A stretch of 44,292 bases of DNA from contig JANPFS010000166.1 in the NCBI GenBank assembly GCA_031423535.1, forward strand, positions 1 to 44,292. The letters are read 5' to 3'. A program made the position numbers and the translations under genes. This DNA is from Blastocatellia bacterium (GTDB lineage Bacteria; Acidobacteriota; Blastocatellia; RBC074). A model generated the notes under the pieces. That model saw only the letters and a program-made list of their open reading frames with translations. It searched no databases and was not told the origin of the DNA. This document shows, piece after piece, positions 1 to 44,292 of this stretch. Within the stretch, counting starts at the first letter, position 1; the number at the start of each line of letters is the position of its first letter.

Positions 1-524
1 CTTAATCCTGACGTGATGGAGAACAAAAATAGTGCGTAATCACGCAGGCCAATCAAATTCCCAGGCTTAGCATGGGACTGGATCGTTCGATGCAGCGCTG
101 CAAGGTCATCATCGGTCAACGATTTTACGGATCGGCTCTGATATGGTTTGGGTGCCTTGGATCGCGCCAGATTGACTGGATTATAGCGGATGAGGTTTGC
201 CAGCAACGGCTCCTTCATCGCCCAGTTGAAAAAGGACGATAAAAACGAGAGGTTATTGTAGATGGTGGTCGGGCTGAGATGATGTTCTTCCATTGCTTGC
301 CGCCAGTCGCGAACATCCTCCGGCGTTACCTGTGCCATCGCCTTCCCCGCATAAGCAAAGAACTTAACGACAGCCGTTCGCTTGATACGGAGCAGATCGC
401 GCAAGCGGAGACTGGTTGGATCACTGACTGCCTCGGCCCAGAAGGTGATCGCCTGTGCGGTCTCAGGCTCATTGGTGCGGGCTAGATTGTTAACTGGCGC
501 GAGAAGTTTGCTTGCGGGTTCCAT
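1..524 (-). CDS. tyrosine recombinase / integrase, N-terminal portion (gene runs off the left edge)
   Basis: Edge-truncated, so absent from the ORF track. Hand translation of the minus strand from ATG 524-522 stays open to base 1: MEPASKLL...TPEDVRDWRQAMEEHHLSPTTIYNNLSFLSSFFNWAM...LTDDDLAALHRTIQSH...LRDYALFLFSITSGL. This is a SAM-like core-binding domain followed by the start of the catalytic domain. Confidence 0.7.
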   Translation of the reverse strand, partial: MEPASKLLAPVNNLARTNEPETAQAITFWAEAVSDPTSLRLRDLLRIKRTAVVKFFAYAGKAMAQVTPEDVRDWRQAMEEHHLSPTTIYNNLSFLSSFFNWAMKEPLLANLIRYNPVNLARSKAPKPYQSRSVKSLTDDDLAALHRTIQSHAKPGNLIGLRDYALFLFSITSGL

Positions 525-594
525 GGGGTGCATCTTAGCATAATAGTTGAGTGTGCGAAAATGGCCAACTTGCGCACTCTCAAGTGGTGATTTC

Positions 595-623
595 TTGCAT
601 TCTATCCATACTATGGCTATAAT
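595..623 (+). promoter_or_regulatory. sigma70-like promoter candidate facing ORF 710..1609
   Basis: TTGCAT at 595-600, 17-bp spacer, TATAAT at 618-623. An imperfect inverted repeat TTGAGTGTGCG / CGCACTCTCAA (547-583) lies just upstream in the divergent integrase/ORF710 spacer. Confidence 0.5.
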
Positions 624-709
624 ATCGATCTGTGGAACGTTGGCCTGGCAGCCCCGCTGTTGGCTGACACCCGTTTTCTCTCCTGCTTTTTTAGGTCGAT
701 TTACCAGCT

Positions 710-1609
710 ATGAGTCGAAGACGCACGCGAAAACTTCATCCTCTTGCCAACGCTACGGTTATCCGTACCATCCTCGCCGAAGTCCGAGCGCACTTCCCTG
801 CCCTGCCATTGCAGCGGGATACTACTGTCGTTAAGTTCCTGCGCGCGGCGCTCCATGCGGCATCTCATGAACCTACCTATTCGGGCTTGGGCCGCCCGCC
901 AAAATGGGGTCGTGAAACATCGCTGGAAGCGGCTCGTTTCGTTCAATCCAGTCTGGACCGGCGTACCAATGGCAATCTGTCTTTTACAAGCTTTGTGAAG
1001 CACTACTGTCCGATGCTGGATTTTCCGGCGGATGTTTTGGCATCATTGGAAAGCGGACAGGTCACTGTTTTTGAGGCCGAACTGCTGGCATGCGTCGTCC
1101 CCGGCGCAATTGTTTCAGTCGCGACTGTTTCAGGCGCATCTGTTTCTGGCCGGCTGGAGATTGCCGATGAAAAAGAAGCACGGCAGAAGCGCTCTGAAAT
1201 CCTGATGGCTCATCTGCGCTCCCAGGGAACCAGCGATTCACTCCGGCTCAGGGTTCGACCTGAGATTCTCGGCGCGACGAAAGTAACGCTCAAATCCTTC
1301 GCCCCACAATCATTGGTGACCAACGCTTATACGGTAGCTGATAGACAACAAGAGCTTGATCGTTTTGCCGAGCAAGTTGAGCAAGATGGATCTGTGGCCG
1401 ACTTGCAGCGTGAGATTGATCAATATGCCGAACGCGTGGATCAGGTTGATTATACTTTCCTGTTTGTGGATAGCCTGACGTTTCTGGTCCAAAATATGCT
1501 CAAGGTTGATCTCTCCAAGCTATCCGATACTCACGTTGACGGGCTGCTGGCGAAGCTTGACGAAACAGTTGAAGCCATTCGCGTGGCCGTCGCAAAATCA
1601 AAACGCTAG
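710..1609 (+). CDS. hypothetical protein (299 aa)
   Basis: Long ORF in the track, placed downstream of the promoter candidate. No catalytic motif recognised. Contains the in-frame CAGTCGCGACTG palindrome at 1116-1127 (peptide VSVATVSGASVS). Confidence 0.55.
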   Translation: MSRRRTRKLHPLANATVIRTILAEVRAHFPALPLQRDTTVVKFLRAALHAASHEPTYSGLGRPPKWGRETSLEAARFVQSSLDRRTNGNLSFTSFVKHYCPMLDFPADVLASLESGQVTVFEAELLACVVPGAIVSVATVSGASVSGRLEIADEKEARQKRSEILMAHLRSQGTSDSLRLRVRPEILGATKVTLKSFAPQSLVTNAYTVADRQQELDRFAEQVEQDGSVADLQREIDQYAERVDQVDYTFLFVDSLTFLVQNMLKVDLSKLSDTHVDGLLAKLDETVEAIRVAVAKSKR

Positions 1610-1778
1610 TTCCCTTCCCTGGGCGCGTCGTGATGCTGCTGGTTGTGATTGTGTGATCCGCTTCCGGCTTGGGCGTCAGTAGCTGCTGAAACCACAAGCG
1701 CCCACCCGACACAAAATCATTTTTAGGCGATAAATTTTTCTATTCATTTTCCCGATTTCGTCAACCAACCATGAAATA

Positions 1779-1804
1779 CCTGCATGTAATATATTACATG
1801 CAGG
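1779..1804. promoter_or_regulatory. 26-bp perfect palindrome, operator candidate upstream of parA
   Basis: CCTGCATGTAATATATTACATGCAGG is its own reverse complement. It shares the core TGTAATATATTACA with the second site at 1878-1891. Confidence 0.6.
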
Positions 1805-1818
1805 CGTGCAATTGAGAT

Positions 1819-1847
1819 TTGCATTTATTGGAAAATTGGGATATTAA
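1819..1847 (+). promoter_or_regulatory. par operon promoter candidate
   Basis: TTGCAT at 1819-1824, 17-bp spacer, TATTAA at 1842-1847. Lies between the two palindromic sites and about 60 bp upstream of the parA ATG. Confidence 0.4.
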
Positions 1848-1877
1848 ATCGTATGCAATGAGTTTTGCATAAAACGC

Positions 1878-1891
1878 TGTAATATATTACA
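1878..1891. promoter_or_regulatory. 14-bp palindrome TGTAATATATTACA, second operator copy
   Basis: Perfect palindrome identical to the core of the 1779-1804 site, 19 bp upstream of the parA start. Confidence 0.55.
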
Positions 1892-1909
1892 TGGAAGGAC
1901 AAAACAAAG

Positions 1910-2827
1910 ATGGAAACAGCAATAATCTCAGTTATTAACTTAAAAGGTGGAAGTGGGAAGACGACTTCGACGGCAAACTTAGCGGCTGCGCTAGGACTGA
2001 TGGGTCACAGTGTTATGGTTGTTGATGCTGACCCGCTGGGTAATTTAACGACAAATATTGCTAAGAGCTACCCTGCTGAGCGAAATCTGCTTCGAGCGCT
2101 TGAAGAGAAATTGCCATTAGAAGCTGTAATGGTGGAGACGAATTGTGAGAACGTGTGGTTGGTACCAGGTTCGTCAGGGATCGCATCCTTTGCTAAACTA
2201 CAGGAGCCAGAGCCAAATCGTCATCGGCTTTTTGCGGACTTGTTTAATACGGATATGATACAAAAATTCAGATTCCTGATAATTGATAACTCTATTAGCC
2301 AGAATGCACTGTTGGCCACTGCAATTTTGGCAAGTGATTACTTCTTAGTACCACTGGAGGCTAAAGTTTTCTCAAAGAATGGTCTCAGAGATGTTTTTGG
2401 GTATGCTTACGGGCTGGAGCCAGAATCGCTAGAGTGCCTTGGGTGCTTTGTTGCTAATTTCATGAGTGTGCCCGCACAGGAAAAAATGAGAGAGCAAATC
2501 CAATATATTACGAAGTCTGCTGATGTGCCGTTTTTGGGAGTGCCGGTTCCCTTTTCTCGTTTTGTTGAGACTTCCGTGCAGAACGGGACGAGCTTGTTTG
2601 GGGTGGTAGGGCGACGGCGGACGGACACAGACAGTGTCACACCCAGTTTACGTGAGCAGTACGGTCATAACCCTGCTGCGGCTGCTTATTTGATTTTAGC
2701 AGAAGATGTTGCTAAGCGAAGTAAGGGAAAGCTGCGTGGGTATAAACCGTTGCGCAATAATGGAGCAAGTTCGCTGAAAATGTTGAATTTAGCAATGGAA
2801 GATTTTGGTGAAGACAGTGAGATATAA
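1910..2827 (+). CDS. parA: ParA/Soj-family partition ATPase
   Basis: Deviant Walker A in VINLKGGSGKTTSTANLAAAL, followed by VVDADPLGNLT. Immediately followed by a ParB-like gene. Confidence 0.9.
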   Translation: METAIISVINLKGGSGKTTSTANLAAALGLMGHSVMVVDADPLGNLTTNIAKSYPAERNLLRALEEKLPLEAVMVETNCENVWLVPGSSGIASFAKLQEPEPNRHRLFADLFNTDMIQKFRFLIIDNSISQNALLATAILASDYFLVPLEAKVFSKNGLRDVFGYAYGLEPESLECLGCFVANFMSVPAQEKMREQIQYITKSADVPFLGVPVPFSRFVETSVQNGTSLFGVVGRRRTDTDSVTPSLREQYGHNPAAAAYLILAEDVAKRSKGKLRGYKPLRNNGASSLKMLNLAMEDFGEDSEI

Positions 2828-2829
2828 AT

Positions 2830-3783
2830 ATGAAAGCTAATGTAATTGTTGATAAATTAAAAGAAGAAAGTGAAAAGGACTTAACCGTACTTCTAAGGGC
2901 GAAGTCAAAAAAACAGACAGTGGAACCTGTAGAAATTGTTACCTCTACACGGTTAGAGAAACGGACAAAGCTCGAAATCGCCTTGGCTCACAACAGACCT
3001 GTTGTTATTGAACTGGCTGATATGGTGGTAAAAGGGAATGTCCGCGAAGAAGTGGATGTAAATGGTAAAGATTTTCGTAATTTAGTGAATTCAATAAAGG
3101 AAAATGGACTGGAACAGTCACTCCTCCTGGCATATAAATCTGTCGGAGAGTCCGACTATGAGTTAATTGTTGCTTGTGGGCAACGGCGTAAACTGGCTTT
3201 AGAGGAATTAGGCGTTGAAAAGGCTCCCTGTCTTTTGAAGCGATATACTACCGATGTGGCAATGATCTCGTGGGGGTTGGAGGAAAACTTAAACCGCAAA
3301 GATCTTCACTTTTTAGATTTAGGGAAAGCGTATGCTGATTTGAATACAGCGGGTCTGAGTCAGATGGAGATTGCTATGAGGTGGGAAGATGTCACTGGTC
3401 ATGGCACAAACATGATTTCACGAGCAATCACATCTTCAAAATTCCCTGAACATGTAAAAAGGAAAATAAGAGATAATCCTCGAATTTTTAAGGTTTCGGT
3501 TATCTGTAATCAACTGGCAGCGAATCGTGGAACTAAATATGCTGATGATATGGATTTGGAGGCAGCCGTAAATGATTTGATCCGTGGTGCAGGGCGAGTG
3601 ATACCGCAAACGGATAAGAAATCTATAGATCAAGTCGAAACTGCCATGAATCTTCCAGCGGGATGGTTAAAAGGGAAGGCTAAAGGAGATAGGAGTTCTG
3701 GCAGAGTTTTGATCAAATGGAAGTCGAAAACTGAATTCGAGGAGCTACTTAGAATTTTGAACGGGCCAAAATCGCAATCTTAA
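2830..3783 (+). CDS. parB: ParB-like partition / nuclease-domain protein
   Basis: ParB N-terminal box YELIVACGQRRKLALEELG (GxRR). Starts 2 bp after the parA stop. Confidence 0.8.
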   Translation: MKANVIVDKLKEESEKDLTVLLRAKSKKQTVEPVEIVTSTRLEKRTKLEIALAHNRPVVIELADMVVKGNVREEVDVNGKDFRNLVNSIKENGLEQSLLLAYKSVGESDYELIVACGQRRKLALEELGVEKAPCLLKRYTTDVAMISWGLEENLNRKDLHFLDLGKAYADLNTAGLSQMEIAMRWEDVTGHGTNMISRAITSSKFPEHVKRKIRDNPRIFKVSVICNQLAANRGTKYADDMDLEAAVNDLIRGAGRVIPQTDKKSIDQVETAMNLPAGWLKGKAKGDRSSGRVLIKWKSKTEFEELLRILNGPKSQS

Positions 3784-3854
3784 TTTAGCGATGACGCGCG
3801 ATTGCGACTCGTTGGCATACACTTGGAAACAGAAATCGACTTGTTCCCCTACTG

Positions 3855-3923
3855 GCATTTTACAAGAATTACGCTTAATTCCTCTACCCGCTAGGAGAAT
3901 TAAGCATGGTTCTTGTAAAATGC
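3855..3923. repeat. 69-bp imperfect inverted repeat (long hairpin or cruciform) just downstream of parB
   Basis: The outer arms GCATTTTACAAGAA (3855-3868) and TTCTTGTAAAATGC (3910-3923) are perfect complements. The inner arms GCTTAATTC (3873-3881) and GAATTAAGC (3897-3905) also pair. The right arm covers the ATG at 3920. Confidence 0.75.
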
Positions 3924-3928
3924 TTGTC

Positions 3929-4753
3929 ATGACTACTCCATTCTCTATTAGTCCGCTACCATCATCTCTATATCTGACCCCAAGCTTGAAAGCTGCTCTC
4001 CATAAGACGAATTATGTGATCCAAAATCGTCAGGGGCTCGCTTGTCTGCTTGGAGATGCAGGCATGGGGAAATCTTCAATGCTGCGACGTCTTGAAGGGG
4101 ATTTAAGCGCGACCGAAGATGTGAAGCTTGCCTTCATTCCCGACCCAGAAGTTTCGAGCACGTATGCTTTTATCCGTTCCCTTTGTGAGTATTACGATAT
4201 CCCCGCAAAACGTTCGACCCACGCCCAGAAAGAGGCATTTAAGGATTTCGTTTTTCGACAGGCTTCGGATGGCTACAATGTGGTGCTATTACTAGATGAA
4301 GCCCAAGGATTATCGAACGAAATGTTTGAAATGATTCGCTCGTTTCTAAACTATGAATCGAATTCCGCCAAGCTCCTTCAGATTATTCTCGCAGGTCAAC
4401 TAGAGCTTCGGGACAAGTTAAAAGCCAATCGCCCGATCCGCTCGCGGGTGATTATGTATTCACTGCTTGACTCGCTCAGCTTAGAAGAGATGCGCGCGAT
4501 GCTCGCTCATCGGTGCGGATTGCAGGGCATCCCAGTTCCCTTCTCGGCTGAGGGATTAGTGAGAATCTATGAATGGAGCGCTGGAATCCCACGAGACATA
4601 TTGCGCGTGTGCGCGAATGCGTGGGAGTTGGCACGGTTATATGAGATGGAGATCGTCTCGATCGAGTTAATCGTAGCCGCCATCGGCCAGGAAGAACGCG
4701 CAATGGAAGAGGAGGATGAAGATGTCGAAATCAGCGAAGCTGCTACATCTTGA
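3929..4753 (+). CDS. AAA+ ATPase, ExeA/GspA/TniB-like (AAA_22-type)
   Basis: Walker A in LLGDAGMGKSSMLRRL and Walker B in VVLLLDEAQGLS, followed by LLQIILAGQLELRDKL. The start is trimmed from the track start 3791 to the ATG at 3929 (3920 is also possible), because the upstream part lies in the inverted repeat. Confidence 0.7.
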   Translation: MTTPFSISPLPSSLYLTPSLKAALHKTNYVIQNRQGLACLLGDAGMGKSSMLRRLEGDLSATEDVKLAFIPDPEVSSTYAFIRSLCEYYDIPAKRSTHAQKEAFKDFVFRQASDGYNVVLLLDEAQGLSNEMFEMIRSFLNYESNSAKLLQIILAGQLELRDKLKANRPIRSRVIMYSLLDSLSLEEMRAMLAHRCGLQGIPVPFSAEGLVRIYEWSAGIPRDILRVCANAWELARLYEMEIVSIELIVAAIGQEERAMEEEDEDVEISEAATS

Positions 4754-5594
4754 CCCGTTTGCTGCTGCTCTTACTCGGAAGGAGCGAGAGAGTAGGGAAA
4801 ACCTAGAAGTATCTTCCTTGTCCTCTGATGCGCCTGCAACAACTGCGGGAGGCCGTAATAACGCTACATGGGAGGCCATTTCACAAAAAACGGGAGGCCA
4901 AGATAACTTATTACGGGAAGACGCTGATTTTAATACGGGAGGCCATTCCATGACAATTGCGGCCCCCCGACAATCAGGTGCGGGAGGAAATCTTCCCGCA
5001 CACAAGTCAGGTGCGGGAGGAAATCTTCCTGCAAAAAAAAAGTACGGGAAGCTACAAAAAGAGAGTGTGGGAGGCCAGAGAAAAGACCGCCGCCCAGAGG
5101 ATCATAAAAAGCTTAGCCTTTGGTTCCCTCGCGTTAAAATCTCTGAATGGAAGAAGTTTTGCGAAGATGCAGAACTTACTCTGACGAGTTTTCTCGACAT
5201 TGCGGCCTCCCGCTTAATGGAAAGCGCGGCCTCCCAGTTAGAACAAAATGCGGGAGGAAATCCTCCCCATGATGAACTGATGACTAATTTTTGGAGAACG
5301 CATGATGACATTAGGCTGCTGTATTGCGATATAACGGGGAATAAATGGAAAAGCGAAGATGACCGCGCAGCCGCAACATACAACGGCCTCGATCGGCGAA
5401 TTCTGGAAATCGGAATTCTCACCACGGCGATTCGCTTCAAGGGAAAAAAGATTAACTCGTTTAAGTATTTCATGGACGAGATCGAATTGACGATGGATGA
5501 GATCAAAGAAAGTCGAATGGGCGACGAGGCACTAAGTGCTATGCTCTTTAGTCGTCGGACGTGGTGGCAGAAAAAGAGGGAAGGAAAGCTGTAG
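4722..5594 (+). CDS. hypothetical protein carrying internal GGGAGG(C/A) DNA repeats; possible replication or DNA-binding function
   Basis: ORF track 4716..5594. AGGAGG at 4710-4715 abuts the ATG at 4716 and is 6 nt from the ATG at 4722, so 4722 is preferred. The C-terminal part (ILEIGILTTAIRFKGKKINSFKYFMDEI) is vaguely DnaD/replisome-organiser-like, but this is a weak impression only. Confidence 0.55.
   Translation: MSKSAKLLHLDPFAAALTRKERESRENLEVSSLSSDAPATTAGGRNNATWEAISQKTGGQDNLLREDADFNTGGHSMTIAAPRQSGAGGNLPAHKSGAGGNLPAKKKYGKLQKESVGGQRKDRRPEDHKKLSLWFPRVKISEWKKFCEDAELTLTSFLDIAASRLMESAASQLEQNAGGNPPHDELMTNFWRTHDDIRLLYCDITGNKWKSEDDRAAATYNGLDRRILEIGILTTAIRFKGKKINSFKYFMDEIELTMDEIKESRMGDEALSAMLFSRRTWWQKKREGKL
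4847..5259. repeat. array of about 10 GGGAGGCC / GGGAGGAA octamers (8 forward, 2 inverted) inside the CDS
   Basis: GGGAGGCC occurs at 4847, 4870, 4892, 4937 and 5069. GGGAGGAA occurs at 4982, 5015 and 5252. The inverted form GGCCTCCC occurs at 5204 and 5228. A 23-bp direct repeat TCAGGTGCGGGAGGAAATCTTCC occurs at 4974-4996 and 5007-5029. Confidence 0.85.
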
Positions 5595-5783
5595 CGGTTG
5601 CCAAAGATTCTTCATCGAAACCTCATATTCACTTTTCCTGGAAATTTCGCAATGGTTTAATGTGAATCTATCGTTCCAACTGTTCCAACCCGGAGACTGA
5701 ATCGCAAGTTTGGAACCAATCTTGCTGTGCCAAATCCCTCACTACAAATCTGAAAATTTCAGTAACAAGGAAGGGAATCAAGT

Positions 5784-6020
5784 ATGAATAGAGCAGATGA
5801 TTGGATGACACCATCAGGCATCGCAGAGTTCTCCTATTGCGAAAAAGCCTGGGATTTGAAGCGATGTGGGCAAGCAGCGCCTGTCACGAAGGAAATGAAA
5901 CGCGGCATTCAGAAACACCAACAGAAGGCGATAGCAGTGGGAGCCTCTTCGATGCTGTTTGGGGCGGCAGCAATCGCCGGATTGATATTATTGGCGGTAT
6001 TTTTTCTGAGGTCACTATGA
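5784..6020 (+). CDS. Cas4-like nuclease, N-terminal piece (first cluster Cys plus a TM helix)
   Basis: SGIAEFSYCEKAW carries the N-terminal Cys expected for a Cas4/DUF83 4Fe-4S cluster. It ends in the hydrophobic stretch MLFGAAAIAGLILLAVFFL. The TGA stop at 6018-6020 overlaps the ATG at 6017-6019 of the next piece. Confidence 0.6.
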   Translation: MNRADDWMTPSGIAEFSYCEKAWDLKRCGQAAPVTKEMKRGIQKHQQKAIAVGASSMLFGAAAIAGLILLAVFFLRSL

Positions 6021-6508
6021 TCTGGCTATTTTGTCTTGTGATCCTGGCGCTCATCGTGGCTTTGTTGCTCCGCTGGAACTCCGGCGTTGGATTTTGGGTC
6101 ACTTATGCAGACCGAGGCCGCAATGAGGAACTATTCGTGTCCAGAGCGCACCGTCTACGCGGCAAGCCGGACTTTGTCGAACGTAGCAGCAGTGGGTTTG
6201 TGCCAGTTGAGTACAAATCCCATCGCGGAAAACTTCATCAAGCCTTTCGCAACCACGTCATTCAGGTTTTGGCCTACTGCTTTTTGCTCGAAGATGTTTA
6301 CGGCCCAGGCAAAGTGACCAAAGGACGTGTTGTTTATGATGAAGCTTCTTTCGATGTGCCATTTCGCGATAAAGAGCGCGTTGAAATTGCGCGCATTATG
6401 AGCCGAATGAGAATGATGGTGCGAGGACGCGCGAAACGAACGCATACCGAAGCAGGGAAGTGCCGGAGCTGCGCCTTCCAGAAACAATGTGACCAAAGTT
6501 TAGTATGA
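6017..6508 (+). CDS. Cas4-like PD-(D/E)XK nuclease core (RecB-fold, DUF83-type), C-terminal piece
   Basis: Starts with the TM helix MIWLFCLVILALIVALLL. Followed by LRGKPDFV (motif II Asp), VPVEYKS (ExK), IQVLAY (QxxxY) and C-terminal CRSCAFQKQC (CX2CX5C). The track ORF starts at 5801, but its upstream part overlaps the first piece in another frame. Confidence 0.75.
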   Translation: MIWLFCLVILALIVALLLRWNSGVGFWVTYADRGRNEELFVSRAHRLRGKPDFVERSSSGFVPVEYKSHRGKLHQAFRNHVIQVLAYCFLLEDVYGPGKVTKGRVVYDEASFDVPFRDKERVEIARIMSRMRMMVRGRAKRTHTEAGKCRSCAFQKQCDQSLV

Positions 6509-6728
6509 GGTTGGCTGAGAAATGAGCTGTGCGCCCTGGAAATGACCCGGTGATTGGATGTTTGGAGATGTTTGGAGGGAATTATGGTGGGTGACGCTAG
6601 GTTTTGGAACTGCCTGTGCAATTGGGGATGATCATTTGCAGATTTCGATGCAAGCGGTGTACCATGCTGAAGGCTTTTTGACAGGAACGGTTGGTGATTC
6701 CTGGCTGAAATCGCAAAATTACGACCAA

Positions 6729-6804
6729 TTGGTCGCCTATTTTGGGATGATTTTTGGATGGAAAATATGAGAGACAATCCAGGTCAAAAAAGAGCGATTT
6801 TAGC
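6729..6804. repeat. 76-bp direct repeat R1, copy 1
   Basis: TTGGTCGCCTATTTTGGGATGATTTTTGGATGGAAAATATGAG...AGGTCAAAAAAGAGCGATTTTAGC recurs at 7108-7183, an offset of 379 bp. The copies differ by one mismatch plus a 9-bp variable patch. Confidence 0.9.
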
Positions 6805-6816
6805 TAAAAATACCAG

Positions 6817-6941
6817 TGTTAGTTTTTTTTACAGTTACTGTGTAAGAAACTAACATGTTGTAAAAAAAGTTAACACATGTTGTTAGCTTTTTATACAGCA
6901 ATTGTATAAAAAGTTAACAATGTGTGTAATAAAAATTAACA
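6817..6941. repeat. six copies of a 15-17-bp motif TGTAwwAAAAnyTAACA in mixed orientation, about 22-bp phasing
   Basis: Copies lie at 6817-6833 (inverted), 6841-6855, 6859-6875, 6881-6897 (inverted), 6903-6919 and 6925-6941. Examples are TGTAAAAAAAGTTAACA, TGTATAAAAAGTTAACA and TGTAATAAAAATTAACA. The context is AT-rich and non-coding. Confidence 0.85.
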
Positions 6942-6978
6942 GTGATATTTGCCGAAAACCAGGGTAAAAAGCACACCC

Positions 6979-7107
6979 AAATCACACTCCACTCAGCAAC
7001 GAAAGCGCCTCGAACTCAGTAGGCGGCATATCGAAGATATATTCATAAATACCTTTGCCGGTTGGCGCGTCTTTGAGGAGGAAATCTTTGTTGATTCGCC
7101 CCGCGTA
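6979..7107 (-). pseudogene. duplicated 3-prime fragment (last ~42 codons) of gene 7362..7730
   Basis: 129 bp at 6979-7107 match 7359-7487 with one mismatch (7090 G vs 7470 A). The copy has no upstream coding continuation. Confidence 0.8.
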
Positions 7108-7183
7108 TTGGCCGCCTATTTTGGGATGATTTTTGGATGGAAAATATGAGCGAAGATTTAGGTCAAAAAAGAGCGATTTTAGC
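7108..7183. repeat. 76-bp direct repeat R1, copy 2
   Basis: See 6729-6804. It directly abuts the duplicated gene fragment. Confidence 0.9.
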
Positions 7184-7190
7184 GAATCCC

Positions 7191-7289
7191 ATTTTGAAAA
7201 TTTTGAAAATATCGCTCAAAAGCGTTGCAAATTTTGAAAATATCGAGTAAATATCGCTCAATATTTGCAATATCGCTCAATATTTGCAA
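7191..7289. repeat. short tandem and dispersed repeats (TTTTGAAAATATCG twice; 19-bp perfect tandem TATCGCTCAATATTTGCAA twice)
   Basis: TTTTGAAAATATCG occurs at 7201-7214 and 7232-7245. The 19-mer occurs at 7252-7270 and again, immediately following, at 7271-7289. A related ATATCGCTCAAAAGCGTTGCAA lies at 7209-7230. Confidence 0.85.
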
Positions 7290-7316
7290 AACAGTGCAAA
7301 TATTGCAAAATATATC

Positions 7317-7356
7317 ACCTGTTATTTGAAGCTAAAAACAATCCCAAATAACAGGT
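7317..7356 (-). terminator. hairpin just downstream of the stop of gene 7362..7730
   Basis: 12-bp arms ACCTGTTATTTG (7317-7328) and CAAATAACAGGT (7345-7356) with a 16-nt loop. The stem is AT-rich, so it would be a weak intrinsic terminator at best. Confidence 0.35.
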
Positions 7357-7361
7357 AAAAA

Positions 7362-7730
7362 TCACACTCCACTCAGCAACGAAAGCGCCTCGAACTCAGT
7401 AGGCGGCATATCGAAGATATATTCATAAATACCTTTGCCGGTTGGCGCGTCTTTGAGGAGGAAATCTTTATTGATTCGCCCCGCGTAGCAGTCCCCCATG
7501 CCTACAACCTTGCCCAGATCGTACTTCTTCCTCTTAATTGTGACCTGTTGCTCAGAAACTGTGGCTATTAGGACATCGCCGCGAGTTTCCCAGCCGGTCA
7601 CGGTATGCCAGGCACGAAGCTCTTCTGCGTCCAGTTTGATGTGTAACTTTCCATCAAGCGCCTGAAATCCTCTGATGGGACCAATCGCCAGTTGTGTGGT
7701 GTCGTTTTCTTGAATTAGTAAATATGCCAT
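7362..7730 (-). CDS. hypothetical protein (122 aa)
   Basis: ORF track. An AGGAG Shine-Dalgarno lies upstream (minus-strand TAGGAGTGAGGAATG). Confidence 0.6.
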   Translation of the reverse strand: MAYLLIQENDTTQLAIGPIRGFQALDGKLHIKLDAEELRAWHTVTGWETRGDVLIATVSEQQVTIKRKKYDLGKVVGMGDCYAGRINKDFLLKDAPTGKGIYEYIFDMPPTEFEALSLLSGV

Positions 7731-7821
7731 TCCTCACTCCTATGTGATCGTAATCGTTCAAAATTGTGGTGAGGAATTTTTCTTGTGAGGCTTCGCCGCT
7801 AACAATTTATGTTACGCAATT

Positions 7822-8817
7822 CTAGTGCCGAACAATTGCCTTCTTCAATAGAATCTGTTGTTTGCCTATTTTCGCGTCATCCATTCCTTTAACGCTGTCC
7901 CAAGTTGTTTGCCAGTTGGGCTGGGAGGATGTTTTAAGCCGTGCGGCAAGGATTCTCTGCTGCGCTTTCTGGACGTTGCGCCAGGCATCGGTGCCTTCCG
8001 TTTCCTTGTCGAAGCATAATACCATTTCATACGGCGCGAGCAACGGCATAAATTCCGCCAGCCCAATCGAAAGACCCGGTATCCCCACAATCCGATGATG
8101 CGGATAAAACAAAGCCAACACTTCGGCCTTCAATGCGCCTTCCGTGACCAGCACTTTAGTTTCCGTCGTCTCTGGCCAGATGTAATGAACGTGCGCGCGA
8201 CTGGTTGTCCCACGATGCAGTTTCGCCGATGTGAGCCAGCGATAGCGCTGGTCTTTGTTCTTCGTGGGGTAGCGTATTTGGAGCCCACGGATGGTGCCAT
8301 CAGTCGCGCGTGTAGGGATCAGCAGAGCATCTTTCTGGTCATACGGCGATCCCAGTCGCCATTCGACGTCCGAATGCCAGACGCCGGGCACGCCAGCCGG
8401 ATGGGTGATTTTGGATTGGTGAAGGATTTGATGTAGCAGGCGGGTGCGATCCCCCTTGCGACCAGGCAGCATCGCAAACGTGTCGTAGCTTGTGAAGCCT
8501 CTGGCAATAATGCCTTTCTGGGGATCGGTGATCAGCGGATGCAACGGCGGAATAGGCGAAGCCGCAACAATGGCGCTGTAAATCGTATGAATGAGGTTGT
8601 AATCAAGTGGTGGGGCGATGACTGGAGGGCAGGGAATTGCGCGGAGTTCTTCTTTGGTTTTGTGCGCGATAATGAAAATGCCGCTACCATCTTTGGCAAG
8701 CTTGTCAGCGCCTTCTGTGCTCCGAGCGCACAGGACTTTGTTGTCGTCATAGCTACACCATGTTGTCTTGCCGCAGACGGCGCACGGGTGAGAGGTTGTG
8801 ACGCGTTTGAGTGCCAT
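7822..8817 (-). CDS. zinc-ribbon plus Toprim-like protein (primase-like)
   Basis: N-terminal CAVCGKTTWC...VLCAR zinc-ribbon-like motif. C-terminal VLVTEGALKAEVLA resembles the Toprim Glu motif, followed by an acidic CFDKETEGTD. Confidence 0.55.
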   Translation of the reverse strand: MALKRVTTSHPCAVCGKTTWCSYDDNKVLCARSTEGADKLAKDGSGIFIIAHKTKEELRAIPCPPVIAPPLDYNLIHTIYSAIVAASPIPPLHPLITDPQKGIIARGFTSYDTFAMLPGRKGDRTRLLHQILHQSKITHPAGVPGVWHSDVEWRLGSPYDQKDALLIPTRATDGTIRGLQIRYPTKNKDQRYRWLTSAKLHRGTTSRAHVHYIWPETTETKVLVTEGALKAEVLALFYPHHRIVGIPGLSIGLAEFMPLLAPYEMVLCFDKETEGTDAWRNVQKAQQRILAARLKTSSQPNWQTTWDSVKGMDDAKIGKQQILLKKAIVRH

Positions 8818-8823
8818 AGAAAA

Positions 8824-8847
8824 AGGCTGTGAGACGGCTCACAGCCT
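8824..8847 (-). terminator. intrinsic terminator candidate after the bPH_2 gene, abutting the primase-like start codon
   Basis: 10-bp stem AGGCTGTGAG / CTCACAGCCT with a 4-nt loop. On the minus strand it is followed by TTTT, then CT, then the ATG at 8817. Confidence 0.5.
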
Positions 8848-8885
8848 GTAGCTTTGTATCGAAACGGGATGCGCTCACCCACCCT

Positions 8886-9380
8886 TCAACTCGCTTTCAT
8901 TTGCCGAATCATCTCCGCAACTTCGTATGGATTCGGCAATGATTCCAGCGTGATACGTTCACCGGAGGACGTGGTAATTATCACATTCCCAATGCCGAGT
9001 AAGCGGTTGAGCAGGTTCTGTTGCATCTGCACCGAATTGATTTTTGCTGCATCAATTGTTTGTGAAAAAGTCGCGAGAACGGAGCGTGTTATATGAATTT
9101 CGCTCGGTTGAATTTCATATCGTGTCGAAATGAGATTTATGAATTCCCACCCACAGGCGAAAAATGGTATGGTGGAAAGTAGGAGCAATAATATTATAAA
9201 AGTTGGTTGTGCTGTTGGCGAAGCAGGTTTTATTAGTTCGTAACAGGTGAAGATACTAAACCCCAAGCCAACGGGAATGAACATTAGCATTGATTGAGTT
9301 ACCCCCTTCGGTGAGGGCTTGATTACTCCTGAAGGCAGGGAGTTTGTTGGTTTAATTGAGCTTATGGTAGAGGTTGTCAT
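8886..9380 (-). CDS. membrane protein with bacterial PH (bPH_2 / YdbS-YdbT-like) domain
   Basis: Two N-terminal hydrophobic helices. Followed by YEIQPSEIHITRSVLATFSQTIDAAKINSVQMQQNLLNRLLGIGNVIITTS, which is typical of bPH_2. Confidence 0.6.
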   Translation of the reverse strand: MTTSTISSIKPTNSLPSGVIKPSPKGVTQSMLMFIPVGLGFSIFTCYELIKPASPTAQPTFIILLLLLSTIPFFACGWEFINLISTRYEIQPSEIHITRSVLATFSQTIDAAKINSVQMQQNLLNRLLGIGNVIITTSSGERITLESLPNPYEVAEMIRQMKAS

Positions 9381-9433
9381 TATTTTCTTTCAGTAATTTG
9401 AATTTCCTATCACTTCCTTACGACCATAAAAAC

Positions 9434-11401
9434 CTAAAATCTCATCGTCATGCCTGTTTCCAACCGACGTGATATATCACGTGACATGGTGGCAATCAAT
9501 TGGGCAACGGCTCGTTCGTTGGCTGTTTTGACGGCAGTGTCTTGGAGGATACTGGCCGACTTCATTTGCGCTGTTTGACTGATTTGATTGGCGTTTAAGC
9601 TAAGACCATAATTGCTTCGCGCATTCGCCATCTGGATGCCATAGGAGCTGTTAATGCCGCCCATGGAGGCGTTTCGTTGCGCGGCAGCCGCATCGAGGGA
9701 GACATTTCTCCGGGTGCCTTCGATCCCTTCCATTCTGGCGGCGTAGCCTTCCTGGTTCCTCATGTTCTTTTCGGCAGCAATCTGTACATTGAGTTGGTTC
9801 GCTTCTGTTGTGCTCCGAATATTTCTTCGGCTATCGTCTGAGGTAAACCCGATAGTCTGAATGTTCATGATGCTACCGGTACCGGCAGCGAGCGCGCCTA
9901 CTCCTGGAATTATGGCTCCACCTTCACCCCCGCCTCCAGCACTTCCGATAGCTCCCTTTATTCCGCTGATTGCTGCTTGTTGTTGTTCTTTGCTTTCACT
10001 TATTTTTGATCCCCAAATGTCCTTATCCTTCTGGATGCCAAATCCCGTGATCTCCTTCTCTTTCCCCGTTCCAATTTGCGCTACTTGAGAATCCCTATTG
10101 GCAAAAAAGGTATTCTTGGCGGCTTCGTAATTGGCATTCGCCATCATAGAAGTTGCCGTGAATGCCCCTTGTGTCTGGGCCATTCCTCCCGCACGAGCAG
10201 CCTCCGCTTGGGATTGACCGGAATTCTTGCCCATTAGGGACTGAATATCGGCGACGCGCTTCTGCGCTTCCGCCAGCGTGGAGGCGGATTCGTATTGGCC
10301 ATGGGCTTGCTGTTGTTCGGCTTGTTTTTGAATGGTGGTGGAGGCGCGAATACCGGTGTATTCCAGCGCACCACCGGTGAAGCCTGCAATCCAGCCAGAT
10401 AATGTCGAAGAAACAGCTTCAAAGATCTGCCCCTGCATGAGTTTATAGCTCAAATAAGGGCTGGCCATCAAGATCAAGCCGGCAATGGCCATTCCGATTC
10501 CTCCGAAGATGGCAGCGTAGAGCGGGCTTCCACCTGTCGCATCGCGCATCATGATGGCGGAAGCCGCTGGATCGTAGACAAATAAATAGTTCTCGGTGTC
10601 GAGACCTCGAATGGTCATGTTCGCCATGGCGTACACGATGATGCGAATGATCTGGCTCATCAAGGGAGTGATCAGTGTGAAGATCAGCACCGACCACAAA
10701 AACGGAATGCTCATTTTCTTGCGGGTGTCGGGATCAATGGCCATGGCTGCCATCAACGGCCCGGCCAAGCGGAACGCCAGCAAAATCCACTCGGTCATCA
10801 CGAGCAAAAAGATGTTACTGAATTCCAGGAGGCCGCGCCCCAGATTTAACGCGGCAAACATCCGTTTGAGCGAGTTCGGGTCGTCCTCGCGAAGGATGTC
10901 TTCCATCTTGGTGATGGGTGCTTCGCGCAACGCTCCCATCACCGCCTCCACGCTCCCAATGGAACCCGGTTCGACCTGGAAGTAGTGCTTGGTCATGGAG
11001 CGAAACGAGCCATCAAAGGCCGTGCGCTGATTATTGAGACTGATCTGGATCGGTGTAAAACTCCCGATCGCCTGCCCCATGATTTCCAGTTTATTGACCA
11101 CCATCGCTGAGTACGCAACCAGGATGATGAGTACAACGGTACGCACGAAGAACCAAACCATCTGATCGAACTCGACCTTATTGATGTAGCTCATCATCTT
11201 CCAGATCGCGAGAAAAACCATGATGGCGGCCACGACGAAGCAAAGCTGCATCAATGGTTTTTTAACGGCACCCTCCACCTCGTCAATCACCATTGGCAAC
11301 ATACGGGAAACCGCTGCGATGAGTCGAGTAACCGGGGAAGCGGGGGCTGCTGCCGGAACAGGGCCGAGCACGGGAACGGTTTGAAGAATGAATGCGAGCA
11401 T
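9434..11401 (-). CDS. trbL: TrbL/VirB6-like polytopic T4SS membrane protein with a long low-complexity C-terminal extension
   Basis: Multiple TM helices. Lies immediately after the trbJ-like gene, in canonical Trb order. Start trimmed to the ATG at 11401 (AAGGAAA SD upstream), because the track start 11527 overlaps the trbJ-like gene. Confidence 0.65.
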   Translation of the reverse strand: MLAFILQTVPVLGPVPAAAPASPVTRLIAAVSRMLPMVIDEVEGAVKKPLMQLCFVVAAIMVFLAIWKMMSYINKVEFDQMVWFFVRTVVLIILVAYSAMVVNKLEIMGQAIGSFTPIQISLNNQRTAFDGSFRSMTKHYFQVEPGSIGSVEAVMGALREAPITKMEDILREDDPNSLKRMFAALNLGRGLLEFSNIFLLVMTEWILLAFRLAGPLMAAMAIDPDTRKKMSIPFLWSVLIFTLITPLMSQIIRIIVYAMANMTIRGLDTENYLFVYDPAASAIMMRDATGGSPLYAAIFGGIGMAIAGLILMASPYLSYKLMQGQIFEAVSSTLSGWIAGFTGGALEYTGIRASTTIQKQAEQQQAHGQYESASTLAEAQKRVADIQSLMGKNSGQSQAEAARAGGMAQTQGAFTATSMMANANYEAAKNTFFANRDSQVAQIGTGKEKEITGFGIQKDKDIWGSKISESKEQQQAAISGIKGAIGSAGGGGEGGAIIPGVGALAAGTGSIMNIQTIGFTSDDSRRNIRSTTEANQLNVQIAAEKNMRNQEGYAARMEGIEGTRRNVSLDAAAAQRNASMGGINSSYGIQMANARSNYGLSLNANQISQTAQMKSASILQDTAVKTANERAVAQLIATMSRDISRRLETGMTMRF

Positions 11402-11454
11402 AGAGTTTCCTTTTTGATAGTTGTGATTGGAAAAAGTAAAAAGACGAGGTGTTT

Positions 11455-12306
11455 CTACTCCTTTTTTTGCCGGAATTTGCTGAACGTGGTCAACGTCTCC
11501 TTCGTTTCGTCGGCGAGGTTTTCCCACGCCTTATTCGTGTCATCAATTTCTTTGCCAAACATCCGGCCTTGGCTATGGGTGGCTTTGATGGCTTCAGTGC
11601 GTTTTTCAACCTTTTCTTGCTGCTCGCGAAACTCTTTGAGCGCGGCCTGTTGCTTGAGGCGCAGCGCTTCCTTCTGGGTTTCCAGTTGGGCAATTTGCAC
11701 GTCTCGGTCAGGACAGTCGTCGCAGTTCATCAATTCCTTGATGTTTTCTTCTCGACTTAGAATGGCCTGCTCAAATTCAGCCGTTTGCGAACTGAGTGCG
11801 ATGTTTTGCTCTTTCATCGTGATGATTTCTTTATCACCCCGAATAACCTGATCGGTCTTATACAATTCATTCTCAGCGGTGCGACCAATGGAGTGTTCCA
11901 GGTAGCGTTCAAACTCGGCCAAATCCTGCTCTGGATTCAAAATGCCGTTGAGTGCGCGGCGCTGAATCCCCATAAAGATGCGGCCTTGTGAAGTCAACAG
12001 GTTCTCAATTTGCCATTTGAGCCTGAACCCCATCCGAATGAGTTTTCCCCATTCGCTGATCTTGTACTGGGCGAGTAGCTTCTCGCTGGATTGCAAGATG
12101 GAACGCAAGTTGGTCACTTGCTGAATGTTTTTCTGAATCATTGTCTCGTATTGCTGAATGGCGGTAAGCCATTGCTGCAACTGGTTTAAGGCATTGATAT
12201 TTGCAACCGGGTCATAGACTGTCCATTGGGCTTGCACCGTCGCGGTTGGGAAGAGCAGCGCGCTCAGAAGAATTCCGATCAAAATTGGTTTGGTAATTTT
12301 CGTCAT
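11455..12306 (-). CDS. trbJ: TrbJ/VirB5-like T4SS protein
   Basis: Signal peptide MTKITKPILIGILLSALLFPTATVQAQ followed by WTVYDPVANINALNQLQQWL, a typical TrbJ N-terminus. The rest looks coiled-coil. Lies between the trbE-like and trbL-like genes. Confidence 0.65.
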   Translation of the reverse strand: MTKITKPILIGILLSALLFPTATVQAQWTVYDPVANINALNQLQQWLTAIQQYETMIQKNIQQVTNLRSILQSSEKLLAQYKISEWGKLIRMGFRLKWQIENLLTSQGRIFMGIQRRALNGILNPEQDLAEFERYLEHSIGRTAENELYKTDQVIRGDKEIITMKEQNIALSSQTAEFEQAILSREENIKELMNCDDCPDRDVQIAQLETQKEALRLKQQAALKEFREQQEKVEKRTEAIKATHSQGRMFGKEIDDTNKAWENLADETKETLTTFSKFRQKKE

Positions 12307-12327
12307 AATAATTTCCTTTCGGGGGGA

Positions 12328-15030
12328 TTAGGCTAATAGCGATTCGTCAATGTTGCTGCGACCAATGCTGGTTAAGCCGCGTGGGTATAACTGGGCAAGC
12401 CAACCAACGCAATCGGCTGTTGTCCATTCCGGGCGCAACGCCTGAACCCGCGTACGCGCATTGCGTTCATCCGGGTGACTCGTGCTGACCCATAATTCAA
12501 CCGGCGAAAGCTCGACCTGAATCATCTCCACTTTCTGACTGGCATCGGAGCCATAGACCGTCAGGAACTGGGCGTGTTGACCAGCTACATTATGAATGCC
12601 CCGGATAGCGGACTCCGTATTGGGCGAGAATCCACAGGCTATGGCCAGGTCTTCAATCCTGCTGCTCTGCTTGCCGATGATGCGAAAGCCTGCGTTGTCG
12701 CGGAAAGCGGGGATATCTTCAATGTTGGAGTAGGACTGTCCTTCAATGAGCGTCACTACGTTTTCTTTCCGTCCCGTCTGCGCGGACTTCACAAAGACCG
12801 GAATGATCTGCGGATATTCACGCCGGATTTCATTTAGCTCCAATGCCACGTTGAGCATCGGAGAAAAGGTTCCATCCGCATTGGGCTTGCCTACAGAACG
12901 CAGCACGCGCGCGATAATCGCTGATGCCAATGCGACCTTGATTGGGCCGGAGAACTCGTTCAGATTGCCAAGCTCGTAGACGTCAAAGGCGGTGTCTTTG
13001 ATAAAATCTGGATGTGTCGGCGCGTCTACGAAATATTTGTCGCGGTATTTCTCCAATGAATTGCGAACTTCTGCGGCGCGTTCTTTCAGGCGGCCTTCGT
13101 AGTTCCAACTGGAAAGCATGTCCAGCAACTTGCTCAAGGTCGGTTCCTTTTTCTCTGCCCGGTTGCGGTTGATGCTCTCAAATTCTTTGTACACTTCCTG
13201 CACCATCAACACGATGATGTCGTAGGCCGTGTTGTCGGTGAACGGAATGCCCGCGAGATTCATGTAGAAATCGCTGACAATCCCGATCTGCCCGTCATCC
13301 GGTGCGACCCCTTCGTAAAAGCCTGGATAAAACCAAATATTGAGGGTCTTATTCGTATTCGGGTCGAGCTTGATATGTCGCCCGCCTAAGACTTCGGTCA
13401 ATGGTTTCAGCCCTTCGCGGTAATCCACGGCTTTCACGCGTGCGTTCGGAATGCTGGCTAAGACATCCTGAATGATCTTGCCAATGAGCGTGGTCTTGCC
13501 ATTACCAGAGGCCGCGAGAAAGATGCCCAGTGGCGATGGCGTAATCGTTCGATCAAATAAATTCATCCCGTGCAGCCGATTGCTCGGTGTCGTGAAGATG
13601 CTGTGTGGTTTGTTCGCGCCCGGCCATTCCAATTCCTGGGGTACCAGCGCGGCTAAACTTCCTGCTGTTTCTTCAATTTCACGCCCCGTGGGCTGAGCGC
13701 TAAACTCGCCAATACAGGATTTGGGATATAGGCTACTGAGTGCGGCTGGTTCTTCGCGCTGGACTTCGGCTCCCTGAAATTGTCGGAAGGCGCTGATCAG
13801 GATTTCGGTGTTTTCTTCCAATGCTTTGAGGCTGGCGGTTAATTCATCGCGCGTGCGGCTCGGCGCACCGTAGATTACACAATAACTGCGCAGGGCGACC
13901 AGACACTCACGGCCCGTCGCAAGGTCTTCTTGCAGATCGTGCAACTCGCGGATCGCTAAATCCGCCGTCTTGTCGAGCTTGGTTTTGCCCGTTGCTGACG
14001 TTTTGGATCGTCCGGCCTGTCCGTACCGTTTGTTGAGTTTTGACTTGGCCTTCTTCTGATCCACTGAAACAAATTCGTGAACAAGCGTCCAGCGGCCAAA
14101 ATTGAGATTGCCGTTAAGGGTGAGCGAACGCATCGCCTTCTCGGTAATCTCCGGTTGCGGCGGTGCCAGCATGGAAATCACGACGGCGGGTGTGCTGCCG
14201 TGCATGACGTACCAGCCATTGGTCGTAATGCTCTCGGCACACAAATAGTCACGGACATCGTGACCGTCGCGCGGCACAGGCGGACAGGTCATAGCATCCT
14301 GTCGGGCCGAGAGGTAGAGGCCACCCCAGGTTTGATCTTTCGAGAGCGTTGTATAGGGCACGGGGCATTCCTGCTCAAACAGTCGGAATATCTTATTCGC
14401 TTCGGTAAAAGCTTGCTGCTCTTCCTCAATCAGCCGCGTGGTGAGATTGCTTCCGCCGCCGGTGAAGAGGTCTTTGATTTGGTCGGTCAGGCTCACGGAG
14501 GATCTGGTCTCCGGTGTCTTCACCCAGACAGTGATCAAGGGCAGGCGGAAACGTCCCGTGGCACATTCCCCTAACATGTAAGATGCCCCAAGCATGTGCA
14601 TTTGTAAGGCTTGTTGGTCTACCGGTGTATCTTCGATTGTGGTTAGGTGAGCTATGATCATCTCGCCGGGATCGGGTACGTTCGACATCCGAAATTGGAT
14701 GACTGTGCCGGCGGGGAGTTTTGCGCGAAACAACATCGCCCAACGACCAATCTGGTCAATTAAGGTCCCATCGTGTCCGAATTGTGTCGGGTTGGGATTG
14801 AGCCAATAGCCTTTCGTATAGCTCCCGTCTTTATTCCGAATTGCATCTTGATAAACCCCAATCGCCTGACAATCCCGGGTCGGAGGTTTGCGGCTGAAGG
14901 TGTTGCGGGGTTTGCGGATTTCTTTGGGTCCTTTGAGTTTGGCTAGAGGATAGAGCGTTTTGACAGCCCCTATTGCGACTCCAATTCCTGCACCAAGAGC
15001 TCCCACTGCTGCGAGTAGTGCTGCGTCCAT
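12328..15030 (-). CDS. trbE: VirB4/TrbE T4SS ATPase
   Basis: About 900 aa. Walker A in FLAASGNGKTTLIGKI. Synteny follows trbC-trbD-trbE. Start set at ATG 15030, where GGAGG sits inside the end of the trbD-like gene; the track start 15135 overlaps that gene. Confidence 0.85.
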   Translation of the reverse strand: MDAALLAAVGALGAGIGVAIGAVKTLYPLAKLKGPKEIRKPRNTFSRKPPTRDCQAIGVYQDAIRNKDGSYTKGYWLNPNPTQFGHDGTLIDQIGRWAMLFRAKLPAGTVIQFRMSNVPDPGEMIIAHLTTIEDTPVDQQALQMHMLGASYMLGECATGRFRLPLITVWVKTPETRSSVSLTDQIKDLFTGGGSNLTTRLIEEEQQAFTEANKIFRLFEQECPVPYTTLSKDQTWGGLYLSARQDAMTCPPVPRDGHDVRDYLCAESITTNGWYVMHGSTPAVVISMLAPPQPEITEKAMRSLTLNGNLNFGRWTLVHEFVSVDQKKAKSKLNKRYGQAGRSKTSATGKTKLDKTADLAIRELHDLQEDLATGRECLVALRSYCVIYGAPSRTRDELTASLKALEENTEILISAFRQFQGAEVQREEPAALSSLYPKSCIGEFSAQPTGREIEETAGSLAALVPQELEWPGANKPHSIFTTPSNRLHGMNLFDRTITPSPLGIFLAASGNGKTTLIGKIIQDVLASIPNARVKAVDYREGLKPLTEVLGGRHIKLDPNTNKTLNIWFYPGFYEGVAPDDGQIGIVSDFYMNLAGIPFTDNTAYDIIVLMVQEVYKEFESINRNRAEKKEPTLSKLLDMLSSWNYEGRLKERAAEVRNSLEKYRDKYFVDAPTHPDFIKDTAFDVYELGNLNEFSGPIKVALASAIIARVLRSVGKPNADGTFSPMLNVALELNEIRREYPQIIPVFVKSAQTGRKENVVTLIEGQSYSNIEDIPAFRDNAGFRIIGKQSSRIEDLAIACGFSPNTESAIRGIHNVAGQHAQFLTVYGSDASQKVEMIQVELSPVELWVSTSHPDERNARTRVQALRPEWTTADCVGWLAQLYPRGLTSIGRSNIDESLLA

Positions 15031-15032
15031 GG

Positions 15033-15356
15033 TTATTTGTCCTCCGAACGAATCCAGGCGGATTGATAGGTTTGATTGACGGGAGTTCCCTTTGTCTTGC
15101 TGCGACCGAACGATTCCAATTGGTGTTCCAGCCACCGATTGGGTTTACCGTCGCGAATGTACCGGAAGCTTGCGGCCAGGATGGCTAACATTACGATCCC
15201 GCTAATGAATGGCACGGGGATCGCGGTTTGAAAGTCCAGGAGCATCAGGATGAAAAACACGGCGACGGCGCCGATGATGGAGATGCCCCAGTCTTCATCG
15301 GTCAACCCAAGCCGAAGAAACGGCTTGAAAATTACGGAACGGATCGGATAGCGCAT
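15033..15356 (-). CDS. trbD: VirB3/TrbD-like small membrane protein
   Basis: 107 aa starting at the internal Met of track ORF 15033..15602: MRYPIRSVIFKPFLRLGLTDEDWGISIIGAVAVFFILMLL.... Two TM helices. Lies between the pilin gene and the VirB4-like gene. Confidence 0.6.
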   Translation of the reverse strand: MRYPIRSVIFKPFLRLGLTDEDWGISIIGAVAVFFILMLLDFQTAIPVPFISGIVMLAILAASFRYIRDGKPNRWLEHQLESFGRSKTKGTPVNQTYQSAWIRSEDK

Positions 15357-15427
15357 AAGCTGTTTCTCGAAAAAAGAGGGCGGCAGCCTTGCCACCGCCC
15401 GAGTCTGAGATGGGAAAAATGAACGAG

Positions 15428-15790
15428 TTAGAAACCGAGGGAGGCTTCTTTGCCCTGGGCAATGTTGAAGACAAAGTGGACGATGCCGGAAATGGCGAAC
15501 AGCACGAACGCGGCAATCAAGGGTTTGACCCAGGGTTGGTTGTTTAGGATATTGAAGCCCATCATGACGATGGCAACCACACCGCCCACACCGCACGCCC
15601 ATTTGAGCAGCTTAAAAACCTGGGTTACGCCATTTTGGAAGTTGGCACCTGCCGCGCCGTCGGAGAACACGCCATTGTCCGGCAGTTGCGCGTAGGCACA
15701 TGCCCCGAAGATGCCAAAAATGATGGCGTAGGAAAGTACCGTGCGAATAGTTCCGCTGTGCTTTTTCAGAAATGAAATTGAATTTTGCAT
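15428..15790 (-). CDS. trbC: VirB2/TrbC-type pilin precursor
   Basis: 120 aa with a signal-like N-terminus ending ACAYAQ and two hydrophobic helices. It is the first gene of the minus-strand T4SS operon. Confidence 0.6.
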   Translation of the reverse strand: MQNSISFLKKHSGTIRTVLSYAIIFGIFGACAYAQLPDNGVFSDGAAGANFQNGVTQVFKLLKWACGVGGVVAIVMMGFNILNNQPWVKPLIAAFVLFAISGIVHFVFNIAQGKEASLGF

Positions 15791-15971
15791 AAATGTCTGT
15801 GTCCTTTGTAAGTGGTGCGGGGACGTTGCATCACGAATCTCAAAGTGTCGCTTGGACGAGGATTAGCTAGTGCAAAACTCGTGCCGCTGCTGTGACAATG
15901 TTGCAAAGATGAAAAATAATTCCTCAAACGGGCGAGTTTAGCGTGTCTTGGAACAAGGGTTGCTTGGCAGG

Positions 15972-16751
15972 ATGGCTATGAATCGAAGCTGCATATTTGT
16001 CTTATTGGTTGGTTTGTTGATCGCCCCTGTACGGGCGCAGCAGGCGATCCAGGTAAGCTGGCGCGCCGTGCAACGCGGTACCGTTTATGAACCGCGCATG
16101 ATAGAGGAAGCGGCAAAGGCCAAGCTTGACCCGCGCTGGATTTGGATTGTGGGCTATCTCGAATCGAAATTTATACCGAGCGCGCGTTCCAACGCAAATG
16201 CTCATGGAATGATGCAGTTTATCCCGGCGACCGCTGCTCGCTTTGGCATCACCAATGTCTACGATCCCCATCAGTCAATCATCGGCGCGGCGAAGTATCT
16301 GGGATTCCTGAGCCGTCGCTATAACGGCAACGTCTATTCAGTTCTCGCTGGCTATAATGCTGGCGAAGGTGCTGTTGACGCATACCTGTCGGGCGAATCC
16401 AAAACATTGTCCAACGGGAAAGTCATCAATCCACGCAAAATTAAAACAGCGCACGGCGTGCCGCCTTATGCCGAAACGATGAATTATGTGAATGAGGGCG
16501 CACGCCTACTCTCCATGATGCCCGGACTCGAAGAGCGAGAGGCCGGCGCACCCGTCATTGCGATACAAGCAAATGGGCAGATACTGCCAGAGGAAATCAA
16601 AGCCGAAGTCGTGGAAATCCGCCCCTCCAGAGCGATACTCTTTGAGTATGAAGCGAGTACCGAACCGACTAAACCGTTGGCAGAGGAAGAAAAAGCCATT
16701 GCGGCAGGAGGGAATCCCCAGCCGAAAACGAAATCTGTCATTTTTCAATAA
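15972..16751 (+). CDS. lytic transglycosylase (SLT domain, VirB1-like)
   Basis: SLT motifs GYLESKF (catalytic Glu), AHGMMQFIPATA and LAGYNAGEGAV. Signal peptide MAMNRSCIFVLLVGLLIAPVRAQ. Start moved from the TTG at 15948 to the ATG at 15972. Confidence 0.85.
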   Translation: MAMNRSCIFVLLVGLLIAPVRAQQAIQVSWRAVQRGTVYEPRMIEEAAKAKLDPRWIWIVGYLESKFIPSARSNANAHGMMQFIPATAARFGITNVYDPHQSIIGAAKYLGFLSRRYNGNVYSVLAGYNAGEGAVDAYLSGESKTLSNGKVINPRKIKTAHGVPPYAETMNYVNEGARLLSMMPGLEEREAGAPVIAIQANGQILPEEIKAEVVEIRPSRAILFEYEASTEPTKPLAEEEKAIAAGGNPQPKTKSVIFQ

Positions 16752-16804
16752 TGAGTGGTTTTACCGCGCAATTGCGAAGCTAAACCACGCAACGAGGAAT
16801 TATT

Positions 16805-17497
16805 ATGAGTGAAGAAAACGACGCAGAAAAAGAAGCGCAGGCCATCATCTACCGTGATCCCCACGACGTTGGTCTCCTGGCATCGCTTGCCAAGAGCTTG
16901 ACCTGGGTGTCGCTTTTGTTGGCCACCTCGCTGGTTGCCAATGGCGTGCTGTATCTGCGCCGACCGGATCGCATCGTGGCGGTGCGCTCGCCGGATGGTG
17001 CTGAACGTGTAGTGATCTTGAACAATCGTAATTTTGGTGAAGTGGATGGTGTGTCCATGCAGCCGGATGATTTGGGGCTGGGTGACAAAATTTATTTGGC
17101 GAAACGGTGCGTGGAGCTGTTCTATGGGATCAATCCCCAAACCCGCGCTGATGATATGAAGCAGTTCTTTGGCCTGCTCCATCCTTCCTTTGCGGGCGCA
17201 CTCTCGAAGATGCTGCAAGAGAAACGCGTCCCTCAAACAGAACGCGAAGAAGCCTGGCAATCCGTCTGGACGCTCAAGACTGCCGAACTGGATAAACGTG
17301 ATCCCTATATCGTTCGGGTGGTGGGCCAACAGGAATTGACGAGGGTCTTGGATGTCGCGGTTAAACGCGAAAGTAGGCTCATCCAAGTGGAAATCAAACT
17401 GGGGGCAGACAAGCGTGGACGCGATGATGCGAACTTGCGCACCGGGTTAGTCCCGATTGGCATGCAGGAAAAGATATTGTCAGCGCAGCCACAATAA
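16805..17497 (+). CDS. trbF: VirB8/TrbF-like bitopic T4SS protein
   Basis: 230 aa with a short cytoplasmic N-terminus and one TM helix (WVSLLLATSLVANGVLYL) before a periplasmic domain. Lies before the trbG-like and trbI-like genes. GAGGA SD upstream. Confidence 0.5.
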   Translation: MSEENDAEKEAQAIIYRDPHDVGLLASLAKSLTWVSLLLATSLVANGVLYLRRPDRIVAVRSPDGAERVVILNNRNFGEVDGVSMQPDDLGLGDKIYLAKRCVELFYGINPQTRADDMKQFFGLLHPSFAGALSKMLQEKRVPQTEREEAWQSVWTLKTAELDKRDPYIVRVVGQQELTRVLDVAVKRESRLIQVEIKLGADKRGRDDANLRTGLVPIGMQEKILSAQPQ

Positions 17498-17527
17498 CGG
17501 GAATATCCCCTCACCGGAGAAAATCTT

Positions 17528-19033
17528 ATGCAAAATGTAGCGATCTATCTCTTGAGTTTGTCTCTCCTTTGCGGTGCAGCAATTGGGCAGGCAAAGAAAC
17601 AAAAGGCTCCGACTCCCAAGCGAGATCCCATTGTGGCGGTCGAGCAAGCGCAAGTCAGAGCGTATCAATCAGGCGATGTCCGGGTGGATGTTGTCACCAA
17701 CGTTTCGCCGACCATTCAATTGGGAATGGCACAGAGCGCCTTCATCAACGTAGAATTGCCTGCGAATGACCGCATCTTTGCGGTTCATTCCGGCGATAAC
17801 TCGCTCGTCACCTTTGACGAGACTTTTAAGAATCGCAAATATCATTTCGTGATTCTACGACCCGGCACCGGCTTTAATGCGCCGGAAAAAGGACACGGTA
17901 ATGGGGTGACGGTGGGAATCCAAATGGACAGCGGCATGTTTCTGATGCTGGTGATTTATCCCGTCAAAGCGGTCAGTGAGAACGCGCATCGCTGTGTGGT
18001 CAATTATGACCCAGCCATGATTATTGATTCGCGCGCGCGCATGAACCTGCAAGTGGGATTGGTGGATGGCGTACCGCGGGTAGCTCCTGTCAAAGAGAAA
18101 GGCAAGACAACCATACTCGAATCCTCGCCAGAAGATGAAGCACCTGCCCCTGTCGAAGAACGGAGAGTCCCAGTCGCGACTGTCCCAGACGCATCTGTCC
18201 CAGTCGCGATTGTCCCAGTCGCGACTGTCCCAAATACGCCTGCTCCTGTCGCTTTAGTTCAAAATCCGACCCTGCCAGCTCAACGACCGCAGGCTCAACC
18301 GACGCCCGTTGCTCCTCTTCAGCAAGTTGCGCCAGCGCCGCAACCGCGTATCAAACCAACCGTCGTGGCAACGTCGCCATCCATCAAGGTTGCGGTCAAC
18401 CCAACAGCGAAAGTACCTGTCCCGCCGCCCTTGAAAGTTCCAGTCGCATCTGTTCCGGTAGTCGCGCAACCTGTTGCTCAGCCGTCCATCAATTCGGCTT
18501 GGGGCGTCACGACGACGGATGTTCCCGCTAAATCCAAAAAGCGATGGCCCTGGTCAAAAGACAAACTGCCGGTCGAGGGTGAGGAAATTCTGGCCCAGCA
18601 AGCGATCCTGCAAGCAAAACCCGTCCAAACGGCTAAGAATATCGTGGCTGGTCGCACCTCTTTCTCGGCACAAGGCCGTGGCTTACTGGTTAACGCATGG
18701 GAAGGTGTAGGAACGCCCGATGTCTTGTTGCTATACGTCGAAGTCCGCAATATTTCCAAGCAGGGCTTAAAACTCATCGGCGACCAGCCCGATGTCTTTA
18801 TCGAAACGTTCGGCACCAAAAAGGCGAGACTCAACATCGAAAACGTCGCTGCTAAAACGGTTAAAGGCTTTCCTGACAAAGGCTGGATGAATCCCGGCGA
18901 CGTGAAGGTCATGGAAGTTCGCTTCACACGTCCGACCCTTGGCATTCAGCAACGGCTCAAAGTCAATGTCGCGCAATCCCTCGCTGCCGATGACCCGGTT
19001 GTGATTGACCTGACCGCGAATGATCGGAAATAG
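17528..19033 (+). CDS. trbG: VirB9/TrbG-like protein with a Pro/Val-rich insertion
   Basis: Signal peptide. Lies between the trbF-like and trbI-like genes. The central region VPVATVPDASVPVAIVPVATVPNTPAPV... contains the CAGTCGCGACTG palindromes. Confidence 0.5.
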   Translation: MQNVAIYLLSLSLLCGAAIGQAKKQKAPTPKRDPIVAVEQAQVRAYQSGDVRVDVVTNVSPTIQLGMAQSAFINVELPANDRIFAVHSGDNSLVTFDETFKNRKYHFVILRPGTGFNAPEKGHGNGVTVGIQMDSGMFLMLVIYPVKAVSENAHRCVVNYDPAMIIDSRARMNLQVGLVDGVPRVAPVKEKGKTTILESSPEDEAPAPVEERRVPVATVPDASVPVAIVPVATVPNTPAPVALVQNPTLPAQRPQAQPTPVAPLQQVAPAPQPRIKPTVVATSPSIKVAVNPTAKVPVPPPLKVPVASVPVVAQPVAQPSINSAWGVTTTDVPAKSKKRWPWSKDKLPVEGEEILAQQAILQAKPVQTAKNIVAGRTSFSAQGRGLLVNAWEGVGTPDVLLLYVEVRNISKQGLKLIGDQPDVFIETFGTKKARLNIENVAAKTVKGFPDKGWMNPGDVKVMEVRFTRPTLGIQQRLKVNVAQSLAADDPVVIDLTANDRK

Positions 19034-19086
19034 AATTGGCAGTTAGACAGGTAGGCGAATTTACGACTCCCGCGAAAGGACAAACA

Positions 19087-20493
19087 ATGCTGCGAAACAA
19101 ACAAGTAGAAACTGACGAAGAGTTGGAAAATGGGGATGAGTTGAAGGCTGAAGAAGTCAACGACGTCCTCGGCGATACCACTAAGGGATTGCCCGACGAA
19201 AAACCGAAGAAAAAGCGCAAGACCGTCGGGTTGATTGTGCTTGGATTGACCGTTCTGGGTGTGTTGGCGGGTGGCTGGTATATCCTCGCTCCAAGTTCCG
19301 TCGAAGTAGACCGCACAGCACAAGAAGCGAAAACCAAACAAGTTGAAGAGGCGCAGGCTACCAAAACGGAAGCTGTTAACAAGGTGATTGGCCTCTACGA
19401 AGTGCCGAAGACGGATGCGAATGGGAGGATCGTTCCAGTGACTCCGGCTCCCACAACCTCTCCCGCATCTGGCATGACGATTGGTGCGATTGGCAGCAAA
19501 CAGGCCGTTGATACTGACCCGGCCTTAAAACCACCGACCACCGGGCAAACTTCTGGATCGGGCCAAACCTCTTTACTGGCACCCAACGGCTCCGGCAACC
19601 AAACGAAGCCGCAGGCTTCACCGACACAAAACCCCAATGCCGGCAATTCGCAAATATGGAATGGATCCAAAGGCGGGGCTGTTGCCGGGCAACCTTCCAC
19701 TCCCAATCAAAACAAGAGCGTGCTCTTTGATGAAGTGGAGGTCAAAAAGAAAGACGAAGCCGCCATTAGAACTGCCGCGCCGTCGGGCATTCCCGTTGAC
19801 CCGAAGGCACTTGCCAAGAAAACGCCAATTCTCGGTACCATGCTTCCTGTCACTCTGATGGGCGCAGTTTATACACATGGCATAGAAAGCTTGGTGCGCC
19901 TTCATCTGAGTCGTGATGTCAGTGGTGATGGCTGGGCGTTCAAAAAAGGAACTCTCTTTGTGGGCAAGGTCAAAGGCTCACTGCAAGATCGGGCGTTTGT
20001 GGATGTCATTGGCTACCTGGGTGTGGAAACGAATCAGTTGATCAAGCTTGGTGGGCAGGTGACGGGTGATGATGGCGGCGCTGGTTTGAAGGGCAATAAA
20101 AAACGACTGACTCCGATCATGGGCAAAGTGCTGGATCGGCTCTTACAATCGGGGACGCAGATTCTTTCTCAACGCTTGGGGCGTAACAATGGCTCCGTCT
20201 TTATTAGTCCGCAGGATTTTCAATCGCAACAGCAATCCAATGGTGGGCAACAATATTATGTGGAGGTTCCAGCAGGAATTGATGGCTATATCATGATCTC
20301 GGAAATCGGCAATACTTCGTTATCAGGAAATGTGGCTCCGGCAGTAGAAAAACAGATGACTGGCACAGAGTTTGCAGAGATATTGTCGAGTGGTGAGGTG
20401 GATCGGCTGCGCGCCAGCCTCTCAAGAATGTCCCCTGAGATGCGGCGCGCAGCCGAAGATGTTCTGAAGGAAACAGGATACTCTCCGAATTAA
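19087..20493 (+). CDS. trbI: VirB10/TrbI-like T4SS protein
   Basis: One TM helix (VGLIVLGLTVLGVLAGGWYIL), then a Pro/Thr-rich linker and a C-terminal block LGTMLPVTLMGAVYTH...KKGTLFVGKVKGSLQDRAFVDV typical of VirB10. The ATG at 19087 has an AAAGGA SD; the track start 19036 is the alternative. Confidence 0.7.
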   Translation: MLRNKQVETDEELENGDELKAEEVNDVLGDTTKGLPDEKPKKKRKTVGLIVLGLTVLGVLAGGWYILAPSSVEVDRTAQEAKTKQVEEAQATKTEAVNKVIGLYEVPKTDANGRIVPVTPAPTTSPASGMTIGAIGSKQAVDTDPALKPPTTGQTSGSGQTSLLAPNGSGNQTKPQASPTQNPNAGNSQIWNGSKGGAVAGQPSTPNQNKSVLFDEVEVKKKDEAAIRTAAPSGIPVDPKALAKKTPILGTMLPVTLMGAVYTHGIESLVRLHLSRDVSGDGWAFKKGTLFVGKVKGSLQDRAFVDVIGYLGVETNQLIKLGGQVTGDDGGAGLKGNKKRLTPIMGKVLDRLLQSGTQILSQRLGRNNGSVFISPQDFQSQQQSNGGQQYYVEVPAGIDGYIMISEIGNTSLSGNVAPAVEKQMTGTEFAEILSSGEVDRLRASLSRMSPEMRRAAEDVLKETGYSPN

Positions 20494-20531
20494 GTCTTGG
20501 TCTTGTTTTTGTTTCGTTCTGATCGAAGCAC

Positions 20532-20570
20532 GTGCGGTGGTCGTTGAAAGATGGCCACCGCACTTTTTTT
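20532..20570 (+). terminator. rho-independent terminator after the trbI-like gene
   Basis: Stem GTGCGGTGG (20532-20540) / CCACCGCAC (20555-20563), followed by T7 at 20564-20570. Confidence 0.85.
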
Positions 20571-20582
20571 GTAGCATTCGAT

Positions 20583-21605
20583 ATGGCAATCAATCCTCGC
20601 ACAATTTTGGAAACAGAAGGCGTGGACTCGGTGCTGGCACGATTGGAGTCCGCCGGGTACATCGTGCAGGCTGAATTGATTGCTTCTTTCGTGAATGCGC
20701 TCCGACTCTGCAAACCGTTTTACGTCGAAGGCCCGGCTGGCGTAGGTAAAACCGCACTCGCTGAATGTTTGGCCGTCGCCTTTGATCTCCCGATGTTTGT
20801 TCTCCAAGGCGTCGAAGACCTCTCCATCGCCGACACCCTCTATTGCTGGGACACGGAAGAACAAGACCGCTGGCTCTCGCAGATGGTCACCGCGTCTTTA
20901 CAGCAGAATCCGAATGTGAATCTCATCGAATTGCTTGCGAGCTTGCGCGAACAAAAGTTCTCCAAAGAGTTCATCGTGCTCGGTGAGATTACCAAAGCCT
21001 TTGAGTACGCCGCGACAACGAAGCAGCCGTGTCTGCTGCTGGTGGATGAAGTAGACAAGCTCCAGCGCAAGATTCAAAACATGATGCTGGCGCTCTTCGC
21101 GCGTGGCACCATGCGGATTCCACGCTATGAAGGAACGATCGGGATTGCGGAGAAAGAATTCTGGCCGATTATCGTGGTGACTTCCAACGCCGAATCGCCT
21201 GTCTCACATCCGTTCCGTTCGCGTCACTCGTTTGCTGTCCTGCCGCGTCCTGGGCTGAAAGATGAGCTACGGATTCTCCAACGCAAAGTCCCAAGCGCTC
21301 CGTCTACGCTGGTTGCGCAAGTGGCCTTGATCGTGAGCGCGTTTCGTCTCAAGAGTGGCTTTGTCGAGTATCCCGGCATTCGGGAGGCCGAAGATTTCTT
21401 ACGCCTCCTGTGGCAACAAAAAACTACGCACATTACCCCGAAAGTCTTGGGCGATTGCGCGGGATTACTCGCGAAAAACGCCAATGATTTTATGCGGTTT
21501 CTAAAACCAGACACGCTGGATTATTTGCTGGCAGAAAGTGAGATGAAGCATGGAGAAGTGGAAGATTTTCTGGCGGCAAATAAAACGTTGCTGGCAACAG
21601 AATGA
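20583..21605 (+). CDS. MoxR-like / AAA_5-type AAA+ ATPase
   Basis: Walker A in FYVEGPAGVGKTALAECLA and Walker B in CLLLVDEVDKLQ, followed by IIVVTSNAE. Start set at the ATG at 20583, because the track start 20532 lies inside the terminator hairpin. Confidence 0.7.
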   Translation: MAINPRTILETEGVDSVLARLESAGYIVQAELIASFVNALRLCKPFYVEGPAGVGKTALAECLAVAFDLPMFVLQGVEDLSIADTLYCWDTEEQDRWLSQMVTASLQQNPNVNLIELLASLREQKFSKEFIVLGEITKAFEYAATTKQPCLLLVDEVDKLQRKIQNMMLALFARGTMRIPRYEGTIGIAEKEFWPIIVVTSNAESPVSHPFRSRHSFAVLPRPGLKDELRILQRKVPSAPSTLVAQVALIVSAFRLKSGFVEYPGIREAEDFLRLLWQQKTTHITPKVLGDCAGLLAKNANDFMRFLKPDTLDYLLAESEMKHGEVEDFLAANKTLLATE

Positions 21606-21688
21606 GGCGGCGGCGATCATTCTCATGGGGGCAGTGACGCTCTACTGGGTTGTGTTGGCGTTTTGGTTTTATCTGCAAGACGACTAAG

Positions 21689-21720
21689 AGTCAGCTAAAA
21701 GTTAGCTAAAAGTCAGCTAA
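21689..21720. repeat. three tandem 11-bp repeats AGTYAGCTAAA
   Basis: AGTCAGCTAAA at 21689-21699, AGTTAGCTAAA at 21700-21710 and AGTCAGCTAA at 21711-21720. They lie about 28 bp upstream of the ATG at 21748. Confidence 0.85.
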
Positions 21721-21747
21721 TTGGAATCAGAAATAACGAGGAACTTT

Positions 21748-22482
21748 ATGCAAAACTGGATGGAAAAATACGAACGAATCAAAACTCTTCTGCTTGATCA
21801 TGTGTCAGCGATGATGGTGCTCGGCACAATCGTCTTACTCTTGGGGGGCTATATGGCTTTTGTCTCCTACCAGCGTCGGAGTATGCAGGTGGATGTGAGC
21901 ATTAAGGATGAGACGAAATTCACCGAAGCGCAGATTGCCGCTGCCAATCAAAAGATTCAGCCGGTGATTCCCAAGATGCCATCGCTCTACCGCGAAGCCG
22001 ACCGGCTGCGCATCGCCCAAGCCTTAGCCGCCATTGCAACGGCGATGTATGTCCAGTCCAATGTTGAGGATGTGAATGCGCGTCGGACGAACACCTACAG
22101 CGGCGAGGTTATTCTGCAAAAATTACTGGCGGCTCAACTATTGCCGCCCGGCGTAGACTTCATCGGCAACGGACGTTGCGAGTCTGAACACGGTGTCTAC
22201 GACATCCGTGTTGAGCCAAACCGTCAGATCATCGAAGTGTTTGCCTTCGGTAAGCCGAATGGTGAGAACGGCGATACTTACCTGATTCAATTGAATCCAT
22301 CGGATGTTGAGCAAACTGTTCGCACCTGGCGCACGAAGGAAAAGATGACGTCCGTTGCCGTGGGACTTCAGCCGGTGCAATTCATGGAGGCTGGCTGGAC
22401 TTCCGAGAGGTTGCACGATATTCCGCTGGAAGCCGACGATAAGGCTCGCGTGCAAGTATGGGTTCGGAATGGTGGCAAGTGA
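21748..22482 (+). CDS. hypothetical membrane-anchored protein (244 aa)
   Basis: The ATG at 21748 is preceded by GAGGA. One N-terminal TM helix (VSAMMVLGTIVLLLGGYMAFV). No motif recognised. Confidence 0.55.
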   Translation: MQNWMEKYERIKTLLLDHVSAMMVLGTIVLLLGGYMAFVSYQRRSMQVDVSIKDETKFTEAQIAAANQKIQPVIPKMPSLYREADRLRIAQALAAIATAMYVQSNVEDVNARRTNTYSGEVILQKLLAAQLLPPGVDFIGNGRCESEHGVYDIRVEPNRQIIEVFAFGKPNGENGDTYLIQLNPSDVEQTVRTWRTKEKMTSVAVGLQPVQFMEAGWTSERLHDIPLEADDKARVQVWVRNGGK

Positions 22483-22569
22483 TGTGGCTTTCCGAAGCGA
22501 TGGTGCAATTCGTTTTTCTGCTGGCCTACGAATTCTTGTACGGCCCAAACCAAAACGTGAATCGAACCG

Positions 22570-24945
22570 ATGAAGGATTGGTTTGGCCGCCTGTTAGTAA
22601 GGAACTCCCTGATGAAAAACCTGTTTGAGATTATCAAGTTTGTCCTGTCCTTGTATCGGAAGTACAAGTCGCCGGTCACCGTTGCCAACCAACTCGATTC
22701 GGTCTATCCGATTCCACGCCCAACGGATACGCCTTTCCTGCCGCCCTATCACGCGATCCAGGCGCTCATCAGCATTGGCACCAGAATGTTTACCATTGGG
22801 GTGGCGAGTTGCTTGGGCGTGCTGGGTTGGTGTGGCGCGTTTTACTTTTTACGACTGGACTTTTTTGGTGTGGCAGGCGTGGTGCTGGTGTTTGTGTTGC
22901 TTGGCACCGTGTTGATTGCCTACGCCGAAGCCAAGCAATTGCCGCTGATTTACGAGCGCACACAACAACGCGTGTCACAAGGCACAGCCTTCTGGATGGA
23001 ACCAGAAATGATGGAGGATTCCGGCATCCTGTTTGATAGTGATGACGAGGGGTTGGACGCTGTGAATCATTTGGTGGCAAATTTCTTCCGTTTCTTTGGC
23101 GTGAAAATGGAACGGAAAGCCAAAGATAAGGTTCTGCCGCCGGATGAGGGATTTCTGGAAATTGGGCGGCACGGCTCGAAAACGATTGGCCTCCCCTGGA
23201 ATTTATGTTCCCGCCATTTGGTGTTGTTTGGGAAAACTGGCTCCGGCAAATCGAAGACGTATTTCCTCAATATGATTCGGCGCTGGGCGGGAAAGGGAAG
23301 TGTGATTGCGCTTGATCCCAAAGGCGAACTGATGTGGCAAACCGGCAGCTCGTTCAAGAAAGTCTTTCGGTTCAATCTGGTAGACCCGCTGGATAGCGAT
23401 CACTGGAACTTCATTCCCGATTGCCAGGATTCGGTAGTGGCTGCGGATGTCACTTCCATCATGTTACAGCTTGACCCGACGGCGAAAAAGGGTGGCGGGA
23501 TGGATCCATTCTGGGAAAACGCAGAAGCGCTCTGCTTGTGGTCGCTCCTGATGTTTCTCTCGACGCGCACCAATCCTGACGGTTCAGGGATGATCCCTGC
23601 CGATATTTCGCGCTTCATTTCTTCGCCGGATGACTTTGCCACTCCCGAACAGATCGAAGAAGCACGCCGAATCGCTGATACCTCACCCAGCAAAAGCTTC
23701 AATGTCTCGCTCATCAATATTCTGTTGTTGTTTGTGAGAAGTGGCTTGGGGAAGGAAATCAAGAACGCCTGGGGGATGTTCACGACCATCAAGCAGGAAG
23801 GCCACGCCAACGTGTTGCTGGGGTTGGGCGTCAAGGTGCGCAGCTTTACGGTTCCCACCGCGCGTGATTTAGCACAGCCCATTGGTAATAAAGACAATGC
23901 GCGCTGGATTACCTTCAAGGATTTGCGCCAACCGGGAACTGCCATCTTCCTCATCATCAACGAAGGCGATACCGGCACGTATCAAGCTTTGCTCGCTACC
24001 TTTATGGGAATGGCAACTCAGGCCTTGCGCAAGTCGGGTATGCGCGACGACGAAGCGAAAGTCCTCTGTTTGTTTGATGAAGCCGGCAACGTCCCGATCT
24101 GGGGCTTGGGTGAAATGCTCGGCCTCGGTCGTGGTCGTAAAATGGCGGTGGTGTGTTGCTACCAGACCGTCAATCAACTGTTCAAGCAGTACGGCAGTGA
24201 TGGTGGTAATGCCATCCTTGAATTGTTTACGAATTACATCTTTCTGCCCGGTGCGACCAATCAAACGGCGGAACTGGCCACAAAGCTCCTGGACAAGGTC
24301 ACCACTTGGTCACACACCGCTGTGGATGTGGTCGGTGGTTCCGGGGGTGACAATGAGCGCTCGTCTGAAATTGGGCGTGAGCTGATGACCACAGGAGAAG
24401 TTCGCCAACTGGTAGAATATCGGCAGGCCCTGGCAATTGTCGCAACCTTTCCTCCGATTAAGATGGCCTTCCCGAAATTTGCCTTTGATCCCAAGCGTCC
24501 GAAGTTTGAGATCAAAACTGAGCCGCGCGCCGCCCTGCCAGCTACATCCATAAGCATCGAAGAAGATGTCTATCCTGAACAAACGGAAGTTGCGTCGGAT
24601 GCTGTTGCGCAGTCAATTCTCCCACTCGCAAGTGTTCCAGTCGCGACTGTTCCACTCGCGACTGTTCCAGACGCGTCTGTTCCAGCCGTTGCTGTGTCTG
24701 TCGTAACCGAACCTCCTGCTCCGGTTGTTCCGGTGGTGGTTCCAATGGTACCCGCATCATCTTCTACACCGGTTGATTATTTTGACCAGCTTGGTGGAAA
24801 GGTTGCTGCTTCAGCAACAACCTTATCTAGTGACGATAGCTCTTCGGGGTCGCGGGATCGGCAACGCGGGCGTCTGATCAAAAAAACTCCCCAATATGAC
24901 AACATTGATCAGGAAATGATCGACCGGGACCCGACGTTGTTGTAA
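22570..24945 (+). CDS. traG: type IV coupling protein (VirD4/TraG family)
   Basis: N-terminal TM helices. Walker A in LVLFGKTGSGKSKTYFLN and Walker B in VLCLFDEAGNVP. The C-terminal Pro/Val-rich tail contains the CAGTCGCGACTG motif. Confidence 0.85.
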   Translation: MKDWFGRLLVRNSLMKNLFEIIKFVLSLYRKYKSPVTVANQLDSVYPIPRPTDTPFLPPYHAIQALISIGTRMFTIGVASCLGVLGWCGAFYFLRLDFFGVAGVVLVFVLLGTVLIAYAEAKQLPLIYERTQQRVSQGTAFWMEPEMMEDSGILFDSDDEGLDAVNHLVANFFRFFGVKMERKAKDKVLPPDEGFLEIGRHGSKTIGLPWNLCSRHLVLFGKTGSGKSKTYFLNMIRRWAGKGSVIALDPKGELMWQTGSSFKKVFRFNLVDPLDSDHWNFIPDCQDSVVAADVTSIMLQLDPTAKKGGGMDPFWENAEALCLWSLLMFLSTRTNPDGSGMIPADISRFISSPDDFATPEQIEEARRIADTSPSKSFNVSLINILLLFVRSGLGKEIKNAWGMFTTIKQEGHANVLLGLGVKVRSFTVPTARDLAQPIGNKDNARWITFKDLRQPGTAIFLIINEGDTGTYQALLATFMGMATQALRKSGMRDDEAKVLCLFDEAGNVPIWGLGEMLGLGRGRKMAVVCCYQTVNQLFKQYGSDGGNAILELFTNYIFLPGATNQTAELATKLLDKVTTWSHTAVDVVGGSGGDNERSSEIGRELMTTGEVRQLVEYRQALAIVATFPPIKMAFPKFAFDPKRPKFEIKTEPRAALPATSISIEEDVYPEQTEVASDAVAQSILPLASVPVATVPLATVPDASVPAVAVSVVTEPPAPVVPVVVPMVPASSSTPVDYFDQLGGKVAASATTLSSDDSSSGSRDRQRGRLIKKTPQYDNIDQEMIDRDPTLL

Positions 24946-24985
24946 CGATCAAATAAAATTCGGCGCTACCACTAGGGACAATTCT

Positions 24986-25513
24986 ATGAACAATTTTGGC
25001 GATAAGAAAAAATTCTTCTTCGTGACTTATGGTATCTCGATTTTGGCGATGGTGATCTGCCTCGGTGCCTTTCTCTATCGCGGTTATGCCGACGATAAAG
25101 CCATCGAAGCGTTTCTCCCCCAATGCAAAGCCCGCAGTTTCGTGAAACTGCTAGTCGAGTATCACAAGGCCAAACAACAATTTCCCTCCGACTGGAATGA
25201 GCTAAAAGTGGCGACACCTACGCTCCAAAAGGTGGAATGGAAATCCGTCGGGCCGCAGCAAATTGTGTTGGGAAATTATCGGTATGTGCTGTCTCGTCTG
25301 CCGGAAGATCGGGCGGTACTCTGGGCATTCCCCGTCGGTGACTATCGCACGCGCGGCCCCGCCTACTGTGTGATTCTCGGCGCAACGTGGGCGCGCGTCT
25401 GGGGACGACGTGCGTTGTCCGATGAAGCCATCTTCTCGTTGCCGGTGATCCCGACAATGGAGATGCTGGCGAAGGCTGGGTTTCAGGAAGTCGAAACCTC
25501 GAAGCTGCAATAG
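24986..25513 (+). CDS. hypothetical membrane-anchored protein (175 aa)
   Basis: ORF track. One TM helix (FFFVTYGISILAMVICLGAFLY). Followed by a terminator hairpin. Confidence 0.5.
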   Translation: MNNFGDKKKFFFVTYGISILAMVICLGAFLYRGYADDKAIEAFLPQCKARSFVKLLVEYHKAKQQFPSDWNELKVATPTLQKVEWKSVGPQQIVLGNYRYVLSRLPEDRAVLWAFPVGDYRTRGPAYCVILGATWARVWGRRALSDEAIFSLPVIPTMEMLAKAGFQEVETSKLQ

Positions 25514-25539
25514 GAAATTGAGAGCTTTAGTGTTAAGAG

Positions 25540-25567
25540 AAAGGCCACTCAATTGTAAGTGGCCTTT
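25540..25567. terminator. bidirectional terminator-like hairpin
   Basis: AAAGGCCACT (25540-25549) / AGTGGCCTTT (25558-25567) with an 8-nt loop. The flanks are T-rich on both strands. Confidence 0.6.
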
Positions 25568-25595
25568 CTCTTTGGGTGGGATGCCATAGGACGCA

Positions 25596-25652
25596 TTACC
25601 GATTATACATGTTGTCGTAATGACTTGCATGCACTGCTGCCGCTGCAATTTC
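25596..25652 (-). pseudogene. orphan C-terminal remnant homologous to the tail of the 1253-aa protein
   Basis: Encodes EIAAAAVHASHYDNMYNR-stop, against EIAAAVAQASHYDDMYDR-stop at the end of gene 28674..32435. Frame and stop position are the same. It has no upstream coding continuation, and track ORF 25596..25799 otherwise overlaps the methyltransferase gene. Confidence 0.65.
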
Positions 25653-25674
25653 AAGAACAGAACGGCAATGCCCG

Positions 25675-26892
25675 TTATGAAGCTGCCGAAATTGTAATCT
25701 CAAAAGGAATTTTCTCGCTGAATGGAATCGGCGAGTTTTGACCTGAATATCCCAAGTGGGATGCAATCGGTGATAAAGCGTGCTGTGAAATCCAGTCAAT
25801 CACAGGGACGCAGACGGCATCTGCAAATCCAGTCATGGCTTCATTCCGTGACCTGCGAATGCTGAAGTCTGGTACGCCTTGCAGACGGGCATATTCTACC
25901 GGCGACATCCATCGCATCTTTATATTTCCGCCGTCTATAATCACAACAATTTGTTTTCCGCTACCGCCTTTGGCTGTTCGTAAGCAGCCTGCCAGCCCGT
26001 CAAATCTTATTTCCGACCTGGTTTGCCCCTCACGAATTCGCCGAAAGATCGTCCCTACCCATAATTGTTTTGTGGCAAGCATTTTTTCAACTCGCTGATG
26101 GTGCAATTCACTCATCCTATCAAAATGCTTCTTAACTTCAGCCTCTGACCACCAATCTTGATTCGCGCCAAGGTCAATTACCGACTCTAAGTTTCTTTGT
26201 TCTGATAGTGGTTCTGGCAGGTTTAATGCTATCCATCCAGTAGGAAGTTTGATGGTGTGAAATGCCTCAAAAAGGCGAGGCGTACAGGTTTTTTTTCTCG
26301 CGTTAATACGCTCGCCCCATAGTTGTTGGCGACCTTCAAGAATCGCACTGGGGGGAATTCCTTCTTTCAAAATCCCCAGGATGAAGAGACGAGGACGGCT
26401 TTGGGGGGTGAAATATTTTGCGTCAACAATAAATGAGTCGAGAAAATAACCGAGCCTTGAAACGGCTAGACAGGTTTCTTCAAAGTCTTTACCCTTGTTT
26501 CCAGTTAATAACCCCGGGACATTTTCCAGTATCACTATGGGAGGCATTTTATTCTCCAGGTTTAGCCTTCTTAAAACCTCAAGAAAGCCGAACAAGGTAG
26601 AAGAATGTTCGCCCTTCAAGCCTCTCATATGGCCTGCAAGGGACAAGTCAGTACAAGGAAATGATGCTGTAGCCAGTAAGGCGCGTTGTTTGATACGCTC
26701 TAAAATCCTGTTCGTTTGCCAAATGTCTTCGAGATGAAAGTAGGTGGCATCGGAGAATTCATCCAGGTACATAGCCTGTTTTTTCTCTGAGATGTCATTG
26801 GCATAAAGACATGACCACTCAGACAAACGAAGCCCGTGATGAACCAATCCGATTCCGGCAAAAAACTCCAAAAATGTTTTCTCAGTACCCAT
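25675..26892 (-). CDS. DNA (cytosine-5) methyltransferase
   Basis: C5-MTase motifs are present: I FLEFFAGIGL, IV SFPCTDLSLAG, VI ILENVPGL, VIII TPQSRPRLFILG. The C-terminal motif is GFADAVCVPV. Sampled lines count about 38-45% GC, against about 63% in the adjacent iscB. Confidence 0.9.
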   Translation of the reverse strand: MGTEKTFLEFFAGIGLVHHGLRLSEWSCLYANDISEKKQAMYLDEFSDATYFHLEDIWQTNRILERIKQRALLATASFPCTDLSLAGHMRGLKGEHSSTLFGFLEVLRRLNLENKMPPIVILENVPGLLTGNKGKDFEETCLAVSRLGYFLDSFIVDAKYFTPQSRPRLFILGILKEGIPPSAILEGRQQLWGERINARKKTCTPRLFEAFHTIKLPTGWIALNLPEPLSEQRNLESVIDLGANQDWWSEAEVKKHFDRMSELHHQRVEKMLATKQLWVGTIFRRIREGQTRSEIRFDGLAGCLRTAKGGSGKQIVVIIDGGNIKMRWMSPVEYARLQGVPDFSIRRSRNEAMTGFADAVCVPVIDWISQHALSPIASHLGYSGQNSPIPFSEKIPFEITISAAS

Positions 26893-26997
26893 TCACGGCC
26901 TTCTTGAGTTTTAAGAACTGTTTATCAAAAACCGCAAAAGAAAACTCTCTTCTTCAGGGGAGAGATGAATTTTGCGCGCACCTCCGGTGCGAAATTA

Positions 26998-28317
26998 TTA
27001 GTTCAGTAAAGAGCGGATGCCTTTTGCGTAGCGATAGAGTTGTAATTGCTTGGCAGGCGCATGAATCTTGCCTGCCAGTAAAACGGTCTTGCCGTAACTG
27101 TGCGTCCCAACGACGACCTGCTTTTGCCCCTTGAAGATTACGACATCGCCCGGTTGAATGGGGTAGCGCTGTTTGCGACGAGAGATTACGCCTTTGCGTG
27201 TTTTGTGTCCCCTGTATTGGCGCAAGTCCTCGCTATTGAGGTTGTGATTGCGGGTGTGTCGTCCACTGGAAAGTTTCTGCCCCGTCGCCGATTTTCCGGT
27301 TCGCGTGTCGAGATACTTCGCGTCCCTGAAGGTGGCGAGCGAGCGGTTGTTCCGTCGTCGCTGTTGGTAGTAGATGGTTGGCACGCGTGGCTGTCCAGCT
27401 TTCCCCGTGATCGCAAATGCGTCGTTCGCCTCCGTTCTGGGTAAGCCCAGCGTGAGGCGGTTTCGTTTGGTCTGAAAGCCAAACACTTCGGTCGCACCGG
27501 TAGCTGTTACCAGTTTGCGGCGTATCGTGGTCATGAAAGTTTCGGCGCGGAAACTCTTGACCGTTGGCTCCCACCCGAACAAGCAGCCGCCCGGTTGATG
27601 ATTGGCCGGTCGGTGACAGTCGGTGCAAAGCGTGACGAGATTGCCGGGGCGGTCGCTTCTGTCCTGCTTCCAGAAGCCCAGATGGTGAACATGTAGGATG
27701 AGCGGCAGCTTTTTGTTCTTACAATCAGGGTTTTGGCACTGGCCGCGATCCCGAAACAAAACGTACTCGCGCAGGTTCTCAAACGAAAACTGTTCGCCTT
27801 GTTGATACCCGACTCCATTGACGTCGGGGGACTTGAGTTGCTGAATATCAAACGAAGCTGTCTGAATGTTCTTGTGGGTGATCGGCAGAATCTTCTCGAC
27901 CTGCCCAATGATCCGCAAATGCGAATCGTGCTTGTGTTGCAGCGAAGGAGCCAGTTGTTCCGCCCGTTTGCCCGTCTCGGAATGACCGGGTTGGCGATAG
28001 CGGGTCTTGTTGCCGCGTCGGGTGGTCCGGTACATCTGGCGTGAAGTGATGCGCTCGCTCACATCAGGATCAAGTGCGACCTCGGCAGAGAAGACTTCGG
28101 CTTGTTCGGTTTGGGCCGAAAGGCCGATGCTCGTATAGCCGCTCTTGACGTTGAGCGTGATAGGTTGCGTATAAGACGTGGCCTCATACGTGAGTTGGAT
28201 GGTGAAAGGTTTGGTTTGCAGAACGCGCGCGCGCCCGGCTCGTAATTGATGGCGCACCCAGCCATGCCGTGTGGTCGGCATGAGAGGCGAGCCATCCTGG
28301 TTCAGGACATAAATCAT
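26998..28317 (-). CDS. iscB: IscB (OMEGA-family RNA-guided HNH/RuvC protein) with substituted RuvC catalytic positions
   Basis: The expected IscB segments are all present. PLMP domain: MIYVLNQDGSPLMPTTRHGWVRHQLRAGRARVLQTKPFTIQLTY. Arg-rich bridge: RRGNKTRYRQP...LAPSLQHK. HNH block: CQNPDC...LHVHHL...GNLVTLCTDCH. RuvC-III-like: LGLPRTEANDAFAI. C-terminal tail: IQPGDVVIFKGQKQVVVGTHSYGKTVLLAG. Confidence 0.85.
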   Translation of the reverse strand: MIYVLNQDGSPLMPTTRHGWVRHQLRAGRARVLQTKPFTIQLTYEATSYTQPITLNVKSGYTSIGLSAQTEQAEVFSAEVALDPDVSERITSRQMYRTTRRGNKTRYRQPGHSETGKRAEQLAPSLQHKHDSHLRIIGQVEKILPITHKNIQTASFDIQQLKSPDVNGVGYQQGEQFSFENLREYVLFRDRGQCQNPDCKNKKLPLILHVHHLGFWKQDRSDRPGNLVTLCTDCHRPANHQPGGCLFGWEPTVKSFRAETFMTTIRRKLVTATGATEVFGFQTKRNRLTLGLPRTEANDAFAITGKAGQPRVPTIYYQQRRRNNRSLATFRDAKYLDTRTGKSATGQKLSSGRHTRNHNLNSEDLRQYRGHKTRKGVISRRKQRYPIQPGDVVIFKGQKQVVVGTHSYGKTVLLAGKIHAPAKQLQLYRYAKGIRSLLN

Positions 28318-28619
28318 AAAAATACCGAGAAGACGAATCTTCTAAAGCAGGTTGAGTTGTCTCAACCAGTGGGTCCACTTCGCCCGGTTCGTTCTGCTTG
28401 TGATTGCCGTAGCCACTTCGCCTACCCAAAGCGATGTTTAGGATACGACCGAGCCAACGTCGCTGGTGGAGCACGACGTTACTCGATGACAGGAAGAACG
28501 TTGTTGTGGTCATAGCGGCCGGTGAGGCCTGCCACAAAGGCTAATCAAGTGGGCTTGATCTATACCAAGCCTCGTCCTTTAGGACGGGGTTCTTGACTTT
28601 AGTTTCGTGAACCTTGCCA
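28318..28619 (-). ncRNA. omega-RNA-like structured leader upstream of iscB
   Basis: 302-nt non-coding gap directly 5-prime of iscB, where IscB omega RNAs are encoded. At least six local hairpins: 28328-28343, 28351-28366, 28456-28480, 28504-28537, 28544-28559 and 28570-28589. Ends are not mapped. Confidence 0.6.
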
Positions 28620-28730
28620 AAGAGAAAGGCCGCTCACTTGAGCGGCCTTTCTTCTTGGTGGGATGCGGTAAAACTACCGGTCATACATGTCATCGTAATG
28701 ACTCGCTTGCGCGACTGCTGCGGCAATCTC
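28620..28730. repeat. diverged direct repeat, copy B (terminator plus the true 3-prime end of the 1253-aa gene)
   Basis: See copy A. Homology starts exactly at the outer edge of the omega-RNA-like region. Confidence 0.75.
28625..28650 (-). terminator. intrinsic terminator of the 1253-aa gene
   Basis: 11-bp stem AAAGGCCGCTC / GAGCGGCCTTT with a 4-nt loop. On the minus strand it is followed by CTCTTTGG. Lies 24 nt after the stop codon. Confidence 0.7.
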
Positions 28731-31700
28731 CATCCGTTCCGGTTCAGCCGCTGGCTCCCGCTCTTCGGCTTTGCTCTCTCGTTCTTCCGTGACCCCGCGT
28801 TCCTCTTTGGAATCATCCGAGAAACGATCCTCCCGTAAGGCCGGCTGATTGGTCAGGTTGTGATCCGTCACTTCAGCAATCTGCGCCGGTCGTTCCGTCT
28901 CCACTCGCTCCGTCGAACGCTCCTGACTGTGATCGCGTTCGGTGGCCTGACCGATCAGCGTATCCAGCTTTTCAAACCCGCCATAAAACTTCTCGCGCCC
29001 GACCAGCTCGGAGTGCTGGTATGCCTGCAACATCTCGCGTTCTTGCGGTGTCGCCTGCTGAAGTGCCTGCGCTTGGAATTCCCGATTGTCGGTGAGTCCG
29101 CGACTCTCAGCGACGGCACTCGTCCGGGCGGTATCTGCATGAGTGAATGCCTCACGCAGATATTCCTTACTGCCTTCGGGGAGTGCCATCTGATCCAGTT
29201 TGCCATTGAACTCGCGGCTGTCCACTTTTCCCGCAATGTGATCCTGAATCATCGGCACGAGCGCGTCTTTGTTGGCCGTGATCGCTTCCTTGTAGCCAGG
29301 CTCCTGCATCCCGTTCTTCCAGGTATTTGTCCATTCGGTGCGGGTGGCAATCGCTCCATTCGCTTGCCCACGCTCTTCCGCAACCCGCTCGACAATCTCG
29401 CTTTTGTGTCGGTTGAGCGCGTCCCGCGCATTCATCGCATCCTGCTGATATTCCTTCATTGTGTCTACTTGTCGGAACACTTGCTGTGCTGCCGGGTCTT
29501 TCTCCGCCAAGTTGTCGCCGCGCGCTTCTGCTGTATCTCGGCGTTGATGAATGGTGTCAGGCACGGTGGTTGGCCAGGTTTCCCGCGAGATTTCTCTGGC
29601 CAGGAATTCCTTGCCTTGGGCGTTGTCGCGAACGGTCACTTTCCCGTCTTCGATGATGCGAACCTGGGCGACATAATCAGCTTTGGGATCGGCTTTCGCA
29701 TCTGTGACGGATTGTGCGTATGTCTGGTAACTCTGACTCTTGACGGGCACTGCGCCATACAACCGCTCACCGGACTCTCGTCGCATGTGCAGGTCTTCGG
29801 TGATTTCTTTGGCGACAGCCTTGACGTACAACTGTTCGTGGTATGTGAGCGCAGGCTTGCCGTCCGCCTTGCTTAATGACTCTTCCAGCCGGACTCCTAA
29901 CGTTTGGTGATCGCGCGATTCATCCAGCCTTGCGACCGCTTCGCGCGCGTTCGGTGAGGCTTTATGGGGCGCTGCCAGCAACGCCTCGGCTCGCATCACG
30001 TTCACTTCCTTGTAGATAAAATCCTTCTCCGCTGGATTGAGCTTGACCACGTTCTCGCGCACTTGCCATGCGACTTCTGTCGGACTCAAGGGTTTGTTGA
30101 GATCTGTGACTGGATTCATAATTACCGAAAAACGGCTCAGCTTTCCAGTATCCGGCTCTCCATTGCGATCCCGATTTTCGTCCAGTGCGCTCATGATTTT
30201 CTGGACAGGTTCAGACCGTTCTGTTTTCCCTTCGAGCAGATTGTTGACCATCTCTCGCTTCGTCGCATGGGTCATCAGACCGCTGTGCAGCGCCTGTGTC
30301 ATCTCGGGCGTAAATTCGTGTGTATGCGGCCCTGGCAGACTCACTAACGCCCGTTGCTCGGTACTGAGTTTCTGATGCGCAGATTCTTCGCCGTCTCGCT
30401 GTTTTGCTGCCAGCTTCGTGTTGAAATCCAGGATTATTTTTGCGCTTTCTGCGACCCCTTCTGGTGTTTTCTGTTCGGTCATTCGCTCCAGCGCACGATG
30501 GAAGACGGGCGATTGATTGCTGTTTCGCACGTATAAATCTTCCCGCAACACCGTACTCGCGAATTTCTCGGTGAATTGTGGCAAGGTTTGATATTCCGCC
30601 TTGATGTCTGCTCGATCTGCACCATTCGCCTGCGCGCGATCAATGGCCTGCAGGTGATCGCCGTATTTGTGCCCATTCTCTTTCGCCAGAAATGCCTCCA
30701 GTCCCGGATTGTCCTTGATCCTGAGCGCGCGCTCGGCACCGATCTGATTGTAGTCCTGCACATAGCCTTCCACCTGGGATTGTCCGGCGCGAGAGGTCTC
30801 CCATTGGGTGTTGGGAGCCAGCAACAATTCCTTGTCCCGCGTGCTAATTTGCGGATTCATCATCACTCGTTCGGCAAACGCGAACTCTCGCTCGGCCCCA
30901 ATCGCACTCGTACCCATCTTGACGCGATCTGCGTACATTTCCCGAAACTGAGTATGTTCTCCTGCCGGCGCTGTGACTCGTTCAGCAAATTCTGCGGCTC
31001 GCTCTAAGTAGGTTGAAGATGCTCGTGTGTTTAGGTTCGGGCTGTCTGCCATCGCTCGCAATTGTCCGCTATCCAATCCCGCCGCGCGCGCTTCTGTTGC
31101 TACATTGCGATACTCGGCTTCGCCCATCGCTTTCAGGTGGTCGGTGAAATCTACGCCGCTTTTGCTTGTGAGGTAGGCTGAATGCTCTAACAATGTGGCC
31201 GCGCTCTTTGGCGCTAACGATGACCCCGCAATTTCTTGTCCTAATCGTTCAGAATCTGCCGGTGAGAGTTGCCCTTGCGCATACTGGTCATAGCGCTCGG
31301 AGAACTGCTGCCCTTGCTCCGACGCTAAAATGTTTTTTACTTCCACCTGTTGATCCAGATACCGTCCCGCAAACTGCTGCACGTTTCTGGCTGCGGCTGT
31401 TAGTTCGGCGACCGACATCCCCGCTTGCAATGCCTCCGTCATCCGTGGCATCGCAGTTCCAACCAAATACTTGTCGGTCAGAATCTGGTCGTTCCCCGGC
31501 AAGCTGGGCTGCTGATCCAATCCCCCAATCCGAATCGAACTGGTATTGAAGATCGCCCCGTCGCGCGCCAAATCTAAATCCTGTTCTTCATACCGCTCGT
31601 CGGCCATCTCTAACATCGTGTTGTCAACGATTTCAAATTCATCCAGATTACTGCTCGCACGTTCGGTCTCATTGGTAAAGATTTCTCGTTCCTCGCCCTC

Positions 31701-32435
31701 CACGAGATCACGGTCTTCGGCATCAATCCGCTCAAATTCCCGATCCACTTCGCCCGTCGCTTCCAAAATGTACTCGCTACTTCCACTCGCCCCGCCGCGC
31801 TCCATGAGGTCATCCTTCGAGAAATCAACCTCGCGTAACTGCTCAGCAATCGCACTCATCTTGTCCAGCGCTTCCCGCGTGGCCGTCATTCGCTCAGGAT
31901 CAGTTCGGAAGCCACCATTCTCCGTAAAATTGATGTCCTTCAGATAACTATCTGCAATTTCCAAGCGCGCTGTCGTATCCGCATTGCGTCCAGCCAACGT
32001 TTCGATGTGCTCGTGAAATTCACGCGCCATCTCACGCGTGGGAAGATGCTCAATCAAATAGGCAAACGTTGTCTTCTGTGGCTCACTCTGATCCGGCGAC
32101 GTCCGACTGAATTCCTCCGTCGGAATTACTGCGACCTCTCGACTCGCCGTTGCGCCATGTTCATACATCTGCGCCAGCGTCGTGTGACCGTCCGACCGCA
32201 ATTTGCTCGACCATTCGGCCCGATCGTACCCTTCCGGTGGATTGAACACCGTGTTAAGGTCGTCGCGGTTCATCAACCGCTGCTCATCCGTTGTTCCCAC
32301 TGGCCGCGCGGCAATCTCCACCATTACCGCTTTCCCATACGGACTCTTGTTCTCGTCCAGCAATTGCTGCACGGATTTCTCGTCGTAGGCGTTGGGGTCG
32401 GGAAGGATTAAAAAAGGATTGAATTCTTTGGCCAT
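28674..32435 (-). CDS. large acidic, probably helical protein of unknown function (1253 aa)
   Basis: Uninterrupted 3.76-kb ORF. Rich in E, D, A, R and Q. No nucleotide-binding, relaxase (HxH) or nuclease motif recognised by eye. Confidence 0.7.
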   Translation of the reverse strand: MAKEFNPFLILPDPNAYDEKSVQQLLDENKSPYGKAVMVEIAARPVGTTDEQRLMNRDDLNTVFNPPEGYDRAEWSSKLRSDGHTTLAQMYEHGATASREVAVIPTEEFSRTSPDQSEPQKTTFAYLIEHLPTREMAREFHEHIETLAGRNADTTARLEIADSYLKDINFTENGGFRTDPERMTATREALDKMSAIAEQLREVDFSKDDLMERGGASGSSEYILEATGEVDREFERIDAEDRDLVEGEEREIFTNETERASSNLDEFEIVDNTMLEMADERYEEQDLDLARDGAIFNTSSIRIGGLDQQPSLPGNDQILTDKYLVGTAMPRMTEALQAGMSVAELTAAARNVQQFAGRYLDQQVEVKNILASEQGQQFSERYDQYAQGQLSPADSERLGQEIAGSSLAPKSAATLLEHSAYLTSKSGVDFTDHLKAMGEAEYRNVATEARAAGLDSGQLRAMADSPNLNTRASSTYLERAAEFAERVTAPAGEHTQFREMYADRVKMGTSAIGAEREFAFAERVMMNPQISTRDKELLLAPNTQWETSRAGQSQVEGYVQDYNQIGAERALRIKDNPGLEAFLAKENGHKYGDHLQAIDRAQANGADRADIKAEYQTLPQFTEKFASTVLREDLYVRNSNQSPVFHRALERMTEQKTPEGVAESAKIILDFNTKLAAKQRDGEESAHQKLSTEQRALVSLPGPHTHEFTPEMTQALHSGLMTHATKREMVNNLLEGKTERSEPVQKIMSALDENRDRNGEPDTGKLSRFSVIMNPVTDLNKPLSPTEVAWQVRENVVKLNPAEKDFIYKEVNVMRAEALLAAPHKASPNAREAVARLDESRDHQTLGVRLEESLSKADGKPALTYHEQLYVKAVAKEITEDLHMRRESGERLYGAVPVKSQSYQTYAQSVTDAKADPKADYVAQVRIIEDGKVTVRDNAQGKEFLAREISRETWPTTVPDTIHQRRDTAEARGDNLAEKDPAAQQVFRQVDTMKEYQQDAMNARDALNRHKSEIVERVAEERGQANGAIATRTEWTNTWKNGMQEPGYKEAITANKDALVPMIQDHIAGKVDSREFNGKLDQMALPEGSKEYLREAFTHADTARTSAVAESRGLTDNREFQAQALQQATPQEREMLQAYQHSELVGREKFYGGFEKLDTLIGQATERDHSQERSTERVETERPAQIAEVTDHNLTNQPALREDRFSDDSKEERGVTEERESKAEEREPAAEPERMEIAAAVAQASHYDDMYDR

Positions 32436-32566
32436 ACATCATCATCTCCATTGAGTGGTTTCGTTCTGATCATTGGCTTCTAAAAAAGAAAATGACCTGC
32501 CGAAACAGTGGTTGCTGTCTCTTCAGGTCATTCTTTATCCATGCAACTGGCGTGCGCCAGATGAGA

Positions 32567-33475
32567 TTACTGGGAAGAATTTTCGATCATTGCGCTCACC
32601 TTGATGTGATCCTCGAAGTGGGCAAGATGATGCCTTTCATAGAAGGTGTCGGTTAGGATGCCAGTTCTGGCCGAGATAATTCCCTCCGACTGAGACCTGC
32701 CATCGCGTCCATTGCTCGTTGGAGGTGTTAGGATTTGTCGGAAAATTCCTTTCACTCCGCCGCTGGGCTTCGTTGCAGTCGCGGGAGTTTGTCCTACGCC
32801 TTTCCCGAAAAGCTGCAAATCGGTGGGGAAGGTCGATGTCAACGACGTTCTCTCCAGTCCCGAAGCCCAAAGTTGCGCACTGCGCAGATCGGCTAATGGG
32901 AAGCCGCTTTCCATTGCCAACTTTGTTGACCCTGCTGTGATCGTGAGATCAATCAGTTGTAACCCCTTGATTGACGGTGTATTGATCGCCGCAGCATACT
33001 CATTGCTTAGCGCCAGCCTTGTCAATTCTCGCAGAAAGTACCCGCCCATCCTGTCTTTGTTGTCCATCGGGCGCGCCAGAATCATTGTTACGACGAAGAC
33101 TCCTTGTCCCGTCAATCGCACGTAGGGCGTTTGTAGGTCGTCCAAAATCAGCAGGCTAATCTTGTTGATGAGATTGAGCTTCTGTAGCAATGGGGCGAGC
33201 GATTTCGCCGCTATTTCCTCGCGCTTCCTGTCGCGCGAAACGGCATTGAATAATTGTTGATGCAAAGCGGAGGCGTTGCGCTCCTGCTGCTCCGGCGAAA
33301 GTTCTGGCAATCTTTGCAGCATCTGTACCGCGCCGCGCGAATCAAACGCTCGTCCATTCTGGAATGCTTGATTCACCAGATCGTTTGGTTTTGTAGATGA
33401 TGTGAATTGTGCCTGGGCTGTCAGGCAGAACATGGCGATGGTCAAAATCGAAATGACGTAGTTGGTTTTCTTCAT
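32567..33475 (-). CDS. secreted hypothetical protein (302 aa)
   Basis: Signal peptide MKKTNYVISILTIAMFCLTAQAQ. ORF track. Confidence 0.6.
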   Translation of the reverse strand: MKKTNYVISILTIAMFCLTAQAQFTSSTKPNDLVNQAFQNGRAFDSRGAVQMLQRLPELSPEQQERNASALHQQLFNAVSRDRKREEIAAKSLAPLLQKLNLINKISLLILDDLQTPYVRLTGQGVFVVTMILARPMDNKDRMGGYFLRELTRLALSNEYAAAINTPSIKGLQLIDLTITAGSTKLAMESGFPLADLRSAQLWASGLERTSLTSTFPTDLQLFGKGVGQTPATATKPSGGVKGIFRQILTPPTSNGRDGRSQSEGIISARTGILTDTFYERHHLAHFEDHIKVSAMIENSSQ

Positions 33476-33619
33476 GTGACTCCTTTAGTGATGTGAAATC
33501 TTCTGCGTAGAAAAAAAGAGGGTGAGTGCTTTGATAATCAATTTTCGTGCCACATTTGTCAACTCTGGCATTCAACGTGCTTCAACTTGTGGCGTTGAAT
33601 TTTTATTGAAAGTTGATCT

Positions 33620-34003
33620 ATGGCAATTACAGTTGACACCATCACCAAGCGAGGCTTCCACTACGTGGCAACCTTTGACTTTCCTCACGATGGAAGCAAC
33701 CCATCTCTCCCCTGGCGCGGACGTCTCGAATTTTTCAACGCTACGATGCGTTGCTATTTCGCCGAAACGTTGCTGGATGCGTTTTCAGGGGAAACGCAAT
33801 TCGTGATCAAAGTCTTCTGGTCAGACCTTCCACCGGTTGTCCATTCGGCCTACAAGCTCCAAACAGGTCAAACATTCTATCTGTCCGTTCCCGCTGACAA
33901 AGTGGCACTCCTTCGCCGTCACGCGAACGCTCTCGTCTTACTTGATGATCAAGCGGATGTGTTGGACTTTTCGCGGGACTATTCGCTACTCAAGACTGGC
34001 TGA
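33620..34003 (+). CDS. hypothetical protein (127 aa)
   Basis: ORF track. The only plus-strand ORF in this stretch. Converges on, and overlaps by 25 bp, the DUF4031-like gene. Confidence 0.4.
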   Translation: MAITVDTITKRGFHYVATFDFPHDGSNPSLPWRGRLEFFNATMRCYFAETLLDAFSGETQFVIKVFWSDLPPVVHSAYKLQTGQTFYLSVPADKVALLRRHANALVLLDDQADVLDFSRDYSLLKTG

Positions 34004-34308
34004 AGTGCGACCGTGCGCCGAAATAACTTGACCGCCTTTATTGGCGTCATCTCCTCCGCCCCTGCTCGTAACGCCAACTCCCGCTTATTTCGTGTCAACT
34101 GGTAATACGTCGTCCATCCCACCACGCGCGCCCATTCCAGTTTCATCCCCAATGTTGCGGTAGCAAACTGGTGCAGTTCTGCTTCACTATCGGCTGTCAA
34201 ATGACAACTATCGCCGTAATGCCAATCCTGGCTTGGTTTCGTTCTAGTTAATTGATCCACGAAGATCATCGGTCGGTCGCTTCTTTCAGTGATAATTTTC
34301 AAAGGCAA
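33979..34308 (-). CDS. DUF4031-like protein
   Basis: WHYGDSCHLTADSEAELHQFATATLGMKLEW...YYQLTRNKRELALRAGA matches my memory of the DUF4031 pattern (W.H...D..eELh.fA..lGl...w....hYDl....r..Al..GA). Confidence 0.5.
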   Translation of the reverse strand: MPLKIITERSDRPMIFVDQLTRTKPSQDWHYGDSCHLTADSEAELHQFATATLGMKLEWARVVGWTTYYQLTRNKRELALRAGAEEMTPIKAVKLFRRTVALQPVLSSE

Positions 34309-35464
34309 ATTCTGCCTGGGCTACTGGTGGCACGTTGACGATGGTTGGTCGCTTTTGTGCCTCCAGGCGCTGCCTCTCCACATACCGCTCCATTATTTCT
34401 TTCACGGTCTGGTATCTGAATTCGATTTGTAACAATCGCCCAATTTGTTGTCGGGCCTGCACCAATTGCTCGCACTGCTCTCGTGTCGGTAACGCCGTGC
34501 TTGTTCCTTTTTGGAAACGTAGTTCGGGCGCAAGTGTCGCTTCAATGGCTTTGCGTTGGATGGCCTTTTGCTTCGCTTCGATCAAGCGGGTGCGCATCTC
34601 TGGTGTCAGCCGTTCCGGTTCTACGTCGCCTAACCACCGATTGGGCTGAAACGAAAACGTAGACTCCACCTCCAATGCCACAATCCGCCGATAAGCACTG
34701 TCGTTCCCCTCGTCTTTCAAACTGGCTTGCAAATCGTGCAAGCTGCTCAACACGCAAAACGAACAACTCACGCGCGAGTTGCCGTTCTTCGTATACGCCC
34801 GATGCAACGGAAAGTTGTGTTGCTCGTGCAGGCTCATCACTTCATGCACTTGCCATTCGAGAATTGGAAACCAATCACGCCCACTTGTCCCGTCCGCGCG
34901 CTTCAGTTTGAGGTTTTCTTGTGAGATCGGCTTTTTCGCGCGACTCGCCGATTCGTTCCGCCGCAATCCCACTACATTGAGAATTTGTTGTCCCGGAAAC
35001 CGTCGCGTAAGCTCCTGCGTGATCGGCGCAACCTTTAACTCCGACGTGCAAAACCTCCACTGTGCGCTGCTGAATGGACTCAACAACGTGATCGTTTCCA
35101 GATGATGATAGCGCGTTAGATTATTGTGCCATCGTTGCTCCCACCGCTCCAACATATCGCCTTGCTTACGACGCACCACAATCAATTTCATCCCGACACG
35201 TTCCCCTAATCTACGACATTGTAGTAGGGAATCACTATGTTCGATTTGACCGAGATGGGCGTGAATCAACACTTGCGTCCCTTGATGCCCGACATCTTTT
35301 AGAAAATTATTGGTGAGAATTGCTGCTGCATCCGAGTCTTTCCCGCCGCTTACGCCTATCGCAACTACACAGTTACTCGTAATCATCTGTGCCGTTGGTT
35401 CGTCAATTGTCAGCCGATGCGTTTCAGCAAGCTGAATGATCTTTGCAATTTTGTCTGATGGCAT
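34286..35464 (-). CDS. PAPS-reductase-like / DndC-like PP-loop ATPase
   Basis: PP-loop in VVAIGVSGGKDSDAAAIL, plus VGLRRNESASRAKKP. Start trimmed to Met24 of the track ORF (ATG 35464). Confidence 0.7.
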   Translation of the reverse strand: MPSDKIAKIIQLAETHRLTIDEPTAQMITSNCVVAIGVSGGKDSDAAAILTNNFLKDVGHQGTQVLIHAHLGQIEHSDSLLQCRRLGERVGMKLIVVRRKQGDMLERWEQRWHNNLTRYHHLETITLLSPFSSAQWRFCTSELKVAPITQELTRRFPGQQILNVVGLRRNESASRAKKPISQENLKLKRADGTSGRDWFPILEWQVHEVMSLHEQHNFPLHRAYTKNGNSRVSCSFCVLSSLHDLQASLKDEGNDSAYRRIVALEVESTFSFQPNRWLGDVEPERLTPEMRTRLIEAKQKAIQRKAIEATLAPELRFQKGTSTALPTREQCEQLVQARQQIGRLLQIEFRYQTVKEIMERYVERQRLEAQKRPTIVNVPPVAQAEFAFENYH

Positions 35465-35513
35465 GGTGTGAAGTTTGGAAGGCAGGCGAGGTCTTGTGTA
35501 GAGAATGGCATTG

Positions 35514-36122
35514 CTAGAACCGTTCGCTATCAAATTGCGCGACCGTCATCATCTTGGCGAAGTATTGTTCGCCTACTTTCTTACAGGCCAGATACACGCC
35601 CTGGCCTTCAGCCGTGTGCGTATACGGCTCACCGCTCAGAAACCCGTTGGTACGATAGCGTTTTGGTGGGACGCATCCCAGGTAATGCTCGTATTGTTCT
35701 TGCCCAACCTCGCGCCACATCGGCACGAACTGATTCAAATCGAACACGACCACCGGCGAAATAAAATCCAACACCGACGGATGATTGCACTGCCTGATGC
35801 AGTGATAGGTGGTCTCGCCGTTTTCGTATCGTTGCACGACGATACTCGCCGGACTCGCCAGAAACCCTTTCAGTAAGTCTGACGTATTCGCGTGAATCCC
35901 AATCCGCTCATCCCCGCTCGTAATCATCCCGCCATTCAATTTATATGCGAACCACGTCCCGTGACGGTCAATCAAGATCGTGTGCGAGGCTTGCCCGGTT
36001 GTCATTCCATAGCGTTCTTGCTGAATGCCGTAGCTCTCAACTTTCGCGTCGTGTTCGGTTATGAATTGCTGCGGATTGAGAAAGCTGTCGGGTGAGAGTG
36101 CTTGAATTTCTTTGTCGTCCAT
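35514..36122 (-). CDS. hypothetical protein (202 aa)
   Basis: ORF track, trimmed to Met24 (ATG 36122). Shares a 20-nt leader with the preceding gene. Confidence 0.5.
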   Translation of the reverse strand: MDDKEIQALSPDSFLNPQQFITEHDAKVESYGIQQERYGMTTGQASHTILIDRHGTWFAYKLNGGMITSGDERIGIHANTSDLLKGFLASPASIVVQRYENGETTYHCIRQCNHPSVLDFISPVVVFDLNQFVPMWREVGQEQYEHYLGCVPPKRYRTNGFLSGEPYTHTAEGQGVYLACKKVGEQYFAKMMTVAQFDSERF

Positions 36123-36175
36123 GGTGTGAGAATTTGGGAAAGAAAAGGAATCGTTAACGTGTTGTCGCAGGCTTG

Positions 36176-36667
36176 TTAGTCGCGGCGGCACAAGAAGGGC
36201 AAGTGTTCACCGGCGGCATAGGCAGCTTCCAGCTTGGCCTTGACCCACTCGGCAAATGCAATATTGCGCGGATCATTCGCGTTCCCACAATCGGCCAGTC
36301 CCTTGACCATCGTCGGAACATTCCAACTAAGATTGATGACTTGGTAGGTCGTATTGTTCGGGCCATTGCGCGGATTTCGCGTGATCTCGAATTCCGGGAC
36401 AGGTTTGGTGAACGTTTCGCCCATAATTGTTTCGAGAAAGTTGGTGGTCTGAGTAGCGGCAAATTCAGGAAGCGTTGCATGCTGATCAATCTCTTCGATC
36501 ACTCCCTCGTACGCCGCTTTTGCCTCCGGCCAGAAATTATTCTCCGTGAAAACTTCAGCTTCACCATGCCTGCGGTAATAGGCTTCGTAGAATTCTTCAT
36601 CATCGGTGTGGATGCAAAGGCCGATCACGTACTCTTTGTACGCTCTTTCACTGTTAGCAACGATCAT
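36176..36667 (-). CDS. hypothetical protein (163 aa)
   Basis: ORF track. Co-directional with its neighbours. AAAGAG SD-like sequence upstream. Confidence 0.5.
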   Translation of the reverse strand: MIVANSERAYKEYVIGLCIHTDDEEFYEAYYRRHGEAEVFTENNFWPEAKAAYEGVIEEIDQHATLPEFAATQTTNFLETIMGETFTKPVPEFEITRNPRNGPNNTTYQVINLSWNVPTMVKGLADCGNANDPRNIAFAEWVKAKLEAAYAAGEHLPFLCRRD

Positions 36668-36796
36668 AAATCTCTTTCGTTATTTGATCCTGGCGCAAAT
36701 GGAATTTACGTTTAGCTAAATGGGAAACCCGTTCGAGGTCGTCCGTTACTCCAGCTAAATCGCCGAAGTTAAAGTCTTCCGCGTGGCAAGGCGAAT

Positions 36797-37213
36797 CTAT
36801 TGACTAAAGGCCAAGGACTGTTCGTCGTCAATCAGCACTTCGTCAAAATTCCACGAGTGGGGCTGGTGTCCGACGACGACTACGCGCAACTCGTGAATGC
36901 CCACTGCGGCCAGTCGAAAAACGAGTTCGGTGTCGTTCGTTACCATAGATAAGTCGCCAAAGTTGAAGTCTTCAGATGATTGGTTCCAGGCTTCCTGTCC
37001 CGCCGTTGTCGTTTGTACCCAGTCGCTCAATGCGTTGCGCAACTTTGTCTTGAATGACTCCTCCTCTATATCTGTCGGATCGTCTACCGTCGCTGTAATC
37101 ATCGCGCTAGTGATCAGAGAGTGTCTTTCGATTCGCGTGGCGAAGAACGAGACCTCCGTGCGCTTTGGTGCAGTTTGATTCGCAGTGTCGGGGTTATTTT
37201 GTTGATTGCCCAT
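36797..37213 (-). CDS. hypothetical protein (138 aa)
   Basis: ORF track. Co-directional with its neighbours. Confidence 0.5.
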   Translation of the reverse strand: MGNQQNNPDTANQTAPKRTEVSFFATRIERHSLITSAMITATVDDPTDIEEESFKTKLRNALSDWVQTTTAGQEAWNQSSEDFNFGDLSMVTNDTELVFRLAAVGIHELRVVVVGHQPHSWNFDEVLIDDEQSLAFSQ

Positions 37214-37255
37214 ATGTGATGAATTGTCCGATGCTTGAATGTCGTTGAGAAATGC

Positions 37256-37840
37256 CTATTTGACTGCCAAGCGCTCAATGGCTGCTGTACCCAAAAGTTG
37301 ATGATCGAACCCGCGATTGCCGTGTGCGCAAATGTACATTTCGGTGAGCCGAATGAGATCGTCAGTCGTGTGGATTGTCATGGGAAGGCCTCGCGTCCCG
37401 TCGCACTTCTCACGCTCCCGAATGAAGATTGATCCCCCTTCCGCTTTCATTTCTTCCACCGTGCGGGCATTCTTCATCGCCCGTTCAAAGAACTTCTGGT
37501 ACATCCGAAAGCTACATTTGGAAGTATCTTTGCCTGACAATGTGACAGCGGCGTAATAGCCATACTGCGCATCGTCGTACACGTCCCAGTTTGGATTTGT
37601 GACGAGATGCTCGTCATTGCTTTTGATTAAGGAATCTCGGTAGCTGACGAGGTTTGCTTTGATTTCATCTTCAGTAGCGAACGGATGTCCGTCGGTGGTC
37701 ACGGAACGGTCAATGACCCAATCGCGCGCGCACCGTCCTGATATTGTCTCGTAACAATTGTTGTCGCCTCTTTCCACCATTGGCAGAAATTGGTCGCCCG
37801 CTTTGATGAACAACGATCGGTAATAAATGCTGTAACTCAT
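37256..37840 (-). CDS. hypothetical protein (194 aa)
   Basis: ORF track, trimmed to the internal Met (MSYSIYYRS...). Confidence 0.5.
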   Translation of the reverse strand: MSYSIYYRSLFIKAGDQFLPMVERGDNNCYETISGRCARDWVIDRSVTTDGHPFATEDEIKANLVSYRDSLIKSNDEHLVTNPNWDVYDDAQYGYYAAVTLSGKDTSKCSFRMYQKFFERAMKNARTVEEMKAEGGSIFIREREKCDGTRGLPMTIHTTDDLIRLTEMYICAHGNRGFDHQLLGTAAIERLAVK

Positions 37841-37974
37841 ATTTGATAAAGGTGTCGGGGTGGTGTACTTGCTGCTTTGGTGTCGCAGCCGCAACTATTC
37901 GTCTACGATTTTAGATTCAGGCTGTGCCACCACTTTGATGAATCACCATCCCACCTTCCACCCTTTTTTTCTCG

Positions 37975-38823
37975 TTACGGCAGTAGCAATTCCCAGCCCA
38001 CAGACCCGTAGGCATCGTTGATGTAGCGCACAACGTCAATCACTTTGTCCGTATCCCTACTGCCGATGAAGACTTGTCCATCGTCAACGCTGACTCCAAT
38101 CCCGCAGACTTCCCCAGCAATCTCGTCGTTGGGGTGACGCTTGATGACCGACGCAAAGCCCGATTCTCCCCAAAGGTTGGGCAGGATGCTTTCTGCCCCG
38201 GTCACCTCGCATTTGTATGGAACCAGATCGACCAGAATCGTGATGACCTCGCCTTCTTCCGCAACTCGCTTCTTTTCCTGCCGTCGCGCATATTCGCGCT
38301 CGTATGCGGCATTGGCATCCTTGGCTGCCTGCGCCGTCGCCTTAATCACCGACAAATCACCGAAGTATTCTTTCCGGTATGTGCCCATATCTTCGACGTA
38401 GGGAATCGTTTCTTCTTTGCCGTTGGCGTGTGTCAACACGAAGCTGGGCTGATCCTCTGCTGGCCATTCGGGATTCTCCATCTGGAGAATCCCGCAGTTG
38501 AAAACAACTTGGCTGAGCGGCCCAATGAACGGCCCATCAAAGCCCCAATCATCCAAGTTCTCATCTTTGCGCATGCGTCCGTGCCACGGGTTGAAATATA
38601 AAAACTTTGGTTCTGGTTGCTCTTCGTCTTCCGGTGCTGCGGGTGTCATCGTGACGGATTTCAAATCTGCCTCGTGTTTTGTTGCCACGAAGTGGAGGAT
38701 GTCGGTCGGGCAATCGCCTTCCTCGTCAGCCGTTTTCAAGTGAAAGCCGTAAGTGTTCGTGAACCATGCGGCTAAGGCGGACGTAGTTGTTCCGTCTGCA
38801 AATTGCAGGGTGAGATTGATCAT
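37975..38823 (-). CDS. hypothetical protein (282 aa)
   Basis: ORF track. Co-directional with its neighbours. Confidence 0.55.
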   Translation of the reverse strand: MINLTLQFADGTTTSALAAWFTNTYGFHLKTADEEGDCPTDILHFVATKHEADLKSVTMTPAAPEDEEQPEPKFLYFNPWHGRMRKDENLDDWGFDGPFIGPLSQVVFNCGILQMENPEWPAEDQPSFVLTHANGKEETIPYVEDMGTYRKEYFGDLSVIKATAQAAKDANAAYEREYARRQEKKRVAEEGEVITILVDLVPYKCEVTGAESILPNLWGESGFASVIKRHPNDEIAGEVCGIGVSVDDGQVFIGSRDTDKVIDVVRYINDAYGSVGWELLLP

Positions 38824-38899
38824 AAGTTGAGATTGTTTGTGATGATTGATTGTGTAGAATTGTTACTGATGGGTCGGTTCGGTTCGGACTGTCTGGCGG

Positions 38900-39577
38900 T
38901 CATTTGATCATCCGCACGAAAAGATGATGCTCGGATGGTAGGCACAGTTGAAATAGGCTGATGGACGTTCTTTGCGTCACCTTCTCATCCTCATAATTTA
39001 AGCCGTGCCGTCTAAGTGTAAGGTCGCCCAGATAATTCACCTCAGTGCATTCCCATGCACCATCGGCAAGTTGAAACCATTTCCCGACAAAGTCCTGCGC
39101 GACCAATATCCGCGCTCGGATTGCCGCCACCATTTTCTCTGAACCTTCAAATTGTGCGACCGCTTGTGTGCAAGCTTCTCGCTCAACTTGAATCGCCTCG
39201 TTGATTGCTCCTATTTCTGCAATCTTCAGACGCAACCAATCCAGGATTACTGACGGCACTTCTTCCAGCGCCGATAAGTAGGATCGGTGCGTTTCCCGCG
39301 TGTACTGTGATTTCAAGCCAGCCTGAATGTCTTCAAGCTGTTCCCTTTGCTCGGCATTTAGGAGTTCGGATAGTTGGCTCGTCGGTTTGGTTTCCACGAT
39401 TGCGGCAATGGATGGATTGGCGCGCATGGCACAGACAAGTGTTGGCGACGGATGCCAGTTCTTCTGCGCGTCCTGAATCAAATAGAAACGGCAAAAGTCG
39501 CTTGCCACCTCTGCATTGATGGCTGCGTCAAGATGGTCTGCCGCAGCTTGTAAATCTTCTTGGGTTAGGTTTCGCAT
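38900..39577 (-). CDS. hypothetical protein, paralogue of 39628..40038 with a C-terminal extension
   Basis: The N-terminal ~125 aa align with the neighbouring ORF (LTQEDLQAAADHLDAAINAEVA... against FTQDDLRAAADQLEAAIKAGVA...). Confidence 0.6.
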   Translation of the reverse strand: MRNLTQEDLQAAADHLDAAINAEVASDFCRFYLIQDAQKNWHPSPTLVCAMRANPSIAAIVETKPTSQLSELLNAEQREQLEDIQAGLKSQYTRETHRSYLSALEEVPSVILDWLRLKIAEIGAINEAIQVEREACTQAVAQFEGSEKMVAAIRARILVAQDFVGKWFQLADGAWECTEVNYLGDLTLRRHGLNYEDEKVTQRTSISLFQLCLPSEHHLFVRMIK

Positions 39578-39627
39578 TGTGTTGGTTTCTCGTGGGATGC
39601 TTGTTGAGTTGTTGGCCGTGATTACGT

Positions 39628-40038
39628 TTATGGATTGCAGGTAGATTGTTTTGGCACTCCTGAGTCACTCGCCACTTCTGCAATTTTCTGGCGCAACCAA
39701 TTGAGGATTAGCTGCGGGCTGTATTCAAACATTCCCGTGTACGACTTGTGGTTGTCGCGCGTAAATTCGTAGGCGAAGTTCGCCTGAATATCTTCAATCT
39801 GGTTTGATTGCTCTGCCGTCAGGATGTCGAGCAACCGCACGAATGGCTTCGTCCGTACGATCTCCGCCAGTTCAGGATTGATGCGAACGGCACAAATAAG
39901 CGCCGGGCATTGATACCAATTCCCCCGCTTATCTTGCGCCATGTAGAAATCGGCAAAGGTTTCTGCAACTCCGGCCTTGATGGCGGCTTCGAGTTGATCT
40001 GCCGCCGCTCGTAGATCGTCTTGGGTGAAATTGAACAT
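39628..40038 (-). CDS. hypothetical protein, paralogue of 38900..39577
   Basis: See above. The upstream leaders are also similar (GAAACCAAsACAATG). Confidence 0.6.
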   Translation of the reverse strand: MFNFTQDDLRAAADQLEAAIKAGVAETFADFYMAQDKRGNWYQCPALICAVRINPELAEIVRTKPFVRLLDILTAEQSNQIEDIQANFAYEFTRDNHKSYTGMFEYSPQLILNWLRQKIAEVASDSGVPKQSTCNP

Positions 40039-40125
40039 TGTCTTGGTTTCTGCTTGTTATTGGATTGTGGGTAATTGGCCGGTTTTTGGTCGGCTACCTG
40101 AATGTTTGGCTCGCCTGTTTCTGGG

Positions 40126-40419
40126 TTATTCCAACGTTCCGTAAGCTCGCGCGTAGTCCATGTACGTTTCGATCTTCGCCTGTTTTGCTATGAGTGCGGT
40201 CTTGTCGTTTGGGTTGAAGATGATTCCATCCGCGAGGCAGATGCCAATCACGGCGAGCAGGTCGGTGCATTCCTGCGTGAGCCGTTCTTTGTTTGTGTAC
40301 GGCTGTTCAGGCTGCGTCTCGTCCAGGCCGAACTGTGCCGCCTTGCTGACACGATGCGCCACCTCGTTGCACTCTTGCGCGAGTTGCCAGAGTAAATATT
40401 GTGTTCGGTCGTTCTTCAT
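40126..40419 (-). CDS. small all-alpha NTP pyrophosphohydrolase-like (MazG-like) protein
   Basis: Trimmed to Met50 of the track ORF. ExxE (QECNEV) and ExxD (QECTDLL) pairs are spaced as in MazG-type four-helix NTP-PPases. This is a weak motif-level call. Confidence 0.35.
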   Translation of the reverse strand: MKNDRTQYLLWQLAQECNEVAHRVSKAAQFGLDETQPEQPYTNKERLTQECTDLLAVIGICLADGIIFNPNDKTALIAKQAKIETYMDYARAYGTLE

Positions 40420-40421
40420 TT

Positions 40422-40643
40422 CTACTGTCCGATCTGAAACCACTTTGTGCAGTGTTCTCGAAGCTTGGCTTTGTTCAAGTTGAAAGACCAATGTCCCTGC
40501 GTGTACTTTGCCGTTTGCTTGGAAGTAAAGACGTCGGAAATAAGTGTTCCTTCGTCTATTGAGCAAAGGTGATTTGCGCTGTTATCCCAGATGATGCAAA
40601 GGTTGTTGCTCGGTTGATTTGGTGACTGGATTGTAATTTTCAT
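40422..40643 (-). CDS. hypothetical small protein (73 aa)
   Basis: Internal Met of track ORF 40422..40772. GGAG lies 5 nt upstream. This start avoids overlap with ORF 40673..40885. Confidence 0.4.
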   Translation of the reverse strand: MKITIQSPNQPSNNLCIIWDNSANHLCSIDEGTLISDVFTSKQTAKYTQGHWSFNLNKAKLREHCTKWFQIGQ

Positions 40644-40672
40644 CGCTGCTCCTTCATCCATCCCGCTCCCCT

Positions 40673-40885
40673 TTATTCCAGCAATTGTGCCTCGTCCTGG
40701 ATTGCTTCGGTGAGAGCAGGCAACAGCCCTCGTGCGAATTGGACATTGATGGCAGGTGTCTTGATGCGACATTGATCGGCCTCGCTCACGTAGGTTGCTA
40801 TGACTTCGGTGAGCAGTTTCGCGTCTTCGATGTTGAGCTTGATCGTAATGTCAACGACGGTGATGGTTCTGGTGATTTCTGGCAT
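40673..40885 (-). CDS. hypothetical small protein (70 aa)
   Basis: ORF track. Co-directional with its neighbours. Confidence 0.4.
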   Translation of the reverse strand: MPEITRTITVVDITIKLNIEDAKLLTEVIATYVSEADQCRIKTPAINVQFARGLLPALTEAIQDEAQLLE

Positions 40886-40921
40886 GTGCTTCTTTCTTGT
40901 ATGGGGCGGGATTGATAAATT

Positions 40922-41344
40922 CTAAGTGATTGGCGTTAGTACCACCAAAGTGTCGCGGATGTCTGCGATCAGCGACAACTCTTCTCGCCAGCGAGCCACT
41001 TGTTCATTCCAGGTTACGCAGATGGTTTTCTTTGATGGGATGATCTGGAGCGATTGTCTCGCCGCAATGTATTCTCGTCTTCGGGCTTCGTCCGTGACTC
41101 TCATTGCTAAAGACTGGGCCGATTGACTGGCCTGCCGAAAGTTTCTTTTCATCTCAACCATCTCTGCCCATCCGAATTCGTTGGCGATCTCGTCCGAGAT
41201 AAAGAAGATGGCATCGACGTTATCTACGAGACAGGCAGAGGCGACCTTATGTTCCCATTCGAGAAAGGCTTCCTTGCGTAGCGCGTGCCGACGGTTCAGT
41301 ATTAGTTTGATGGTGATGTAAGCTTGTTTGAGATGTTCTTTCAT
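40922..41344 (-). CDS. hypothetical protein (140 aa)
   Basis: ORF track. Co-directional with its neighbours. Confidence 0.5.
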   Translation of the reverse strand: MKEHLKQAYITIKLILNRRHALRKEAFLEWEHKVASACLVDNVDAIFFISDEIANEFGWAEMVEMKRNFRQASQSAQSLAMRVTDEARRREYIAARQSLQIIPSKKTICVTWNEQVARWREELSLIADIRDTLVVLTPIT

Positions 41345-41359
41345 GGTTGTTCCGGTTGA

Positions 41360-41881
41360 TTACGTTTCCCACCGCACTGGCGCTGTCTCGTAGGACAAAT
41401 ACAGCGGGTGACTGGGATTCCCATCGTTGTTCATTTTCAAGGTGTGCAAGATGATTTGTTCCTGCCTGAGTATTCCAGCAATTTGCGTTCCGCGCTCTTT
41501 CAGCTTGCCATGTGACCCCCACGCGCAAATTACTGTCGCCGATTCATGACACGCTTCGACGATCGCTTTGTCGTTCCCCTTGCCAATCGGATCAGGATGC
41601 GTGTACAGCGCTTGTGGGTTGGTTGACCGTAATGCAAATAAGTTGACGATCTGCACTCCGCCATACCCGCCCCGTCGCGCCCGCTGCTCGCACCGCTCCA
41701 CCGTCGGATCATTCTTCGCTTCATCTGCCGTCGAAGGATTCAGCATCACGAAACAAAGGAATGGCTTCTTGCTGTCCCACTGCCGCCATAATCGAAACCG
41801 ATACCCCTCGCAATTGCTAAAGATCGCCGTGCTTTTCGTTTCGCTCAGTAACGTAGAGTGTGTGAATGTTTTGATAATCAT
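41360..41881 (-). CDS. DUF1643-family protein
   Basis: YRFRLWRQW...FLCFVMLNPSTADEAKNDPTVERC...GGYGGVQIVNLFALRSTNP...ICAWGSHG...NDGNPSHPLY matches the DUF1643 pattern as I remember it. Confidence 0.65.
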   Translation of the reverse strand: MIIKTFTHSTLLSETKSTAIFSNCEGYRFRLWRQWDSKKPFLCFVMLNPSTADEAKNDPTVERCEQRARRGGYGGVQIVNLFALRSTNPQALYTHPDPIGKGNDKAIVEACHESATVICAWGSHGKLKERGTQIAGILRQEQIILHTLKMNNDGNPSHPLYLSYETAPVRWET

Positions 41882-41951
41882 TGGAGAACTGGGTGTGTGG
41901 TGGTGGGCTTATGTTGATGGAAGAAGGAGAAAGAAAAGCGCGTCGTGCCAA

Positions 41952-42233
41952 TCAACCGCTAAACTCGAAATGACCGCCCCGCCGCGAGGATTGCCAGTGC
42001 AGTATCCAGAAGACTTTGTTTTCCTGGAGCGCGTCGATCAGTTCTTCGTTGCCGCTCCAACCGCCGGTGGAGAGGAAATACGTGCCGTCCTTTTCGGTGA
42101 AGCGTTCGGGATATTGCCAGGCCGCGCGCAGGAACGCCCACAAGCTGGCGCTATCGTTGATGTTCCAGTGGCGAATCGCGGTAAGGGTTTCTTCCGTCGG
42201 GTAGCCGTCGCTGTCAAACGTTGGCGCTGTCAT
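41952..42233 (-). CDS. hypothetical protein (93 aa)
   Basis: ORF track. GAGGA SD upstream. Confidence 0.5.
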   Translation of the reverse strand: MTAPTFDSDGYPTEETLTAIRHWNINDSASLWAFLRAAWQYPERFTEKDGTYFLSTGGWSGNEELIDALQENKVFWILHWQSSRRGGHFEFSG

Positions 42234-42284
42234 TTTATTTCCTCGTTGTTGGGGGATTGAGACGTACTGGATGCGCTTAGGCGT

Positions 42285-42554
42285 TCAGAGTAACGCGCGT
42301 AATAGAGATGCGAGGTCGTTTAAGTGCTCAATGGTGGAGCGACCGTCAAGCCGATCAATGGAGGCAATCGCACTGTTCCCGGAAAACAAAACGAATTGGT
42401 TGGGTTTGGCAGTAAGCTGGTATCTCTGCTGCGCGGCGGCTTGTTGAAAGGCACGAAATCGTTCCGCGTCGTGCCCGGAGAGTTCGTTGTGCTTCTTTTT
42501 CTTTTTGCTCATGGTGAAATTTGGGTACAGTGATGGGTTGTTGTTGAATGGCAA
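42285..42554 (-). CDS. hypothetical protein (89 aa)
   Basis: ORF track. Co-directional with its neighbours. Confidence 0.4.
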   Translation of the reverse strand: MPFNNNPSLYPNFTMSKKKKKHNELSGHDAERFRAFQQAAAQQRYQLTAKPNQFVLFSGNSAIASIDRLDGRSTIEHLNDLASLLRALL

Positions 42555-42599
42555 GCCAGGCTTGGAAGTTTCGCGCCTGCTGCTAGAAGTTAACTATTC

Positions 42600-42995
42600 T
42601 TACTCTGGGTCAATGGGCGAACTGGAAATAATGGCCTCGTTCGTCGTTTGCCGTATCGCTTTCGCTAACGAGTATCGGTGCCCGCTTCCATCAAACGGAA
42701 TCGCATTCGGATGCGCCTTGCTCAGTTCAGCCAGCGTTTTGAAATAGCTGTACTCGCTCTTTGGCCAAAACTTCGGACTGAACTCTGCAACGGTGGCAAC
42801 CCAGTATCGAAACCCTTGCGCTCTTTGGCGGCTGTATCGCTCCAACTCGCCAAAGAACGCCTTGCCTGCAATATTGCTGGCATCCACGCCCCACATCCCG
42901 ATTGGCCCCCAGCGATGCACGCTGATTTCGTAGCCTTTCCAGATGATCGTGCGTTGTGGAAATGTGGGCTTATTGTCTTCTGTTGGTTGAGTCAT
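42600..42995 (-). CDS. hypothetical protein (131 aa)
   Basis: ORF track. Co-directional with its neighbours. Confidence 0.5.
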   Translation of the reverse strand: MTQPTEDNKPTFPQRTIIWKGYEISVHRWGPIGMWGVDASNIAGKAFFGELERYSRQRAQGFRYWVATVAEFSPKFWPKSEYSYFKTLAELSKAHPNAIPFDGSGHRYSLAKAIRQTTNEAIISSSPIDPE

Positions 42996-43053
42996 CGCGC
43001 GTGTTGGTCTTTCCGGCTGTGTGGAGGTTTGTCGTTGTCTGATGAATTTGCCG

Positions 43054-43458
43054 TTAGGCTTTGGGTTTGGGAACTAAGCTTAATGCGATACATGCCGCAG
43101 ATGTGATGGCTACTTGCGACAAGGTTAAGCAATGCGCCATCCAGCTATACCCCTTAAAAGATTTCAGGGCTTCCATTTCAAACGCGGCATTAAAGGCTCT
43201 CGCCCAGTCTTGCCTGTCCGTGTTGATCCACCGAACCAGTTCAATCGCCGCGTCACGATTCTGGAAGAAGTTCGGCGCGCCGTATCGAAACGCGCTCGCC
43301 TCGCTCCGATACTCCGTTCCCCACGCAGGCCAGTGATTCTTCCAGCTCGGAGGCTGGTTCAGGAAATATCCGTCCAGCGTTTTGTTGGCGCTTACCGTCG
43401 CGCCCATCAGCTTGATGATCTCGGCATTGATTTCCTCTGCGGTTAATTGTCGTTTCAT
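43054..43458 (-). CDS. hypothetical protein (134 aa)
   Basis: ORF track. Co-directional with its neighbours. Confidence 0.5.
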   Translation of the reverse strand: MKRQLTAEEINAEIIKLMGATVSANKTLDGYFLNQPPSWKNHWPAWGTEYRSEASAFRYGAPNFFQNRDAAIELVRWINTDRQDWARAFNAAFEMEALKSFKGYSWMAHCLTLSQVAITSAACIALSLVPKPKA

Positions 43459-43500
43459 GTGTGGTGTCTTCCTGTCTGGCTTTTGCCTGCGGACAGCAGG

Positions 43501-44037
43501 TTATCGTTCCTGCTGCCAATCAATGTCTTCGCGGCGTGTAGGCGTCTGTTCGATGGGTTCCGGTCGTTCCACTTCCGGCTCTTTCTGTTCTTCAATCCGG
43601 TTGATCTGCTCCGTTACTTCTCGCGCTTCCTCCCGCTCCATCCCTTTCCGCTCATATTCCCAACCCAATTCGCCTCTGGTTTGTTCCTTGAAGTCCTGGA
43701 CAACTTCGAGGTCTTTGGCGGTGGCGTCGTGTAACTTAATGAGCGTTGCACCAATCTCGCGGGTGACGAAGCTGGGACTGAAGTGGGGAATCTGTTGGGC
43801 GTCCTCCCAGATGGATTGCTTGAGGCTCGTTGCCACTTCATGACCGTATAAATCTGTGACTACGAACGTTGTCCGTTCGCCGCGCTTCTGTGCCTGGTCA
43901 ACGGCATCACCTGCGATTCGTTCTTCTTTGACAACCAACGCCTGCATCCGCTGATCGTGTTCGGTAATCGCGCGGCCTGGATCATCACCGCTCATCCTGT
44001 CCGGCGTGATCTCCGCCTTCCGTGCTTCTTTCAGCAA
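43501..44037 (-). CDS. hypothetical acidic protein (178 aa)
   Basis: ORF track. Co-directional with its neighbours. The true start is uncertain. Confidence 0.5.
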   Translation of the reverse strand: MLKEARKAEITPDRMSGDDPGRAITEHDQRMQALVVKEERIAGDAVDQAQKRGERTTFVVTDLYGHEVATSLKQSIWEDAQQIPHFSPSFVTREIGATLIKLHDATAKDLEVVQDFKEQTRGELGWEYERKGMEREEAREVTEQINRIEEQKEPEVERPEPIEQTPTRREDIDWQQER

Positions 44038-44224
44038 CTCTATGTCTCGCGTCTCTACCGCGATTCTTGCAATCTCCGCATACTCGCTAAATTGTAATGT
44101 CGGCTTGATAGTTTCGTCGCGGCTCTCTTGTTTCAGGAAGGCTGCGACTGTGGTTAGGGCGCGTTAAAAATTAACTTCCCGGTTTGAGCGAAAAGTTCGC
44201 TGGTCACCGAAACCTGGAGGTAAG

Positions 44225-44292
44225 ATGTACGAAACGCATTCTCCCAACGCAGTGGAAAGAAGGACTATGACGAATCTACGCGTACATCAATG
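44225..44292 (+). CDS. possible 5-prime end of a plus-strand gene running off the right edge
   Basis: GGAGG at 44216-44220, then an ATG at 44225 (MYETHSPNAVERRTMTNLRVHQ...) that stays open to the window end. Too short to judge. Confidence 0.25.
   Translation, partial: MYETHSPNAVERRTMTNLRVHQ

Follow-up and report, generated by a model that had tools for sequence, protein, structure and literature searches.

A RuvC-dead IscB and a solitary C5 methyltransferase, probably chance neighbours in the cargo of a Blastocatellia conjugative element

Among the gene families enriched in the leading regions of plasmids, orphan methyltransferases are some of the most prominent, and protection against restriction-modification (R-M) has been proposed for them (PMC11541004). 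IscB proteins of IS200/IS605 elements (IscB/OMEGA; OgeuIscB, PDB 7utn/7xht) carry a PLMP/RRXRR domain, an HNH domain and a C-terminal region, and their omega RNA (HEARO, RF02033), with a guide taken from flanking DNA, lies directly upstream of iscB. TldR proteins are nuclease-dead repressors derived from TnpB (bioRxiv 10.1101/2023.11.30.569447). In the literature, we found neither a described RuvC-dead IscB nor a published partnership between an IscB and a methylase. Here, we describe a locus in which genes of both kinds lie next to each other.

The window analysed, 44,292 nt long, is the entire 44.3-kb contig C166 of a Blastocatellia MAG (7.3 Mb, 1451 contigs, 91.8% complete, 54.2% GC). The contig is a conjugative element, as judged from the T4SS, the coupling protein and the ParA/ParB genes that it carries; its other matches include an SLT transglycosylase, a TraM-like protein, DUF4141, an AAA ATPase and a DUF3854 protein. 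Neither a relaxase nor an oriT was identified on it. A first reading of the letters alone (hereafter the sequence-only reading) had placed iscB and a C5 methyltransferase gene on the same strand, 105 bp apart, which is exact. Read along the minus strand, the order is a gene for a 1253-aa protein, a strong terminator, the omega-RNA scaffold, iscB, the 105-bp gap and the methylase gene. The features are the following.

28674–32435, minus strand: gene for a 1253-aa protein with no family match (stop codon 28674–28676)
28617–28730, minus strand: direct repeat, copy 1, made of the 3'-terminal 18 codons of the 1253-aa gene and a bidirectional intrinsic terminator hairpin (28617–28658)
28598–28613, minus strand: predicted omega-RNA guide, 16 nt, GGTTCACGAAACTAAA, directly 5' of the scaffold
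28369–28597, minus strand: omega-RNA scaffold (Rfam HEARO, RF02033; 88.6 bits, gathering score 83; model covered in full, 1–211)
26998–28317, minus strand: iscB, 439 aa (PF14239 RRXRR, 168.7 bits; PF01844 HNH, 24.9 bits)
26893–26997, minus strand: intergenic gap, 105 bp, 42.9% GC
about 26977–26992: gap hairpin with a 6-bp stem (−8.5 kcal/mol)
about 26933–26976: gap hairpin with a 5-bp stem and a 10-nt loop within an A/U outer stem (−12.9 kcal/mol, z −1.1), followed by a run of five U
25675–26892, minus strand: C5 cytosine DNA methyltransferase, 405 aa (PF00145, 128.5 bits over residues 6–369)
25661–25676, minus strand: hairpin of 5 bp that overlaps the stop codon of the methylase gene; right edge of the insert
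25535–25652, minus strand: direct repeat, copy 2, made of the relic of the end of a homologue of the 1253-aa gene and a terminator hairpin (25535–25575)
22570–24945: VirD4/TraG-type coupling protein (T4CP)

The iscB product is a member of the IscB family (NF040563, guided_IscB: 262.9 bits for a cut-off of 175), and its PLMP/RRXRR domain is intact. Its RuvC residues were read against OgeuIscB (PDB 7utn) and 12 homologues. Three of the four catalytic residues are replaced: D by K at RuvC I (GIDPG/GIDSG to NVKSG), E by Q at RuvC II (IEVA to IQTA) and H by E at RuvC III (SHxND to TEAND, the last D being kept). The HNH domain is intact, including its catalytic His/Asn/His and its zinc cysteines, with the CxxC...HVHH...N...CxxCH pattern conserved in the alignment. 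The suspicion that this IscB is RuvC-dead was therefore correct and, given the loss of this active site and the retention of HNH, the most that can be expected of the protein is nicking or binding of DNA. Identical RuvC substitutions were found in a truncated second copy of iscB in the host genome (contig C126) and in a metagenomic homologue sharing 82% identity; in a homologue sharing 68% identity, the only change at the RuvC positions is D to N. Over the 176 codons shared by the window gene and the C126 copy, dN/dS was 0.15, which indicates that the RuvC-dead protein is maintained by purifying selection.

The window is homologous to the C126 copy starting exactly at position 28598, which is the left end of the IscB unit; upstream of it the sequences differ, and the two guides differ as well. 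Such a different guide fits an IS-borne IscB whose guide is the flanking DNA. The right end of the unit is undefined, because the sole other genomic copy is truncated before its 3' end. The guide length of 16 nt was taken by analogy with known IscB systems. Further matches to this guide with up to three mismatches were absent from the window, and those with two mismatches in the host genome were no commoner than for a control pattern. Methylase protection of the guide target as carried by the element itself, which had been proposed, is thus left without a second guide match, in window or genome, beyond chance.

The clade to which this IscB belongs comprises four known sequences, and none occurs in the 86 further genomes of the order. 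Beyond the clade, the relatives belong to Bacillota and Chloroflexota and share about 50% identity. Scans of genome and metagenome contigs returned only IscB relatives with no more than 53% identity across most of the protein, as well as one fragment of 84 residues at 62%, and matches in the plasmid database were all below 50%.

The methylase gene encodes a protein that scores 115.5 bits with TIGR00675 (cut-off 100.65) and in which the FxGxG (FAGIG), PC (FPC), ENV, QxRxR (QSRPR) and C-terminal motifs can be recognised by eye. Its closest full-length relatives are acidobacterial (60–72% identity), and its matches in the plasmid database are all at about 40% identity or below. Wherever the context of an orthologue (60–75% identity) was readable, the gene was found in one and the same arrangement: M divergent from a C gene (HTH_3), accompanied by a protein of about 260 aa and, mostly, by Vsr. 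Five genomes of the taxonomic family of the host contain this cassette, including one of the same genus, and it is also present on the metagenomic contigs of four relatives; GCA_016196035.1, labelled 'Acidobacteria bacterium', is a member of that family. A frameshifted relative sharing 75% identity, on a low-coverage contig, has a divergent gene of about 280 aa and no IscB.

The protein of about 260 aa has a conserved PD...ExK motif and no family in Pfam, NCBIfam or PADLOC. It is probably the restriction enzyme (R) of the related cassettes. An AlphaFold2 model built from an alignment of eight sequences had a mean pLDDT of 38.8, too low for a fold search or for inferring the specificity of the enzyme.

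None of the cassette proteins C, R and Vsr had a tblastn match in the window, and R had none in the 91.8%-complete MAG, in agreement with the sequence-only reading, which had seen no cognate restriction endonuclease. The two Vsr genes of the host genome are both on other contigs. A type II R-M system would have a cognate R, here together with C and Vsr, beside the methylase, and none of these is there. Since its orthologues lie in cassettes and C, R and Vsr are missing here, the methylase is a type II R-M cassette gene that has become solitary. Between its target-recognition part and those of the cassette-linked orthologues, identity is 61–66%, which suggests that it likely recognises the cassettes' site or a similar one. 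We also looked for its specificity among sequences of the PDB; the best match, M.HhaI (1.8e-13), covers the N-terminal half alone and predicts no site.

Base composition had been sampled by hand on three 60-nt lines, and the values obtained there hold on recounting (45.0% and 38.3% GC in the methylase gene, 63.3% in iscB). Over the entire genes, GC is 45.5% and GC3 43.6% for the methylase, versus 55.7% and 65.2% for iscB; GC3 of the neighbouring element genes ranges from 52 to 64%, and GC of the window is 51.1%. Compared with these neighbours and with the host, the methylase is a compositional outlier, whereas iscB is not. The foreign-looking segment consists of the methylase gene and the 105-bp gap, iscB resembling its surroundings (GC3 close to the element genes, GC close to the 54.2% of the host). 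The drop in GC3, from 65% to 44%, falls exactly at the iscB stop, and indicates that the two genes had separate earlier histories. Different origins, as first proposed from the sampled lines, are thus borne out by composition as well as by the relatives of each gene, acidobacterial R-M cassettes on one side and IscBs of Bacillota and Chloroflexota on the other.

The pair lies within a repeat-bracketed interval, as had been noticed, and this interval is real: the direct repeats, of about 115 bp, are 76–79% identical. In copy 2, which starts 22 nt past the methylase stop, the last 18 codons (about 25596–25652) are an orphan relic that has kept its frame and stop codon. Both copies include a strong terminator hairpin, nearly identical in the two, with a folding energy of −30.7 kcal/mol (z −6.5) in copy 1 and −27.6 kcal/mol (z −9.8) in copy 2, and the latter also terminates the convergent T4CP–orf175 operon. 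One strong terminator is therefore present on each side of the block of about 3.1 kb formed by omega RNA, iscB and methylase, and no strong one separates the two genes. The hairpins reported in the gap do exist and are both weak by their folding energies, and folding of the entire gap was no better than that of shuffled sequence (z −0.68). The gap gave no match to a sigma-70-like promoter, and contains a Shine-Dalgarno-like AAGAAGG 6 nt 5' of the methylase ATG. Since strong terminators are found only outside the pair, a shared transcript is possible, and the layout makes it plausible that iscB and the methylase form a single transcription unit.

Comparison of the gap with the intergenic control regions between M and C of the orthologous cassettes gave no significant similarity. 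In a MAFFT alignment, a stretch of about 30 nt preceding the methylase start codon resembled a conserved, C-box-like element of these cassettes. This similarity was at chance level in a local-alignment test against 500 shuffles, and the claim that a native promoter had come along with the gene was dropped accordingly.

The two genes are most probably an orphan methylase of the anti-restriction type and an IS-derived, RuvC-dead IscB that became neighbours by chance in a cargo spot of the conjugative element, and among the explanations put forward by the sequence-only reading, chance adjacency is the one that the evidence favours. The cargo insert, of about 3.08 kb, would hold two unrelated passengers. 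The first would be an IS-derived omega RNA/IscB unit that lost its RuvC site and retained HNH. The second would be a solitary C5 methylase originating from a type II R-M cassette, controlled by a C protein, that circulates in the host's family. The methylase most likely acts alone, and would modify the DNA of the element and of its host at the cassettes' cleavage site; relatives with the cognate enzyme would thereby become accessible to the element, for entry or for persistence (the putative 'anti-restriction' role of an orphan). This interpretation agrees with the enrichment of orphan methylases reported for leading regions (PMC11541004), a placement in such a region being putative for the window gene. 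Adjacency to iscB would be a by-product of the accumulation of DNA between the 1253-aa gene and a shared bidirectional terminator.

The presence in copy 2 of a relic gene end together with a terminator suggests that the block probably arose by a recombination or a Campbell-type route. Recombination with a diverged sister element may have occurred, with a left homologous crossover inside the 1253-aa gene and, on the right side, an illegitimate join at about 25653–25675. Alternatively, a circle bearing the 115-bp homology may have integrated in the Campbell manner. Either route would bring in the block as a single piece, and joint arrival of the two genes is possible since both are inside a single repeat-bracketed insert. 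In a search for the empty site, two genomes of the same genus were found to have a homologue of this gene (59% identity) followed by unrelated DNA, so that the empty site cannot be reconstructed from them.

Enclosure of both genes in one insert also agrees with an alternative that we consider unlikely, namely that the methylase is cargo of the IscB insertion sequence, omega RNA, iscB and methylase moving as a single element of about 3 kb. The methylase would then help the recipient replicon without cooperating biochemically with IscB. On the left, IscB homology ends (28598) directly beside repeat copy 1, a small hairpin is found at the right edge directly past the methylase stop, and a Y1 transposase could act in trans: PF01797 has no match on this contig and 10 on other contigs of the host. 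Against such a single element stands the GC3 step located exactly at the iscB stop. The copy on C126 leaves the right end undefined, and the relative sharing 68% identity carries a different gene, for a sigma-54 activator, 27 bp past iscB. IS200/IS605 elements make no target duplication, so that the diverged 115-bp repeat would remain unexplained.

True coupling, in which an omega-RNA-guided, HNH-only IscB (a nickase or a binder) and the methylase act jointly, appears very unlikely. Methylation would, for example, mark self, so that nicking is confined to incoming or rival DNA lacking the methylation, or would shield the site of the element that matches the guide. The orientation of the two genes, their spacing of 105 bp and the strong terminators just outside the pair are all compatible with it, and purifying selection on the RuvC-dead IscB (the dN/dS value given above) points to some role besides double-strand cutting. 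Overlap of the methylase's recognition site with an IscB target or TAM is possible. However, no co-occurrence was seen in any related IscB or methylase locus examined, and the functional coupling that had been proposed is unsupported. Neither of the two IscB relatives with readable neighbours (the 68% homologue and the truncated C126 copy) has a methylase nearby, and in the 82% relative, which is outside these two, iscB is followed by an overlapping ORF; in a clade of only four sequences, this missing co-occurrence has low power. The 82% relative lies on a 2,225-bp contig (ENA ERZ27315198), and among 117 short PF00145 matches none was a fragment from an ENA contig of that length. The flanks of 19 more distant IscB loci gave no methylase match. 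Conversely, no RRXRR/IscB gene stands beside the methylase orthologues in about 10 independent contexts, this family being otherwise always linked to its own restriction enzyme. The different compositional origins of the two genes, a guide with no second target in window or genome and a literature silent on such a partnership also argue against coupling, and co-transcription by itself would not prove cooperation. A specific form of it, in which the terminator-bounded omega RNA, HNH-only IscB and methylase constitute a two-component module and cytosine methylation sets which DNA is open to IscB, is highly improbable; if true, it would represent self/non-self marking for an OMEGA effector.

Finally, joining of the low-GC methylase segment by metagenomic mis-assembly is barely credible: the host MAG is fragmented (1451 contigs) and the methylase is a compositional outlier of 1.3 kb, but it is flanked by element-specific sequence, namely iscB at one end and, at the other, the diverged gene-end relic together with the terminator of the T4CP operon, and a chimera would require two precise breakpoints.

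As such, the pair is of little importance: conjugative elements pick up stray methylases from the R-M systems of their hosts, and adjacency, even within an apparent single transcription unit, is weak evidence of cooperation. The interesting part is the small IscB clade, in which RuvC is lost and HNH and the omega RNA are kept under purifying selection, and which is a candidate for an RNA-guided nickase or binder of natural origin. The PD...ExK family of the related cassettes, so far unannotated, is a second by-product of the analysis.

With respect to known systems, the window methylase is like the orphan methyltransferases of conjugative plasmids and phages (PMC11541004) in being an intact C5 enzyme without cognate endonuclease on a conjugative element, and in originating from an R-M system of bacteria that are potential hosts. 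Its place in a leading region, as described for these proposed anti-restriction genes, would be putative, as would the protection that it may confer. It resembles the M of acidobacterial, C-protein type II R-M cassettes with Vsr (60–75% identity overall, 61–66% in the target-recognition part), and differs from them by the lack of C, R and Vsr in the window and by an upstream control region that is not recognisably kept. The IscB unit shares with IS200/IS605 IscB/OMEGA the PLMP/RRXRR, HNH and C-terminal regions, as well as a full HEARO RNA directly upstream of iscB with a guide from flanking DNA; in contrast to these systems, it has three of the four RuvC residues replaced, no adjacent tnpA and a location in a conjugative element. 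Like TldR, it is transposon-derived, RNA-guided, inactivated at RuvC and under selection. Unlike TldR, it belongs to the IscB and not to the TnpB lineage, no fixed genomic target was found for its guide, and its HNH domain is intact, so that nicking is possible.

In the orthologous cassettes, which are R-M loci of relatives of the window C5 methylase, a protein family of about 260 aa was found that carries a conserved YPDLYF...GIEIKSQ (PD..ExK) motif, and this family is probably their restriction enzyme. Its members lie at the following loci:

L011, 6887-7678: ~260-aa PD..ExK protein
L045, L046, L047, L048, L066, L067 and L069: ~260-aa PD..ExK proteins

The family had no match in Pfam, NCBIfam or PADLOC, and an AlphaFold2 model based on 8 sequences reached a pLDDT of only 38.8. 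In these cassettes M and C diverge from each other, and alignment of the DNA that separates them (L044-L048) revealed a conserved stretch of about 28 nt with the consensus GACTATATGTCCACGGGATATAACTACC. This stretch is probably the C-box/operator; it was not recognisable in the window. A 75% relative of the window methylase is borne by a low-coverage contig, L070, where an intein carrying a LAGLIDADG domain splits gyrB (11787-16557).

The window contig has an overall GC content of 51.1%, the 5th percentile among the contigs of its MAG. Two more low-GC stretches (41-45% in 1.2-kb windows) were observed at 1100-3400, which spans the ParA/ParB genes, and at 5700-7100. Four 15-bp units resembling CCACTCGCGACTGTT, with the palindrome CAGTCGCGACTG, lie in tandem at 24622-24696, in the 3'-terminal part of the gene for the coupling protein.

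The host MAG contains another iscB copy and an iscB-like gene. The one on contig C126 is broken off past codon ~177-184, where unrelated sequence with a GC-rich hairpin is found at the contig start (L002, 1-150); this may correspond to a further insertion or to a contig break. A third IscB-like gene, only distantly related (33% identity), is located at G000:C1164:10931-12137 (L003/L021). It contains one in-frame TAG, and upstream of it lies a sub-threshold HEARO match of 63 bits.

The window copy (26998-28317), the C126 copy (L002, G000:C126:125-953) and the homologues P0003 (82%, metagenomic) and P0004 (68%) form a small IscB clade that is RuvC-dead and HNH-intact. Loss of RuvC looks stepwise from these sequences; D->N is the sole RuvC change in P0004. 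Comparison of the window and C126 copies gave a dN/dS of 0.15. The RuvC-dead, HNH-intact IscB of this clade is a candidate for a naturally occurring nickase or binder guided by omega RNA.

Follow-up and report, generated by a model that had tools for sequence, protein, structure and literature searches.

An IS200/IS605-type OMEGA element carrying an IscB with a substituted RuvC site and a conserved HNH site, a predicted RNA-guided nickase

What can an IscB still do once most of the catalytic residues of its RuvC domain have been replaced? The question is raised by a 439-amino-acid open reading frame in the window, that is, the whole 44,292-nucleotide stretch of DNA analyzed here. A first-pass annotation had described its product as an IscB in which three of the four RuvC catalytic positions are substituted while the HNH motif is intact, and had predicted a nickase or a programmable binder. 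IscB, the compact ancestor of Cas9, is the subject of engineering efforts toward nickases for base editing. A natural lineage that selection has maintained with RuvC dead and HNH live would demonstrate that an OMEGA element can persist by nicking alone, complementing IsrB, which cuts the other strand, and would offer a naturally optimized nickase scaffold in which a lysine fills the old metal site. The features on which the analysis rests are the following.

26998-28317, minus strand: iscB, 439 aa, uninterrupted open reading frame with the domain order PLMP, RuvC-I, bridge helix, RuvC-II, HNH, RuvC-III, C-terminal TAM-interaction region
28144-28146: RuvC-I, codon AAG, K58 in place of Asp
27862-27864: RuvC-II, codon CAG, Q152 in place of Glu
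27430-27432: RuvC-III, codon GAG, E296 in place of His; the second RuvC-III residue, D299 (codon GAC), is retained
28369-28597, minus strand: omegaRNA scaffold, Rfam HEARO RF02033, full length (model positions 1-211)
28598-28613, minus strand: guide position GGTTCACGAAACTAAA, 16 nt directly 5' of the scaffold, flank-derived
28617-28658: terminator hairpin of the upstream gene, which the guide position adjoins
26933-26976, minus strand: conserved two-part imperfect hairpin with 17-nt arms, just 3' of the iscB stop

The open reading frame, coordinates, codons and motifs given in the first-pass annotation were all reproduced. The profile alignment that it had proposed as a check places the product in the guided IscB family (NCBIfam NF040563, 262.9 bits against a cut-off of 175), with Pfam RRXRR covering residues 2-174 (1.4e-49) and Pfam HNH scoring 24.9 bits against a threshold of 21.4. 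The PLMP motif is represented by SPLMPT at residues 10-15. The likewise proposed comparison of a predicted model with solved structures gives a consistent picture, as the AF2 model (pLDDT 79.7) matches IscB-omegaRNA-DNA ternary complexes with E=2.8e-26.

Against this conserved background, the RuvC site is altered. In phmmer alignments with OgeuIscB (7utn/7xht), K58 aligns with the Asp in LGIDPG, and Q152 with the Glu in VVLELNRF. Across 120 homologues the four RuvC columns hold Asp in 115, Glu in 114, His in 115 and Asp in 118 sequences, and about 96% of 117 close homologues display D/E/H/D, where the window protein reads K58, Q152, E296 and D299. The HNH site, in contrast, retains every catalytic and zinc-binding residue of the CxxxxC...HH...N...CxxCH pattern; C194, C199, H211, H212, N226, C231 and C234 are invariant in the 120 homologues and H235 is found in 119. 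Altogether, 15 of 142 family-conserved columns are altered in the window protein, and three of the four catalytic RuvC columns fall among these 15 (hypergeometric p=0.0036). The alterations affect 10 of 49 conserved RuvC columns versus 0 of 30 in HNH (Fisher p=0.011), and all 30 HNH columns are unaltered in each of the three members of the clade to which the protein belongs. Further clade-specific changes near the RuvC site are G56N, L83D, T278V, Y279F, A304T and G306K.

Homologue columns and the OgeuIscB alignment thus agree on the pattern first described. That it is not a simple read error is borne out by an independently assembled relative, L001, in which K58 has an identical codon whereas Q152 is encoded by CAA. 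The acidic residues E71, E74 and D85, put forward beforehand as possible replacements at the metal sites, and also E79, are often found in canonical IscBs and are therefore not compensating residues. We infer from these residues that RuvC catalysis has been lost, and the conserved HNH residues suggest that nicking by this domain is retained. The protein would accordingly be an IscB by descent from which, judging by its sequence, the double-strand nuclease activity of the family is not expected.

Is such a protein still maintained? The clade comprises three sequences among 5.8 billion clusters, all from metagenome assemblies, which are mutually 68-82% identical and at most 55% identical to any other sequence. 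Searches of GTDB species genomes, JGI metagenome contigs, IMG/VR and, by tblastn, PLSDB yielded no sequence above 57% identity and added no member to the clade. The tetrads read K-Q-E-D in the window, K-Q-D-D in the relative that is 82% identical and N-E-H-D in the one that is 68% identical, with different codons. The window copy and L001 differ by 131 synonymous and 107 non-synonymous changes, corresponding to a dN/dS of 0.187 at dS 0.61 (bootstrap CI 0.137-0.251). Since both carry K58 and Q152, these differences accumulated after inactivation. Resolved by segment, dN/dS amounts to 0.145 in HNH and to 0.08 in RuvC, where constraint is strongest. The Lys and Gln substitutions are therefore inherited within a small clade under purifying selection, which answers the earlier proposal to look for their conservation among orthologues and argues against a decaying pseudogene. 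As a separate observation, L001 has an 18-residue patch replaced across the otherwise invariant Y-Q-x-G-E-Q motif.

The RNA component appears equally well preserved. The HEARO match scores 88.6 bits (gathering score 83) and lies 52 nt upstream of the iscB ATG on the same strand, the position of a cognate omegaRNA in this family. At the other two loci of the clade the match reaches 85.6 and 92.7 bits, it is full length at all three, and 13 of 58 predicted pairs are preserved by changes on both sides. For the guide, whose 16-nt length is set by analogy with known IscB guides, no second match was found at up to three mismatches in the 44-kb window, only its own locus. No sigma-70-type promoter match was detected upstream of the omegaRNA, a consensus that may not suit a possibly acidobacterial host. 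In single-sequence folds, the hairpin 3' of iscB covaries between copies: its outer stem is CGCAAAA/TTTTGCG in the window and TCCAAA/TTTGGA in L001 and L002, and its inner stem is CTCTC/GAGAG in the window, CTGCCG/CGGCAG in L002 and CCTCTCC/GGGGGGG in L001. This structure is probably a subterminal end of IS200/IS605 type, or else a terminator, and the element probably ends ~8-10 nt beyond it, near 26922-26925.

Comparison of the three loci offers a further level of detail. Their flanking genes are unrelated, as are the sequences at the guide position, and homology sets in with base 28597, the first of the scaffold, and ends shortly past the 3' hairpin. Distinct insertion sites, defined homology ends and flank-derived guides are what a non-autonomous IS200/IS605-type element displays. 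Three copies with unrelated flanks and guides therefore point at a mobile element and not at a fixed regulator locus. The region ~26925-28597 is best read as a non-autonomous OMEGA element of this type, consisting of omegaRNA, iscB and 3' hairpin; a Pfam scan of window ORFs revealed no TnpA, and no Cas12 or HTH partner was detected among the neighbors of iscB. In the search for an empty-site backbone that would define the TAM, megablast of 24 kb of the window against PLSDB gave no match. The best relatives of the flanking C5 methyltransferase are from Acidobacteria MAGs, none above 71% identity. The conjugative backbone had been considered a novelty for an IscB of this kind; plasmid-borne IscB genes are ordinary, being present on 32 PLSDB plasmids.

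The substitutions themselves are also less exceptional than was first thought. RuvC-substituted IscBs make up 11 of 114 representatives at the 50% level (~10%), and a comparable share, roughly 15%, has been reported for TnpB. A non-HNH triad occurs in 15 of the same 114 representatives. An apparent excess of RuvC over HNH substitutions among close homologues (11/468 versus 1/351 cells, p=0.017) vanished among the 50% representatives and was discarded. Replacement of the RuvC-I Asp by Lys has taken place in at least four independent IscB lineages, and the K-Q-D-D tetrad recurs in P0254. The first-pass annotation knew of no RuvC-dead IscB lineage; one with inactivated RuvC and active HNH, suggested to be a nickase, has in fact been described by Altae-Tran et al. 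2023, Science (PMC10910872), along with RuvC-inactive phage type II-C Cas9. Around a second RuvC-substituted lineage, compared with that published Cas12, IscB and HTH system, no Cas12-like neighbor was found. With a RuvC-inactive IscB already in print, RuvC substitutions fairly common and IscB on plasmids ordinary, novelty is limited.

Taken together, these features are best explained by an HNH-only, target-strand, RNA-guided nickase residing in a mobile element, a prediction from sequence to which we attach moderate confidence. We hypothesize that the RuvC-I Asp was lost first, its codon passing from GAC through AAC (Asn) to AAG (Lys), and that RuvC-II Glu would then have changed to Gln and RuvC-III His to Asp and further to Glu. 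Purifying selection has continued to act on the fold of RuvC, on the omegaRNA and on the entire HNH site. The RNP would still form an R-loop on DNA that matches the flank-derived guide beside a TAM, and HNH would then cut the target strand only. The literature offers precedents. IscB with the D61A change works as a nickase, and the double mutant D61A;H248A is dead (PMC11666462). IscB no longer cleaves genomes lethally when HNH and/or RuvC is mutated (10.1101/2023.03.14.532601), and IsrB is a natural nickase of the non-target strand (PMC9581776). On plasmids, gene-drive behavior is known from IS605 nucleases (Mears et al. 2025, PMC11870625). A homing role of the present element would be in line with this behavior, on the prediction that a nick is enough for the element to be retained. 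Weighing against the nickase explanation are the small size of the clade, the replaced patch in L001, the lack of a promoter match upstream of the omegaRNA and the acidic residues D83 and E296 discussed below.

Of the two activities initially proposed, nicking is hence the better supported, given the complete set of HNH residues and the D61A precedent, and a TldR-like repressor is disfavored, because contexts and guides differ, homology begins at the scaffold and the HNH residues are kept. A nuclease-silent, RNA-guided DNA binder in general, acting as repressor or roadblock or recruiting another factor, we regard as unlikely. Such a role would agree with the replaced RuvC residues and with the RuvC-dead TnpB and Cas12 lineages that serve as RNA-guided regulators (10.1101/2023.11.30.569447; PMC10691335), and HNH activation in IscB and Cas9 needs a conformational coupling that may have been lost. 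A pure binder, however, would have no need of the HNH catalytic and zinc residues and the 30 conserved columns that all three members keep. Context and guide vary from copy to copy with homology stopping at the scaffold edge, as in a transposed IS, and the guide lacks a second match in the window. A non-functional relic, a decaying IS copy whose constraint was inherited from a recently active master copy, seems quite improbable. The extreme rarity of the clade, the missing TnpA nearby and the sporadic pattern of inactivation among the ~10% of RuvC-substituted IscBs, many of them singletons beside canonical neighbors, would fit this explanation. It is opposed by a dN/dS of 0.19 (CI 0.14-0.25) between copies that already bear K58 and Q152, by open reading frames intact at 3/3 loci, by compensatory changes in the omegaRNA and by three separate insertion sites that postdate the shared loss at RuvC-I.

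A third explanation concerns the RuvC site itself, in which D83, E296 and D299 might rebuild a metal site that still allows both strands to be cut. D83, also named beforehand as a candidate, is acidic only in the clade, the column being Leu or Arg in 220 of 220 other sequences, and it appeared on the branch on which D58 was lost, while the change of H296 to Asp or Glu holds the carboxylate count near three. Rearranged and probably active RuvC sites have moreover been described for TnpB (PMC10691335). The secondary structure of the AF2 model places D83 where strand beta-3 meets the bridge helix. The RuvC-I Asp is the most conserved catalytic residue of the RNase H-like superfamily, and a Lys in its place should repel Mg2+. 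The TnpB rearrangements move the RuvC-II Glu but keep the RuvC-I Asp (PMC10691335), whereas here the beta-1 Asp has become Lys. P0254, P0077 and P0378 attain K/Q/D states independently without D83, which fits better with a stable dead site whose metal pocket is filled by Lys than with a new catalytic arrangement. The strong constraint on the RuvC segments, which a working site would explain, is expected regardless, because this structural core holds the omegaRNA and the heteroduplex. The clade-unique D83 therefore leaves only a small chance of a rewired RuvC site, and we consider double-strand cutting by this route very improbable.

Returning to the HNH-only nickase, a broader proposal, possible but doubtful at present, is that a still-mobile IscB lineage has switched from double-strand-break homing to nicking of the target strand, becoming the functional mirror image of IsrB by a recurrent route. 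The changes along this route, Asp to Lys at RuvC-I, Glu to Gln and His to Asp or Glu, are shared by several independent lineages. If this proposal holds, the recurrence would point to nickase IscBs as a strategy under selection, one that plasmids perhaps favor because breakage of the replicon is costly there, and ready-made natural nickase scaffolds would become available. The convergent K/Q/D states in unrelated IscB lineages suggest a preferred evolutionary route to RuvC inactivation, which could be used in design. The find as such is an incremental advance.

Set beside known systems, the element shares with canonical IscB (OgeuIscB, PDB 7utn/7xht/8csz) its domain order, the upstream HEARO omegaRNA and a compact non-autonomous layout; it departs from it in K58, Q152 and E296, with double-strand cleavage not expected. 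The IscB of Altae-Tran 2023, compared here by description, resembles it in the predicted dead RuvC, live HNH and proposed nickase activity. That protein has an inactivated Cas12 and an HTH protein as neighbors in a conserved multi-gene, CRISPR-linked module, whereas the window IscB belongs to an IS copy that stands alone, takes its guide from the flank and is found in three unrelated contexts. TldR is likewise a selectively maintained OMEGA effector whose RuvC catalytic residues have been replaced in nature. It has no second nuclease domain and occupies fixed loci with guides matching promoters of specific genes; the window IscB, in contrast, has a complete and fully conserved HNH site and behaves as a transposed IS, with neighbors and guides differing among its three members. 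The engineered nIscB D61A of miniature base editors (PMC11666462) is similarly an HNH-dependent nickase with a disabled RuvC-I Asp, carrying a single laboratory Ala where the window IscB has natural, fixed and selection-maintained Lys, Gln and Glu. IsrB (PDB 8dmb) is structurally similar to the window model (Foldseek E=6e-15) and is also transposon-borne, omegaRNA-guided and single-strand-cutting, the last being predicted here; its persistence indicates that nicking alone is compatible with such elements (PMC9581776). The two should differ in the strand they cut, as IsrB lacks HNH and nicks the non-target strand by RuvC, whereas the window IscB should nick the target strand by HNH.

The open reading frame that the first-pass annotation had proposed at 26998-28317(-) is real and unbroken, and encodes a 439-aa protein. 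Residues 2-174 match Pfam RRXRR (E=1.4e-49), Pfam HNH is matched as well, and the NCBIfam equivalog for RNA-guided endonuclease IscB is hit with 262.9 bits (cut-off 175). When PDB sequences were searched with phmmer, solved IscBs including OgeuIscB were retrieved (E=4.5e-32). In this alignment, ITLNVKSGYTSIGLS of the focal protein lies opposite LVLGIDPGRTNIGMS and NIQTASFD opposite VVLELNRF, indicating that K58 occupies the RuvC-I Asp position and Q152 the RuvC-II Glu position. The codons annotated for the RuvC positions match exactly.

Across 120 homologues drawn from a 5.8-billion-protein collection, the RuvC catalytic columns hold D (115), E (114), H (115) and D (118); K, Q, E and D take these places in the window protein. 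The HNH columns C194, C199, H211, H212, N226, C231, C234 and H235 vary little or not at all, and the window protein keeps every one of these residues. This alignment upholds the annotated loss of three of the four RuvC catalytic residues next to an intact HNH. At 15 of the 142 columns conserved to at least 90% in the family, the window protein deviates, and these 15 include three of the four RuvC catalytic columns (p=0.0036). RuvC segments account for ten deviations, whereas the 30 conserved HNH columns show none (p=0.011). The clustering of changes at the RuvC catalytic columns exceeds chance expectation.

Only two close relatives were found in the 5.8-billion-protein collection, all others being at most 55% identical. 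P0002 (locus L001, a 2.2-kb ENA contig) is 82% identical to the focal IscB with RuvC columns K-Q-D-D, and P0003 (locus L002, a 5.2-kb Logan contig) is 68% identical with N-E-H-D; the HNH columns are canonical in both. At RuvC-I, the codons are connected by single steps from GAC (canonical Asp) through AAC (Asn, L002) to AAG (Lys), and at RuvC-III the path runs from CAT/CAC (His) through GAC (Asp, L001) to GAG (Glu, window). All three members of this focal clade share further departures from the family consensus near the RuvC motifs (G56N, L83D, T278V, Y279F, A304T and G306K), indicating that the RuvC-I site was already altered in the ancestor of all three. The Glu and the His were lost later, on the branch shared by the window copy and L001. 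P0002 also displays an 18-residue patch (residues ~163-181; L001:950-1010) swapped for unrelated sequence, in the DNA too and with no frameshift, which spans Y-Q-x-G-E-Q, the linker motif that joins RuvC-II to HNH and is elsewhere invariant.

The gene lies among the following features.

Features of the window (strand in brackets where assigned)
1910-3783: ParA/ParB
5801-6508: Cas4-like PD-(D/E)XK nuclease
15948-16751: SLT transglycosylase
22570-24945: VirD4/TraG-type (type IV) coupling protein
25675-26892: C5 cytosine DNA methyltransferase, downstream neighbour of the element
26933-26976: imperfect hairpin with 17-nt arms, 3' of the iscB stop codon
28369-28597 (-): omegaRNA, full-length HEARO match (88.6 bits), 52 nt 5' of the iscB start codon
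28617-28658: terminator hairpin of the 1253-aa protein gene, adjoining the omegaRNA guide position
28674-32435 (-): highly acidic 1253-aa protein, directly upstream of the element, no Pfam match
34286-35533: PAPS-reductase-domain protein
41360-41881: DUF1643 protein

Homology between the three clade loci sets in precisely with the scaffold's first base (GTCAAG, window 28597), and the preceding 16-20 nt are unrelated (window GGTTCACGAAACTAAA, L001 ...AGCGAAAGGACAGCA, L002 ...CCGACATTCAGGCATTTT), as are the flanking genes, which at L002 encode an AraC-like regulator and a sigma-54 activator. At the 3' end, homology runs through the hairpin and fades ~8-10 nt beyond. Both hairpin stems covary: the outer stem reads CGCAAAA/TTTTGCG in the window and TCCAAA/TTTGGA in L001 and L002, and the inner stem CTCTC/GAGAG in the window, CTGCCG/CGGCAG in L002 and CCTCTCC/GGGGGGG in L001. 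A shared element within unrelated flanks points to an IscB-only IS of ~1.67 kb, which in the window sits right after the terminator that adjoins the guide position. Judged from these comparisons, the IS appears to have inserted at three different sites after loss of the RuvC-I Asp, each copy taking its guide from its flank. No second match to the window guide occurs within the 44 kb. The unrelated flanks and guide-position sequences across the three loci do not fit a domesticated regulator.

Past the 3' hairpin, the three copies carry an A-rich stretch: TAAACA (window 26922-26932(-)), GAAAAA (L001:1865-1885) and AAAACA (L002:2445-2465). It could be a candidate NAAANA-like TAM, resembling the purine-rich TAMs known for IscB.

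The gene content of the window backbone fits a plasmid or an integrative conjugative element from an uncultured and possibly acidobacterial host. The best relatives of the C5 methyltransferase (71% identical) come from Acidobacteria MAGs, and most of the remaining ORFs lack a Pfam match. The window ORFs scanned against Pfam included no Y1 transposase; the window has no tRNA gene, and megablast of 24 kb of it gave no PLSDB match.

A mobile gene with a substituted active site might be an ordinary decaying pseudogene. We compared the window copy with L001, both carrying K58 and Q152, by the Nei-Gojobori method. Over the whole gene (131 synonymous and 107 non-synonymous differences), dN/dS is 0.187 at dS=0.61 (bootstrap 95% CI 0.137-0.251). 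Constraint is strongest in the RuvC segments (0.08), followed by the HNH (0.145) and the C-terminal region (0.26). Pairs involving L002 give ~0.09, at saturated dS. The full-length HEARO match is kept at all three loci (85.6-92.7 bits), and 13 of 58 predicted omegaRNA pairs survive changes on both sides. Selection and omegaRNA conservation together rule out a read error, and decay, which the first-pass annotation had named as a possible refutation, is unlikely given the low dN/dS and the maintained pairing. The RuvC fold is preserved, though its catalytic residues are gone, presumably as a structural core holding omegaRNA and heteroduplex.

The AF2 model of the focal IscB (pLDDT 79.7, pTM 0.73) has its structural matches in IscB-omegaRNA-DNA complexes (E=2.8e-26) and IsrB (E=6e-15), with K58 at the end of strand beta-1, the site of the canonical Asp. 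A metal site rebuilt around new acidic residues would leave RuvC active, and we consider this improbable. E71, E74 and D85, suggested earlier as replacement acids, and likewise E79, are all common among canonical IscBs (E74 in 218 and E79 in 181 of 225 sequences) and are hence not compensating. D83, in the loop joining strand beta-3 and the bridge helix of the model, is acidic in the focal clade alone, all 220 other sequences having Leu or Arg in this column, and the H296 position has also turned acidic; both would suit a rebuilt site. However, rearranged TnpB RuvC sites move the RuvC-II Glu yet retain the RuvC-I Asp (PMC10691335), Lys in the beta-1 position is expected to repel Mg2+, and the same K, Q and D states occur in unrelated IscB lineages without D83. 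The recurrence of these states fits a dead pocket plugged by Lys better than a rebuilt site, and D83 may be a charge-swapped partner of K58 in the focal clade.

Outside the focal clade, at least one RuvC catalytic substitution is present in 8 of 117 close homologues, mostly singletons with canonical nearest neighbours. Among representatives of 50%-identity clusters the count is 11/114, compared with ~15% reported for Y1-associated TnpBs (PMC10691335). P0254 (K-Q-D-D) repeats the state of P0002, and P0247 (N-E-H-D) that of P0003. Both have canonical nearest neighbours at 48-54% identity, are 41-45% identical to the focal clade and lack its signature residues, so that their states are convergent with it. 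Since Lys at RuvC-I is shared by the focal clade, P0254, P0077 (K-E-R-E) and P0378 (K-E-S-Y), the change from Asp to Lys arose at least four times.

A second RuvC-substituted lineage, independent of the focal clade, is represented by eleven metagenome loci (L044, L045, L047, L049-L056; exemplar L050:6100-9400, contig OLOU01000007.1), whose IscB shares ~40% identity with the query, has G-K-C-D in the RuvC columns and carries Asn in place of the last HNH His. Unlike in the focal clade, the flanks are syntenic, indicating a fixed locus; the neighbours are a UvrD helicase, DUF1064 and a sigma factor (a phage- or MGE-like locus). Purifying selection acts on the gene (omega 0.09-0.15), which is preceded by two HEARO omegaRNA copies. 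Between omegaRNA and gene lies a 36-nt repeat at ~66-nt spacing, in 3-6 copies by strain; the repeat core, reverse-complemented, is identical to a 14-mer within the remodelled omegaRNA 5' end. The arrangement resembles a CRISPR-like mini-array with a tracrRNA-style anti-repeat; a guide whose promoter-proximal targets are repeated would be the alternative.

Lethal genome cleavage by IscB is abolished by HNH and/or RuvC point mutations (10.1101/2023.03.14.532601). Engineered IscB D61A, mutated at the position corresponding to K58, nicks efficiently, whereas D61A;H248A is dead (PMC11666462). IsrB, with RuvC only, is a natural non-target-strand nickase housed in the same kind of element (PMC9581776). 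This literature makes an HNH target-strand nickase the best-supported mechanism for a putatively RuvC-dead, HNH-live protein. Of the two activities predicted earlier, nickase or binder, the former is thus favoured; a repressor is disfavoured here by the unrelated flanks and flank-derived guides. An omegaRNA-guided, TAM-dependent R-loop would form first, and HNH would then cut the target strand only. Nicking an IS-free homologous site in this way could favour re-copying by recombination while the replicon stays unbroken. This may be relevant on plasmids, on which IS605 nucleases are known to work as a gene drive (PMC11870625).

The earlier view that a RuvC-dead IscB lacks precedent was wrong, given the substituted IscBs counted here and a reported IscB with inactivated RuvC and active HNH, suggested to be a nickase and located beside an HTH protein and an inactivated Cas12 (Altae-Tran et al. 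2023, PMC10910872). The second-lineage loci showed no Cas12-like neighbour. Carriage on a conjugative backbone is no novelty either, as IscB genes are already annotated on 32 PLSDB plasmids. The main addition is evidence for purifying selection after RuvC loss, for continued transposition and for convergent substitution patterns. The focal IscB is a new IS-borne variant of a kind noted before, never characterised, to which a phage type II-C Cas9 also belongs (Altae-Tran et al. 2023, PMC10910872).

Follow-up and report, generated by a model that had tools for sequence, protein, structure and literature searches.

A probable IscB omega RNA with a predicted guide beside, and not on, a duplicated terminator, encoded with an IscB that lacks most of its RuvC catalytic residues

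On the joint evidence of a covariance model and of related loci, the leader upstream of iscB in the 44-kb stretch of Blastocatellia bacterium DNA that we analysed (44,292 nucleotides, hereafter the window) is a genuine but ordinary IscB omega RNA. The explanation that we favour with high confidence as a whole is that a non-autonomous IscB element of the IS200/IS605 type (about 26926-28597) has its omega RNA encoded at positions 28318-28613 of the minus strand, and that this element would have inserted between the terminator of a gene for a 1253-aa protein and a cytosine-5 methylase gene. The RNA would be composed of a 5' guide (GGUUCACGAAACUAAA, at 28598-28613), a 229-nt HEARO scaffold and two 3' hairpins that extend almost to the iscB start codon, and would most likely be produced by transcription entering via the co-oriented upstream gene. 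IscB and its RNA would then recognise the empty site through a guide match followed by the left-end motif (GGTTCACGAAACTAAA and directly after it ATAAA, in the iscB sense), and the enzyme, judging from its sequence and from the engineered D61A and D59A nickases, would nick the target strand only. The terminator and the site at 25536-25551, both of which a preliminary description had connected with the guide, would be uninvolved and belong to a duplicated gene-tail-plus-terminator module around the cassette of methylase and IscB. The parts of the RNA and the stems within it are the following.

28598-28613, minus strand: predicted omega RNA guide, 5'-GGUUCACGAAACUAAA-3', 16 nt; a version of 20-24 nt reaches 28617-28621
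28369-28597, minus strand: omega RNA scaffold (HEARO, RF02033), found by cmscan over model positions 1-211, the full length of the model
28318-28368, minus strand: 3' extension of the omega RNA and iscB leader, with hairpins at 28351-28366 and 28328-28343 beyond the Rfam model
28328-28343: stem AGAAGA/TCTTCT
28351-28366: stem GTTGAG/CTCAAC
28456-28480: stem AACGTCG/CGACGTT
28504-28537: stem TTGTGG/CCACAA, which encloses GGCC/GGCC
28570-28589: stem CCTCGTCC/GGACGGGG

The preliminary description had read this leader as a structured omega RNA on the minus strand upstream of iscB and had proposed a covariance-model scan as a check. That scan (cmscan) matches 28597-28369 of the minus strand, 229 nt, to HEARO (Rfam RF02033) at 88.6 bits with E = 9.5e-17, which is 5.6 bits over the gathering score of 83. 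HEARO is the RNA family that subsequent work identified as the IscB omega RNA (Weinberg et al. 2009; Altae-Tran et al. 2021). We adopted the definition of Meers et al. (10.1101/2023.03.14.532601) for the location of an omega RNA, namely upstream of the IscB ORF, less than 500 bp away and co-oriented with it. The match has this location, its model end at 28369 being 52 nt upstream of the iscB start codon at 28317 with both on the minus strand. No further HEARO was found at E <= 1 by a covariance-model scan of 24-30 kb, and thus neither a second copy nor a remnant near 25536. Among the related IscB loci scanned, 11 have a HEARO in the equivalent place, and the sequence comparison with relatives agrees with the covariance model in identifying the leader.

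Folding gives the minus-strand RNA 28613-28318 an energy of -105.5 kcal/mol (z = -4.4), and none of 200 shuffles was as stable. All six stems described earlier can be read off the sequence at their positions, and four of them are stems of the HEARO consensus. A fifth, ATCAAG/CTTGAT at 28544-28559, is present as sequence, but its arms do not pair with one another in either the family consensus or the minimum-energy fold. Both of these re-pair them instead, 28544-28549 with 28592-28597 as the P1 closing stem and 28554-28559 with 28565-28570.

The closest relatives of the locus, obtained by protein search and contig look-up, come from other assemblies: L013 (82% protein identity, iscB at 473-1819) and L014 (68%, iscB at 1090-2424). 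Between the window and L013 the RNA region is identical at 259 of 276 positions (94%) while the synonymous sites of iscB differ at 42%, which argues that the RNA itself is under selection. The two hairpins beyond the model (28351-28366 and 28328-28343) are retained in L013 with substitutions confined to the loops, and are replaced in L014 and in the relatives of about 50% identity by other, still-pairing sequences. Meers et al. (10.1101/2023.03.14.532601) remark that RF02033 is without downstream structural elements, and the two additional 3' hairpins are consistent with that remark.

The guide of an IscB omega RNA is located just 5' of the scaffold and derives from the DNA outside the right end of the transposon. 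The preliminary description had started from the same rule, and the covariance model and the relatives agree with it; the edge to which it is applied has moved. Three independent lines place this edge at 28597/28598. G28597 is the start of the covariance-model match, it is also the first base of the P1 closing stem, and it is where the similarity to relatives ends. In both L013 and L014 similarity to the window starts exactly at G28597, with none beyond, and in an alignment of 12 loci columns 1-28 are unconserved and a conserved GTCAA begins at column 29, with the same G as its start. The change from conserved scaffold to unconserved 5' guide at 28597/28598 is therefore sharp: the scaffold adjoining the guide is 94% identical to L013, and the guide region is unlike that of L013 or L014.

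By this evidence the right transposon edge is 28597/28598. The predicted guide is the reverse complement of 28598-28613, GGUUCACGAAACUAAA, which is flanked on one side by the terminator of the 1253-aa gene and directly on the other, at its 3' end, by the first scaffold base, itself paired in P1. A length of 16 nt is in keeping with OgeuIscB, in which about 17 nt of the guide are engaged and 16 nt are enough (Kato 2022, PMC9640706). One HEARO nuclease prefers a 24-nt guide (Goltsman 2022, PMC9755519), and with a guide of such unusual length the outermost bases (to 28621) would at most touch the foot of the terminator hairpin. At <=3 mismatches the 44-kb window contains no second site for the 16-nt guide; its weaker matches there are chance hits with 4-6 mismatches and seed-only hits. 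Viral contigs contain three exact 16-mers with unrelated flanks, by our estimate no more than expected by chance. The minimum-energy fold pairs the guide's initial 7 nt (GGUUCAC, 28607-28613) with GUGGACC of the conserved scaffold (28375-28381, minus strand). This pairing is probably coincidental, an artefact of folding, although it could occlude the guide.

The preliminary description had instead set the edge of the element at 28619/28620 and the guide at about 28620-28640, on an arm of the terminator, and had noted that 16 nt within it recur at 25536-25551. The sequences that bear on this are listed here.

28617-28658: bidirectional terminator hairpin of the 1253-aa gene, with 20-nt arms that are 90% complementary; not omega RNA
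28620-28730: direct repeat copy 2, comprising the terminator and the last 19 codons of the 1253-aa gene (ending in EIAAAVAQASHYDDMYDR and a stop), by local alignment and translation
25535-25652: direct repeat copy 1, comprising a second terminator and an orphan remnant of a homologous gene tail (EIAAAAVHASHYDNMYNR and a stop), and including 25536-25551

The near-match between 28621-28636 and 25536-25551, with one mismatch, is real. When the 16-mer is searched in the 44-kb window at <=3 mismatches, it is found only in the four arms of two hairpins, and four matches were reached in none of 100 shuffles. Local alignment extends the similarity to a direct repeat, 25535-25652 (118 nt) against 28620-28730 (111 nt), in which the copies are about 80% identical. 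Both copies fold into strong hairpins (-31.6 and -28.5 kcal/mol), and the hairpin at 28617-28658, with -31.6 kcal/mol and z = -6.1, is outside the edge of conservation. The gene tail in copy 1 has no gene body attached. Together the copies bracket a 3-kb cassette of the cytosine-5 methylase and the IscB element. The recurrence of the 16-mer is thus attributable to the homology of two gene-tail-plus-terminator copies and not to a guide. A short match, CTTTAGT (25525-25531 and 28597-28603), seemed to extend the direct repeat as far as the scaffold; it needs a 13-nt gap, six of its seven bases are outside the element, and about 0.2 such matches are estimated by chance, so we rejected it as not significant.

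The explanation in which the edge is at 28619/28620, the guide is the reverse complement of 28620-28640, fixed on a terminator that occurs twice, and IscB acts on 25536-25551 would draw on the recurrence of the 16-mer with a single mismatch, on the start of the direct repeat at 28620, and on the fact that a guide of at least 24 nt would reach 28621. We consider it barely credible. The scaffold begins at 28597, 22 nt away from 28620; IscB engages only about 17 nt next to the scaffold; conservation ends at 28597 and not at 28619; the second site is accounted for by a homologous module of about 115 nt that includes coding sequence; and the true 16-nt guide has no other match in the window at <=3 mismatches. 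The covariance model and the relatives already contradict it. The guide had been placed 22 nt too far from iscB through mistaking the edge of the flanking repeat for that of the element, and the second option in the preliminary description, that the real guide lies elsewhere in the leader, turned out to be the right one. Once the transposon edge is placed correctly, the apparent coincidence of guide, terminator and second site vanishes. The lesson is that the edge of a flanking repeat is not that of an IscB element; to place the latter one should use the first paired base of the scaffold and the point at which conservation ends.

On the other side of iscB, the preferred explanation predicts a left end of the element and a motif beside it.

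26926-26997, minus strand: left end, a two-tier hairpin with an outer stem 26932-26939/26970-26977 and an inner hairpin 26945-26964
26921-26925, plus strand: predicted transposon-adjacent motif TTTAT (ATAAA in the iscB sense), from comparison of flanks

About 70 nt downstream of the iscB stop are common to the window, L013 and L014, with compensatory changes in the inner hairpin, and the sequences diverge thereafter. The same design, an outer stem, TTCATC, the inner hairpin, about 19 nt and then an unrelated flank, is also present in L002, L005, L006, L008, L013 and L014. Just past this end the flanks of six loci, otherwise unrelated, read ATAAAC, ATAAAA, ATGAAA, ATAAAA, ATCAAC and ATGCCA. For GstIscB the motif TTCAT (top strand) adjoins the left end (Meers et al., 10.1101/2023.03.14.532601), and we placed the left edge at about 26925/26926, give or take about 5 nt, since the recurring flank resembles that motif. 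An AT[AG]AA-like flank is accordingly a candidate transposon-adjacent motif for this group of IscB, good to about 5 nt. These edges would delimit an element of about 1.67 kb (about 26926-28597) with the methylase outside it, and the predicted insertion-free junction, in the iscB sense, would be ...CTTTGGCAAGGTTCACGAAACTAAA joined directly to ATAAACAGTTCTTAAAACTCAAG...

Searches of plasmids, genomes, metagenomes and viral contigs turned up no insertion-free allele. A search via homologues of the 1253-aa protein led to a sole relative, in L015 (59% identity), without the cassette of methylase and IscB, and homologues of the methylase, the best of which is 71% identical (Acidobacteria), included none close enough.

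The subterminal hairpin at the right end (28570-28589) is 8 nt from the edge, and that at the left end (26945-26964) is 19 nt from the edge as placed above. Subterminal hairpins at both ends together with precise ends in differing contexts, the pattern of IS200/IS605 elements, are common to seven loci. Among the 36 ORFs scanned with Pfam none encodes a Y1 TnpA. A tnpA is near only about 1.5% of iscB genes (Meers et al., 10.1101/2023.03.14.532601), and its absence, being usual for iscB, is compatible with non-autonomous membership of the IS200/IS605 group.

Each of the three close copies (window, L013 and L014) has precise ends, the contexts being unrelated to one another, and each lies 34-91 nt downstream of a co-oriented gene. 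This arrangement fits the orientation bias of IscB elements, with transcription entering from the upstream gene, that was described by Meers et al. (10.1101/2023.03.14.532601). Near 28600-28760 of the minus strand we found no sigma-70-like promoter; a TTGGCA at 28615-28620 is without a usable -10. A strong bidirectional terminator between the upstream gene and the guide is unusual for such an element. We count this terminator directly upstream of the guide and the lack of a promoter against our explanation, as bearing on the amount of omega RNA. The narrow margin of the HEARO score, and the searches that yielded neither an empty site nor a TnpA, weigh on the same side.

The protein partner of the RNA is encoded at the following position.

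26998-28317, minus strand: iscB, 439 aa, with PLMP, RRXRR/RuvC and HNH; K58, Q152 and E296 are replacements and D299 is kept

Pfam assigns RRXRR (1.4e-49) and HNH (2.3e-5), PLMP is at residues 11-14 and the CxxC pairs are present, and the protein has the PLMP and the split RuvC/RRXRR with an inserted HNH that mark an IscB. It matches solved IscB structures in the PDB, with a phmmer E = 4.5e-32 to OgeuIscB. The RuvC catalytic residues of OgeuIscB are D61, E193, H340 and D343, and its HNH histidine is H247 (PMC9640706). We read the RuvC residues from alignments to OgeuIscB and to 13 and 120 homologues. The catalytic tetrad is not intact: K58, Q152 and E296 occupy the positions of D61, E193 and H340, and only D299 (D343) is kept. 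By comparison, D, E and H are present at the first three positions in 115, 114 and 115 of the 120 nearest homologues. The HNH residues H211, H212 and N226 are intact here and kept in all 120. At least one substitution in the RuvC tetrad is seen in 11 of the 120 (for example P0014, P0020, P0021, P0040, P0047, P0056 and P0077), and of the two nuclease sites in the IscB family RuvC may be the one more easily dispensed with.

Both nearest relatives also are without the RuvC-I aspartate, the RuvC positions being K, Q, D, D in L013 and N, E, H, D in L014. The RuvC-I codons (GAY to AAY to AAG) are consistent with the aspartate having been lost just once, ahead of the split between the three copies, and the precise ends of these copies in three contexts imply that the element has moved after this loss. 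All three iscB ORFs are intact. The dN/dS ratio of the window against L013, which has both K and Q, is 0.19 at a dS of 0.62, and against L014 it is about 0.09. Judged by these alignments and rates, the RuvC cutting site is naturally dead and the gene is under purifying selection.

One could take the system for a decaying relic in which the RuvC site is dead, the RNA is stuck behind a terminator and nothing works. In favour of this are the replacement of three out of four RuvC catalytic residues, the lack of a detected promoter, the absence of a TnpA among the 36 ORFs scanned and a HEARO score near the threshold. A relic, however, would hardly be expected to have an intact ORF of 439 aa, intact HNH residues, a dN/dS of 0.19 against a relative that shares its RuvC changes, and an RNA conserved at 94% beside a synonymous difference of 42%, nor three copies with precise ends in three contexts, which point to movement after the RuvC-I aspartate was lost. 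We regard a relic as improbable.

Our preferred explanation treats this protein as an IscB homologue by descent, from which double-strand nuclease activity is not expected. With RuvC replaced and HNH intact, a nick on the target strand without a double-strand break would be the outcome. The activity would then be that of a target-strand nickase, by analogy with OgeuIscB D61A and MG35-1 D59A, in which a D-to-A change at the RuvC-I aspartate gives a working HNH nickase (PMC9755519). The protein could also be a binder only. We tentatively suggest, as a quite possible though somewhat doubtful reading, that the present IscB, together with the two relatives nearest to it, makes up a small natural clade of RuvC-dead, HNH-intact proteins that belong to mobile IS605-type elements, have a conserved omega RNA, are still under purifying selection and act as RNA-guided target-strand nickases. 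In the literature searched we found no description of natural RuvC-dead IscB clades, which is weak evidence of novelty.

The surroundings of the element bear on a further alternative. Directly beyond its left end is the cargo gene listed here.

25675-26892: cytosine-5 DNA methylase gene, with a GC content of 45.5% compared with 51% for the window

A nuclease-impaired IscB might have been domesticated as an RNA-guided binder or regulator, a counterpart of TldR that is possibly tied to the methylase or to plasmid functions. It is RuvC-dead yet under purifying selection, and it is located on a conjugative element beside a cargo methylase. The methylase is nevertheless absent at L013 and L014, both of which have other neighbours, so that it is unlinked to iscB there; the guides of the three copies are wholly different and both transposon ends are retained; the guide has no other match in the 44-kb window; and the fully conserved HNH catalytic residues would be needless for a pure binder. 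Domestication therefore seems to us very improbable.

Searches for near-identical DNA in plasmids, and for the 1253-aa protein in plasmids by tblastn, returned no match, and when genomes, metagenomes and viral contigs were searched for close IscB loci, the outcome was only relatives of about 50% or none. The only relative of the 1253-aa protein (59%) is in L015 (10001-23780), a mobile element of similar kind that has a MobL relaxase. Immediately downstream of the homologue, L015 has a defence block of DUF4062, an MmeI-like methylase-nuclease and AbiE. The presence of these defence genes at the equivalent spot suggests that the place downstream of the 1253-aa gene is a cargo hotspot.

Several repeats were observed elsewhere in the window. 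A 15-nt tandem repeat (GTCCCAGTCGCGACT and variants) occurs at 1103-1150, 18167-18252 and 24622-24685, within three different genes (an ORF at 710-1609, an ORF at 17528-19033 and the C-terminus of the type IV coupling protein at 22570-24945), where it encodes pentapeptide repeats such as VPVATVPDASVPVAT. Positions 6728-7487 contain a tandem duplication of about 380 bp (6979-7107 and 7359-7487 are 99% identical, 6728-6807 and 7107-7186 are 91% identical) with a perfect 19-nt tandem inside it (7250-7289), and 64-nt repeats and palindromes make up an AT-rich block beside it (6817-6941). ParA/ParB are encoded at 1910-3783, as in a plasmid-like element, and the region 6728-7487 may be its origin or iteron region.

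For the question as it was posed little changes, the leader being one more IscB omega RNA. It is the effector that is worth following up: it has lost the RuvC D, E and H, has kept HNH and its RNA, has moved since the loss and is constrained. Provided that it nicks, it would be a ready-to-use natural nickase of small size (439 aa). It would also allow a test of whether the homing model of these transposons needs a double-strand break. Should the tentative clade reading be true, the clade would be the mirror image of IsrB, and the benefit that IscB brings to the transposon would require no more than a nick, or just binding, at the empty site.

Compared with known systems, the RNA is most like the HEARO/IscB omega RNA family, with which it shares a full-length match to the model, a position upstream of and co-oriented with an RRXRR plus HNH ORF, and a variable 5' guide beside a conserved closing stem. 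It departs from the family in that the score is close to the threshold, the TTGTGG/CCACAA stem carries a longer insert, the two 3' hairpins are its own and the partner protein has a dead RuvC site. As in ISGst of Geobacillus stearothermophilus (10.1101/2023.03.14.532601), the omega RNA is bounded by the right end, the element has no tnpA in cis and the orientation of the gene upstream of it, there are subterminal hairpins at both ends, and an AT-rich pentanucleotide is predicted beside the left end, TTTAT here as compared with TTCAT for GstIscB. Re-copying of ISGst is driven by the double-strand breaks that GstIscB makes, whereas the protein described here should not cut the non-target strand, and ISGst differs also in that only the present element has a strong terminator between the upstream gene and the guide. 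With the OgeuIscB-omega RNA complex (PDB 7UTN, 7XHT; PMC9640706) it has in common PLMP, the order of RuvC, bridge helix and HNH, and a guide directly 5' of scaffold G1; the protein is shorter, 439 aa compared with 496 aa, and has K58, Q152 and E296 in place of D61, E193 and H340.

IsrB and the engineered RuvC-dead IscB proteins (OgeuIscB D61A and MG35-1 D59A, PMC9755519) are likewise members of the IscB family that cut a single strand, as the protein here is predicted to do. IsrB keeps RuvC, misses HNH and nicks the non-target strand, which is the reverse of the arrangement here, and unlike in the engineered nickases the loss of RuvC is natural. TldR (Wiegand et al., 10.1101/2023.11.30.569447) is similar in being an RNA-guided nuclease of a transposon family with a naturally inactive RuvC under selection. 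TldR, however, has lost the transposon ends and has fixed guides against host promoters, whereas the present element retains its ends, has guides that vary from copy to copy and encodes an intact second nuclease site, HNH.
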